DNA of 64,000 bases from Thalia democratica (lineage: Eukaryota). The stretch spans positions 372,001-436,000 of the forward strand of contig OZ241830.1 of the NCBI GenBank assembly GCA_965202585.1, read 5' to 3'. This document shows, one piece after another, positions 1 to 64,000 of this stretch (position 1 is its first letter; every line of letters begins with the position of its first letter). The translations under genes and the position numbers were made by a program. A model generated the notes under the pieces. It was not told where the DNA came from. It saw nothing but the letters and a program-made list of their open reading frames with translations, and searched no databases.

Positions 1-1757
1 TCTTACTAGTGATAGATTAAAGATTGTACAAAAGCAAATGATCATAAAAGTATAAACAACAAATGTGTGTTAGTTAAGTGAAAGTGAGATAGATGCTGTT
101 CTTCAGAGATTTGTTTAAATTTGAAAATTGAAACATTGAAAAACGTATTTATTACAAAAACGAGCAGTTACTAAGTTTTACCACTGAACGGATTATCAAA
201 CTGCTATTCTGCAATTAAAAAATATCAAAATTTCATACTGTGCAAAAATTGATAAAAACCTAATAAAGATGTAATTTTAAATACCATGTAATTGATAATT
301 AGGTTGTTGTACAAAATTAAAATTTATATAAACAATGCAAAATTTATTATGTATTGTCTCCAAATAAAGTTGTTATAGGTAGGATGTAGAATTGTATTAT
401 TATGCCTTATACAGTATAAAATGGTTTTAAATGAAAAAAAGGCTTATTTGAAAAGTCAGGATGGTGTTTTTAACATAAACATTTGACTTTGAATAAAATT
501 AAAGCAAAGAAAGTTTTAAGTACTAGAAATACAGTATAAGTTATAACTAATAGTTAAAACATTTTAATATTTTAAAACACATTGATTTTTACACTAAGTA
601 ATACATTTTAATTAATAAAACATAAAAAAAACATTTGTATACCAAGGTACTGGCTGCCAATTTAAATTATACTTAGTTTTTTGAAACTGTTGTGTTGTTT
701 TTCAGTATAAAATAAAACTTAAAGGTCTAACTTGTTTATACTAGTTCATATGTATTATTTTTTTCAAATCGTCACAAGTTTTATAATGTGCAACTCATAA
801 ATTATAAAAGACACTTAACAGCGAGCTAATATCAAATTCGTGAATAAATACTGTATATAATGGACGATAGTAAAGTTATGAAGCTAGTTTTAAAGAACAT
901 AGCGTAAACATAGGTTAAACAAAACTTAGAAAACTAATTTCAATTAATTTCAAAGTTTTTCTTTAAATCAAGTATTATCTTACTATTTCTAATAGTCTTT
1001 CATGAAACTTATACCTACAGGTTTCATCCTAAGAGCTTATATAATTTTATCATTTCTATACAATTGAATGCATGTATTGTTTTAATTTGTTTATCATATG
1101 ATAAAGTTCCTTGCAAGCAAATTGAAAGCATAAAGATTAAAAAAAACTTATAATAAGTTGTACAATAGGTTTGGTAATAATTAAAAAACTTACTGTTTTA
1201 AATAATTATCAGACAAAGCTAAAATTTTTTATACTTTTTAGACTCTATTTTTGGTTTCACTCTTGGAATAAAAAAACTTGAATTTATTATCAGTTAAGTT
1301 TGGTATATAAACTAGAAACCATTTTATTTAAATGAGCAATGTCCTGGAAAGACGTTAAAAGGTATCCGTGGTGTGCTACTCGATAACCGAAAGGTTTTTT
1401 CATGCACCAGGTATTAGAACCAAATACTGTGAGCGCTTTTTGTCGTTCAATAAAAAATGAAGAATTGTCATCTTCAATCAACATAACTTTTAAACTTTTG
1501 AGAAAAAAATTGACACTAGATTTATTGAAAAACAACAATTATTATTCATTTACAAACTTGTATTATTTAAACAAAACTACAATGAATACACATCCAAAAT
1601 AAAAAAACTTAATAAAAGTAAAACTTAAAGTTTCATTCCTATGAACTTAAATTTGCACAAAAACTTTTATAAAATATTTTTATTTATTTATATGAGCAAA
1701 ATTTTTTAAACATAAAAATGTTTGTGTATTATAAGAAAAAAAAAGTATCTGTTCCAA

Positions 1758-2289
1758 GGGTAGCTGTCTAAATTGCACGAGGGGACAAAATTGCACGAGT
1801 GCACAAAGATACTTTTGCACGAGGGCATAAAATTGCACGAAGGGTTTATTTTGCACGAAGACAATTTTGCACGGGTTAATTATTTTCATTTTTTATAAAT
1901 TTTTCTTATTTTTAAAATATTTTTTTTTGTTTTTTATTATCCCTATCACCCCTAACCTCGGTCAGTAAATTTTTTTTTTTTACATTTTTGTTCACTATCA
2001 CTGTTACTCCTAACCCTTACCCTCGGTCAGTAGTTTTTTTTAATCAATTTTTATTTTTTTTACTTTTTATTAATTATTTTTACTACCACTGTTACCCCTA
2101 ACCCTTACTCTCGGTCAGTAACTTTTTTTATATTTAATTATGTTTTAGTTATTTTTCTGTTTATTTATTTATTTTTTACTCTTGTGCAAAAATTTAACTC
2201 GTGCAAAATTGACCCTTTGTGCCAAATCGTCTTCGTGCAGTTTTTTGTCCTCGTGAAATTTTGTCTTCGTGCAATTTAGACCCTTTCCC
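1758..2289. mobile_element. Non-autonomous foldback/Mutator-like MITE, 532 bp
   Basis: 9-bp TSD CTGTTCCAA at 1749-1757 and 2290-2298. Termini are GGG-N5-GTCTAAATTGCACGA at both ends. About 6 TTGCACGA subrepeats in each arm, inverted. Three internal CTCGGTCAGTA repeats. Confidence 0.85.
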
Positions 2290-2755
2290 CTGTTCCAAAC
2301 CACTCACACAACATAATGGTTCAAAATTTTAAAACATAAAACCAAGTAAATATGGTTTTAAAAATTTACAATTTTCAAAGTAAAAGTTGGAAATGTAAAT
2401 TTGATTATCAAATACACTTGAAACCATCACCTAACTTTAATTAGAGAAAAAAATCTTGATATTTGTATATGTTTTACTAACTTATCTATATTTCTTCATA
2501 AACTTTTGACATTCATTAATACTTCAGCTTCTATATTTGATTCTTTTCAAAATACAAATCTTACATAAAGCAGAGTTGCCAAAAGTTCTTAAAATTTTTT
2601 TACAGGTATTTGGAAATACAATGTTTTTTTGTTCATTTTAGTAAAAAATATGTTTAAGGTACAAGGCTGTCTTAAGCAGAATAAAAATATCGAAAAGATG
2701 CTGTAATGCTGCTTTAATTATTTTTTATAATAAAAATCTTTTTACTTTTATGAAC

Positions 2756-3209
2756 AACAATCCAATGTTTTTCATATAAAAGTTTTAATGTGTTGTTACT
2801 GCAACTCTTCAGAAACTTACTGCAGACATTTGAAACAAAAGTTTTTAACTAAAACTTTAGAAAACTACCTAATTGATTAATTAGATTGCTGTAAAAAAAT
2901 AATAGTAGGCTTATGTCTTTGATGTAGATTTATTCTAAGTCAACAGTGCAGGTATGTGATAGTTTGCTACAAACTTTGTAAATTAAACAAAGTTATTATT
3001 TTGAATGATTTTCTAAAACGAAAAATTTAAAAACTGGTTTTGTGTTGGTTTTTTTTACAGCAATTAATTTAATCACTTAAGTAGTTTTTCAAATTTATTG
3101 ATTTTAGTTAAAAAAAAAACTATTTTTTTATTTCAAATGTCTGCAGTAAGTTTCTAAAGAATTGCAGTGAAAACGTATTAAAACTTTTAATGATAAACAT
3201 TGGATTGTT
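2756..3209. repeat. Long inverted repeat (about 145-bp arms), probable degenerate MITE
   Basis: Perfect 25-bp match 2811-2835 / 3131-3155 and 15-bp match 2756-2770 / 3195-3209, with imperfect pairing to about 2898/3052. Confidence 0.75.
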
Positions 3210-4619
3210 CTTAATATAAATAAAAATCTTCAGTAGGCTTATGTTCGTGATATTAAAAATAAATTTAAAATAAAACATTTTTTTTATGTGTGGGATAGAT
3301 TTTTCGTCCTAGTCTAAATTTTATCATTTTACAATTAAAAAATTGTTAAAAGTTTCAGTATTTTTTGTTCGAAATTCCAGGTTTTTTGGCAATCCTGATA
3401 AAGTTTAAAATACTAGATATTTTATATGTGATATTGACTAGTATTTTGGTCGTAAAGATAGAAAGTTTACATAAAAATTAACCAAAACAAAATTATTTTA
3501 AAACAACTATGTAAATCCTATAAAGTTTGTACAGTTGTGGCAATGTAAAAAATAAATTAATTTAAAATTTGATCGTTTTTTGTCATGCCTTAATTGAGTA
3601 AAAAATTACCAAAATATTTGCTGTGACAGCACTAATAAAAATACAAACTTGTATAAACTTTTTAGCGAGGTTATTAATTTTGTCAGAAGAAAATTTATCT
3701 TGTTAAAAAGTTGGTGTGTGGCATTTAAAGCAATTTATAATCTTTAACTGTAATGAGAAAAATAACTCACAGTGAGAACTGGTAATAAACATATGCATTA
3801 AATTATTTTTATATAAATATTCGGGGGTCAAGGTTCGCGACATGCAATATTTTCTTCCCACAAAACCAAATATTACGTCACAATGCAACAAAATCGTCAT
3901 AATTGACTGTTGAACGGTTATTTTAGTTCTATTAATTCAAAAATCTGAACTTTATGCTTTAATATTTACATCGTTGAGTGAGTTTGATTGCCTTTTAAAA
4001 TTTTTTGAAACAAGATACTAATCTTCAATTGTTAGAATTTTTTTAACCATTTTCAATTTTTAATAGCTCCTAAATTATATAGTATATAAAACAAAAACTA
4101 ATTTATATAGTTAAAAATAAAACAAACAAATTTTTCAATGAACTTTTTATTAAAAGCGAAGTATAAAATTTGTGTTAACGACCAACTATTTGAATAAGCT
4201 AAAATAATTTATCAAAATGTATTATATTATTTAACACAGCACCATAAATATTAAATGCTTCAAAACTTTTTATTTATTTCATTATAAATTATTTAATTGT
4301 TTTTATTTAAATTTACCAACGTGAAGAAAAAAGAAATACTTTTTGAAGAAGTTCTTATTCGTACGAATCATAACAAAAATATAACGACACTGTCTTTAAA
4401 ATGTAATAATAAAAAAAAACTCAGAAAACTCAAAAAAAAAAAAACATTAAAAGAGTAAATGTTTAAAAACTTCAACAAACAAATAAACGAGAACAGTTAA
4501 AAATGGCAAAATTTGTGTTAGAAGAAGGTATCTAAAAAAGAGTGGTCCTTTTTATATTAAATGACAGTTTAGTATATCAGAGGAATGATTCTATGTGACA
4601 AATATTTCCTCTTACTGAA

Positions 4620-5200
4620 AGTAAAATGACGTTTCAACTCGAATTTGGCGATCAGTGCCACTTTAGATGTTTCACCAACAAAAATGACACCTCTGTGCAA
4701 AAGTGGCACCAACCGCTAAATCCGGTAGAACTTCGCTGAAAACAGCTTTTGTGACGTCATAATACGTTCGTAATTAAAGGTGCGAGCAAAGCTAAAATAT
4801 CCTACTTTTTATTATCTATATACAACTACTTGTTTTAAACTTCACGTTTCAGAGTTTTCAGTTTCAAAACAAACAAGAGAGGCAACCAACAGCATCAAAA
4901 CAAATTTTAATAAAAGTTTAATATTTATGTATATATAAATACTTTTAAATATAATAGTAGAGAGGTGGTATGTAGAAGCGTTAAAATTTTGTGCACCTAT
5001 ATATAAAATAACTCAACATAATCCTTTTAAAATGTTTTTTTTTTTTAACGTAAAAACGCGAATAAAACCAGATTCTCGCTCAACAAGGAACTACTTTTCA
5101 GTCGCGGATGAATTTTGAGTATGTTTTTTTAACTTCCGGCGGAGCATACAAAGTATTAGAATTAGATTTTTCTAAACAAATTTGGAGTTTTTTGACGGGA
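4620..5200. promoter_or_regulatory. CpG-rich promoter/enhancer-like region
   Basis: GCTTTTGTGACGTCATAATAC at 4745-4765 and an ETS-type CTTCCGG near 5133-5139. Target gene unknown. Confidence 0.4.
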
Positions 5201-7722
5201 TGTTTAAAATAAATTGCCATAAAGTTATTCATATTAAAGTTTTTAGAGCAAATTTGAATAAGAAAGAGTTGATAATGTTACTTTTTTGCTTAAATTTACA
5301 GTAAAATACCTGCATAAAATTATAGTGTGGATTTTAGATTAAAAACAAGAAAAGTTTAACTCAAACAGTTCAAAATTTTGCTAAAAAAATTGATATACCT
5401 AATAAAATTTATCACTAAAATAGAATTAAAGTTGGTTTTTGCTTTTTGAATTTAATACATTTTAAAATGCCTTGATTAACATAAAAATTGTTCTAATAAA
5501 TACTTACACAAAAAGTTATACTTATAAAATAATATCATTATCATATAACAAAGTACCGTTAACAATAAAATTACCAGTAATTTTATGAATTCCCACTTTC
5601 TAGTACAGTAACAACTACAGTTTAGTTCTAAAACATTTCAAAAGACTCCGTGTCGCCACTTAGCGGTTGTATTTTTTTGTTCAAAGCTATCGACAGACAT
5701 TTGTTCAAATTGGAATAAATTTCGCCATAAACACACACAAAAAAGCTCTTCAGAATAAAAATAGTTACAAAAAAATAATAGAAAAAAAGAAACTCAAAAC
5801 AAAATTAGTACCCTTTGTAAAGCTTTTGTCTGTGCCAAATTTGATAAAATTTTCAGGTAGATTTTTTTTTTTCAGATGTCTAACTTTCAGATATGGTGCA
5901 AAATCTCTGAATTTTGTCAGAAATTTCAAACAAACCTTGCTTCATTTCGTATGGCTGTGAAATAATAAAAAAATATCAAAAATTATTTAAAGTTATTATC
6001 TTTATTTTAGTACAAAATACATCAAAGTTTCGAACTATTTTGTATGTAGTTTAAATAAACAAATAAAAAAACTACTTTTAAATTTAACAAACCGCAACAG
6101 AGAAAAAGATTTAAATTTACAAAATTTTTGCTAATCAGGAAGTTTTTATCAGTAATATAAAGTTTAAAAGAATAAATTTAATTTCAATAGAGCTTGTTCA
6201 ATTGACAAGAAGTTTTGAAAATAAACACAAATTAAAAGACACATCTGCATCTTTATTTTGAGTAAAAAGTTTTATATTGTTTAGTAAACAAGTTAGTGTC
6301 TTTGACTTAAAATTTTTTGTGTGTTATCAATATTTTTACAGAACTGTTCTTATTTTCAAAAGTATAAGACTAAACTCATAAAAAAATACTGTACTTTTAA
6401 AATATAAAACTTATATTCAAACGATAATTTTTTTTACAATATGGTTATATTTAGAATAAAATAAAACCATTTTTTATTCAGTAGTAAATTTGGTAAACCA
6501 CTAAATATTTTGCTCTTTCAAGCTCATATAAAAGTTTTTTGTTTAAATAATATAAATCACTTAAAAACTTTTTTTAATACAAAACACAATTGACTTTATT
6601 ATTTTATGTAATACTAGACTACTATATTTAAACTTTAAAGAAAAATATTTTGAACTTAATTTAAACTAGATAATAGTTAATTAAATATGCAATAAAATAA
6701 AAATATACATAACTATAAAAATGGTCACAAAAACTTTCTGACATTTAAAAAATTCAACCATATTTTAGCTGCCACATTTACAAATTTTTAAACCGAAATT
6801 CTACGCGCAGTTTTAGTGAACTCTCCAAAGGTTAGAAAAATATCAGCAAATTAAATTTTCAACAAAAAACTTAAAAAACTTTTTTGAGTGACAATCGAAA
6901 TATTCAAGTCCATCGAATACCAAATGGCTTATTTAAAACTTCACGCCAAATCAAATTTGAAAAAAATATTCAAAAGTCGAGATTTTTTGGCGATAAAAAA
7001 AGTGAAAACTTCTTGTTTATTGTTAAGCGATGTGTGCCTTTTGATAATTTCAAATTTGTTAACTGAACGCTTGAGTTTTAGTTATTAAATATTAAAAAGT
7101 TGATGTTTATCTAATTCTGTGGCAGCATTATTTCAAGAAAAATGGATCTTTAAAAGCTTTTTTGCTCTAAACTGTAAAATAAGCTTTTGTATTTATTTTT
7201 ATTACCGTTTTTACTATCGTATAAAATTATTTTAGTGTTTGTTTTAGTTAAACTTATTTACTTTTTTTTGTTATTTTTGTGTATTTGGTTCAAACTTTAC
7301 AGATTTTAAATACGTTGTAAAACTTGATACAAACAAACTTAATTAACTTAAAATATAGAAAAATTGTATAAAAAACTTAGTCTAGAGATTCGTTTTTACT
7401 TGTAATGTTAAGGACTCAATAAATCTGATTATATTATAAACTAAGATGTTTATGTTTTTGTTTATACAAAACAATATACTTGGTAATGTTTTATTACCTA
7501 ACAATTATTAAACTAGACACAATTTTCATTTTTATGATTTAATGCATATCATAACTATCTAACTTCTTGTATTTAATTACTCTGGTAAAGTTACATAACT
7601 TACTAACTTATGTTAATAATTTGGTAAGTTACAAAACCATCTATAACATGTAAACAATATTAATCACATTTCCAAAGTTTTGTCTGAGACACAAAAGTTA
7701 CATAACTCGTATAAAAATAAAA

Positions 7723-7842
7723 TCAATAACTAACATCTTGAATGTTCTGACATTTTTTCCATTTGCTGTTTGTGTGAACTTTGAAGTTAACTTTGTTTTT
7801 GTCCGGTCCATTCATCAACATAGCAGCTCCTTTCTTTGAATC
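7723..7842 (-). CDS. FAM117/GLCCI1: FAM117/GLCCI1 coding exon 10 (probable last exon)
   Basis: [28 protein letters not shown]...VSY*. The exact acceptor is uncertain by a few codons. A GTTAGT at 7729-7734 could alternatively be a donor. Confidence 0.75.
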   Translation of the reverse strand, partial: [39 protein letters not shown]

Positions 7843-10800
7843 CTTTATTTAATAATTATCAAAGTTTATATATAAAAATTTATTATTTAATAAATTTTTA
7901 GTTAATAAAAAAAAACTTTGACATCCAGTAAAAAATACGGTTATTAAATTTTTTAAGTAGATAAAAGTGTTGAAAAGTATTTTAAAGAAATTATTGTATA
8001 AAACAAACGTAATTGTAGTTGTTTTCCTTGATAACTTTAATTTGTTCAGCACCATCTGGGGGTTGCCTCTTGAACTTGTACGAATTGTTGGGTCTTGGTG
8101 ATGAAGCGTATTTCGGTTGTGAGTTGTACTGAGCTGATATTTGATCTGTATTATAATATTTTATTAAGTTATATTCATTTAATTAAAACTATAACTTTCA
8201 TTAATAAAAAAAAATTGTTATTTGTTCATACATACAAAATAATTTTAAAACAACCAATGAACTAAATATTAACAATAAAACATACATTAGCACTATGTAT
8301 ATAAAAAATTTTAATTAGTTCTTTTTTTTGTTTGAATATTTTACTAATTAAAACAATTTTTTATAACTTTTTAGTTCTAGTGGTATTTTTAATAATTGTC
8401 ATAAGTAAAAAAGACCAACTTAACACAACTAAACAAACACTTCAAACATTTTACCATTACAAACAAAACTTTTTAATGAATTGTTGTTTTAAATATTATT
8501 ATTTTTTGTTTGACGCTAGTTGAAATAATAATATGTTTGAAAGTTTGGTGACAGTTGTTTCTAGTTATTAAGATATATGGTTGGCAATGTAGTGCTAAAT
8601 CAACAAAAGTATTATAATAAAAACTAGACTTGTTTTATTTCATCAAATGAAAATTAAATAAACTTTTAGTCATGATGTAATTCAATACAGTTTTAGGTGT
8701 TTTTAAATTTAAGATGTTTTTAAATTTCTACGCATGAATAGATAGTAAATATTATTGTGTAAATTAATTAAAAAATACCTTTAAACTTATGCTAATAAAA
8801 AGCATAATAATTTCACTATCAGTTAGACTTTGTGGCAGTGATAATTAATCTATGGCCAGTTTAATTTTGTTTAATATTTTGTGCTAAACAAATTATAACA
8901 CGAGTTTATGTTAGATAAAGAAATTCAATATTTTTATTTCATTTTACTACTGGGTACTTCTATAATTCTTAAGTAAGTTAATAATTTTATTATGTAGTTT
9001 GTTTTGTAAAAATACACCTTAACAACTAACCACATTTTGTTTTTTGTTTATATTTTGTTATCAAGTAATAAAGGTTTTTTTTTTCAATAAATAAACCTTA
9101 AAAACAAACAGCAAAAAGACATTTACTTATCAACAAAATATTTTTATTACTTTTATTGCATGTGGCGCTTTATGGGCCAATAAATAAAAAAAGATGCTTT
9201 CTGTTGACACAAGCTCCGTCGAAATATTTACTATAAAACGTATAAAAAAAAGTTTGTTGTGCGTTACTTATGTGTTTATAAAACAAAACTTTGCGATGGT
9301 TCATTATTTTACTTAAAAGCTTTGTGTGTTTGTAAACAGACTGCATTTCATGATGTTTCTCACAAAATTACTATGCAACTGATGAAATAAGTTTATTCAT
9401 TACAGCAAAAACTTGGAAAACAAACAGTTTCAAGTTTAAAAAAAAATTAATTTTAATTGGGGGACAATTGGTCAACAATTAAGTTAGTAACATAACACTA
9501 TGACCCTTAAAAAAGCTATTTTATTGGTCAAAGCAAGCAGTATTATTTTACGTAACTGGTGAAGTGAGTACTTATAGTAGGTAATAAATGAGCAGAATAT
9601 GACAAAATGATGTGATTATTTGGCACTTTTATATTGAGAAAGTGCAAGTGTATAGTACTATTTATAAAATAATCAATTTACTCTGCAGTTTTCAATAGTT
9701 TGAAGCTTATATAGTAGTTTTAAAATAATTTGACAAATTCATAAATTTAAACCTAATTTTCTTAAACAAGTTAAATGTTTTATTTACCGTAATTCAATTA
9801 ATCTAATAAACATTAACACAAACCTCTGATATTATTATGCTGATTTGGAACGAGGTAGATCTGACTCTTTTCTTCCTGAACTATTTCTTTCTGAACTTTT
9901 GGAGACGCATTTCTTGAAACTGACACTTCTGTTTTCACAGCAATAAAAGTTTTCAAAAAAAAAAAACTTTATTTAAAAAGTAAATAGTACTTTTAAATGT
10001 TTCATAGTAGTAAAGTTACACTTCAGGAAATAAGTGTTACATAAACTCTTTACTTCATAAACTTCTCATAATATATACATTTAAAATATGATACAAAGCA
10101 GTGAATTTTACACAAACATAGGAAACAGAATTGTGAACAGCCAACTGAAATCGTGACAAAACTCAACTGAATTCAAATATAAATCTGAGAGGTCATTGCG
10201 AAATCGATTTTTACAAATCTCATTTAAAAAACTCCATCCCAACTTAACTTAATTGATCTCGACTAAGAGTTGATGCCGCTTCAAACTGAAACAAACAAAA
10301 AACTTGACCCAAATTCGAACGCAACTCGAGTATTTGCGCAGTGCGCTTCAATTTCGACATTAGCAGGCTTTTGTGACGTCATAATACAGCGACGCGTTCG
10401 AACAAAAAACAGATTTTCTTTCTTTTTCGTCGTGAGCCGGCCTTTCTTGTAAGTTTTGACACTTTTCGTACGAATAATGCGAGGTTTAATTATTGATGGA
10501 AAATATTTTGTGTCTTTCTCATGTAAAACATTTCGAAATGTTTTTACTTTAAGATCTTATATTTAAATAACGTAAATTTTATTGTTTTGTGCGCAGTTGT
10601 TTTAAATTTAATTACTGATGCCGGGTATTTTTCTTATTGTTTCAAATTTAGTAAAAATTTAAGACACTATATGTAATTTTGAACATCAGACTTTTACAAA
10701 ACTCAAGTTTTTTTTTTTCCGTTTAGGATTAAGTTTTTTTAAAACTAACAAAATTTATTTTTAATAAGTAGGTGTGCTTAGCAAAACAATTAATTATTTT

Positions 10801-13800
10801 AACAACTTAAAACTCACCTTTAGTCTGAGTGTCAATGCTTCTTGTTGAGGCACTTCTGGCTGGAAACGGTGCTCTATGGCCATCAGGTGGCGTTATTCCC
10901 AAATACTAAAAAACCAGTTAACTTATTTAATTGAAGCTTTTTATTTATACAAACTGTTAAAGATTTTTTGTTCAGGTTTAAAACTTTCAAAAATAAATAA
11001 AAAGTAATGGGAAACTTTTATTTGTAATAGGATTATTTTGTTTTATAAACAGTTTTCGGCAAACAACACATCAAACTTTAGTTTTTTTGAAAATATTTAT
11101 CCAACCAAACTGTATATAATCAAATATTTTCCTTGATATTTTCTAACAACCGTTTTATTTGTAAATATTTTGGCGCGTTTATAAATATTAGAAGCCTTCT
11201 TTATACAAATAGCAAAAAATTTCGTAATTTTTTCTATTCACATTTCCCCTTGCAATTTGAGCAAAAAGTTTTTTAGATTTCTTTTGTCACATACTAAAGC
11301 TTGTTTATTTAAAACTTGTTTTATTCTTTTGTCATTCTGAATAAACTTTTCAAGTTTTTTCACATCTTTATAATGGGTAGAATAAACATATTTTTCTTAA
11401 TATTTATTAAAAAGTTTAAAAACTTTGTCTTAAAAAAATTCAAAATGTATTAAACACTATTTTCTTACAAATTTTATAATGTCAATGATTTTGTTGCCCG
11501 AACTTTTTAATTAAAAGCCTTATAAAATTAAAAAAAGGAGTTAGCATAAATTTTAAACTTTTAAAAATGCCACTTAATTTAGGAGAAAAATGAAGTTTTT
11601 CAGTTCATGATCAGATTAAGTAACTTGAGTACAGTCAATTATAACAGGGACTTTTGACATTTTAGGAGAAAACAAAATAATTTATTAACCTTTTGTCATT
11701 TTGACACACAATTTTTTTGCTAGTTTTTATTTTCTCAAAAAACCTTTTTATTTATGCTTCAACTTTTTATGCATGCAAATTAATTAAACCTTATACGATA
11801 ATTGACGTTTCGAAATATAAATAATTCACTTTCGGTTCAATTACAGAGGGAAATGATAGTAGGGACGAGTAAGCGGCAGTTTTAAATTACTCAAAGAAGT
11901 TTTACATAACGCAGGCCTTTCACGAGCATTATCTTGAAACTTGTGCAAGAAATAAGCTCCTTTGTCGTCGTGAAAGACCAAAATAATGCTTTGAAAACTA
12001 ATGAACTCAACAAAAACAATGTCCAAATTTTTATTTAGAACCATGTCCAAATAGTCTTTAAAATCTAAGAAAATAACTGCATCCATTTGTAGAAATTAAA
12101 AGGAGATAAAATACTAAGATTATAGCAACTAAAAAAGTAAATATTTCAACTAAAAACTTTTATATAACAAAGACCTTGCACAAGCATTATCTGAAAATTT
12201 ATATAAAAGTAAATTAAGCTATTTTATGCTGTTAAAGATAAAAATAAGGGCATAAATTTTCAGATGAACAAAGAAAACTGGCCTTGAATAAATTATTTTT
12301 GTGGAAAAAATAGATGCTTTTTCCTGTATTTTTGAAGCATACATTATTTATGTTGGTGCTTAGAAACCGAATATAAATAGACCAAGTCAATAAAACAAAC
12401 ACTACAAGGTTATTTAAACAAACGCACCTTGAAATTTTGTCCTGATATTACAGATTAAACCCAAAAAACAAATAAAAATATGCTTAAAAATAGTTAAGGT
12501 TATTTTACCTATTCTTATTAATAATCATTTAGTAAAGTTTTATCCTAATAATAGTATAATATTTTATTTAGTTCAGTAATTTAATACTTTCATATCTATT
12601 TAAAAAGCTCAAACTATACTATCAGGGCTAAAAACATCATACTAACTGAACTTTTCAGTAAAATAAATTGAGATACAATGGATTATATTTAAGATATAAC
12701 GGGTATTTTGTAAGGTCAATTTCAATTCGATAAGTTGTTTGATTAGAAACATTGCAAAGCATTGTTCACCAAAAGTTGATAAATTATCATCAGTTTTTGC
12801 TGGTCGATAAGAAAAACCATTGATGTTTTACAGCTGCTTAAATTTATTTCCATCAAAAAAGTTACAACAGCTTTCAGTAGTGATAAACTCAACAAGGGAA
12901 GCAGTATCACTGTAGTAGTAGTGATGTTTAATAATTAATAATTAAATCGGCAGTGTTGGCCAGTAGGGAAAAGTGACCTAGTTTATGACACAAAAGAAAT
13001 AAATCAATAAGTCAACTCTTGCTAGTAAACTCATTGAAGCTCAAGTCAATATAATAACTTTCACTGATAAAATATTCAGTTTTATTATATAGTAAATCTG
13101 CTAAACAAGATTTTACTTTACTTGGGTTTAATGAGCAAAATGGAGATAAACTATAAAGCATCTTAAGACATGTTTTGAATAATTAAAATCAATATAGGAG
13201 TCTAATAAAGCCATTCAAAATTTCATAATGCCCCTATCCTTTAAAAAATAAAATTTCAATCTTCCTAAAAAAGCTTTATTAATATACACATATTTAAAAA
13301 AAATTAAATACTCTTATTTGAAATTTTGTCTCAGTAAAATTTTTTTACTTATAAGTAACTTATTATTGGTCGAACTAAAAAGATGCTTTAAAAAAAAACT
13401 TGGGAAAAGCAAAGCACCCGTTGACAGAAGGCATTAGCCAGAGAAAAAAAAAAGTCTGTAATTTGCATGAAATTCTGGTTGAAAATATTCAGATAAAAAG
13501 ATTTGCTCGAAGCTTCGAATTTGCTAATAATTTATGTGACTCACACTTAAAAGTCGATAACAAGATTTCAAGCAATTTTGTTGAGTAAATATTTGCCCAG
13601 GATGTTTTCTATTTTGCTTGAAAACTTTCAACTTACTTTGATAACTTTTTGCATGATTTTACTTTGAAGTTAAAAACTAATGCAAAATTAATTTTTAAAT
13701 ATATTGAAATATAATTTACTAAACATAGTTTTATTTTAATGTAAGTTTGAGTCTCCTAACCAATAAAATTACTTTTTAATAAACATCCTAATTTAAATTT

Positions 13801-16800
13801 TCTACTAAATTTAGCACTATGAAAGAAAAAGGTTTTAAAAGCATACTTAATACCATACTAGAAATAAAGTGAAACTTATTTAAAATAATTATTTAAAACT
13901 GACAAGTAATTATTGAAACTCTGACATACAGCTTTTTGTACTTATTATCTAATCAGTGTATTTTCTGGCTTATACAAGAAATTAGTCATAACAGAACAAG
14001 TATTTTGAAAAGTTACGCTTTCTGACCACATACTTAATATTTAATGAACTCTTCAGCTATTGTGCTCCATTTTCACAAGAATATTTAATATAAGAGAGGA
14101 ATATTGACAATTTTTTGTTGAAGAATTACATGGAAGGAAGTTTTGTGGTTTTTATTTAAATTTTTTGATTTTGTATTCTACATAAAGATTTGATTACTTG
14201 TTCATGTATCTACAGCTTACAAACATTTTTTTTTATTTAAAGTTCAAAAATAGGTTAAACAACCACTGCATTTAGTAACAACGTTTGTAAATTATCAGAA
14301 ATTTTGTAAAATAAAATAATCTTAACTTTATAAACGTAAAATATATCATAATTGAATTTACTATACAAATATCTACATTTACAGAACGGTATAAAGTCAA
14401 AACGACTTTTAGTAGATATAAACGTATGAGCTTGTAACTACATCGTAAAATCAGCTTTTTCAAGATGTACAACAAAATGCCCGCTGTAAATGAACCACTA
14501 AATTGACTTGAAACGTTTCAGCTAAATCCATGCATCATTAAATTCAAATTAAACCGAATTTTATTTATTATAACGAAGTTATTCTTTGAACCTAGCTAAT
14601 ATAAGCATTCATAGCTTAAATTTAATGTTAACCAATGAAAAATAAAGAATGTACCCTCTGTGAGCAAAAACACATGTAAACAAACTAAAAGGACTTTAGA
14701 ACAAGCTTTTAAGTTCAATTTTAAGGTCTCTGTTAAAATACTACGTCGTAAAACGAGGTCTTTATAAGAGCTAGTACGTGTAAAAGCGAGTATATTAACA
14801 TGTAAATCTACCAACGTGCTTTACATAGTGAAAATAAGCCTGCTTGTATTTGTAATTACTTTGAAATTTGATTTTAAACTCATACGTGGCATGGGTACTA
14901 CTTTGTTTTATTCAAAATAAATTTCGTGTTTGCTTTATTTAGATGTAAGACTTTATTGCTTTTAGAATTTGTTTTTATTTTTTCTTGAAGAAAAACATGT
15001 GCACAAATGTTTGTTTTTATGGAACTTACCCGGTCAAAAAACCACAGAAATTCGTAGAATAAATAAATTGTTTATTTTTCTTGATATGAAGAAAAATAAG
15101 ATAAATTAGTTGTATATACATAAATTTTCACAAATTATATTACAATCAAAAAGTTTTTTTTTCATATAATTAATTTAAACTATATGGAATAATTTTATTG
15201 TTTTTGATAATGCATTTGTTTACATTAGTATTAGTTTAAAAAAGGACTTTACTTTTTAACTTAAAATATAACTTCAAACTCTAGTTCAGTTCAAAATACA
15301 CCACTTTTTAACCTTAAAAAGATACAAATATTAAAAAAAACCCTAGGCTCGATGCTGAGATCATTCTTCATCATAAGGATGTCAATCATCTCTTTATTGA
15401 GAGCTTCATTGGAGTTTTGTCTCCTTGGAGTCCTTCCAAAGCACTTCGGAGGCTCAAAGTTCATCAAGATCTGCTTTCCCTGTTGATAATAAAATCATGT
15501 AAGGTAATTTAAATTAGATAAGTTATGTTACAAAAAATTACTTATTTTATTTAGTTTTAATTGTTTTTGTTTTATTACTACATAGAAAAAAAACTTATTT
15601 AACTCATATATATATACCTTTATAAATTTCTTATGTCATAAAAATATTTAGCTAAATGAATAAAATTTATTTAAATTCCATCAGTTTAAGTGAACTGAAA
15701 GTTTACAACAGGATTCATTCAAAATAACTCAACGATGTAATTTCTAGCAGTTGTAAATACACATCATCGAAGTATTTCATTGATAAAATTTTCCTAGTTA
15801 TGTGGTATGGGGCACATATGTTACGGAATTAGTCATTTGACAATTTTAATTGAAAGTTGTCGTCAACACATTCATGATTCATTTCACAATAAGACAGAAG
15901 GTTGACAACAAATAACACAATTCTTACTACATGCTGGGGTTTGTTATGAATCTTTGCTAAATAACAGGCAAAAAAAGAGTTTTTAGTGACCTACAAAGTA
16001 CTTTGGTCCTTAAAAATTTTACTTAGATTTTTAAGGTAGTATTAAAAAAATTACTTAACTATTTATTACTTCTCGTCTTAAACTAATGAGATTTTTGATA
16101 TAATTATTGTATAATAATACCAACAACATTATACATCGTAGTGGCATTTTCCCTTACACGAAACGATTCTAAAGGTAAATTTGTAAAATAAACAACTTCA
16201 TACACGAGTTTATAAATAAACAGCAATCGCTAACAAGGAAAATTACATAAACTCTTGTTTATAGTTGGAAGGAAAACACAGTGATGTTTGTTTACGTGGC
16301 TCCCTTCTAACGACGTTAATTATGACGTCACAATACCGCTAGGATCAGATGATCCTCGTCAGGCGTCAGTGAGCACCACCGTGGCAAATTTATGACGTCA
16401 CAAAGGCTTAGACCCAAAACTCTGTTTTATAGTGTTTTTAGAGCAAATAGATGCAATTACTTTTCAAATTCAAAAATGTGGAAAAAAACTGCATCCATTT
16501 GCAGAGAGTTAAATAAAAAAAATTGAAAGCTATAGCTATCGTATTGAGTTATTGCAGCCACTTTAATATTGTTATTTGATTATTAAGCCACGTAGTAGCA
16601 AGTTTTTGGGTTCAAACAGAAGCGAAATATTTAAACTCACTTCAAACTAATTGAATTAAATCGAGTTCCATTGTTATTGGGTTTGTCGTTATTTTTTGGC
16701 CCTTTCATCCGAGGGTACTTGTTAACTTGTAGTATTTTTATCCGAAATTTAGCGGTTTCCATTAATAAATATTTGTTGTTGCGAGTAAACAGATTAAAAA

Positions 16801-19800
16801 TTGATTTTCCGGAAATAATACTTGAAATTATCAAAAATACAAATTTTTATCAAAATTATCTTGTGTAAGTGTTTTTGTTCGTTAATTTTAAAACTACGTA
16901 AAATTCCGCCTAAAAACTAGCTGTTTCGCAATTGACAATTGATGTAAAGAACTAACGAAAAACTAATATGTCAACTTAAATATCGCGTACATAAATATTC
17001 TAACATGAAATCGCTCTAAACTTTACTTTTCTCTGAAAGATTAAACTTTAAAAATTATCGGATTTTAGACATATATTATTTTGTGTAAATTGCTTACAAG
17101 GTGTGTAATTAATATATAGAAATTTAAATGTGGGCAGATTATTCTTTTATTTTCTCTCAACAGTCTGAATGCTTAATATTTGTACGACCTTTGCAGAACA
17201 GAATTAAAATTAATTTAAATTAATTTGAGAAATTTAATTTAATCTTGAAGCCTTTTTAAAGCAGCAAATTTAAAACAACATTTTTAATGATACAAAAAAC
17301 AATTTAGATGTTATATGTTTAATAAAAATATGTTACACAATATTTTAAACTCAATTTACATTTACTTTATCTATTTAATTTGTAAAAGCTACAAATTTTT
17401 ATTGATTTAATAATATATACTATTAAAAATGACTTGAATCATGCAAAGGACCAGTTTTAGCACGCCAAATATAAAAATGATTGTAAATTACAAGGTTTTT
17501 CAATTTGAAAAACAACATCATACGATAGTTAGCACACATTTGTCAAAGGCACGAATTTTTGACCATATTTCAGCAAATAAAAGCGGTGAATGGGTTTTGT
17601 AGAGCGCAGATAATGTGATTATGTTATTACAAATTTGCAAAATTGCAACTTACTACTTGAATACTCAACAAACCCCGACTCACTCAAGCGTCACTAAAAC
17701 TTTCTGCCAACCCATGCACTTTTAACCCAAAATTGATAAACCTTTATCTATTGGCTCTATGTTTCATGATGGTTTAAAACTATTCAGCTCTTATATCGTT
17801 CTTTTTAGTTGCCACAACAAGTAACAATAAACATTTAAAATCAATGGAAATAAGAGCACTTACTGGTAGAAAAACCTAGCAACTACAAAAACAAACAAAA
17901 AATTCAAATTTCAAAACGGATGCACTTTTTCATTTCAGAGAAAAAACCAATTGATGGTAGTTTCTAATAGTTTTTTTTTGGCTATAAACACTACATTGGG
18001 GCAATAAAGAGGCCTTGGACGGCTTCAGAAAGTCAACTGTACGTTTAAAAAGCTCTCAAAGGGGCAACAATAGAGTGGAGAAGACAGAATAGAGTTTTGT
18101 GAAGTGTTGAAACACATTGTTGTTAATAATGTATGACTTTCCACACAGCAACTATACATGTACTAGATATTGTCTAAAGCTGAGTGTTTTCTGTGTAATT
18201 GTTTCTTTTTGTTGTCAATGAACACTTCAATTTAATTCTTTTCTTATCAGGTACTTGCTTAACTTTTCCAACATTCTTATATTTGCTTTCAACTTACTTT
18301 TGAGTCTGGTAACTAGTAAACTATGAAAATTTGTAAAAATAGTTTCACTTAAGCATTTGTAGATTGAAAAGAAATAGTTTTGGTTTAACTGAACATTTCA
18401 AAACTTTTCAAATATAAAAATACCTTTTTTTTTTTAAAGGTTTCGTAACAGAACAATGTTATGTAAATTTTCAAAGTTATGTTTTAATTTATTTTGATGT
18501 AACTTAATTAGTTTCCAATTACTATGATACAGTATTTTTAACAAACTTAAAAAAACATTTTTCAAGTGTTTTTTAAAAATAGAACGAAACATAATGGTCT
18601 TTTTTGAAGTAAAGTGTTTTTGTTATTATTACTTTCTGGATTTTAAAACAAAGCTATTTCAACTGACCTTACAACAACAGAATGACTTTTATCATATGAG
18701 TAAACAATATGATATCGGCGAAACAATAAGACAATGGCCTGTTATTCAGGAAGCAAATTTAAAATAAATATTTACAATAAATTTCAACATTCAACGGTGA
18801 ATTGACAGGTACTAATCTAGAAAACTAGTTACTTATGACGTAACAAGCTATACTTATGTGAATACTGAATCTTGTTTCATGAAGTTTAAAACCCTGTGTA
18901 AATAATTTGCTCAGAATTTAAAATATAAAAAAAAAAATAATTCTTTATTTGCAGAAAACTATAACACCCAAAAGGGTTAATGGTTTCTACAGCAACCAGA
19001 GACTTGAAAATAGTGAATAATGAAGTTGCAGATACTAATCTAGAGTAATTTTGAACTAGTGTCATTAAGAAGCATGTGGTTGCATTATTATCAAATTAGA
19101 AGTTTGATTTAACCTTTTGAAAAGATCTCTATCTACCAAGATTTCAATCATCTGCTTTTGAAACTTGTTTTATGTTTATTTATCTGTTTAGTAAAGAAAA
19201 AAAAAACTTAAAAGTTAAATTATATAATTTGATTTTGTGTTTATCAAATGTATGTCTAATCGAAGTTTACTTACATGTAATTATATAAAAGTAGAAAATA
19301 AAAAATTCAATACAAAAATAGAAAGCTTTTTATATGTTTCTTAGTTCGTAAAAAAAAAAAAAGATTCATATTTATGTATTAAATGATAATTTTTGCATAC
19401 ACTACATTTTTTACTATTTAGTATAATTAGTTAATAATATTAGTAAGAATTAGAAAAGCAAAAGTTTATAACGGCAGTTATAAATAAAAGAGAGAAAGAG
19501 TTGATTAATTGATTACTGCAGGCAGCTTTTCAATAAATATCCGTTATTAAACTAATTATACTTTATAACTTTCACACACACTGTAGTGCACAAGTGTATA
19601 ATTACCTTGACAATTTGAACGGTTATAAGATGATTTGCCACTAACAATTACATTTAACTGCCCTTTTAATTTGATATAAGTTTTTAATTATATTTTTAAC
19701 TTTTAGTTAAAAGATTTTTACCACACCAAACTTTTACTAAATATTTATAACTTACTTTGTGAGCTTAAACTAATTATACGAATTTTTTCATTTGATATAT

Positions 19801-22800
19801 AAAACTTATAATTCTTTAGGATTTCAAGCTTTATCATTTCTGCATTGTGTTTATTTAATTTTTAAGATTTTTTTGACCTTATTTCTTTCGAAACAATTGA
19901 ATTTCAGTAACTTTTAAGCTTCCACTAAGCTCCAATTGAAGGATGTGATTTATTTCAGATTACTAATATATCGAACTTTTTAAAAACTATACCATCATTT
20001 CTCAAACTTTATACTTATATAACACAAAAAAATAACAGTTGTTTTTTTTTGTGGTAAGTAATGATTTTGAACTTGTACTTTAAGTACTAATAATATAAAA
20101 TTTATGTTTTATAGAAGGAAGTTATAATTAAGAAGCTTAATGCTCTTTTACAACTGATTTTTTTCAAGTTATAAGCAACAGGTGCTTTGTAAAGTTTAAA
20201 TATTAATTAACCGGCTTTAAAATTTTATTACTCCGTTGTTTTACAATAACAAAACAAGTAAACTGTTAACTAGCCATTTACTTTGTAATGTTCAAAAAAA
20301 AATATTTTAACATATGCTAGTATTCAATGAAGGCTTTAAGCCATTTAAAGTAAACAATTTTCATGTTTTCTTTTTGTTCCTCTTTATTGATTAGTAATAC
20401 AATTTAAAACAACAGCACTAGTATTTTATTATGCTTAAAAAACATGTTAAACATTTTAGATACTTACCTGAACATTTGTTATTTTTTATGTATATATTGA
20501 TTGAAACTAACAGTAGCAAGTTGCGATAGAGCGGTGTGGTTACCAACTTTTCTGCTTTCTTTCTTCTCATTATTCTGCCTCTGAGAACTTTGCTTGATTC
20601 TTCTTATCTGCTGCCTCATAAACTCCGTCGTCTGTTACAAGTTATGTAAAAATTCACCTTTTTATGATATACACTTGAGTTTTAGCTGTTGATTTTAAAT
20701 GTATTTTAGCAAGCTGATTTGTAAAAATAAAACTTTTGCTTGGATACAGGTAGTTTGATTTTTCTTACACAACAGCAATATATGTATTATTTATTTGTTG
20801 TAAATTTTGTACTACTTTGAAGCTTATCATAGCTGACTCAGCAATGAATTGGAAATGAATTTCACAGGGAAAATCAGTGTTTTATTCTCACATACTTACT
20901 ACGTTGATAAAAAAGATTATTTATCTGCAAACTAATTTCACAACAAATCTTGAATAGATTAAGTATTGGAGTTAAAAATAAACATAAACAATTTGTTCAT
21001 GAAATAATTTATATCAACATAAAATATTTTGACTTTTATCAAAAAATAACAATATCAAGTTTTATTTTTTTATAAAAGTCAAAATCAAGTTTTATTTTTT
21101 TACTGAACTTTTTAAAAGCACAAAAACTCTTTTGAAAATAAATTTTTATGATAAATATTAATACGTTGTAGTACTTGGGGAAAACAAATGGTAATTGACA
21201 GTGCAAATGTTACACATAATTGTGTTGGGGTTTCACATATAGCTTCAAAATGCAACAGATGGTTTACAAATATGTTCAACTTTAAATACGGCTAGTTCAA
21301 GTATTTGCTTCTTAAAAATACATACTTGTATTTTGGTAAATGTTAAATATATTTTGAAACATTGTAAATTATAAAAGTTTTATACAAAGAACGGTTTTAC
21401 AGTGTGTTAATGATCATTTAAATCATTTTCGAAAAATATTCTGGTTAAAATATTTTTTAAACCATTATGTATGGTATATTTAAAAATTTATTTGAAAAGT
21501 TAGTAGCAACTGAAATTAAAGAGAGAATAATTTTTCTGTGAAATTGTTAAAAAAGGTTCTTATGAAAAAATAGTAAATGATAGACCAACTGAGATTTTTC
21601 TAAGTTCTTTAAATGTTTACGTTCATTTTTCTGTTTATATCAAATATGGTATGCATTTTAAAACTATTAATAACATTATCTTGGAAATTATCTAATTCTT
21701 TCTAGAAACGATCATAAATAAATATATCAATATACATATTGAATATAGATCTATTGAAACTCCATACATATTGACTAAACTTGAATTTCACAGAGAAGTT
21801 ATCATAATAAGGACCATTAAACTTATAGATACAAATTAAAATTAAGAAGTTTTAATAACCGAGCTATTTAGACGTGCGAATGTTTTTATTAGAAATACTT
21901 CAAGTGTTTTTCATGCTGTCATAACCTGAATAAAATTGGGGTTAAAATAACAAATTTGTTCCAGTATCACTCAGTGTTTGAGATAAACTATATTTTGTTT
22001 GCATGTCTATTTTCATCAGTCTTATTGTTTCTTTTTAATACTAATACAAGTTTTCCTGTGCAAAAAGATGCAATTATTTTCTCAGAATTTCCAAATCTAA
22101 GAAAAGAATTGCATTTATTTGCAGAAGGTTATAATTAATAAAAAAGCAAAAAATTTGTTTTGTTTTGTCACTTAATATCTGTCATTACTCAATTTTTATT
22201 GCTGATGTTTTAAAATTAATTGAATTTGATAACTACGCTGTAATTAAGTGAATGCAAAAAAGATGATTTTGCATTTTTACAATCCTAAATATAAACAGCT
22301 AGCACCTGTAATAATAAGTTAACAATTTTGTTAAATTGTAATTACTAACTTTTGTTGAACTTTGTTTTGTTTAATTCAAATTTATAATTATTTATACAGA
22401 AAAACTAAAACTACACTTGAATAGAATAAAATACGTTTGTATATCTTTAAGATGTCACATGAATCATTGGAAATAAAGATTGAAAATGGACTAATAATTT
22501 TATATTTAAGTTTTATTCACCTTAAATGCAAAATGACCAGATAATTCAAAAGCATTATGAGATTTATTTACAGTTAAGTGCAAACTCTTGTTTTCTATAA
22601 AAACAACGATAAATTTCGAATGAACAGTGACGTCATAATTGAAAATTCACCGTGAAATCTCGAAGCACAATGCCCACACCGTGTATAAGATGAGGGCATT
22701 GTCATAAGTTATCATCTCCATCACATCGAGTTTTATTTGAAACAATTCAACCATAAATGACACGACACACATAAATTATTTGTAAACATTTAAAATAAAT

Positions 22801-25800
22801 ATTCTCATTTAAATTAAATTGAGTGCCAAGAAATCATCGCACGATACTAGAGGAAATTATTTGAAGTTTTTTAAAAGTTATGCTTCAGACTTATCAAAAG
22901 TTAGATGTTAATAAATATCGGTACTTAAATTTATTGGATTTTAAAAATCAGAAACATTAAATCAATATTGATAATAAGAATAACTAAAGTGATTAAATAA
23001 GAAAAATTGATATGTTAAAAAAATGATTTATAATTTTTTTGATTTTATTTTAGCTATACTCAAATATGTTTCCAAAAATCAGTCAGTTCTAACTGGGGTT
23101 TATATTTTGATAAACAAAAAGTTATAAATGTTCACGGTGTTTTCATAATTGTTTTATTATTACAATTTTGGCAAAATTGAAGCATCGGATTACAGCAAAT
23201 TGTTAAGTATAACTGCAAAAGTTTACATTATAAACCTTGATAGCATAAACAAATTTCAACAACTCCATTGTAAACGAGAGCACAATAGTTTTACATTTGC
23301 ATGAGTAATATCATTTCCTTCGTTTTAACTTATTGTTAAAGTTGGTATACAGTTTTAATTAAATTGCTGTTGAAATATGTGCTTGTTGAAATGTTGAGCT
23401 AGATCATTCAACTAAATGAAATGTGATGTAAGTCATATAATGAGCTGAATTTAAAGATGAAAGTCTCTGTGATGAAGAGCGAATTGTTTGCTCAAATCAT
23501 CAGTTCGGATTAACATAAACTAATTACAAAAGTAAACAATTTGTAACCTATTCCGCTAACTTGTCATTTAAACTCATTATTTTATTTTTGCTTTATAAAC
23601 TTAGCAATGAATACCTCAGAATTGTTTAGAAAATAAATAAAGTTAATTTATACACAAAACTATCTGCCAATGCATGTACTTTTATATTTTAAAATAAAAA
23701 ATTTAAGGAGTAAGTGCATTAATTGGCAGAAAGCTTTAAGTTAATTTAATTTTTATATTTATAAAATAATTTCAACCTCTTTTGCCGATTTGTCATTTCT
23801 ACTTTGTATTTTCGGCTGGCTTTTTTGCTTCTCTGAGTTCCAGTCAGTTGGTGTCTATAATATTAAAAAAAAGTTTTTTTTTATAAAATATTGATAACTA
23901 CTAATTTATTTATACCTTAATTAGCTCAATGACCAAAGTATTTTTAAACCTAATTTGATAATAATTTCAAAGAAAGCCTGATTTAAGCAGCATTCAAATA
24001 CAAAAGCATTGTTCAAATAATAAACCAATTTAAATAATTTATTACTTTTAAGCATATTTAACTAGCGGGTGTAAACTATGCTAAAGTTAATAGTTAATTT
24101 TTGATTTAAACTTTAACATAGTTAGTTATAAAAGTCAAATATTAACTGTTTAGGAGACTTACTGACTAGGTTTTAATAGCTTGATACTAATAATTCAAGT
24201 TAAAACTTTAATTTATTCTATAAATAATTCAAAAGAGTTAGTTTCTCAGTTTTTCGTCCACAAAGGAATATTATTTTCAACGTTAATGAACAGTGTGTTG
24301 CACAGAAAATTCATGTAAAATTTCTGCCCACACAGTAACTCGATATATGAAATCTCAGGAGTTAAATTTTGAAGTGAATTTTTGGCAGACAAATTTGATT
24401 ATTGCAGGCTGGGGAGTTTAAAACATATGTCCAAATTTGATTACATATAACTGAATTTGTATTTATATTGACTGTAGTACTCTGTTCAAGTTTTACAATT
24501 CATTGAAACACTAAAGTATAGAAAGTAGAAGACTGTATGAAGCAATTGCCAAACGTAGCAAGTAATTTAAACCCAGTATAATTAGATACAATTTTCAATT
24601 TTAAAGCAGAACTAAACCCGCTTAACTAATGCAATAAATAATGCACTTATTTGAAACTAACAAATGAGTCAATCGGCGTATAAACTATATAATTAATCAA
24701 TTTATTTGTGCCACATGACTAATAAGGTTTTGCAGTTTACTAAATACATTGAAAGTTGATAAGTTTATGTAAAGATAAAACTCTACATAAAACAATCGAA
24801 AAAAATTATAATGAGTAATTTTGTGAGAGTTTTAAACGAATTTTCTATTCAAAATGTGAGCAGAGTGTATGGCTGATTAATTTTTTTCAGATGTAAACTT
24901 AATTTTAGCTGGCAAATTGCAACAAAAGCCGATTTATTGTTTCAATTCTGCGCGCACAAAAGTACTTATTGACTTACTGTCAAATGCAGGAAAATTTTAT
25001 TAAAACAAACAGGACAGTATGAAATTATCTCGCATTTTCAGTGTGACTTTCAGCGAAATTCGAAGTTAATTTGGGGCTGAAACGCGAAATTGGCCGGTTG
25101 AAAGCAGCTATTTAAGAGCTGTGACAATAACAACAACTTGTTTTATCGCCACCATTTATGCAGTGATAGTTTTGCTTTTTAAGCTTTTAAGGTGTGTTCA
25201 ACACTGAAACACTCAAATTTGCTTTGTTTGAACAAATCTCGAGAGTTTTAAACATTTCCTAAGTTTTTATTACAACTTCTTTTTTTTATTGTCGGATTTT
25301 TTCCACTATTATTCAGGCCCGGACGTGTTAAACTTGTTGTGAATGAAAATTACAAAGTTTGAGGTTTTTGAATAAGAGTGAAACTTGTTAAGTGGTAAAG
25401 CGAGCTCAGTGTAAAAGAAAACAACATTTTCCGTGTTAGTTTAAAAAAACTTCCTTTAAAAAAACTCACAAAAAATTTAAAGGGGGGATGTCAACAAAAA
25501 ATGAGCTCATAACATGTCAGAAAACGATTATAAAGATTAATCGAAATTCAGCAGTAAAAACATTTTTCACTTTTTAAAATTTTCCAATTTTGTCCGGACG
25601 TGTACATTTTAATGGGGAATTTTTTAACAATTCAGCTCAAGTACTATTTGAAAACTAGGATATAAGTCACCTTTTATTAAAAATATTTAAATTATTCAGA
25701 TTTTGTTAACTACGTATGCGCTTAACAATGTTTTTATTTAAAAGTTAAAACCCTAATAAAAAAAAAAAACAAATTAAATTTTAGTTTTTAAATGATAAAA

Positions 25801-28800
25801 TATTTTTAAAAATTTACTGATAAAAATAAATTTCTAGAATATGCGCTAGTTTTGAACTGTTTATTAAAAAAAAAAATTCAATAAAAAGTAATTTTTTGAG
25901 CTGGTGTTAATGGCGAAAAAAACAAATACAAAAAAATTAAAAAAGGGTAAGTAGAGTTTAGGCAGTATTGAATTTAAGAGCACTCAACAAAATGTAGAGT
26001 ATTTAGTAACATTTGCTACAAACTCAACTTGCTACTTGCTTGCCACTATTTTAGTGTTACTTCCGTTCTTAATGTTTCAAGCAAAAAATTTTCAACTGTC
26101 TCTCGTTTATTTTACACTTGATAACTTATCTTGATATTTAATTTAATTATTAACTTCTCAGTCTTGTTTTTAAAGCTTTTCTTATAGGTTTAAAGATTAT
26201 CACTATTTTATACACCTGAAACAAAAATTTGCCTAAAGACTAATTTCTAGTTTTACAGTTTTTTTATAACTTCAATTTTCTGCAATTTGTTTTATATTTA
26301 TTGAAAAAAAAAGTTAAAAATAAAGTTATTTGGCACTGGCAGAGGGTTTGAAGTAAAAAGTATTTATTTAAATAAAGTTTTTTCTGTCATTATCAACAAT
26401 AAACTTGGCTATAATTTTTCTAATATTTTTTGTAAACCAAGAATGAAACTGATATTTTATACGTATATTTGTGATTGACAATGGAAATTAAGTATTAAAA
26501 AAACTAAGGGCGACTTAATCCTGCTCATTTAAGTTCAATGTATGGAAATATTTTGAAGAATTAACGGTTAATTAACTTTTTAAAGTTTAACCTTATTGAT
26601 TTACAGTTGGAAAATACAACATATTATATGAATAAATTATTGCATCAGACTTTTTTAAATAATATTTTTAAGTTTTTTTTTTTAAGTTTTTTTAAAACTT
26701 TTGACCCTTGATAAAAAACAAAATAAATATTTACTACTAACAGAAAAGATTAAGGTAAATATTTATTTTGTTAAAACTTTAATTTTAAAAATGCTTCCTT
26801 GAATACACTGTTGTGGGAATTGATTGTTGTAATTTCAAAAAGGAAAATGAATCATGAAGTAATTTAGCTTAAAACACTGAAAACTGCTTAAACTAATTAT
26901 TGCAACTTTTTCCTGAAACTTTATATAATTTTCCAGTGTTTTTTTAACAATTATTTTTGAAAAAATAAGTATAGTTTAACACCTATTTTAATAACATAAT
27001 ATTTTATTACTTTTCAGTATAAGAGTAATATCAACTGTAATATAGTTTAAAACAGTAAATATTTTTATACATATGCTTTATATTGCATTTTATTCTTACA
27101 CCTACGCTAGAAATAACGATAAAGAGAAAATTTTTTATTGTTTTGTTTTTACAAATGTATTAAGAAAAGTTTCAGGATGTAAGCAATTTTATTTTTTAGT
27201 AAAAATAAAATTGTCAAATGCTAGATCATACTATTAACTTCTTTATTTTGAAAAAAGTAAAATTTTCAATTGTAACAGAAGTTATTTAAAAAAAATACTC
27301 TTAAGTTTTTTTTTGTATTTACAGGCCACTATAAAACTTTTGAAACCTTTATACTAACTACCTTAATTTAATAACTTTTTCCATGTAGATGAACTAACCT
27401 ATTTTTGAAATAAAAATATTGTGTAAAATTTATAAGATATTTTGCAAACTTGTGTGGACTTGTCCCTTGTGAGGAGACCCTGATGTTGCACGGACTGACT
27501 GGACAGCTCCCTGGGCCACTGACCAATGAGGTAGGGGGTGGTAATGTTGTCATGGTGATTGGACGAGCTCCTTCTGATGCTTGGTGATGGCGACCTTCTG
27601 TTTGTTACTAAAAAAAATATTCATAATAGTAACATGCTCAATTCAAAAGTTCATCATTTCAAAGAACTTTTTAATAATAAATAATAATAAATATACTTTT
27701 ATTACTTTGATTAACTTTGTGAAAACCATTTCAAATCACATTGAAACTATTTAAATTATTTAGTAAGTTAACTGATTTTCACAATTTTTTTGTAATCTGT
27801 AAAAATTCAATCAGGTAAACCTGATAAAAGTTGAGTTCTAAATATCTGCTACTTCAAAACCTTGATAGAATTATACCTTTATTTATTATACATAAATTAG
27901 AAGGTGGAATTTATTTCAATTAACCCGAAACTCGCGCTAGACACCAGTTAATTAATATTGATGTAAATTTTACAATATTGACACTTGTTCGTTATTACTA
28001 ATAAATATTAATAAAATAAAATTCAAAAGATCATATTTCTTGCATGTAAAGTCATGAGAGACTTTATTACGGCCAAATAATTTAATTAAGCTATATTTGC
28101 ATTTAATTAGGACTAATATAATGTTTGTCTTGTTTTAGCTATCCAGAATATATTCTATCAATATAAAAATATTTCAATGTAATTTGCAACATTTTCAAGA
28201 ACAAACTCTTTAGAAAACTAATCGTTTCAAGAGCTTAATTATTTATAAACTAACTTAGTAATAACTAGCTATAATAGTCCAATTTAAAAGTACAGAAAAA
28301 GCTTAAGAGAATCTATTATTTATTTTAAATAATTAATGTTTGTTTACTTTAGTTAAAATTTAAAAATTCCCTCAAAAGTCCTGCCAGCATGAAAAATGTT
28401 TCCTGGGTAGTCGAGCCTGGGAAAATAACTGTTTGTTTATTTGAAATTGTCCTATTTATATTTGGCTGTTTACACTTTAATTATTTATGGATAAGTAAGA
28501 TGAAAAGTTACATTGGAAATCAGAAATTAGTCTAAATTTTATTTATTTCCTTCTCAATACAAAACATTCACAACATTTTGAATTTTTCTACAATTTTAGT
28601 CATTGAATTAAAGTTAATATTCTATTAGTAGAATTGACGCAAGAAGAATTAAATATTTATCAAAATAAACTTTTACCGAACTTATCATCAAAAAAAAACC
28701 CCTTTACTTATTCCAACAATCAATAAATTTAATAATAGTATACCATCACATGCTTTTTAGTTTTTCTTAAACCGTAAAATATATTAATTTTACGTTTACT

Positions 28801-31800
28801 CAAGCAACATTGGAAAGATAACACAGACATAAAAAGATTATCTTTTATTTTCAAAACATTTAACCACATTTTTATATAAAAATAGCTTTCAAGGGCAAAA
28901 TAATGATAGTAAGGTAAAATAAAACCTTGTATAAATATTATCTTAACTTATCTTTAGTAATCAATTTATTGAAAAAAATATATATTCTAACAATCGATAT
29001 AATATAACTTATATAAATGCTATAAAAATATAATTCTAGTGTAAAAACAGCTTTTCATTTTTGTATTATTTTGCTTATGCAAAAAAAAACTTTATTATAT
29101 GTTTTGTAAGTAAAACTGAGATATTATTTCATTTATACTTGTTTTTTTTTTCAGCACTAAATTCAGTTGAGAGCAAGTAGATTATATTATTACGATGACA
29201 TATTAAACACAAGTGTATATAATTAGCCAACAGCAGCATGATTTATTGATTGAATGTCCGTTTACTCTATTCTCTATTTGCTGCTTAAGTTTTAACATGT
29301 TTGTTTGTATTTTCTGAATTCATTTCAAGTAAAAACATATTTCACATCAGTTTTAGTATAAGTACTTATGTTCATACTTTAGTTAAATAAATACTTTATT
29401 TCATTGTACTTGTAATATCTTGTATTACAATATTTTGTAGATATTACAAGTTTTCACTGTTTAATGACAGTTAATTGCAGCTAAAAGTTTATTACTAATT
29501 TCAAATAAAAAAACTTTAAAATATATTTTTCTAGTTTCAATTTAACCACTTTTCATTATGTAAGCTCGCACTTTTACCTTTTCAAATATAGACTCAAAAT
29601 AAAATTTGATTTATATGTTGCCATCTGCTGAGTACAAATTACATTGTTACTTGTGTGTGCTTTTGTACTTAAAATTTGATAAAAATTAATGTTTGCCTTC
29701 TAAATAAAAGATTAAACAAGCAAGTAAAAGCTTTTTTGTCTTGATTGTTTGAACTAGTATGTATAAAGTGAGCTTTCAATAAGAATATTAGCTTTTAGTA
29801 AATAAAATAACCCTGAATTGGTTATTTTATTGATAGTTTAGCGCATGAGTATTTTCTCCTGGCTGAAACGTGGCAAATAGTCACAATTTTGTCAAAAATT
29901 TCCGTTTTAAAACCCACTATCTGCATGACGCTTTAAAAAAAATCCAATTTTTTGGGAAGCTTTTTGAGAGTAAAAACTGATAAATAACAACCAAGACTAC
30001 TATAGGTACAAACATAACATTAAATTTGAAAATAAAAAGGTTCTTCCTAAAATTCAAAGTTCAATAACATAATATTTCTTAAATTAAAAGTAAAAAAGTG
30101 GATTGTAGTTAATTGTCATAAAAAAGGACCTCTACTAACACAGAAATCGAATATAAAAGTTATACAAAAGAATATAAAAGTTTATAGATTTTTTTTAATA
30201 AAGAAGTTTCAAATTCTTGCCGTCACTAACATTAATTTTCAAATTACAAAAATATAAACTTTAATTTTAACTGTAATGCATACAAAATTTAATTTTACTA
30301 AAAACACCATAGCTACTTAAAATTTTCATTTGAAAAAAATGTAATTTATTTTATTTTCAAGCCGAAAGACTTACACTTTTATTCTTAATTTAAGAGGAAT
30401 TTTATTGAAGTGAACAGACACATGCGAAAGCACAACGTAATTTTTGACAGCCGAATCAAAATAATTTGAAATTAATTATTGCGTCGCAGGGCATAAGAAT
30501 TAGAAAGAATTTTTTTAATTCAGGATATTTCGTGAAAGTTCTGATTCAATTACAATGAGCCATTGTCAGTTTATTGTCATTGAAGCTTGTTTGTGTTATA
30601 AAAATAAAATTTTGATAAAAACAGTGGAAATGTTGGTGGATTTCTTAGAACTGTGAAATTAATTATTGGAAAAAATGTTTTTGAAACATATCAATAACAA
30701 AAAAATTCAAGTTCTTTTAATTTTATGGTGGATTTATTTTAATGTAAAGTTTAGCTCAGTTCTTATTGTCAATTCAAATAAATTAAGCTTTTTGAATGTA
30801 AATTTCTCAGAAAGTCAGATCATAAATTAATATGAGAGTTGCAACAATAAAAATAATCAGATTGAGAAATAATAAAACAATAATTTCAAGTTGTCAAAGT
30901 GAGTCAGCATAAATAATTCAGGCAACAATATGTTTTTTGAGATTTTGAAATGAAGTTTATATGTGCATGTTAGTGCAATGTACAGATGTAGATTTATTTA
31001 CCGACAATCAAAACAATGTCAAACAGTGAATTTGCTTGGACTTCAGGGTATAAACACACAAACATCAATTGGTGAAATTTGATGGAATACTTATCTTGAT
31101 TTCAAACTCTCTACACAACAATGGGTCTATTCATAAACTTTTTATAAGAATTATTTGTCATCTACAAATAAAAATATAAACTAAATTTAGTTTTTAGAGT
31201 CAATTTTTTTTTAATACTTTAAAAACCTGACTCATAATAACACAAATTTTAACAAAATTTTAAGTTTTTTTTCTGAGGAAATTTTAATTTAAATTTAATA
31301 TAATATTGTTACTGAAACATTTTATATGTAAATAAGTTTGTTTAGTAGCAGAAGGTAATCACCACCTGAGAGGTGAAAACTTTTTATTTTGTAAATCGCA
31401 ACAACGGTCTACTTGGCAGCTGCCCATTATAAATGTACAAAAGATTCTTTGATCAAAAAATTTTGATATTGTCAGTGATATTACCCTGGCTCACATATGT
31501 TTGGAATTAAGCTCAATCAAAACAAAACACTCACATAATTTGAAGGTAACAGTTCAAAAAATTCAAAAAAAAATTTAATCATGTTGTTCTAATTTCAACA
31601 ACTCACGTTAAATACTTTAGGGCAAAAGTTAACTTATAACAGTTTACAAAAAATATAGTAAAAAGTGTTTAAAATGTTAAAAGTTAATTGAATTTTTAGG
31701 TCAAGTTCTTAACTAAGTCATGTTACTTTCGCGTAACACGATTTAAAGAGTGGATATTTGACAAACATTAAAAACATCCATGTTCTAATGGATATCAACA

Positions 31801-34800
31801 AACAGCAGAAACATGAAATTTAAAATAATTTTTTATCTCCTTTCAAACGTCACACACATAAGCGTGGTAGATATTATCGTAAATTGTTTTTTATTTTAAA
31901 TTTTCATCACTTTTTATGCCATCTGCCAATGGACGCACTTTTTTTTTCCACAGTCTTTCAAAGCCAGAAAAAAAGAAGTGCGTCCATTGGATGAATATAT
32001 TACTATTTGTATAAAATTTTCATGAACAAAAAGTTGTTTGTAACCTTTCAAGAGATTATTGTGCGAATTGCCAAGCCTGTTTTATACTTCTTTTTTCGGC
32101 TTAAAGCGTTTTAAAGCGACGAATGTTAAACACCGAATTGTGAAAACATATACACCTTAAACAACGTTCAACCTTAAGCATGCCTTTTAATTATTTATTA
32201 AAATTTTATTTTTCTAAGCCGAATAGCTGGCATAAGAGCGAGCTTTTAAAAGGTATTTTTCGTCAACCACACTCCAAAGAGGCTGAAAGAAAGTTGATAA
32301 AAACACGAAATGATGTGGAAATATTTTCATAAGAAAAGTTGCATCCTGTTTTATATCATACAACTTGCATCACAACACGACTTTTGAAGGGAAAATCATT
32401 AAAAGGTTGCTTGTGCGTAATAGCAAGATGGCAATACACACACACACGAGCGTTAAGGGAATGTTAAGTGCCGTGCTTCTGGCACAAACATCAATAAAAA
32501 CAATAAGAAGGTGCATATTGTGTGCAATAAAGGCTCACATTATCTTAAAACATGTAAATTTTTACCTCAACTTTTAAACCTAGCTTCCAAGTTCAACCCA
32601 AAGCAATTTTTCAAATACAAAGAACCTTTTTGTCCATGCAAGTTTAGTACAAATATTTTTTGAAAAATTTAAAAAAAAGTATTCAAGATTTTTAATTGGC
32701 ATATGGCTATTTTTCGAAGGACATAATTTAGCCATAATCCAAAATTTTAAGTCCAAGTAAAGCAAAAATAAAATATATTTTCCAGCTGCCTTTAAAAAGC
32801 TACTGATTCGCGCTTTCTTAACAAAAAAAAAACTTCTTTTAAAGCTTTTAAAGTAATTTTTGATAATCATGTTAGTTTAGCGTGTTATTTTCTGTTACAT
32901 GTGCCCAACTAAAAGCAGGCTTACAAGGCAGGAAAGCAGTGCTTATAATCAATTACAAGTGAAAGAAAATCCAATTGAATGTTGTTGGCAAATAGCAGCA
33001 AATATTGTAGAGAATTGAAAACATTTTACTACAGATAATGTGGTCAACCTCAGCCGAGCTACATATCTTACAAATACTATGCACTGAATTACTCAACGTT
33101 TTTACCTTTCAGTTTCTATAAATTGCCTTTTTAATTATTAAAATTCAAAAATTTTGACCTTTAGAGTTTATTAATATAAATTTTCACTTAATTAGCTACT
33201 AAAACTTAAAATTTATATTTTTTTAGCTGCTACAAGTTTAATTTTTATCTCTTTATGTTTAAAACTTTACAGATTACTTTGTTGTGTAAAACCAACAAAT
33301 AATAACCATAAATTTTACATGTTAATTTATGCCACCCTCTTTTAAAAACTAAAAAACCATCCACAAAACTGTTTTTTTGTAACTTTTCACAGAAAATATT
33401 GGTTCTATTTGTTTTTGAACCATAAACAACTTCAATATTAAACAAATGAAAATTATTTATTACATAAATTTGCCGTTGTGTTTTACATGGCATTTATGTA
33501 TGTATTTCTACTAAATAGCAGCATATTATTTATAATTATTTGCTTCTACAAAAACTTCGTGTTCAGAATAGATTGTATTTCAGTGTTTATAATATCATAA
33601 CTACAAATATTGATATGTTTACAAAGTACTCACTATAATTTGTGTGTCTTCTTTTAAGTTTTGCATAAAAACAATACAAATAACAAAATAAATACTATCA
33701 TGTCAGCTTATATGTTTGAACAATTCGCTTGGACTTTTATGTTGTCATCATAATGAGATTAAGGAAAATTTAATATTAAAAAATTATATTACTTAGTAGT
33801 TTTTACAAAAAACATTATACTTATGCACACATTTTTAGAATTAAATTTAAACATAAAACACTTAAATTATTATTTTTTATTTTAAAAAAACTTTATTTAA
33901 ATTTAAATATACATCATTTAAATTAATTTCCTTAATTGTTTAAAACAATTTACTTTTTATACAAACTTCAATCTAACAGTGTGTCAATAATAGGATTATG
34001 GTTTTATAAAGGCTTGTTTTACAACAAATTAAAATTTGTTTGATTTTCGTTTTAACATACAAAAGTTTAAGTTTAATTTATTTTTCATATTAAACTGAAA
34101 TTTAAATATTTTATTATACAATTGATATTAAATGTAAATTTATTGGCATACAAATGCTTCTATTTGTGTAAAATGTAGCTTATTATGTTTAAAAAAAACA
34201 TATCTAAATAACAACTGGATGAAACAATATTTAAATTTATTTTAAAGTGAGAAACTACTGATAACTATTTTTTACAAAATTAAAATCAAGTATAATAAAC
34301 TCTGTGTTATTAAGGTATTCGACTTCAAATTTTCATCTTAGACTTGTATAGCTATTAAAAGTGAATAGTATTTTATAATTCTACTAAGTACATCATATTT
34401 TTCCCTTATTTATTGTGTGTTTTTATGTTTAATTAACTTTTAGTGATATTTAAACAATTCAAGTGCTTCTGTTAACATTGATAATATGAACAAACCTTTT
34501 ACAATGGGTGAGTTTCTTTCACTCCTGCTGTCTTGCACTGACGGAGACTGCCTGGAATCTGGTGAAGTGGCCCACCTGTGTCTCATCCTTGCATCAGAAG
34601 AAGATCTTCCGTGAGTCAAGCTCCTGTGAGGATCTGATCCGTTCCTTGGAGTCGGTGATGAACATGGAGATCTCCGAACAGGCGATTGTGATAACAACTA
34701 TTAATTATTTTTAAATTAAACTTTGTGTTAAAGTTGTGAAATAGTTTACTTTTACTCCAAATTAAATTTATACCTTACAAAACTATTTATTTAAGTTTAA

Positions 34801-34965
34801 CATTATTTCTTAAATACAAAAAAAAATTTAAAGTGCTTAACAAAATATTTGAATCAGATAATTAAACCAGTACAAAATGCTGTAGAATATTTATTATAAA
34901 ACCTGGTAGGGCTGTGTAGCCCGCATTGGCTGGACTCTTCCCATTTTCTGTTTCGGCTTGGACAT
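7723..34965 (-). CDS. FAM117/GLCCI1: FAM117/GLCCI1 family protein (about 402 aa, 10 coding exons)
   Basis: Exons 34903-34965, 34496-34697, 27450-27607, 23777-23854, 20512-20631, 15342-15479, 10818-10905, 9824-9928, 8009-8145, 7723-7842 sum to 1209 nt in frame. Motifs match recalled GLCCI1/FAM117: [92 protein letters not shown]. The FAM117A/B/GLCCI1 paralog cannot be assigned. Confidence 0.92.
8009..8145 (-). CDS. FAM117/GLCCI1: FAM117/GLCCI1 coding exon 9
   Basis: [46 protein letters not shown]. Confidence 0.92.
9824..9928 (-). CDS. FAM117/GLCCI1: FAM117/GLCCI1 coding exon 8
   Basis: Phase 1-1, 105 nt, EVSVSRNASPKVQKE...NNIR. Poorly conserved linker, supported by phase and elevated GC. Confidence 0.72.
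10290..10480. promoter_or_regulatory. CpG-rich intronic module with extended CRE site
   Basis: GCTTTTGTGACGTCATAATAC at 10367-10387 and many CpGs in otherwise AT-rich DNA. Confidence 0.4.
10818..10905 (-). CDS. FAM117/GLCCI1: FAM117/GLCCI1 coding exon 7
   Basis: [35 protein letters not shown]. Confidence 0.92.
15342..15479 (-). CDS. FAM117/GLCCI1: FAM117/GLCCI1 coding exon 6
   Basis: GKQILMNFEPP...RRQNSNEALNKEMIDI...EPR, phase 0-0; similar to FAM117 NSVEGLNQEI. Confidence 0.85.
16300..16420. promoter_or_regulatory. CpG-rich intronic module with two CRE/ATF-type sites
   Basis: TTATGACGTCACAA at 16320-16333 and 16390-16403, flanking a GGATCA-GA-TGATCC palindrome. Function is inferred only. 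Confidence 0.45.
20512..20631 (-). CDS. FAM117/GLCCI1: FAM117/GLCCI1 coding exon 5
   Basis: [19 protein letters not shown]...GNHTALSQLAT, versus GLCCI1 LRQQLQRSKQSS...GNHITISHTQAT. Confidence 0.88.
23777..23854 (-). CDS. FAM117/GLCCI1: FAM117/GLCCI1 coding exon 4
   Basis: TPTDWNSEKQKSQPKIQSRNDKSAKE, phase 0-0; corresponds to GLCCI1 TPSCW...LKE. Confidence 0.8.
27450..27607 (-). CDS. FAM117/GLCCI1: FAM117/GLCCI1 coding exon 3
   Basis: [34 protein letters not shown]...RDKSTQ; the acceptor at 27608-27609 keeps phase 1. Confidence 0.9.
31926..31990. other. 65-nt hairpin (22-bp stem, 21-nt loop) in FAM117 intron 2
   Basis: CCAATGGACGCACTT 31926-31940 pairs perfectly with AAGTGCGTCCATTGG 31976-31990, extended by one G-U and six T-A pairs. 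Confidence 0.8.
34496..34697 (-). CDS. FAM117/GLCCI1: FAM117/GLCCI1 coding exon 2
   Basis: S/P/R-rich LLSQSPVRRSP...SERNSPIVK, phase 0 to 1; ORF track 34440-34697. Confidence 0.85.
34903..34965 (-). CDS. FAM117/GLCCI1: FAM117/GLCCI1 coding exon 1 (ATG)
   Basis: [27 protein letters not shown]; matches GLCCI1 GRLLQPIRATVPYQ. Confidence 0.85.
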
Positions 34966-37900
34966 TTTCACAATTATATTAAAACTATGAATCTACCTGT
35001 TACATGTTTGTTGTCAGTACAAAAAGTAAAACTAAAGCTTTCAATTTAACATGTAACTTAAAAAAAACCTATGTGACATAAAGTTTTGATTAAATTTTCC
35101 CTAGTAAGTTTATATTTCTTATAAATACAAAAAGTAAAACTAAAACCAAAAAGATTTCTCTGAATAAACATTTGCATTAAAATCAATACTTGAACAAGAA
35201 AATTGAAAAGTTAAAATTTAATTGTAAACTTTTATTATAAACAGAACCAGTTTATAATTATTTATAAAAACTAGTTTAAAATATTAGTATTTTAAAACAA
35301 TTAATTCAATCTCTTAATAAATATAAAACACTTTTTTAAAATGTATGAAGAATAAATTTTTCATCTGTGTATTTTGTACACCATGTACTGTTTATACAAT
35401 AAACAATTATTATGAACTGCCCTTCAGTGTTTTATAATATTAATACTTATATAATTTAATTTTATTTAAAACTAAGTGCAATTAGATATTTATCATAAAC
35501 TTAATTACTATTTTGTTCAAAAACAACTTTTTTTGTGGCAATTATTAAATTGCAAAGCTTGAAAGGCACTTATTGATTGAAATAAAGTAGATGAGTACTT
35601 GCAAACTTGTCAGATTAAAAAAAAATGGCAACAACTTTGTTTAATACTCATCATGATTATTAAGTGCACTGAAAAAATGCAGCTTATATTTACTAAAACA
35701 CTGGTAAGCTATTTGGCTTTAAAATACAACTTGTACTTCAACTAGGTTTTGTACAAGCTTTGTAAGCTTCTTAACTTTTTTGTTTAACATATTGTGATTA
35801 ATTGCTGTTGATGATTGTAATACAAGCTGGTTACATTATGTAATACATGACTCTGGCTTTATCAAGTTGATAGCACTGAAACCTTCATTTTTAGTTTGTT
35901 TGTTAAAATATGAAAATATTTATATAAATCATAACTATTAAATAAAACTTTAAATACTATGATAGCTTAGTACTTATTAAAACTTATAGTGTATAACTTT
36001 TTCTATATTTTTGAATAAAACAGAACTTTTTTCAATATAGTAATATAACATATGCACAATTATTTTGAACTTCAAAAGTTTTTGAAAGACAAATGTTGAT
36101 AAATAATAAAACATACAAAAAAAAACTAGTTTTCAATTACTTATAAGTATTTAGTATGTTATATCTATTTAAATATATTCAATTGTAAACAAAATAATTA
36201 TAAAAGTAATGAAAAACAACATTTCAGAAATTCTTAATAGAAAGACATACTTTTACTGCATCAGCAATTGTTTTCTATTGAGTAACAAACTTTCTTAAGT
36301 AACAACTAACTTATTTTTGCTGTAAACACCTTTAATTATTATATGAAGTTGTTTGTGGCCCAATCATATTTAAAAAAACAATTAACAGAGCAAAAAACTA
36401 AATATTGTTTACATAAACATCTAAAATATTTTTTTTGGTATCAAATTTTGTATACTCCTCAATAACTACTTCAACCTCATTATCTTATTTCTATTGCATT
36501 TATTTCGAATTAAACTACTTATATAACTTAAAATAAGGCAATTATAACTGAATTAAAAAAAAATTACTCCCAATACATTTTAGTAAGTAAAAAAGATATT
36601 AGGATTAAGTATTATTATCTTATTTTTTGAATCAAAACTGCGTTACATTATCACAAAATTATATATTTTTACTTTATTTCTAATTGATGCTTTTTTTAAG
36701 AAACATGTTTAAATTTTAAAATCAAAATTATAGTACTTATTAAATAAATAAATTTAAGCTGTTTTGTTAGAGGGTATACTTTTTTTCTGTAACTATATGC
36801 CTTAAACTCACAGTTCTTATTTTGATTTTTGACAAAAATCAAAAACAGTGTTTAATTTTTAACAAAGACTCTAACTAGAAATGACAAAATTACATGTTGA
36901 GTGTTTAATTGTAAACACTAAAGTTTTATTTATAAAGGACTTTAGTTAACTTGTAACAAATATATTCTAAAGATTTTTAATATCTGTTTGTACTGTATTT
37001 GGTTGCATAAAGATTAGTGAATATTTTTAGGTGCCAAATAATGTGCCACCAAAATTTCTATTTAAGTATTTTCTTGGCTGTAAATTTAGGTAAATCAAAT
37101 TTAGTTAACTGTTAGAGGTGCAAGTAAGTCAAAACATAATTAAAGATTTACTTGCTAATAACAAGTGATTTTTACTAAGGGGAGACTGAGTTACTGGTAA
37201 ATTACTAAAACTTACTTGAAAAAATTAACATCATCTTTTGTCATATCGACAAAACAAAAAACTCTAGTACACCTAAGCACATGTTAAGTTTTTGACAACA
37301 AACAAATTATAAATCTAGAAGTTTCCAAGGTTTTGGTATGATTTGTTAAAAAAACTTTATATAATATTTTTTACAAAAACAACTAAAAAAAAAACTTTGT
37401 TAACAATAAAAAATAATGGAGGTTGAGGTTTTTAAGTAGTTTAAATGCAGTAATAGTATTTAAATAAATTAACCCGCTAACTTAGTTATGAATTTTTTAT
37501 GCATGAATTTTTAATAGAATTTTTTTTTGATGTGTCTAACTAAAAACCTATTTTCTAATTTCAATGATATTTTAAAATATTTCTAGAACTTTACTTAACA
37601 AAATAATATTGAGTTAAACTCTGAAATCTTTTACAAATTTATAATCAAACTACAGTTTTAACTTTTTTACTAACTATAAACTCATAATATCTTTTAATAC
37701 TTGCTTTTTGTTATAAAAAAAACTATTATTGTTTTAAATTAAAAATTAAAATCAGTTTAAATTAAATAGGGAAAATACCATTGCTAAATTTATTTTATCC
37801 TGTTGAAATTAAATAGTAATATGAAGACCAAGTTTAAGTTTTTTTAATGGTATAAATTTAGTTATTATATATGGACCCATATATCACAAGACATTTACTT

Positions 37901-40196
37901 TGCAAAGAGAAAAGTGAGACTAATTTTTTACTACAATTGAAGAAGTCTTTACCATTATATTTAAAATTGCTTACTAGATAACAACAAAATACATAGAAAT
38001 TGGTAAAATGATTCTGAATAGTACTGTACTTAATACTTATTGTATTAAATAATATATCAGGGTGCAATTATTTTCAAAAAGGACTACAGGTTCTTTTTTG
38101 TTTATAAATAACCTTCTGTGTTTATCATGGAATATGTAATTTGTAAATTTTTGTGATAACTGGGAAATATAGCTTATAAATACTAGCTTATAACTAAAAA
38201 AACACCATTCTAGCAGCAGAATGAAATAAAAACTTAATATCAATTAAATGATACTATTGAAAACGTTGAAAGCTAGTTGAAAGCTTATATGATTTTCAGG
38301 TAAATATTTATAGTATAGAAACATTTGTGATCACTTTTAAGAGAATTTTGAAAGTCTAGCTTTTTTTATGTATATGTGTCAACCACTGGGTTTTGATCTT
38401 GCAACATTTAACTCGGCTTAATAAATAACAGAATACATAAAGCCCATCTATTTTTAATTTTTATGATAAAATTTATGGGTAAGTAAACTATAAAGTGAAA
38501 TAAAGCTACTAATAACTGTAAGAAAGTATTAACAAATAATAACTTAAAATCACTCTGAGATTTTTTTCTTATACCTTGTTTTCTTTGTTTGTCTTTAAAT
38601 AATTAAGTGTTATATATTAAAGGGACTGAAGTTACACATGATGCTTGACTTTTGCAAAACTTTTTTTGTTGAAGGTGTGAAGTGATTATTGAAAACTTCT
38701 TTAAAAATATTAGTTTAAGTTTTAACTTAGCTACAATGATTTACAGTTTACAATGCTTCTATAAAACTAAAAGACTTTAAACAACCAATAATTGATTAGG
38801 GACTTTAATACACTTTTATAATTAAGTTATATAATTAAACTTTTTTTTTAATTTTAAGCTAAATAGTAAAAGGTTAAGCAACTAAATTAAATATTTAAAA
38901 ATACAAATACATTTACTTATTTATTAACTAATGATTACTTAATTAGCTATTGAAAATACTATCATAATTTTTATAGTAAATAGTTTTTTTTCTGCTTTTT
39001 AAGCTGTAAAAAATCATTAAAATTTTTATTTTGTAAATTATTATTAATCAATAATTTAATATAAGCTTATAATCAAAAAGTTTAATTTTGAACAATACTT
39101 TTAAAATAAAGTTTTTTATGTGAAAAAATATTCTTAAACTTATTTTAAATAGTATAAGTGAAAAAGACAACCCAAAGAACTGAAGGTCCCTTGGCTGAAG
39201 TTTGTTGTGAGAAGCCCTGAAGAAAAGAAATAGTTTTTGATGTGTTTGTAGTAATATGTGTAGTATTCTCCAGTCACTAGAAAAAGAAATTTTTGTGAAA
39301 CCCTCAAGCGGAAATTATTATTGGACAACCTCGGTTCAACCAAGCATGAAATTTGTGGGCTTTTTTTGAAAAAGATCTTTTAGTCATTGACTACTGAAAT
39401 GTTGGCAACCGTTGCTAATAAAAACTTCCAACTTTTTGCAAAGGCATTTGTAGCTTATCGTAGCACAAAAAATGCTTCAGAAAAACTTTTAAATCTTAAA
39501 TAACATATCTAAAATTTTTTTTTATAAACTTGCAATGTTTATTTTATTTTAATTTTTTCTAAACTTTATTTTGTATTCAGTAATTCTTTATTTTTCGTTT
39601 AAAAACCTTAAGCAAAAACTTCATTATAAAAATTTGTGAAATAAACTTAAGATTTTACAAACAAAGTTTAGATATCTTAAAAAATGATTAGTTAAGAAAA
39701 CTTGATTTTACATAAAAATAAAGAATGCAGTACTTTTATACAGTACAGTACAGTTATAGTCTTTTGAATGCGTAATAACTATATGACAACAAATTGTACA
39801 AAGTCATTAAATTTTAAGTTTTAAAACAAACTTAAAAGCAATCAAAGAATAGAGAGAGTTTAGTTGCTATATAAAAAAGGTTTAAGTAAAATTAGTAAAG
39901 GCTATAACTAACTAAAAAAATTATTTAGGGTAGCATTAATCAAAAGAAGCTTAAAAATTAACTGTTTCAATTAAACAATTAAGAACTAAAACTATTTTCT
40001 CCTCATGCTATGTTTCCAATGAAACAAAAGTTTAGAAAAAGCTAATATGTTTTTAGGGCCGTAATAAAGACTATAATTGTTAGTTTTTTATAAGAAAAGC
40101 ATTATTTGGATGGGAACACTATTTAATTATTCTGTAATTAAATTTTTTAACACTTGTAGTTAGTGGCAGGTTTGCCATTTTTGTTCAGTTTATTTG

Positions 40197-40292
40197 CAAA
40201 AACTATGACAATTTTTCCCAACACTAATCGTAATAGTGAAAGTTTAAACCTAACATATTTATTCGATGTTTTCTATTTTTTTTTACCGAAAT
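40197..40292. repeat. About 95-bp dispersed repeat, copy 1 (copy 2 at 43040-43134)
   Basis: AAAACTATGACAATTTTTCCCAA.ACTAATCGTA.TAGTGAA..TTTAAACCTAACATATTT is shared between the two sites. Confidence 0.85.
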
Positions 40293-43039
40293 CTAAAAAA
40301 CTGTATTATTTTAAGTCGAAAAAAATGCTTATTAAGTAATAAATTTTTAACTATTATAAATACCCTTTATTTCTGAAAAAATAAATATTGTAATAAGTAT
40401 TGGTTTAGCGCTATAATTGTATACTTTATGAACAACTTTATTTAATTCTTTATAACAATCAAGTATGGTGCAATTTACTGTCAGTAATAATTTTCAGAAG
40501 AGTATTGCGTAAATCTAGCTGTTTTAAATGCTATTTTTTAAAACTTTAAATATCAAATTTCTAGTCTCGGCAAATTAAGGATTAAAAGTTAGTAGCTCAA
40601 AAACAAATAAAATTAATAAAACTTTAATTGTAACGGTTTTGTTTAAAACACAACTTGGAAAAAATACCAGAATGAATTGAAAATAATTTTTTAAGCAAGT
40701 GGCAAGTAAACTAAGAATATAACGTTTTTTGTAAGTAATTTTAATAATAGAGAACCTATAAACAATTTTCTAATAAAAATAAAGATCATCCTTTTCAGAG
40801 TATTCTGTTTAGTTGAAATTTTTAACTAAAAACAAATAATCAAAAAATTTATTCTACATATTGCGTTTGATTTTATTCTAATTTTAAGTTTGTGAATTTT
40901 TTCAATATCAGTAGTTAGTTTATTTGTTTTGTAAGCTTTAGGTAACATAAATATTAACCGAGCACCTTTATAATAATTTCAATTTGAGCTAAAAATTAAA
41001 ATACTACAGCTAGTCTGAAATATCAAGTTTCCTATCAGTTAAAAATAAAATATTCTTTTTTGGCCGTAAGTACTTAAATCTTTTTTATTTTTAGTCAAAA
41101 TAGATGTTATATTAAAAAAACATTTTGATTTTGTTTATTTATGAAAGTTTAATATTAGATACAATGACTCTGACAGTTGTATTAATTTTCGCAAACTAAT
41201 ATGCAAACATATAAAATAATGTGATCGTATAAACTTAATCAATACCCACAGAGCCCACTTGAAGAGCTTTTAAATAATTTATTAAGAAAATTTGATTTAA
41301 AAAAACAGAGCTCACTTTTCATAAAAACAACAAAATTGTTTTTAATCTTCAGCTGTAGGTTTGAAATCTAGTGTACATATATACTAAACATTTGTTATTA
41401 AAGAATATTCCGTGATAACTTTTGAGGTGTATTTAAGTGTTATTTTGTTATAGTTTTAGCTACAACTTAACTAAGAGATAATTAATGCACCTATATAAAT
41501 TTTATACGTCTAGGTCTTTTAATAAAATTTTTGTCTTTGTATTTTAAACTTATCTAATTATTAAAAAAGTAAAAGCTTTGAGTAATCTGCATTTATCTTT
41601 AGACTTAAACATAAATTCTAATTATTCATGTTACATGATTCTAAAACTTGTTTACAAAAACAAATTATGTTTATGTAAAAAATCACGATTCAACAGTTAG
41701 ATTATTTAAAAACTAAAATGTTGAATAAAGTTTGGACTTTTATAAAATATTTAAAAGATGTATATTTAAAAAAAATAAAAAGTTTCTAGAACGGTTTAGT
41801 TTTCCAACTAAACTAAAACTAATAGCAAAAACTAAAACTAAAAATAAAAAATAAAACACTTTTATGCATACATTAGTATTGTTTTTTTTTTTGCGCTAAG
41901 TTTAAATTTACAAGTATGAATTAAACTTAGCAAGAAACTTTATGATTAAGAAGAATATAGAAAAAGATGAATTTAAAAAAATATGTTACAACTTGCACCC
42001 AATATTTGCTGTTATTTTTTCTACAATTATTTAAAGTTAATATGACTTAGTTTGTATTGTTCTATTATTTTTAAGCGAGAACTGTTTTACTTATGTAAAC
42101 TTATTAATAAATTAGTTGTCGCATTTAAATTAGTTTCTTGCAATTACTTTTTCTTTCAAAATTCTTTATCATAAGTTTTTCTTTAAGTTCAAATTTTTAC
42201 CGCTATTTTTTTTTTAAATAGTTTTAGTTTAAGTTTGGTGTTCGACTCGATGACCGAGCTGTCTTTTCGTACACCCAGGTCCTTAAATCAATTTTTTTCT
42301 GAGCATCTTCATTTTTATTCTCTGTACAATAAACTTATTAGAACAACAAAAATTTATATTTTGTTTGAGATTTCGTGCTTTTTTGTGCATTTGAAGTTTG
42401 TCAACGTGTCTTTTTAACTAATATATAATTACAGAAAACCTATTGACAAAAACAATGTTAGAAAAACTCAAACTAGTTTATATAAATTGTTATGAATTAC
42501 ACAAAACACAAAATATAACAAAAACAACTTAAAAAATCTATAAAACATGTCATTTACAACTACTTAAAAATTTAGTTCTTTAGATCTTTAAATTTTTTAT
42601 TGATAAAACAAAACCTAAAACCAAAATAAAAAAGTTGTATAAGAAAAAAAGACTTAATTGGTTGTTAATATTTTTTTGTTATAAATAGAAACAACACTTT
42701 TTATATTATTTTATACATCTAATAGTTCTTTCAAGATGTTAGCTAAATTTTACTTTACTTTAGGTCTAGGCCCATTATTTTAAAATGTTTTAGATTTTGC
42801 TTAAATTTATCCTAATAAATTAACTCTTTGTAGATTAGTTTTTTGTTTATTTTTTATAAATTCTTGAAAACCAAGTAAACTTTTCATATAGTTTAATGCA
42901 TTTGCAGTTAAATATGTCTGTTTTGTTTTAAATTAATTTAATATTTTTTGATTTAATGATTAAAGATAGATATTTAATTTGAAAGTTTTTGTAAAAACTA
43001 AACATTATCAAACTTATCCACATACTTTTCATTTTTTCA

Positions 43040-43134
43040 CAAAACTATGACAATTTTTCCCAATACTAATCGTAGTAGTGAACGTTTAAACCTAACATAT
43101 TTGTTTGATATTTTCTTGTTTTTTTCACCAAAAT
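43040..43134. repeat. About 95-bp dispersed repeat, copy 2
   Basis: Same-orientation match to 40197-40292. Confidence 0.85.
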
Positions 43135-44962
43135 AAAGTAAATTAGAGCTAAATTGTGAAAGCAAGTTAATATATTTTTAGAAAAAAAAAATACTAACCT
43201 TGTTTTATACAAGTAATTATCTTTAGGGTTTTTAATTTTCAATTTAATGTTAACAAAATAATAAACTTTAAGCAGCCTTGTAAAAGATTACTAAGTTTTA
43301 GACATTAATACAAGACTTATTTTGTTTTTAAACAAACTTGATTTTGTTATTGTTTAGTTTATAAAAAAGTAACAACAACTAACTTTATTTGTTTTTAAGG
43401 AAAAATACTACCACATATTATGTAATATACATAGTGACTCAAGAAGTATATTTTATATTTAATAAGTAAAACATATTAAAGATTTTGATTTTTTACTGCT
43501 GATTAAAAAATAAAAGAGTGTAACATTTTATATGAATTATACGTTTTTTTTCATAAAGTTAATATTCAAAAGAGGAAAACCTATTTGTTTTACTTAAAGT
43601 TTTATTTCGCTTAGACACTGCAATCTCTCTTAATAATGGGTAAGTAAAAGGCTTGGAGTTAATAAAAAGCTATTAACTAAAAACTTAGTGGTGACGTAAC
43701 ATGTTGTTTTTAAAGTTTGAAGGGAAAATATGACACACAACATGAAGAAACAGTTTGTACTTGGTTAAAACAATACTTAATTTGTTAATTAAGTCTAAAA
43801 CATTATAACAAAGTTTCACCTTTTTTTCAACATATGGTATTTTTGTTTGAGTACACTTAATGTTAAAAAGTAAAATCTGACTTTATCATTGAAATGATTT
43901 TTATATACTAAACTAAAATTCAATTTTAGCTGACATACCATAAACTCCCGAACTTGTTTATCATTACAAAATATCGAAATTGTTTATTACTATAAACAAA
44001 CACTACAATCAATCTTATTCATAAGTCATCATTTAAGAATTTATATTAAAATTTCCGCAGACTGTTTACATGGAAAAACTTGTAGTTAAATATTGTAAAT
44101 TCAAAGTTTTGCGTGGCATAAACAAGTTATTGTAGTTTGTTCAAAATTAGGTTATCTAGTATTTATTTAAATAACAAGTTACAGTATTTTTGTTCATATA
44201 GTTTAAAGTATAAATTAAAAATTTCAAGTGAAAACTTTTAATTTTGGGTATATAATATTATATGCTAAAAAAATTGTTTTGTATAACTTATAATCTTAGC
44301 TAAACAAATAAAATTTTCTAATCTGTTTAGGTTTTTAACACTTTATTAAAATCTACTACTTAATTTGAGGAGTTTTAAATTTACAACCCGATATAAAAAG
44401 TCAACTGGTTTGTAATATGCACCCAATCATTATAACTTTTTTAAAGTAAGCTTTTCTACTTGTAACACTTGATGTGTATAGTTAGGTATTTGACATTAAG
44501 CTGATTTCATTATAAAATATAACTACTAATTAATTAATTTTTTAAAGTTAAAAAACAGTATAAAACATTTATACGTTCATTTTGTTTAATCGACAAAACG
44601 TACTGAAATAAAGACACAATCATTAAAAAATAAAAATAAATTTAAATAGCGCTTGTGAGGAAAGCTTATTTACAAAAATACTTTTCTATGCGGCCTTACA
44701 TAAAAACTTTCAAGAATCAAAAAGTTGATAAAGTTCAGATTTTTCTAATAAATCAAAAAATAAACTATTTCAAATAGACTAGCTTAAGTTTTAAACATTT
44801 CAAAAAAATTTGTAAAAGCACAATTGAAAACTGAAAGTTTTAAATATCTAAAATTTGTTCCTCAAATCCAGTTAAAAAGAAGGCAGAAAACCTCTAGAGA
44901 CCTTGAAACAGAACTTGTTGCTGCGTGAAACTTTTGAACAATAATTATGACGTCACAGTTCA

Positions 44963-47900
44963 TCACTCACAACTGAACACCAAAGAAGCATCGTTACTAT
45001 TCTCGCAATACTTGGTAGCCTGCTTCTTTGCTTGTATTGGGTCGAGTTTGGTCGATTTGAAAAACCCTTCTTCTACTTCTTCTTCTTCGTTGTACGGAGC
45101 GTTCATCACGAAGACTTCTTCTGCAACGTCTCCCTCGCTGGTGTTCTTGGTGATCTTGCACTTCTCTCCCGAAGACTTCTTCGCGAATACTTCTATCTGG
45201 TTTTGCACTACCACACCGTCTTTCTCAAAACTGTTGCAAAAATTTTTCGTCAAGTATTTACATATTTTTCAATCGTATACATGCTCTAATAATTCGAAGA
45301 ACTATTTAGGAACAAAATCAAAACAAAGCGTAGTTCAAAAAAAACAACTAAAATATTTACTTTGTGCTTTGCTTGTAATTAAAAAAGTATTTTACTATTT
45401 AACAAGCTGTATGAAATACCTTTAACATTTAAAACTTTATTATATTTTACAAAAAACACAAACCCGCATTGATACTGCACACAAGCCTCATGTGACGTCA
45501 TAGTTATTTCCCTGCTTCCAATCAGCTTCGAGCTTTCCGCTTCGGTGGTTTTCGATACCACTGTGACGTCATCGAACGGTGATTCAACTTTCACCTGTGA
45601 ACAGAGTTGGTAAAATGCTAATAGTTACTATGGTAATTCAGCAATGAAGCGTATAAACTTTGGTTTGTTTTAAGTTAGTAATTTCACGCTCGAGTAAACA
45701 AAGCAGAGCTTTTTAACATGTCTGCCTGTGAATTGTTATTTAGTAAAATATAATCAAAACTTGCATGTTTTTAGTTCTTAAATGAATGTAAAGTTTCGTA
45801 TTATACAGACTCGAAAAACAACTTTAGAAATTAGAAACATTTCTTTAGTTGGTTAGATTTAAAATAAGTTAAACCAGCAAGCAGGGAGGAACTGTAAAGT
45901 TAGCTTTATGTTTTACCTTATATGAAGTATTTGAATTTAACTGGAAATTTATTATTTATTGCTAATGATAGAAAAGACACAAACTTTCATGTAACAAGCA
46001 GTGAATTGCTTCAACGAAGGATACCAATTCAGAGGATTTTCTTTCCAATGAAAGAAGATGTTATTTTCATCCGTGAAAATTGTGTTGTGCTCTTTAACTG
46101 GTGTGCTTTCTCTGTTTGTAATAATCATTTACAGTTAGAGAAAAACTAGCACTGAATTAACATTCAGGTCTAAAAAGTTTTTGTTTCTTCAAGTATCTTT
46201 AAAATAAAATACGTTTTATTTTAAGAACGTCTAGTTATACTGTTAAGATATTTTGTATAAAGTTTAAATGTTTAACTTGTGTTTAATTGGTCTTCAGTAG
46301 GTACATTTGTAAGGTTTAAAACATTTATAAAATATTAAAACAATGTCACATTATCTAGTTAACAGTTTTAAAATTAAATAAAAAATATTTAATTATTTAA
46401 ATTGCTGAACTATTTAATTTTTAGACAACTTTATCATTTTCACCTGTAAAATCTGAAATGGTTGTCTAGTTGTTTAGCCTTCATGCAAGAGTATTTGTCG
46501 AAGTAAACGGGTCCCCTCATGTTAGTCAGCTCCTCTCTCGCCGGCAGCTCTATTGTGACGTCATACTTGCTCCTCCTGTACTTCAAAGACTGGAGGTACT
46601 CCTCCTCAGTACCCGGGTCGTCATCGGGAGCCACCAGCAGTTTCTCATCCCCGTTGTACGTTGCTGTGACGTCATAATTGAGTGTTTTACTTGTGTACTT
46701 AATAAAATGATTTTTTATTTTCAGTTTTCTAAATTTTCTTACTTCATGTTTTACAAAACGAACAAAACATGTTGAGAAAAGGTAAACAACAAAGTAGTTT
46801 TAGATGTAGTTAAAGTTAAAAGATAGATATAAATACAATTTTTTTTTGATTTGAAAGTTATCTTACGTTTTGTACCCTTTATATTCAAAGTAAACGTAGA
46901 AAAACAGCAATATTCAAGAAAATGTAAAACCATGTACTTTAGTTAAGTTAATGGTTAGTAAGTATTCAGCACATAGAAACAGGAAACTTTTTGAAACAAA
47001 TAACAACAGGAAACTTTTTGAAACAAACAACAACGTTCAAACCGGTGAAAGTGGCGGTTTGGGCATCGCTGTAATCACAGGGAACAGGGACGCAAGATCC
47101 GGTGTAGGGACTCGTGAGATGATTGTTGACATACCTCCACCTCTGTATGTCCCTGGATTCCCTGGTAACCTGACGGATCCTCACCCCTGAAAGTTGCTGT
47201 CCCTCGCTCATCTCTATCGATGAGTACGCTCGTACTGTTGGGTGTAGTTAATGTTGGAAACATTGTGTATAGAAGTTTAATAGTGTTTCTAGAAAACTAT
47301 CTTGGAGTAACTTTAGAGTATTGATTGATATGCATTAATTTATAACTTTATTGTCATTAATTTTAAAAGTTAGAACTTAATGAGTAAACTTAATGATGAA
47401 CAAATTCTATAAAGTAGGTTCAAAGTATTGTTAGGAAATTATGTGGAAGAAACTTTATAAGATAACGTTTAAACTTTTTAGTTTAAATTTATTCTGTAAG
47501 AAAGGTAGTGTTCCAATTTACGCATTTAAGTAGTTAATAAATGCTTGAAATTTTATAACTAATTGTAAGTATCCAAAAATATCATAAAACATTTTGATTT
47601 GAATTAGTTTTAAACTATATGGTAAAAATAAAAAACATGAATGCAAAACAAAACTTAAAAAAATATGTTTGTTTTAATTAAAACTAACTATAACAAAACT
47701 AACAATTTTTTTTTGTTTTTAAATATAATTGTAATTAAACCAACAATTAATATTGCTATCACTGTAGTAGAATGTTAAAGTAAACGAACTTTTGGTGTAG
47801 CATATTTTTTGTATTTCGGTAGCCAGTGCCAGGTACCTGAATTTATCTACTTGAGGGATATTTGCTGAAAGAAGTGGAATTTTTCCCTTGCTTGATGCCT

Positions 47901-50231
47901 ATAAATTACTTGTAATTAAATAATATTCAATTTTTTTAGTACAAATTTAACAATGTAAATTCTTAAAAGCTAAGTTGTTGTAGTTAAAATTTTACTATGT
48001 TATACATAGTAAATAGTGCGTTCATAAAACTTTTTAATTGTTAATATTTAGAGAACTTAATTTGCAAAAAGTTTTGCTTTTTCTTTATAACGGTAAACTT
48101 GAAAAAAAATTATGAGAGTTTTCAATAAAATTAATACTTTTTACTAACAGAGAGGTCTTGCTTTTCTCTCCAGTATCCCTGGTGTTCATCCAACATGTAC
48201 AATCTCACTTTATTCTTCTCTTTTCTCAGTGCTATCTCGTTCTTGTAGAGTCGAACTCGAATCTGGATGAAATCTTTATTATAAGCTTTATAAGAAAACA
48301 TTAAACACCTGTTCGAAATATGCAAATACATAATGTTTTTTGGCTTTAAAAAATTAATTTTACATTTTCATCTATAGATTTATAAATTTTAACAAACTAG
48401 ATTAAATATATTAAACAACTACATAATAAAGAAAAAACAAACATTTTGCAACTTGAGCATCATGTTTCCTTGTCGATATTTACTTTCTATCCGGAAGATG
48501 GCGTAAATGCGCATCGGTTTCCTCTTAGTACTAAAAAACTCTTCATTCGACAACAAGTTTGCTGATTGGAGGCGTGTGTCGATGAACGGCACTGCTGTTT
48601 TTATCTGAACAAATATATTAGGTTTGAATTTGTTTTGTTAATGTAAACTAAGAAAACATTTGATAGTAAGTAATACTATTGAGTATTGATAATTTACTTT
48701 ATACACCACGCGCTTATATTAAAGAGCTTACTATACAATTAATACTTATTTTTCAAGTACAAAAAGTGTAGTTTAAAGATGAAAAGTTAAAGCTAAGTAG
48801 ATATTGTACCAACAAAAAAAAAAGTACAAACTGTTGTAGTTTTTTATAAGATGATCTTTTTGCTTATATTAGTTTGAAACAGAACATTTAAGTTTTGCAC
48901 ATTTGTTTTATAAAATAAAACAACTCACCCATCCTTGCACGGATTGCCCTCTCTCATTGAAGTAGGAGTTACTTTCCACGTCAACTTCCACAACCGCGTT
49001 CAGTCTCTCACTGACATGCTTCTGTGTACTCACAGGTCTGAACAACCTCTTCGTACTTGTTCTGTACTCCTGAAATTTCGGCATCCTCTGCAGGTACACA
49101 TCCATGTACACAGCTCCACCGAAGTCCTTCGTTTCTACTATCTGTAATGAACTTTTTTTTAAAACTTAGTTGGTAAATATTTTATTTATTCTTTTACTAG
49201 TTTGGTAAGTTTGATGAAACCAATCGAAACCTGGTAGTGGAAAAAGCAGTATGATTTCTCTGTATTTTATTAACCAGCTCTTTACAACTATAGTTAATTA
49301 AGTAAAAAATTATTTTAATTATATTCTTAAACTAGCTTTAGAAGAAATAAAAAAAAATCTTAGATGACTACATAAATAAGTATTAAACACGTATTTCGAA
49401 CTTATCAAATGGACTTCAGGCTATCATAATATAAAGATAGAATTAACTAACCTTAATCGTAGGAACAATTTTGTTGTTTTTGTCGTAAAATCTCAGTGGG
49501 ACATGTCTGAGGCTGCCCACATTAACCGAATAATACCCCTCGTCGTCACTTTTGCCTAGCAACCTGGGTCCCCTCGCAATCATGACGTCACTGAGCTTTG
49601 TAAAGTTCCCCCCTGCTTCCATGATCATCACTCTGGTAAATTTGTTAAAATTTTGTCGTAATCGTTTACATGGCTTTAATAATCAAAAACTTTAAACTAA
49701 AATAAAATACCAAAACTCCCACAAAAATAAAATTAAACAATATAATTAATTTAAACCTTCCGGTGACGATAGTATTTTTTTCCTTGTTGCATTCCACACA
49801 CCCACATTTGGTAACGACATTCACAAGTACTGTTGAGTTGCCTGAAAAAGTTAATTAGAGTGTTAACAATTGTTTGTCAAAAAAAAGTTTTATTTTTAAA
49901 TATTTAAAAATTTTAGATTGTTGCCTTTAATTTTATGAAACTTTACGCATAAATTACATTATTATTATAATTCTAACGTAATAGAACAACTTTTATAAAA
50001 TATTTTTAATAAATAATAGAAAAATAGTTTGTAATTTTCAACCTTTACAGAAAACTTCTCTTTCAATTTGCTCCGAAGCCCCGCAACATTCAAGGGGATC
50101 CCCCTTCTTTTGCGTGGGGCAGGTTACAGTAGGGCACGCCCCAACATTGATGACGTAATCACTCCCGTCGGCGCGTTTGCATGACGACGGAAGGACTATC
50201 TCGTTCACTATTGGTTCCTCGTTGCACGTCA
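44963..50231 (-). CDS. CILP-like: CILP-homologous C-terminal region (post-Ig Cys-rich segment through the CILP C-terminal part), 12 exons
   Basis: Colinear with human CILP1 as recalled: [18 protein letters not shown]; [28 protein letters not shown]; [26 protein letters not shown]; CYTKIRAY/CFVKVRAY; [18 protein letters not shown]; [18 protein letters not shown]; HFRFY/HFRFY; [18 protein letters not shown]; [26 protein letters not shown]; SLVFSC/ALTFNC. Confidence 0.88.
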
Positions 50232-53200
50232 CTGTGACGCAACAGTTGTTCAAGTATTCATTGAAAAATAAATTACTTTACGAGCTGTTTTTTACGTTTT
50301 GAAACCACAAAAACAACTAAAGGAATAAAAAATACTGCAATTTAGCACAAACTAATAGCTGATAAAACCATTCTAAAATATTTTATTAATCAAGCTTAAA
50401 TAAGTTAAAAACTTTTTAGAGTATGATGGTAGTTTAAAAAAAATCTTTAGTTTTTTTTTTATTGTTTTTAAGTTATGCTACTATTAATAAGAATGTTTAA
50501 CAAGATAAATAATAGAGTTTAATTCGTTTGGTAGTAAAAAAAAAAGTCGAATTTCAATCGAGGTCATAATTAGATTATTTGTGTAAGTGTTTTTACAATC
50601 CAAACTATGATTAAGCATATAAATTAAGTGTCATACTAGAATAATAACAAATTTAAATTGTTATTATTATATATTCCTGTGAAATTGTTTCGCTAGGATC
50701 ATTTTTTAACAAACGATTAAATTTGTATTTAGGTTAGTTTCATACTATATCTTTTATCAGAAGAATGTACTATCGTTGAATCAACAATTAGTGACACAGT
50801 TTTTTAATAAACCAAACTCGTTCTAACCAGCTGGGGTCTGGCAACCAAGTTTGCCATTGTCGCCATAAGCACACCTCTGTGTCCTAGGACAGTTGGTAGA
50901 CGTGCAAATTGTCTTTCCTTTGTTGCACCTGCACAGTTTCCTGCACTTCTCCGTGTAGTGGGTCTCTCCGTCCTGAAAATTAACATTCGATAGTCTTTTA
51001 TCTTAATTTTTGTATATTTCAACGTCCAAGGCTTTTTTGCAAGGTAACAAGTTTTGTTTCATTCACAGTTTTACAGACAAAGCAACACAAAAGTGCCCCT
51101 TCAGTGTCAGAATGCTTGAAAAGTTATAAAGTAGTTTTAAAAGAGAAATGCTCTGTAGAAGGTCATAAGTTGGAAAAAGAATCAAAGATTTTGTAAAAGT
51201 GTTTAGACCCTGAACAAAATTGAGCTAAACCAACATTAAGTAAATACCAACTGTGCATTTTAAACAAAAAACATTAAAACTTGTATATTAGTAGAAACCT
51301 TGTAACAGTATCTACTATAAAAGAAATATAAAAACAGTACATAAATATTTAATATGAAAGCCCTATAATAACATCCATTATAAACGAAGTACGAAAATGA
51401 TATTCAAACATTTAATATGAAAACCTTAAGTAAATACCAACTGTGGATTTTAAACAAAAAAATATTGAAACTTTTACAATGGTAAAAAACTTGTAATAAT
51501 ATCTACTAAAAAAAAAAAATAAAAATAATATTCAAAATTTTTAATGTGAAAACCTTATAATAATATCCATTATAAACACATCCACATCCAGTGTCTTCAG
51601 CTACACATTCTCCACCTGATAGCAAGTACCCTTCGTCGCATTCGCAACCTGACAAATTAGTTTGTTTAGTATAAATCCAACTGGTTGTTTTAACTAACAT
51701 CCTGTTAACTATTTTTTTGTAATAATTTGTAATAATGTTTGTCAAATATATTTGTTCGTTGTTGCAGTTCAGTGTTTAAATTATATTCTTTAAAAAGTGT
51801 TTTAAATATTAACTATAAGATCTAAGAAAAATAAAAGTTGAAGACTAAGATTTTTTCCTTACTCAAAGTTCTGTTCAAAGTACATGTTAAGATAACAATG
51901 GGTTCAGATGTGTTTTAAGATAATTGTATTTTTTTCTAAGGTAAAAGAATCAGTTGTAGCAATGGCTAAAAATAAAAAACATAAACATGTTATAACAGTC
52001 TTCAACGTAGTTTTAGGTAGTTGAGTTTAAATTAATCATAAAAAGAACTAAATAGTTAAAAAAAACTTTCAAAATATTTGTGTAAAACCTTCAACGCAGG
52101 GATCTGGACAGTTTTCCTCACTTCTCGGATCACTGCAAGTTCTTGGACACGCTGATGCACAAATACTGTAGTGAGAATTCCTTCCGCACGGTAGCGCTGT
52201 GAAATAAAATCAAAATTAATATCTAAATCAGTACGGTATTTGACTCTTTATAAACGCAGGTTTTTATTTTAAAGCAAACTTAGTTGTAAAAAAAAAAGAA
52301 ACAAAACGCTGTAACGTTAAAATTTTTTAAAAGTAGCTTAACAGCTTTATTGATACAAACAAGTTATTTTAAACTAACGGTTGTCAAGCATGTCTCTCCA
52401 GTCGCAAACTTTAATGCCGAGTTGCTGACACTGCATCGCGTAGGTTTCAACTGACTTCACCAATGTGAAGTTCTCACCACTAAAGGCGCACATATCGTGT
52501 ACACAGTTCTATAAAAAAAAATAACTTGCTGAACAAAAGGAATAAAACCAGAGTTAATGCATGTACTTATGTTAACAGACGTTGCAATGTCTGAAAAAAG
52601 AACTACTCTTTTAGGAGAAAACTTTTTAAGTTAACTAAGAAAGAAAAGTTTTTTTTACTATTTTGTAGAAAGCTCGAAAGAAATTATTAGATAAACTTAC
52701 GACAACTTGAGATTTTGAATTTTATAACAAACAAACATAGAAATAAATTTCCGGGTTTAGCTGCTGGTGACAGAAACCGAAACAGCCATTTTCCTGGTTG
52801 ATGATCCCGCACTGTTGCCCGTACCTGGCGCGTTGCGTCCACCCGCACGAATCTACAACCCCTCCTGCGTCCCTCTTGCATCTGTGACGTCATTGTCGTT
52901 ACGTCACAATTGAAAGTTTGTAAAAAACTAAAGTCTATAACTTACTATTTAATATGTTTGAAAAATTGGAATCTTAGGGGTAAATTCAAATTAAGAAAAG
53001 TATAAAGTATACAAATCTTGCTTGTGTAATAAAATAGTTTATTAGTACTATAAAATAAATTTTTATAAACAAAAACTTTAAGTTGAAAGGAAATATTTAG
53101 AAGATATAATACACAAACTCTTTTTGTGAGTTGATCTGGTAACTATCTCCAAATAAGGTCATGTCTTCAGTTGTGGAGCCGTTTCCCCTGATGACAAAAT

Positions 53201-56200
53201 CATCATTAGGATTTCCGTTCGCATTTCCGCATAAACCTAAATAAAAAATTATAAGTTTATAAAATTTTTAAGTTTTCAAAAGATAAGATTAGACTTATTT
53301 TTATTAAACAGACAATTATATCCGAAAACTTTTCACTTGCAATATTGTTTACAAACTAAATGCAAACAAAAACCTTCAACGGCCCCGGAATAATCACTGG
53401 AAACCCCAACTTCGAGCAAATGGTCCCCATCGTACCTGACCGTCAACCCGAAACTGGTCAGTATTCTCACAATGCGGCCCTGCAGCCCAATCTCAAGTCC
53501 GTGTTTTTGCAGGCTTCCCCACGGAAAATTGATTGAAACCCCGTTTTTCTATTGGTTTTAATATTGAAATTTAGTACATGAATTATGTTTTAAATAATTT
53601 TATACTGAATAATAATTGTTAAACCTGCAGTTTTGTAACGCACAAAATGGTAATAAGTTTATTTGAAGAAACGTTTTTATTTATTATATTCGTACAGCAT
53701 TTAATTCAAATTAACTAGCAATTTTATTTAGCAAATTTAAAGAAAGCTTAAAAGAAGAACTAAGTAAGCTGTTAGTATCTAAACTTATAAACTATTTTAA
53801 TTTATAATTAAAATAAGCTAAAACACGAGAGTTCAACAGAACTGTTGTTTTATTGTACCTTTTCATAATCATTTTCAAAAGAAACAATAGAAACAACATA
53901 CAAGGATCCTAGGTCCCTTCCTGAGTTCGAGGACGTAGTTAGGAATCCTGACAGTAGCTTTCTTCAACCAGGTACCAATCATAACACCGAATCTGTACTC
54001 GTTCTCTGTCTGTTTGAATACAATTATTTTGTTTAATGTAAAACAAGAAATTAGTTTATAAATGATAGAATCTTTTGTTGGTATATGATTGCTAACCTAT
54101 GCTTTTTCATTTTTAATTAGTTTATCTTTTTTTTGCTTTCAAAACTAACTTCAACTTTGAAATTAGTGAGGAATTTTCCTTCTTCTGTCTCCAATACATC
54201 TTCCCTGACTTTTACGAGATCGTACAAGCATTTACCCTGGTAATCGAACTGGGTTCCATCAAACGAATTGTAGTGGGGATCTCCTGACAGTGAACACCAT
54301 CTCTGTTGCCCGTAGTTTCCTAAATAAATTATATTTTATTTTTTCTGTACTTGGAAATGTTAAGTTTTATTGATAGAGGAAGGTATCTATTATATAACTT
54401 TTAATACAAAACTTTGATAGTTGATTGGTAAAATTAGTTACTTAACTGTTCCGTCTTTATATATTGTGAAGCTTCTTATTTAGCTAAATATTATTTATAA
54501 TTTATAAGTTTTCGACTAAAAAACCGAAATTAAGTATTATTTATTTAAAATTCAACGAAAATACGGTAAAACACATTTAAACACAATCTTTACACTTTAT
54601 CTTTATTACGTTTACACCTTATTACATCTAAAATTTAAAGATAATGTAACATTTTGTCTTTTTCAATAAAAAAAAAAGTTGCAATTGTTTTTATCAAATC
54701 AAAAAGTAGGAATTTCATCAATCCTCGAAATATTAAACGCATATTAGTTATATTTATATGTTTAATTGCCTCAAACAAATCAAACCAACTGGAACAAATA
54801 GGCATTGCATCACTCCACGAAAATTACAAGGAATAATTATAGTTGTTTATTTATACATATTTTTTACTTAAATCAAACCAACTGGAACAAATAGGCATTG
54901 GGTCACTCCAAACACCATTCTGCATACAGACAAGTTCATGCTTGCCAATCATCGAGTATCCGTACGCGCACTCAACATACAACCTGTCCCCCTGCATGTA
55001 CGGTCCCGTTGATTTTATCATCCCTCTCGTTGGCACCTCTGGTGTCGGACATTCCAGCACTGTTGGAAGTTTAGTAAGTAGTTTCATAAGTATGCTTGGT
55101 TGTTGTTTTGATACAACGAAATTTTTACTATTTGAAATAGAAACCTTGTTACAATACATTCGAACGTTATAGGATGTACTAAATGTTTTGTGGATAAAGA
55201 GCTCTATGATAAAGTTTTATATTATATAAAATCTGTTAATTTAATTAAAAAGTAAACTAGATAAAGTATAACACATATATAACATAGGAGTTCATTAAGT
55301 CAGTAGTATAGATAATGAAAAACACGGTTTAGTTTTAAAAAGAATAAAAACGCTTACGTTTGAGAGTTATATAAAATAAAAAGTACAAGCACCTTTAGTA
55401 ATAGAAAAGATCTATACGCAACAACTGTAATAAAGTTGAACAATGATCAGTACTTACTAATCAGTATTGAAAACTAACAGAGACAGTCAAGTCCTTGTAG
55501 CAGGTATCCTTCTGCGCACGCACAAGTGAAACTTCCAATTGTGTTTGCACAAACTTCCCCTTCATCGCATATGACGTTGCTTGTTTCACATTCATTTATG
55601 TCTGAAAAATGATGAGAATTTTCATCTAAACTGTATTGTTTTTAATGTTGCACTTTGACAACTATGGGTTGACTTAAATTTAAAAATTAAACTATTTTTA
55701 TCATTACATTACTTGTTTCACATTCATTTATGTCTGAAAATGATGAGAATTTTCATTTAAACATTATTATTTTTAAGGTTGCAATTTGACAACTATGGGT
55801 TAACTTAAATTTCAAAATAGAAATTTTCTTTCATTACATTACTTGTTTCACATTCATTTATGTCTGAAAATGATGAGAATTTTCATATATATAAACTTTA
55901 TTATTTTTAATGTTACACTTTGACAACTATGGGTTAAATTAAATTTCAAAATTAAAAATTTTTCTTTCATTACATTACTTGTTTCACATTCATTTATGTC
56001 TGAAAAATGATGAGAATTTTCATATATATAAACTTTATTATTTTTAATGTTACACTTTGACAACTATGGGTTAAATTAAATTTCAAAATTAAAAATTTTT
56101 CTTTCATTACATTACTTGTTTCACATTCATTTATGTCTGAAAAATGATGAGAATTTTCATAACTTTATTATTTTTAAGGTTGCACTTTGAAAACTATGGG

Positions 56201-59200
56201 TTAACTTAAATTTCAAAATAAAAATTTTCTTTCATTACATTACTTGTTTCGAATTCATTTATGACTGTGAATGTATTAACGATATTATTGATTAACACCC
56301 GTATGTGTATGAATAAAAAAAAAACATTTACATCTTTTATAGCAAAAAGGTCATTGTTTTAAATGTTAGTCTTCGTCATTTACTAGATAAACAATCTACT
56401 TAACGACAAAACTTTGCCTTTAGTAAATTGTTAAACTTTTTTATTTTACCTTCTAAAAATTTTTCGTCACAAAAAAAAGTACAAAACATATAAATTTCAA
56501 GAACTCCATCACTTATTTAAATTTCAAACAAAATCCAACCATCACAGTAAGACTGAATTCTGTTGGACCAGGTACCATCAGGCCTGCAGGTCAATGTGTC
56601 GCCGGACATGAGTTGGAATCCTGGTCTGCAACTGAACGTGACCGTCGACCCGACCCCGTAACTCCCATCATCGCTTGATTGGGCGAATCCGTTGAACGGC
56701 GCGCTTATCCGGTCACATCTGATCTCTGTTTGATGAATTTTTTTGATTGTATGTAAAAACTGAAAAAAAAAATATTACGGAAAATTCTAAATATGTGATA
56801 CAACAACAAATTAATGTCGTTGTCTCAATAAGAAGACCCGACGTGATGTCTATTGTAACCAATCTAAATTGCTAGGGGTAATTAATTGGGGATAGATATT
56901 TTTAGATAAGATAAATACATCTAAGATACTTAAAAGTCAACAAAAGTTTATTTACAAACATAAAGTAGTCACACGACACACTAACAAAACAACAGTTGAA
57001 CACAAGTAACAAGAAGTATCTTAAACTAAAGAAAACAAAGTATTTCAGATTTAAACTTAAACATTTTATAATACAACATTTCGAGCTTTACCAAACACCT
57101 GATACTGCTACTGCTACTGCAAGTAAAATTCCGTTTTATAAGCACTGAAATAAATGTAACTCCTTTAAGTAAACAATGTTGTTTATTGTTTTAGAAAATT
57201 GTTTTAAGAGTTATAAAAATTGTTTTGGAAAAGCTTGTTTTGAAAATGCTGAAAAATGTTTTGGAAAAGCTTTTATTGTTACAAAAAATTTCATATTTAT
57301 TCACAAGCTTTAAAATACTAAAATGAAATGTTAGTTTCATTACATCGTTTAAGTGCAATTAGACGTTTTATAAGTATAGTTTTTTTCTACATCATTAACA
57401 AAAGTATACAAGTTGATACAACATGTTTATCCTTACAAACTTCAAATTTGTTCAACGAAACTCGTTTAAGTATTTAATTCGTTTATTTTTACGTTACAAC
57501 GTTCTAGTTTATTCAAAATAAACTCAAATAAATATTACAAACCGTCACATTGAGGAGGAGGAGCCCAATTTCCATCATTTTCACACCTAACACTCATGTC
57601 CTCCTCACTACCTTCGAACCCCTCCAAACACTCATACAGGACCTGGTGGTCGTCCAAATACGTGAAGTTGCCGTTCTTTATGTTAGGGGGTTCCCCACAG
57701 TCTATTTCTGTTTGTTTATTGATTGTTGTTTAGAAAGTGTCGTTTTAAATGTCGTTAAAAAATTAAAAGAGTACACTCTCATATAACTGGTAAGATGTTT
57801 TAGTTAATATAAATTCTCAGTGAGAATGGTTTTGGTATTCTAAACTTAGATGCATATACAAAAAGTATGTGTTTTAAGTACAATTATTAACAGTTTTATT
57901 AATTTTTAAAAATGTTCTCAGTAAGTTATTGTCACTTACAGGACTACAAAACTAAACTAAAAAGTTGTTTAGAAAAAAGTAACATGAAATTTAATAGTTT
58001 CAAGTTTATGTTTTTGTTTTAAGTTAATTTTAAAATTACTTTGAAGTGATATATATAAACCAAAAGATGCTTGTAAAATCAGTTAATTTTATGAAAATCT
58101 TGTAAAGTTTAACTTACTGATGCACTTGGGGGGATCTGACCAGTTGCCCTCAAAATCGCATATGACGTCATCGTTACCCTCCATATTGTACCCGTCGTCA
58201 CACTTGTAAACAGCTGATTTCTCGTCGCTGGACAAAACAAACTCAGCGTTCTTCACATTCGGTGGATCCCCGCATTCGATCTCTGTTTAGTTTTTATCTA
58301 GTACACAAACTTCAAATGATAAAAATATCATTCTTATTCTAGTACGTTGAAGTTTTGTATTTGACTGTTTTTTTAAAGCTTTAAAAATGTTACTTAGAGT
58401 TAGAAGTATTACAAGTTCTAAAGTGTAGTATATAAATGTAATGAACGATTTATAAGTTTGTTATACTGTAAATAGCTTTAAAATTTATTGAAAGAATTTA
58501 ATAAATATAATTTCTCCTCTAGAAGTTGAGATATTTTATTAGTTTCCGAAAAATCAAAACGTATAACACTGTAAACAGAATAAACTCTTAAGAACATAGT
58601 TTAGTGCACAGTTTCAATCTTAAACGGTCTAAGACGAAGCTTAATCAAAAAAACAACGTATATAAAAACAGTTTTAGCCAACTTGACTATAAATATTTTA
58701 TGAAGTTTTTCAGTTGAATTAAGATAAATATTTCCTAACCAAAAGTACAAAAGCCAAAAATATAGTAAACAACAACTTGAACCCACCAACGCACTGGGGC
58801 TGATCTTCGTATTTGAAATCTCCGTCTTCATCGCAAACAGCATCATCGGATCCCACCAATTGCTTGCCAGGCTCACAAGACATAAACACCTGATTGTCGA
58901 CGTTGAATTCTTCTTGCGTCACTTCATCGTTGTTCTCGTCTAAGATCAGCACTCCAGGGAAGTCAGGACGCTTGCACAAGATCTCTGTTGGGAGTTTTTG
59001 TTGAGCATTATTTACAAAACGTAAATAGGTATGGTATAATCAAATTAATGTTTTTATGTAGCTTTTTAGATAAAAGAAAACAAAAAAACTCACAAAATAC
59101 TTGTTTCACTTAAATTACACCGATACGTATAGCAGATAAAAATAACAAGTTGGCAAGCGTATGAAAACGTATTGTGTTAATTGTTGAAAGTCTTACAAAG

Positions 59201-62200
59201 CAAAGCTTTTTTAGCTTAAACCACAAAAAATAGTTGACACATTAGGAAGTTTTGAGCAGCCTAAGTATTACAAATATTATAATGTTATTACTGTAACTTT
59301 ATAAGAACAAGAAAAAGTTTTTGTTTGTTTAACTTTACTTGGCTTTTATCATAATTAACACACATATAGAACAAGTAACATAGAAAAATAAACTAAGGTA
59401 TATCTTAAAAACTCAGAAACACTTCTTTTTGGAACAAACCTTCACAAACAGGGAAGTCATTGGAGTAATCGCCGGATTCAGTGCAAGTTACAGTCTCCAG
59501 CGAGGGATCGTTCATCTTGTATCCTCTCAAACAAGAGTACTCGATCGAATCTCCGATTGAATTGAATCCATCAACGTTCTCAGGATTCCTTGTTGAGTTG
59601 GGGACATCTGGCACTTCTCCGCATTTTATCTCTGAAATACAAGCTTGTTTTTGCAACTTAATTTGTTAGTTTTTGTTCTACTACAGCAGTTCTTTAAAAA
59701 CTTGTAGTTTGTGGTTCTTATTAGAAGCTAAAAAAAAAACCACGAAAAATCTATTTAGATCTTAAAATCTCTTCACACATTTAGTAATTTTTACGCTTGT
59801 TTAAGCCTCAAGATGCGTTTGATACAAAAAAGATCGTAAAAAAAAACAACAACACGCACCTTCACAAGTAGGATATTCTTCAATGTCGAAAGTTCCATCC
59901 TCAGTGCAATTATAAGGTCCAGGGAATCCTTTCAACTCGTAACCTTCATCACAATAAAAAGTGACGTTTTCAAATACTTCATAATCATCAGCTAGCGGAT
60001 CGTAATAACCGTTTGTTATATTTTCCGGCTGCTCACAGAACACATCGGAGTAATCATTTCCACTAAAATCAAAACTTGGGTCTTCTGTGTAAAAAAATAT
60101 TAAAAAGGTTAAGGTTGTCTTTTTTTATAATTTTAATACTTTATCAATATGTTAATAAACATAAAAAGTTTGAAATTATTAATATTTTTCACGCTAAAAA
60201 TCTAAATGGCATAATCAACCAAATTACTTTTACAATTAGGATTCGGTCCCTGTATTTCAACCATCCCGTCTGCCGTACAAGTACCGTTGGACGTCCCATT
60301 TACAATCAGCCCTGTGGGACATTTGAAGTGGACCACATCTCTGTACTTGATGGTCTCAACATTAACCGAACTGTTCGGACTGTTTGTCACATTCACTTGT
60401 TTGTCGTCAAACATCGGTAAGTCGCATTCAATTTCTGTGAGAGAGTTAAATAAAATAATTAGATTTTTGTATATGCTTAATTACTTAAAAAATACTTATT
60501 TTTTATTAGCATTGAACGTGGCCTGATTTTTAGTAAGTTGCAGCTGTAGATTTACTTAATACCAAAAATAAAGCATTTTTTCACAAACTACAAATGGAGT
60601 TATAAAGTCAGCACTGTGTTGACATTTTGTTTCAAAGTATTTGAGCAAAAGTTTAATTTGGTTCGGTGTATTAGAAATCAGATATTATATATTTCAAAAT
60701 AGTATTTAACTTATAAGTATAATTGTCAACCTTCGCAAGTGTCGTCTTGATTTCTCGTATAACCTTCTTCGCATTGGCAAATGAAACTGCCAACAGAGTT
60801 CATGCAAACTTCATTTGATCCACAAACGTCTTCATCACATTCATTTATATCTGAATAAATGTTTATAAATAAAAACAGAAATAATAACATTTTATAACAT
60901 CTATAACATTAAGAATTAAAAAACTTTGATTTTGTAAATTTCAGCACGTTAAACCTTTCAGAGTCTTACAGTCTACTTTAAAGTTGATATTAAAACATAC
61001 TTACATAAATTTTGAATTATAAATATTCTCACCATTGCAAGTAGGCATGTCTTCGTGTACATCTAGTTGTTCATCTTCAGTGCAAACAGAAGAATCTGAT
61101 CCGTCCAACAAGAATCCCTCATCACACTCGAAATCAACTACGTCGTTGTAACTGACAAATGATGGAAGTTGTATTTGTTCGTTGTTGTTTGTTGCTTTCA
61201 TGTTTGCCATCATCGGCACTTTGCACTTGATTTCTGAGATTTTGTTTATAATTAGCAAACTTGAAAATTACACTTTACTTAATAACTGTAAGGTTCATTA
61301 TTTCATGCATGTAAATAAAATGATTGGATATTCGTTTAAAACAAAAAAATAATTGTGAAAGCTTAAGTGGGTTTAAAGCATGGAAAATCCAATAGACTTG
61401 ATTTCCATCTTGTTTTATGTAAATTTAAAAAACTTTTAAACTTACATTTTTAAAACTTTTAATTAAGACTTAACACTTTATATTAATAAAATTAACTTCG
61501 GCTACAGAATTATAAAAACATCCGAATACACCAGAAGAACAACCTATACATTCTCCTTTTGTGGGTGTAAAAGTTTCATCTCTCTGACAAACAGAAGTTT
61601 CGTCGCCAACGTATTTGTACCCCTCGTCACACGTCAGGTGTATCACGCTATCTAGCGGTAACATTTCTACAGATTCATCGAACTTGTTTCCTTTATCGTC
61701 GACAATCAGGATTCCTCCGTCGAAAATCGGGAGGAGACACTCGATCTCTGAAAGTTTATGAAACTAGTTGAAGAAGTTTGCAGTGAGTTGTTGACACTGA
61801 TGAAAAACATGCTCGTATGTGTTTGTAACGAGTATGAATAGTTTCTGTACTTGATTGTAATTTTTATATTTTAAGCAAAGCTTTAAAACATTTGTTAGTT
61901 TTTTATATTCATTTATAATATGGTTTTTAAGTTAAAAATCTATTTTTGATTGTGCCTCGTTAAAGTTTAAAAAACTAAAGGTTATAAAAATATTTAGAGT
62001 TTCATTTTTAAGTATTTTTATATAATATTTTTTGTTTAGTATCTAATTAATAAGTATTCTACTAACCAATACATTGTGGAAAAAACTTCAATTTGAATCC
62101 TTCATCCAAACAAACAGCAGATTCACTTCCCACAAACTTGTGCTTATCATCCGGACATCCGAAAAACACTTCCCTGTTGTACGCGAAAGTAGGGTTTTCC

Positions 62201-63719
62201 CCACGATCGAGAACAACGCCCTGGTCGTCCAACACTTGCACTTTTTCGCCCAATCTCGGGTACAGACATCTTATTTCTATTGGTTTAAAGCTTTAGTTTT
62301 AATCATATACTTACGTTTTTCTGTGTATGATTATGGCGGCGTCGGTGATATTAAATTTTATTACATATTGATTATATACAGTTTGAAACAAGTATAATGT
62401 GTTAGTGGTTTACTGAATCAATATTTTTGGTTAGTTTTGACGTCAATTACAACATAAATATTAAACTCAACAAAACATTCGACTTGATTAGAAATTAGTC
62501 AAAAATAATTAATTCGTTTTTAATTTTTTTATTACATTTTTTTTTTCTGCTTTAGTTTTATTCTTGTAGTTTTTCAAATCAGCCTATACAGCAACAAGTC
62601 ACAAACAAAATCAGTTCAATCACATTCATTCCATGCATTTTAATAGAAAATTTCAAATAATTTGTGTTACAGAGGTCAAACAATTACACTTTTCTAAGTT
62701 TTCTTACCTTTTTTGAAGTTCGTTGCAGTACTGTGATTCAAGTTTTTTTTTCAAGTTAAGTATCATTGAAATGTTAAGTTTCTTTACTTAAATTTTTTAA
62801 CGAACGCTTCAAATGGTTACAACTTTAGGTTTGTAATTTTGGTTTATGTACATGTAAACTAATAAAAAAAGCTTTGAACATTAATAAGACGAAATAGATT
62901 AAAAGGACAAAATTTGTAAAGCTTAAAGTTGTTTTTGTCGTATATTTTAATTTTAAAAGTAAACATTTAAAACCAAGTTAAGATTTTATGAAGAATCTAA
63001 TATGTGTTATATACCAGCACACTGGGGTAGATCCTGGTGGTGATAATCAAAATTCATGTCCTCATCGCACGACGCGTTCATGCTTCCGACCAATTCCCAT
63101 CCCTCATCATTACACTCGAACTTCACCACATCTCCATACTTGTAAGTGTCATCTTCACTCTGCACATTTCCATTTTCATCCACTACCACAACTCTATCAT
63201 CGACTAACACTGGGTACTTACACACTATTTCTGTTAAAGTTTGTTAATTTTTACGTAGTTACCTTTGAACGGTGAACAAAAATTTCTGCTGTTTTCTAGA
63301 TAAAATATGAAGTGTTTTTGAATTTCAAGAACACTGATTTATGTTGTGGTAACTAACTTTACTTGACTTTCCAAATAAGTGAAAACAAAGTTATTCGAAC
63401 AAATTTTTCTAAAAGTTTACTTTTGTAAGATTGATTACAGTTCTTTTACACATTCTAAACCAAAATGTAAAAAAACTCTTATAAATTGTCATACCTTCAC
63501 AACTGGGATACTCGTCAATATCAAAAACAGTTTCTTTAGTGCAATTATAAGGACCTGGATATCCATTTAACTTATATCCTTCATCACAGAAGTAAGTAAT
63601 GTTTGAATAAATATCATAAAATTCATTTAATGGTTCGTAATAACCATTTGTTATATTATTTGGTGGTTCGCAAAACTCGTCAGAGTAATCGTTACCAGTG
63701 AAATCGAAGTCTGGGTCTT
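44963..63719 (-). CDS. CILP-like: Large extracellular mosaic protein: sushi(13)-cbEGF(2)-VWD-C8-TIL-TILa-CILP C-terminal region; 5'-incomplete (continues beyond 64000)
   Basis: 36 GT-AG exons in consistent phase (minus strand, high to low): 63495-63719, 63015-63230, 62067-62276, 61544-61747, 61033-61233, 60731-60850, 60228-60434, 59860-60084, 59440-59631, 58787-58984, 58118-58282, 57543-57707, 56540-56725, 55479-55601, 54883-55059, 54150-54319, 53902-54009, 53374-53548, 53119-53236, 52737-52881, 52379-52508, 52089-52196, 51554-51648, 50828-50972, 50043-50231, 49757-49841, 49452-49632, 48929-49141, 48443-48604, 48149-48262, 47790-47898, 47043-47234, 46444-46663, 45985-46111, 45464-45594, 44963-45230. 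Sum 5999 nt, one open frame ending at TGA 44963-44965. Confidence 0.88.
46978..47031. repeat. 27-bp tandem duplication in intron
   Basis: AACAGGAAACTTTTTGAAACAAA(T/C)AAC x2. Confidence 0.9.
50828..52881 (-). CDS. C8 + TIL + TILa (VWC-like) domains, 5 exons
   Basis: C8: [29 protein letters not shown]...[14 protein letters not shown]: [18 protein letters not shown]...[19 protein letters not shown]. TILa: [28 protein letters not shown]. This is the FCGBP/tectorin/zonadhesin-type repeat unit. Confidence 0.9.
51237..51577. repeat. About 190-bp degenerate tandem duplication reaching into the TIL exon 3' end
   Basis: TAAGTAAATACCAACTGTG.ATTTTAAACAAAAAA at 51237 and 51427; ATCCATTATAAAC at 51373-51385 and 51565-51577. 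Confidence 0.8.
53119..54319 (-). CDS. von Willebrand factor type D (VWD) domain, 4 exons
   Basis: [29 protein letters not shown]...[39 protein letters not shown] carries the VWD hallmark motifs GDPHY-x-x-FDG and GLCGN. Confidence 0.93.
54777..54910. repeat. 41-bp direct duplication of a sushi exon 3' end plus donor
   Basis: 54777-54817 vs 54870-54910: 31 nt identical, 39/41 overall, offset 93 nt. Confidence 0.9.
54883..63719 (-). CDS. Array of 13 sushi/CCP exons plus 2 calcium-binding EGF exons (all phase 1-1 modules)
   Basis: Each sushi exon has the four-Cys C-x-x-P...C..G(Y/F).L.G...C...C pattern, e.g. [16 protein letters not shown]...[22 protein letters not shown]. cbEGF exons are [31 protein letters not shown] (60731-60850) and [33 protein letters not shown] (55479-55601). 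All exon lengths are multiples of 3. Confidence 0.92.
55581..56267. repeat. Tandem array, about 5.2 units of 128-137 bp, each containing the cbEGF exon acceptor and its first codons
   Basis: Units start at 55581, 55713, 55843, 55979, 56116 and 56244 (TTGTTTCACATTCATTTATGTCTGAAAAATGATGAGAATTTTCAT...; the last copy is diverged). Confidence 0.95.
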
Positions 63720-64000
63720 CTGTTTTTGTAATGGTAATGGTTTTTCAAAATTTAGTATTTATACTAAAAAAATTATGAAGCTTAAAAAGCTGTTGATATG
63801 AAAAGGTAACTTATTATTCCAAAAAAGTATTATTTTAAAAACTAATTGAACGGTGTTTTCTTTTATACTGAAAAGAGCCCAACTAAGTAAGTAAAGATAC
63901 ATACGCTTTAAAAGTTTAACAAACGATTCAGAAACAAAAAGAAACAATGGGCCATACTCTTAATGAAATTTGTTATATGATTTTACATTTTACAAATTTA

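What the first reader, a model, noticed from the sequence alone, without database searches (positions are those of the whole stretch)
44963..63719. Sushi/EGF array-VWD-C8-TIL-TILa fused in frame to the CILP C-terminal region: a mosaic matrix protein architecture I do not recognise
Seen in sequence: one phase-consistent 36-exon reading frame joins 13 sushi, 2 cbEGF and an FCGBP/tectorin-type VWD assembly to about 660 aa colinear with CILP1/2. Established: vertebrate CILPs start with WxxW, TSP1 and Ig domains, and VWD-C8-TIL blocks drive polymerisation in mucins, VWF and tectorin. Inference: this is a lineage-specific polymer-forming extracellular protein that displays a CILP module, a candidate component of the tunic, mucous feeding net or a cartilage-like tissue. 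It could inform the origin of chordate cartilage matrix proteins.
Basis: partly seen in the sequence, partly recalled or inferred. Interest (0 to 1): 0.85.

Follow-up and report, generated by a model that had tools for sequence, protein, structure and literature searches.

The report
Sushi–VWD protein with CILP tail
A pelagic tunicate gene really does join a long array of adhesion-type modules and a mucin/VWF-type assembly module to the tail half of the vertebrate cartilage protein CILP, but this is the 3' part of a still larger gene and an ordinary kind of domain shuffling rather than a new kind of protein.

Summary
On the minus strand, 63719..44963, I rebuilt 36 exons. All have AG/GT borders and they form one open frame of about 2,007 aa. 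Pfam on single exons gives 13 Sushi, 2 calcium-binding EGF, VWD, C8, TIL, TILa, then CILP_5th, CILP_8th and CILP_C in vertebrate order, spanning 663 aa. The TILa/CILP junction (50828/50231) is phase 1 to phase 1 and sits on both domain borders. Its 596-nt intron looks like the others and holds no usable start or signal-peptide exon. Tara Oceans/ENA contigs from relatives carry exons 25-28 and 31-36 with the same borders (exon identity 89-95% without gaps, other sequence 60-79%, dN/dS 0.06-0.22). The CILP-like part is therefore a conserved, working coding sequence.

Three limits remain. No transcript was found, and no relative's contig spans the junction. Exon 1 starts in phase 1 with no start codon, so the gene runs off the window. 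An earlier scan note (s1-317378, whose lower edge equals my exon 3 border) reads the adjoining DNA as SUEL lectin-WxxW-Sushi-CUB-(VWD-C8-TIL)2-EGF2-Sushi27+. A second note (s1-291919) reports another VWD-C8-TIL-CILP locus in this genome; the scan had thus met the combination before.

'Polymer-forming' is not shown. I could not test whether the architecture exists outside this lineage. Verdict: real mosaic matrix protein, a new variant of known kinds, of moderate interest.

The parts
63495..63719 (-). exon 1, Sushi 1 with acidic N-terminal extension; starts in phase 1 (gene continues 5' beyond the window)
   Evidence: Pfam Sushi 27.3 bits; AG/GT borders; no start codon upstream in window
63015..63230 (-). 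exon 2, Sushi 2
   Evidence: Pfam Sushi 33.5 bits
62067..62276 (-). exon 3, Sushi 3 (divergent)
   Evidence: Pfam Sushi 15.5 bits, below cut-off; four-Cys pattern aligned with the others
61532..61747 (-). exon 4, Sushi 4 with a fifth, unpaired Cys at its end
   Evidence: Pfam Sushi 32.9 bits; Cys count
61033..61233 (-). exon 5, Sushi 5
   Evidence: Pfam Sushi 30.9 bits
60731..60850 (-). exon 6, calcium-binding EGF 1
   Evidence: Pfam EGF_CA 36.7 bits; DINEC motif
60228..60434 (-). exon 7, Sushi 6 (divergent)
   Evidence: Pfam Sushi 15.1 bits, below cut-off; four-Cys pattern
59860..60084 (-). exon 8, Sushi 7, 66% identical to exon 1
   Evidence: Pfam Sushi 36.2 bits; identity matrix
59440..59631 (-). 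exon 9, Sushi 8
   Evidence: Pfam Sushi 39.4 bits
58787..58984 (-). exon 10, Sushi 9
   Evidence: Pfam Sushi 34.2 bits
58118..58282 (-). exon 11, Sushi 10
   Evidence: Pfam Sushi 41.4 bits
57543..57707 (-). exon 12, Sushi 11
   Evidence: Pfam Sushi 38.3 bits
56540..56725 (-). exon 13, Sushi 12
   Evidence: Pfam Sushi 47.9 bits
55479..55601 (-). exon 14, calcium-binding EGF 2
   Evidence: Pfam EGF_CA 43.9 bits; DINEC motif
54868..55059 (-). exon 15, Sushi 13
   Evidence: Pfam Sushi 38.3 bits
54150..54319 (-). exon 16, start of VWD, carries a GDPH motif
   Evidence: Pfam VWD profile 1-33, 35 bits; GDPH at residue 959 of the model
53902..54009 (-). exon 17, middle of VWD
   Evidence: fills VWD profile positions about 34-91 between exons 16 and 18; phase-consistent AG/GT borders; no Pfam hit on its own
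53374..53548 (-). exon 18, VWD
   Evidence: Pfam VWD profile 92-139, 24.3 bits
53119..53236 (-). exon 19, end of VWD (GLCGN...DDF)
   Evidence: Pfam VWD profile 137-152; reading
52737..52881 (-). exon 20, first half of C8
   Evidence: Pfam C8 profile 1-27
52379..52508 (-). exon 21, second half of C8
   Evidence: Pfam C8 profile 25-63, 37.5 bits
52089..52196 (-). exon 22, first part of TIL
   Evidence: Pfam TIL profile 1-34, 34 bits
51554..51648 (-). exon 23, end of TIL
   Evidence: Pfam TIL profile 33-53
50828..50972 (-). exon 24, TILa; donor at 50828 in phase 1
   Evidence: Pfam TILa profile 6-55 of 55, 34.5 bits
50232..50827 (-). intron 24, the join between the D assembly and the CILP-like region
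   Evidence: 596 nt, GC 0.24, GTTAGA...CACAG, like the other introns; no ATG exon with a signal peptide able to splice in phase 1
50043..50231 (-). exon 25, CILP_5th domain, symmetric phase 1-1 exon; a second in-phase donor lies 6 nt upstream at 50049
   Evidence: Pfam CILP_5th profile 1-69 of 72, 41.7 bits; 94-95% aa identity in L007/L008
49757..49841 (-). exon 26, CILP-like middle region
   Evidence: phase-consistent; 97% aa identity in L007
49452..49632 (-). exon 27, CILP-like middle region
   Evidence: 94% aa identity in L007 and conserved in L008; no Pfam hit on its own
48929..49141 (-). exon 28, CILP-like middle region
   Evidence: conserved in L007 up to the donor
48443..48604 (-). exon 29 (alternative donor at 48484)
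   Evidence: two phase-consistent solutions; the one given has the commoner GTTTGT donor and CAG acceptor
48149..48262 (-). exon 30 (alternative acceptor at 48285)
47790..47898 (-). exon 31
   Evidence: phase-consistent; its 3' end aligns to L003
47043..47234 (-). exon 32, first half of CILP_8th
   Evidence: Pfam CILP_8th profile 6-75, 28.3 bits; 90% aa identity in L003
46444..46663 (-). exon 33, second half of CILP_8th
   Evidence: Pfam CILP_8th profile 98-166, 31.8 bits; 93% aa identity in L003/L004
45985..46111 (-). exon 34, start of CILP_C
   Evidence: Pfam CILP_C profile 3-41, 29.8 bits; 98% aa identity in L003/L004
45464..45594 (-). exon 35, middle of CILP_C
   Evidence: conserved in L003-L005 up to the donor, then diverges
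44963..45230 (-). exon 36, end of CILP_C and stop codon
   Evidence: Pfam CILP_C profile 117-179, weak; 81-89% aa identity in L003-L006; stop at 44965-44963

Best explanation
Window 63719..44963 (minus strand) is the 3' 18.8 kb of one large gene for a secreted mosaic matrix or mucus-associated glycoprotein of a pelagic tunicate. The part seen here encodes three regions. First, a very acidic rod of 13 Sushi and 2 calcium-binding EGF modules. Second, one VWF/FCGBP-type D assembly (VWD with a GDPH motif, C8, TIL, TILa). Third, joined in frame through a phase 1-1 exon border, a 663-aa region homologous and colinear with the C-terminal half of vertebrate CILP1/2 (CILP_5th ... CILP_8th, CILP_C). Shown: the exon structure, the domain identities, purifying selection on the CILP-like exons, and the lack of any separate start for the CILP part. 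Inferred: the join arose by shuffling of phase-1 exons. The protein is probably exported and built into an extracellular structure. There the Sushi/EGF rod would serve as a calcium-dependent binding arm, and the D assembly would mediate disulfide-linked assembly or, after GDPH cleavage, covalent attachment, as in FCGBP and mucins. The CILP tail would act as a matrix-binding end; its biochemical role is unknown even in vertebrates.
For: The gene model has 36 exons, all GT..AG, and one frame. There is a strong exon/intron GC contrast. Pfam hits fall in the expected order on single exons. At the junction, the TILa profile ends at 55/55 three residues before the donor, and the CILP_5th profile starts at position 1 at the first full codon after the acceptor. 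Both sides are phase 1. The intron is of typical size and composition. No ATG plus signal-peptide exon lies in the intron, and there is no Met in exon 25. In relatives' metagenome contigs (L003-L008), tblastn alignments break at my exon borders. Exon identity is 89-95% with no gaps, against 60-79% with many gaps outside exons, and dN/dS is 0.06-0.22. There is no hydrophobic C-terminal tail, and the Sushi/EGF part has 198 Asp+Glu against 56 Lys+Arg in 952 aa.
Against: No transcript or cDNA evidence was found. No contig from a relative reaches from exon 25 back to exon 24 (L008 stops 350 nt upstream of exon 25). Read through without splicing, exon 24 ends in a stop after one codon, and AATAAA occurs twice in intron 24, so a shorter product without the CILP tail is possible. 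Exons 26-31 have no Pfam hit as single pieces. The functional roles are inferred from other proteins. GDPH cleavage cannot be predicted from sequence. A single D assembly without a cystine knot or CGLC motif is not known to make polymers.
Confidence: 0.75

Rival explanations
1. There are two neighbouring genes on the same strand: a Sushi/EGF/VWD gene ending at exon 24 and a separate CILP-like gene starting at exon 25, perhaps as an operon resolved by spliced-leader trans-splicing, which tunicates use. On this view the fused frame is an artefact of joining exons on paper.
For: No transcript data. Unspliced read-through of the exon 24 donor meets a stop at once, and intron 24 holds two AATAAA. 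Earlier notes report trans-splicing in this genome.
Against: Exon 25 has no Met. The first in-frame Met lies in exon 27, past the CILP_5th domain, and no signal peptide follows it. Intron 24 holds no ATG exon that could supply a signal peptide in phase 1. The phases match, both domain borders are exact, and the intron is typical. The same adjacency is reported at a second locus (unverified).
Confidence: 0.1
2. One gene gives two products. Intronic polyadenylation or intron retention after exon 24 yields a short form without the CILP tail, and the fused form is a minor isoform.
For: Immediate stop on read-through, and AATAAA at 50463 and 50387.
Against: Such signals occur by chance in DNA with 24% GC. 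The CILP exons are under strong purifying selection, so they are used, and they have no other way to be translated and secreted.
Confidence: 0.1
3. The locus is a decaying or unexpressed pseudogene, or the join is an assembly chimera.
For: Nothing positive; only the lack of expression data.
Against: All 36 exons are intact and there is no N run in the window. dN/dS is 0.06-0.22 and exons have no indels against relatives. An independent assembly (L008) reproduces exon 25 plus 312 nt of intron 24.
Confidence: 0.03

Closest known systems
Vertebrate CILP1 / CILP2 (cartilage intermediate layer proteins)
   Same: The last 663 aa match the Pfam domains built on the CILP C-terminal part, in the same order: CILP_5th, then an unassigned stretch of about 330 aa, then CILP_8th and CILP_C. 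Like CILP it is a secreted matrix-type protein.
   Different: In vertebrates the fifth domain follows WxxW/CysD, TSP1 and Ig domains. The N-terminal half binds TGF-beta through TSP1, and the protein can be cleaved into halves (PMC11567009, PMC3195396; domain order from my own knowledge). Here TILa precedes the fifth domain. No TSP1 or Ig was found in any of the 24 upstream exons, and no RX[KR]R site exists in the visible part. The C-terminal part is split over 12 exons.
FCGBP / zonadhesin / alpha-tectorin type D assemblies
   Same: A VWD-C8-TIL-TILa unit with a GDPH motif at the start of VWD.
   Different: Those proteins repeat the unit many times and lack Sushi arrays and a CILP tail. Only one unit lies in this window.
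Gel-forming mucins and VWF
   Same: The same D-assembly building block. Mucin CysD (WxxW) domains are also shared with CILP and with oikosin 1 of larvacean houses (PMC3195396), so a link between CILP and mucus-type proteins already exists at domain level.
   Different: No Ser/Thr/Pro-rich domain, no C-terminal cystine knot and no CGLC motif in the part seen. The N-terminal D1-D2-D'D3 arrangement could not be examined.
Large Sushi/EGF mosaics such as SVEP1 (polydom) or CSMD proteins
   Same: Long arrays of one-exon, phase 1-1 Sushi modules interspersed with calcium-binding EGF modules.
   Different: No VWA or pentraxin domain in the window, and the tail here is a D assembly plus a CILP region. 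Sushi 1-9 lack the usual Trp before the last Cys.

Membership tests
CILP family (vertebrate CILP1/2) | CILP_5th domain | tested here: met
   Exon 25, PF23708, 41.7 bits against cut-off 27, profile 1-69 of 72
CILP family (vertebrate CILP1/2) | CILP_8th and CILP_C domains, in that order after the fifth domain | tested here: met
   PF23730 on exons 32 and 33 (28.3 and 31.8 bits, cut-off 27). PF23599 on exon 34 (29.8 bits) and, weakly, on exon 36
CILP family (vertebrate CILP1/2) | WxxW, TSP1 and Ig domains directly upstream of the fifth domain | tested here: not met
TILa precedes exon 25. None of exons 1-24 hits TSP_1, an Ig family or Mucin2_WxxW, and there is no WxxW motif.
CILP family (vertebrate CILP1/2) | Furin-type cleavage between N- and C-terminal halves | tested here: not met
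   No RX[KR]R in the 2,007 aa
Gel-forming mucin / VWF | Several N-terminal D assemblies with CGLC motifs | tested here: inconclusive
   One D assembly and no CGLC in the window. The 5' part of the gene lies outside the window
Gel-forming mucin / VWF | Ser/Thr/Pro-rich central domain | tested here: not met
   Richest 60-aa stretch has 19 S+T+P
Gel-forming mucin / VWF | C-terminal cystine-knot dimerisation domain | tested here: not met
   The C-terminus is CILP_C. No cystine-knot family was hit
FCGBP / zonadhesin / tectorin type | VWD-C8-TIL-TILa unit | tested here: met
   Exons 16-24
FCGBP / zonadhesin / tectorin type | Tandem repetition of the unit | tested here: not met
   A single unit in the window
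FCGBP / zonadhesin / tectorin type | Autocatalytic cleavage at GDPH | not testable with these tools
   The motif is present at residue 959. Cleavage needs a protein experiment

The most novel reading that the evidence does not exclude
The CILP C-terminal module began as the tail of a giant mucus/VWF-type protein. Pelagic tunicates would still keep a WxxW domain, D assemblies and the CILP tail in one gene, and keep a VWD-C8-TIL-CILP core in at least two paralogues. Vertebrate CILP1/2 (WxxW-TSP1-Ig-CILP tail) would then be trimmed descendants, so a cartilage matrix protein would derive from a filter-feeding mucus or net protein.
Probability: 0.15. Interest if true: 0.6.

Novelty: new variant of a known kind. 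Interest (0 to 1): 0.4.

Why it matters
CILP is studied as a vertebrate cartilage and heart matrix protein, and the function of its C-terminal half is unknown. A conserved tunicate gene carries that half behind a mucin/VWF-type assembly module. This shows that the module is older than vertebrate cartilage and can work in another context. Mucins, CILP and a larvacean house protein already share the CysD/WxxW domain (PMC3195396), so the finding adds a second domain-level link between CILP and mucus-type proteins. It gives a concrete gene for expression and proteomic work on salp-like feeding nets or tunic. Novel domain combinations are common in matrix proteins of invertebrate deuterostomes (my own knowledge), so the find is useful rather than startling.

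Tried and rejected
1. Full-library HMMER search with exon 25 alone: only three weak bacterial hits (SPOR, SprB and similar), which are spurious.
2. Word-index protein search with the exon 25 ORF: no candidates.
3. JGI metagenome scans with exon 25 and exon 33. The first found nothing. The second gave two contigs of 65-70% GC with bacterial ORF density, rejected as chance matches to an acidic stretch.
4. Viral-contig scan with exon 25: nothing.
5. ESM Atlas look-ups with exons 33 and 25: no meaningful neighbours. Single exons are too short for this tool.
6. PDB sequence search with exon 25: no CILP structure.
7. AlphaFold2 on exon 25 without an alignment: mean pLDDT 44, unusable, so I ran no fold search.
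8. Pfam at E up to 10 on exons 26-31 and 35: no CILP-related hit.
9. My first automatic splice model over-extended several exons. I replaced it by hand curation.
10. Frame choice at 47296-46969: the frame reading 'NTIKLLY...GHTEVE' was rejected. The other frame hits CILP_8th and is the one conserved in L003.
Full-length eukaryotic homologues, and therefore the spread of the architecture across species, stayed untested.
12. Literature searches for CILP in tunicates or other invertebrates, or together with VWD, found no description of such a protein.


Full report
**What is there.** The window is very AT-rich (GC 0.22-0.33), and GC rises over 44-64 kb. Stop-free segments on the minus strand between 63744 and 44966 read as a series of disulfide-rich modules. 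I listed splice candidates and tried an automatic chain, which over-extended several exons. I then curated every border by eye against frames and domain ends.

The result is 36 exons from 63719 to the stop at 44965-44963. Every intron is GT..AG, and there is one frame of 2,007 aa. An alternative exon 29/30 junction gives 2,001 aa; both are phase-consistent. Exons have GC 0.32-0.54 and introns 0.16-0.29. Intron lengths are 124-938 nt.

- Exons 1-5, 7-13 and 15 are Sushi. Eleven score above the gathering score and two are weak. All 13 have the four-Cys pattern, and only the last four keep the usual Trp.
- Exons 6 and 14 are EGF_CA with a DINEC start.
- Exons 16-19 tile the VWD profile (positions 1-33, a gap filled by exon 17, 92-139, 137-152).
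- Exons 20-21 tile C8, exons 22-23 tile TIL, and exon 24 is TILa (profile 6-55 of 55).
- Exon 25 is CILP_5th (profile 1-69 of 72, E 1.2e-10).
- Exons 32-33 tile CILP_8th (6-75 and 98-166 of 168).
- Exons 34 and 36 hit CILP_C (3-41 and 117-179 of 200).
- Exons 26-31 and 35 give nothing as single pieces, even at E up to 10.

The CILP-like stretch is 663 aa. All Sushi and EGF exons, and exon 25, are symmetric phase 1-1 exons, the classic substrate of exon shuffling.

**The junction.** The TILa profile ends three residues before the donor at 50828. The CILP_5th profile begins at the first full codon after the acceptor at 50231. Both sides are in phase 1. Intron 24 is 596 nt with GC 0.24 and a GTTAGA...CACAG pair, like its neighbours.

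Exon 25 has no Met, and the next in-frame Met is in exon 27. I searched intron 24 for an ATG-started exon that could splice in phase 1. It offers nothing better than a leader of four to seven residues, which cannot be a signal peptide. A separately translated, secreted CILP-like protein is therefore unlikely.

Two points count against the fusion. Read-through of the donor stops after one codon, and two AATAAA lie in the intron. A short isoform therefore cannot be excluded.

**Relatives.** Searches with exon 25 alone failed. A search with the last exon found three short ORFs in ENA assemblies. Their contigs come from Tara Oceans and other marine metagenomes. I used my last protein search on a composite alignment of five junction-near exon segments. 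It found contigs L007 and L008.
- tblastn of my model shows exons 25-28 (L007, L008) and 32-36 (L003-L006) at 81-98% amino-acid identity. The alignments break at my exon borders and decay into stops beyond them.
- L003 also aligns to the last bases of exon 31.
- At DNA level, exon columns are 89-95% identical with no gaps. Non-exon columns are 60-79% identical with many gaps in five contigs. L006, which extends mainly into the 3' untranslated region, is about 93% identical both inside and outside exons.
- Nei-Gojobori estimates give dN/dS of 0.06-0.22 at dS of 0.13-0.48.

The CILP-like part is thus a conserved, selected coding sequence in several related taxa, and the frame choice in exon 32 is confirmed. 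L008 carries 350 nt upstream of exon 25 but does not reach exon 24. The junction itself is therefore not tested in relatives, and adjacency in such close relatives would in any case not separate one gene from two. All contigs found are genomic; no transcript was found.

**The 5' end.** Exon 1 starts in phase 1. The 280 nt left before the window edge hold no convincing start or signal-peptide exon. The scan's earlier notes include s1-317378, a 50.8-kb finding that overlaps this window at 62067-64000 and runs over the edge. It reads 'SUEL lectin-WxxW-Sushi2-CUB-(VWD-C8-TIL)2-EGF2-Sushi27+'. Its lower limit, 62067, is exactly the 3' border of my exon 3, so it is very probably the 5' continuation of the same minus-strand gene.

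If so, the whole protein has about 39 Sushi modules, three D assemblies and an N-terminal WxxW (CysD-type) domain, with the CILP tail at the far end. I could not read that DNA, so this remains a lead. Another note, s1-291919, reports a second locus in this genome with TSPN, four Ig domains, VWD-C8-TIL and a CILP C-terminal half. If true, VWD-C8-TIL-CILP is a recurring core in this lineage.

**What it probably does.** The visible protein has these features:
- no hydrophobic tail;
- no furin-type site;
- no Ser/Thr/Pro-rich region;
- no CGLC motif;
- no cystine knot.

The Sushi/EGF part is strongly acidic (198 D+E against 56 K+R) and has one unpaired Cys, in exon 4. The VWD begins with GDPH, the motif at which FCGBP and some mucins cleave themselves (my own knowledge).

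My best reading is a secreted structural glycoprotein of an extracellular layer. The Sushi/cbEGF rod would be a calcium-dependent binding arm. The D assembly would serve for disulfide or post-cleavage covalent attachment. The CILP tail would be a matrix-binding end. Only export and modular structure are reasonably grounded; the rest is inference. 'Polymer-forming' is not supported by the part seen.

**Comparison with what is known.** Vertebrate CILP1 is a secreted matrix glycoprotein that can be cleaved into halves. The N-terminal half binds TGF-beta1 through its TSP1 domain, and the C-terminal half is the so-called pyrophosphohydrolase homologue (PMC11567009). Its N-terminal CysD/WxxW-type domain is shared with gel-forming mucins and with oikosin 1 of larvacean houses (PMC3195396).

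The tunicate protein passes the tests for the CILP C-terminal domains. It fails the test for the WxxW-TSP1-Ig context next to them. It is therefore not a CILP orthologue in architecture, but a different mosaic that carries the CILP tail. It contains an FCGBP-type unit but not the repeats, and a mucin/VWF-type block but none of the other mucin hallmarks.

I found no paper describing CILP-tail proteins in tunicates or joined to VWD. I could not query domain-architecture databases, so 'undescribed' is not the same as 'absent elsewhere'.

**Verdict.** This is a real, conserved, probably much larger mosaic gene. It is a new variant built from known modules, and interest is moderate (0.4). The most novel reading still open is that the CILP tail originated in a mucus/VWF-type giant protein and that vertebrate CILPs are trimmed descendants (probability about 0.15).

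Noticed in passing
window, 14 sites: 4752, 10374, 16323, 16393, 22628, 44948, 45493, 45564, 46556, 46667, 49583, 52885, 58163, 62438: The CRE-like palindrome TGACGTCA occurs 14 times against 0.33 expected from shuffles. Nine sites lie in or next to this gene, two of them right at acceptors (TGACGTCACAG| before exons 20 and 33). Most of the 14 sites extend one-sidedly to TATGACGTCAC. The motif sits in different reading frames, so it is not a protein constraint. Cause unknown.
   Followed up: partly
window 44963-63719, all 35 introns of the gene: Donor sites have T at position +3 in 22 of 35 introns (GTTAGT, GTTTGT), instead of the usual A or G. Acceptors are mostly ACAG or TCAG. Other notes on this genome report the same dialect.
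   Followed up: partly
window 55580-56267; 54777-54817; 51258-51577; 46978-47034: Copies of exon borders sit in the adjoining introns. There are 5.2 tandem copies of a 137-nt unit holding the acceptor and 5' end of exon 14, and a 95% copy of the 3' end of exon 15. There are also several copies of the exon 23 donor region, and a 27-nt duplication just past the exon 32 donor.
   Followed up: partly
window 50043-50049: Two GT donors 6 nt apart, both in phase 1, end exon 25. Using the upstream one would drop two residues (Cys-Lys). Relatives keep both.
   Followed up: no
window 63495-63719 and 59860-60084: Exons 1 and 8 are 66% identical Sushi modules. Both have an acidic, Tyr-containing N-terminal extension (…GNDYSD…) that looks like a tyrosine-sulfation context, and they point to an internal block duplication.
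   Followed up: no
L003-L008 (ENA: Tara Oceans PRJEB4352 and other marine assemblies): Marine metagenome assemblies hold low-coverage genomic contigs of at least two or three relatives of this animal (dS 0.13 to 0.48 against the window). These could serve for comparative checks of other genes of this genome.
   Followed up: partly
window 27371-27620 and 34443-34711: These are the only GC-richer, stop-poor patches (GC 0.42-0.47) in the otherwise gene-poor 45 kb downstream of the gene. One reads as a Ser/Arg/Pro-rich stretch on the minus strand. I did not examine them.
   Followed up: no
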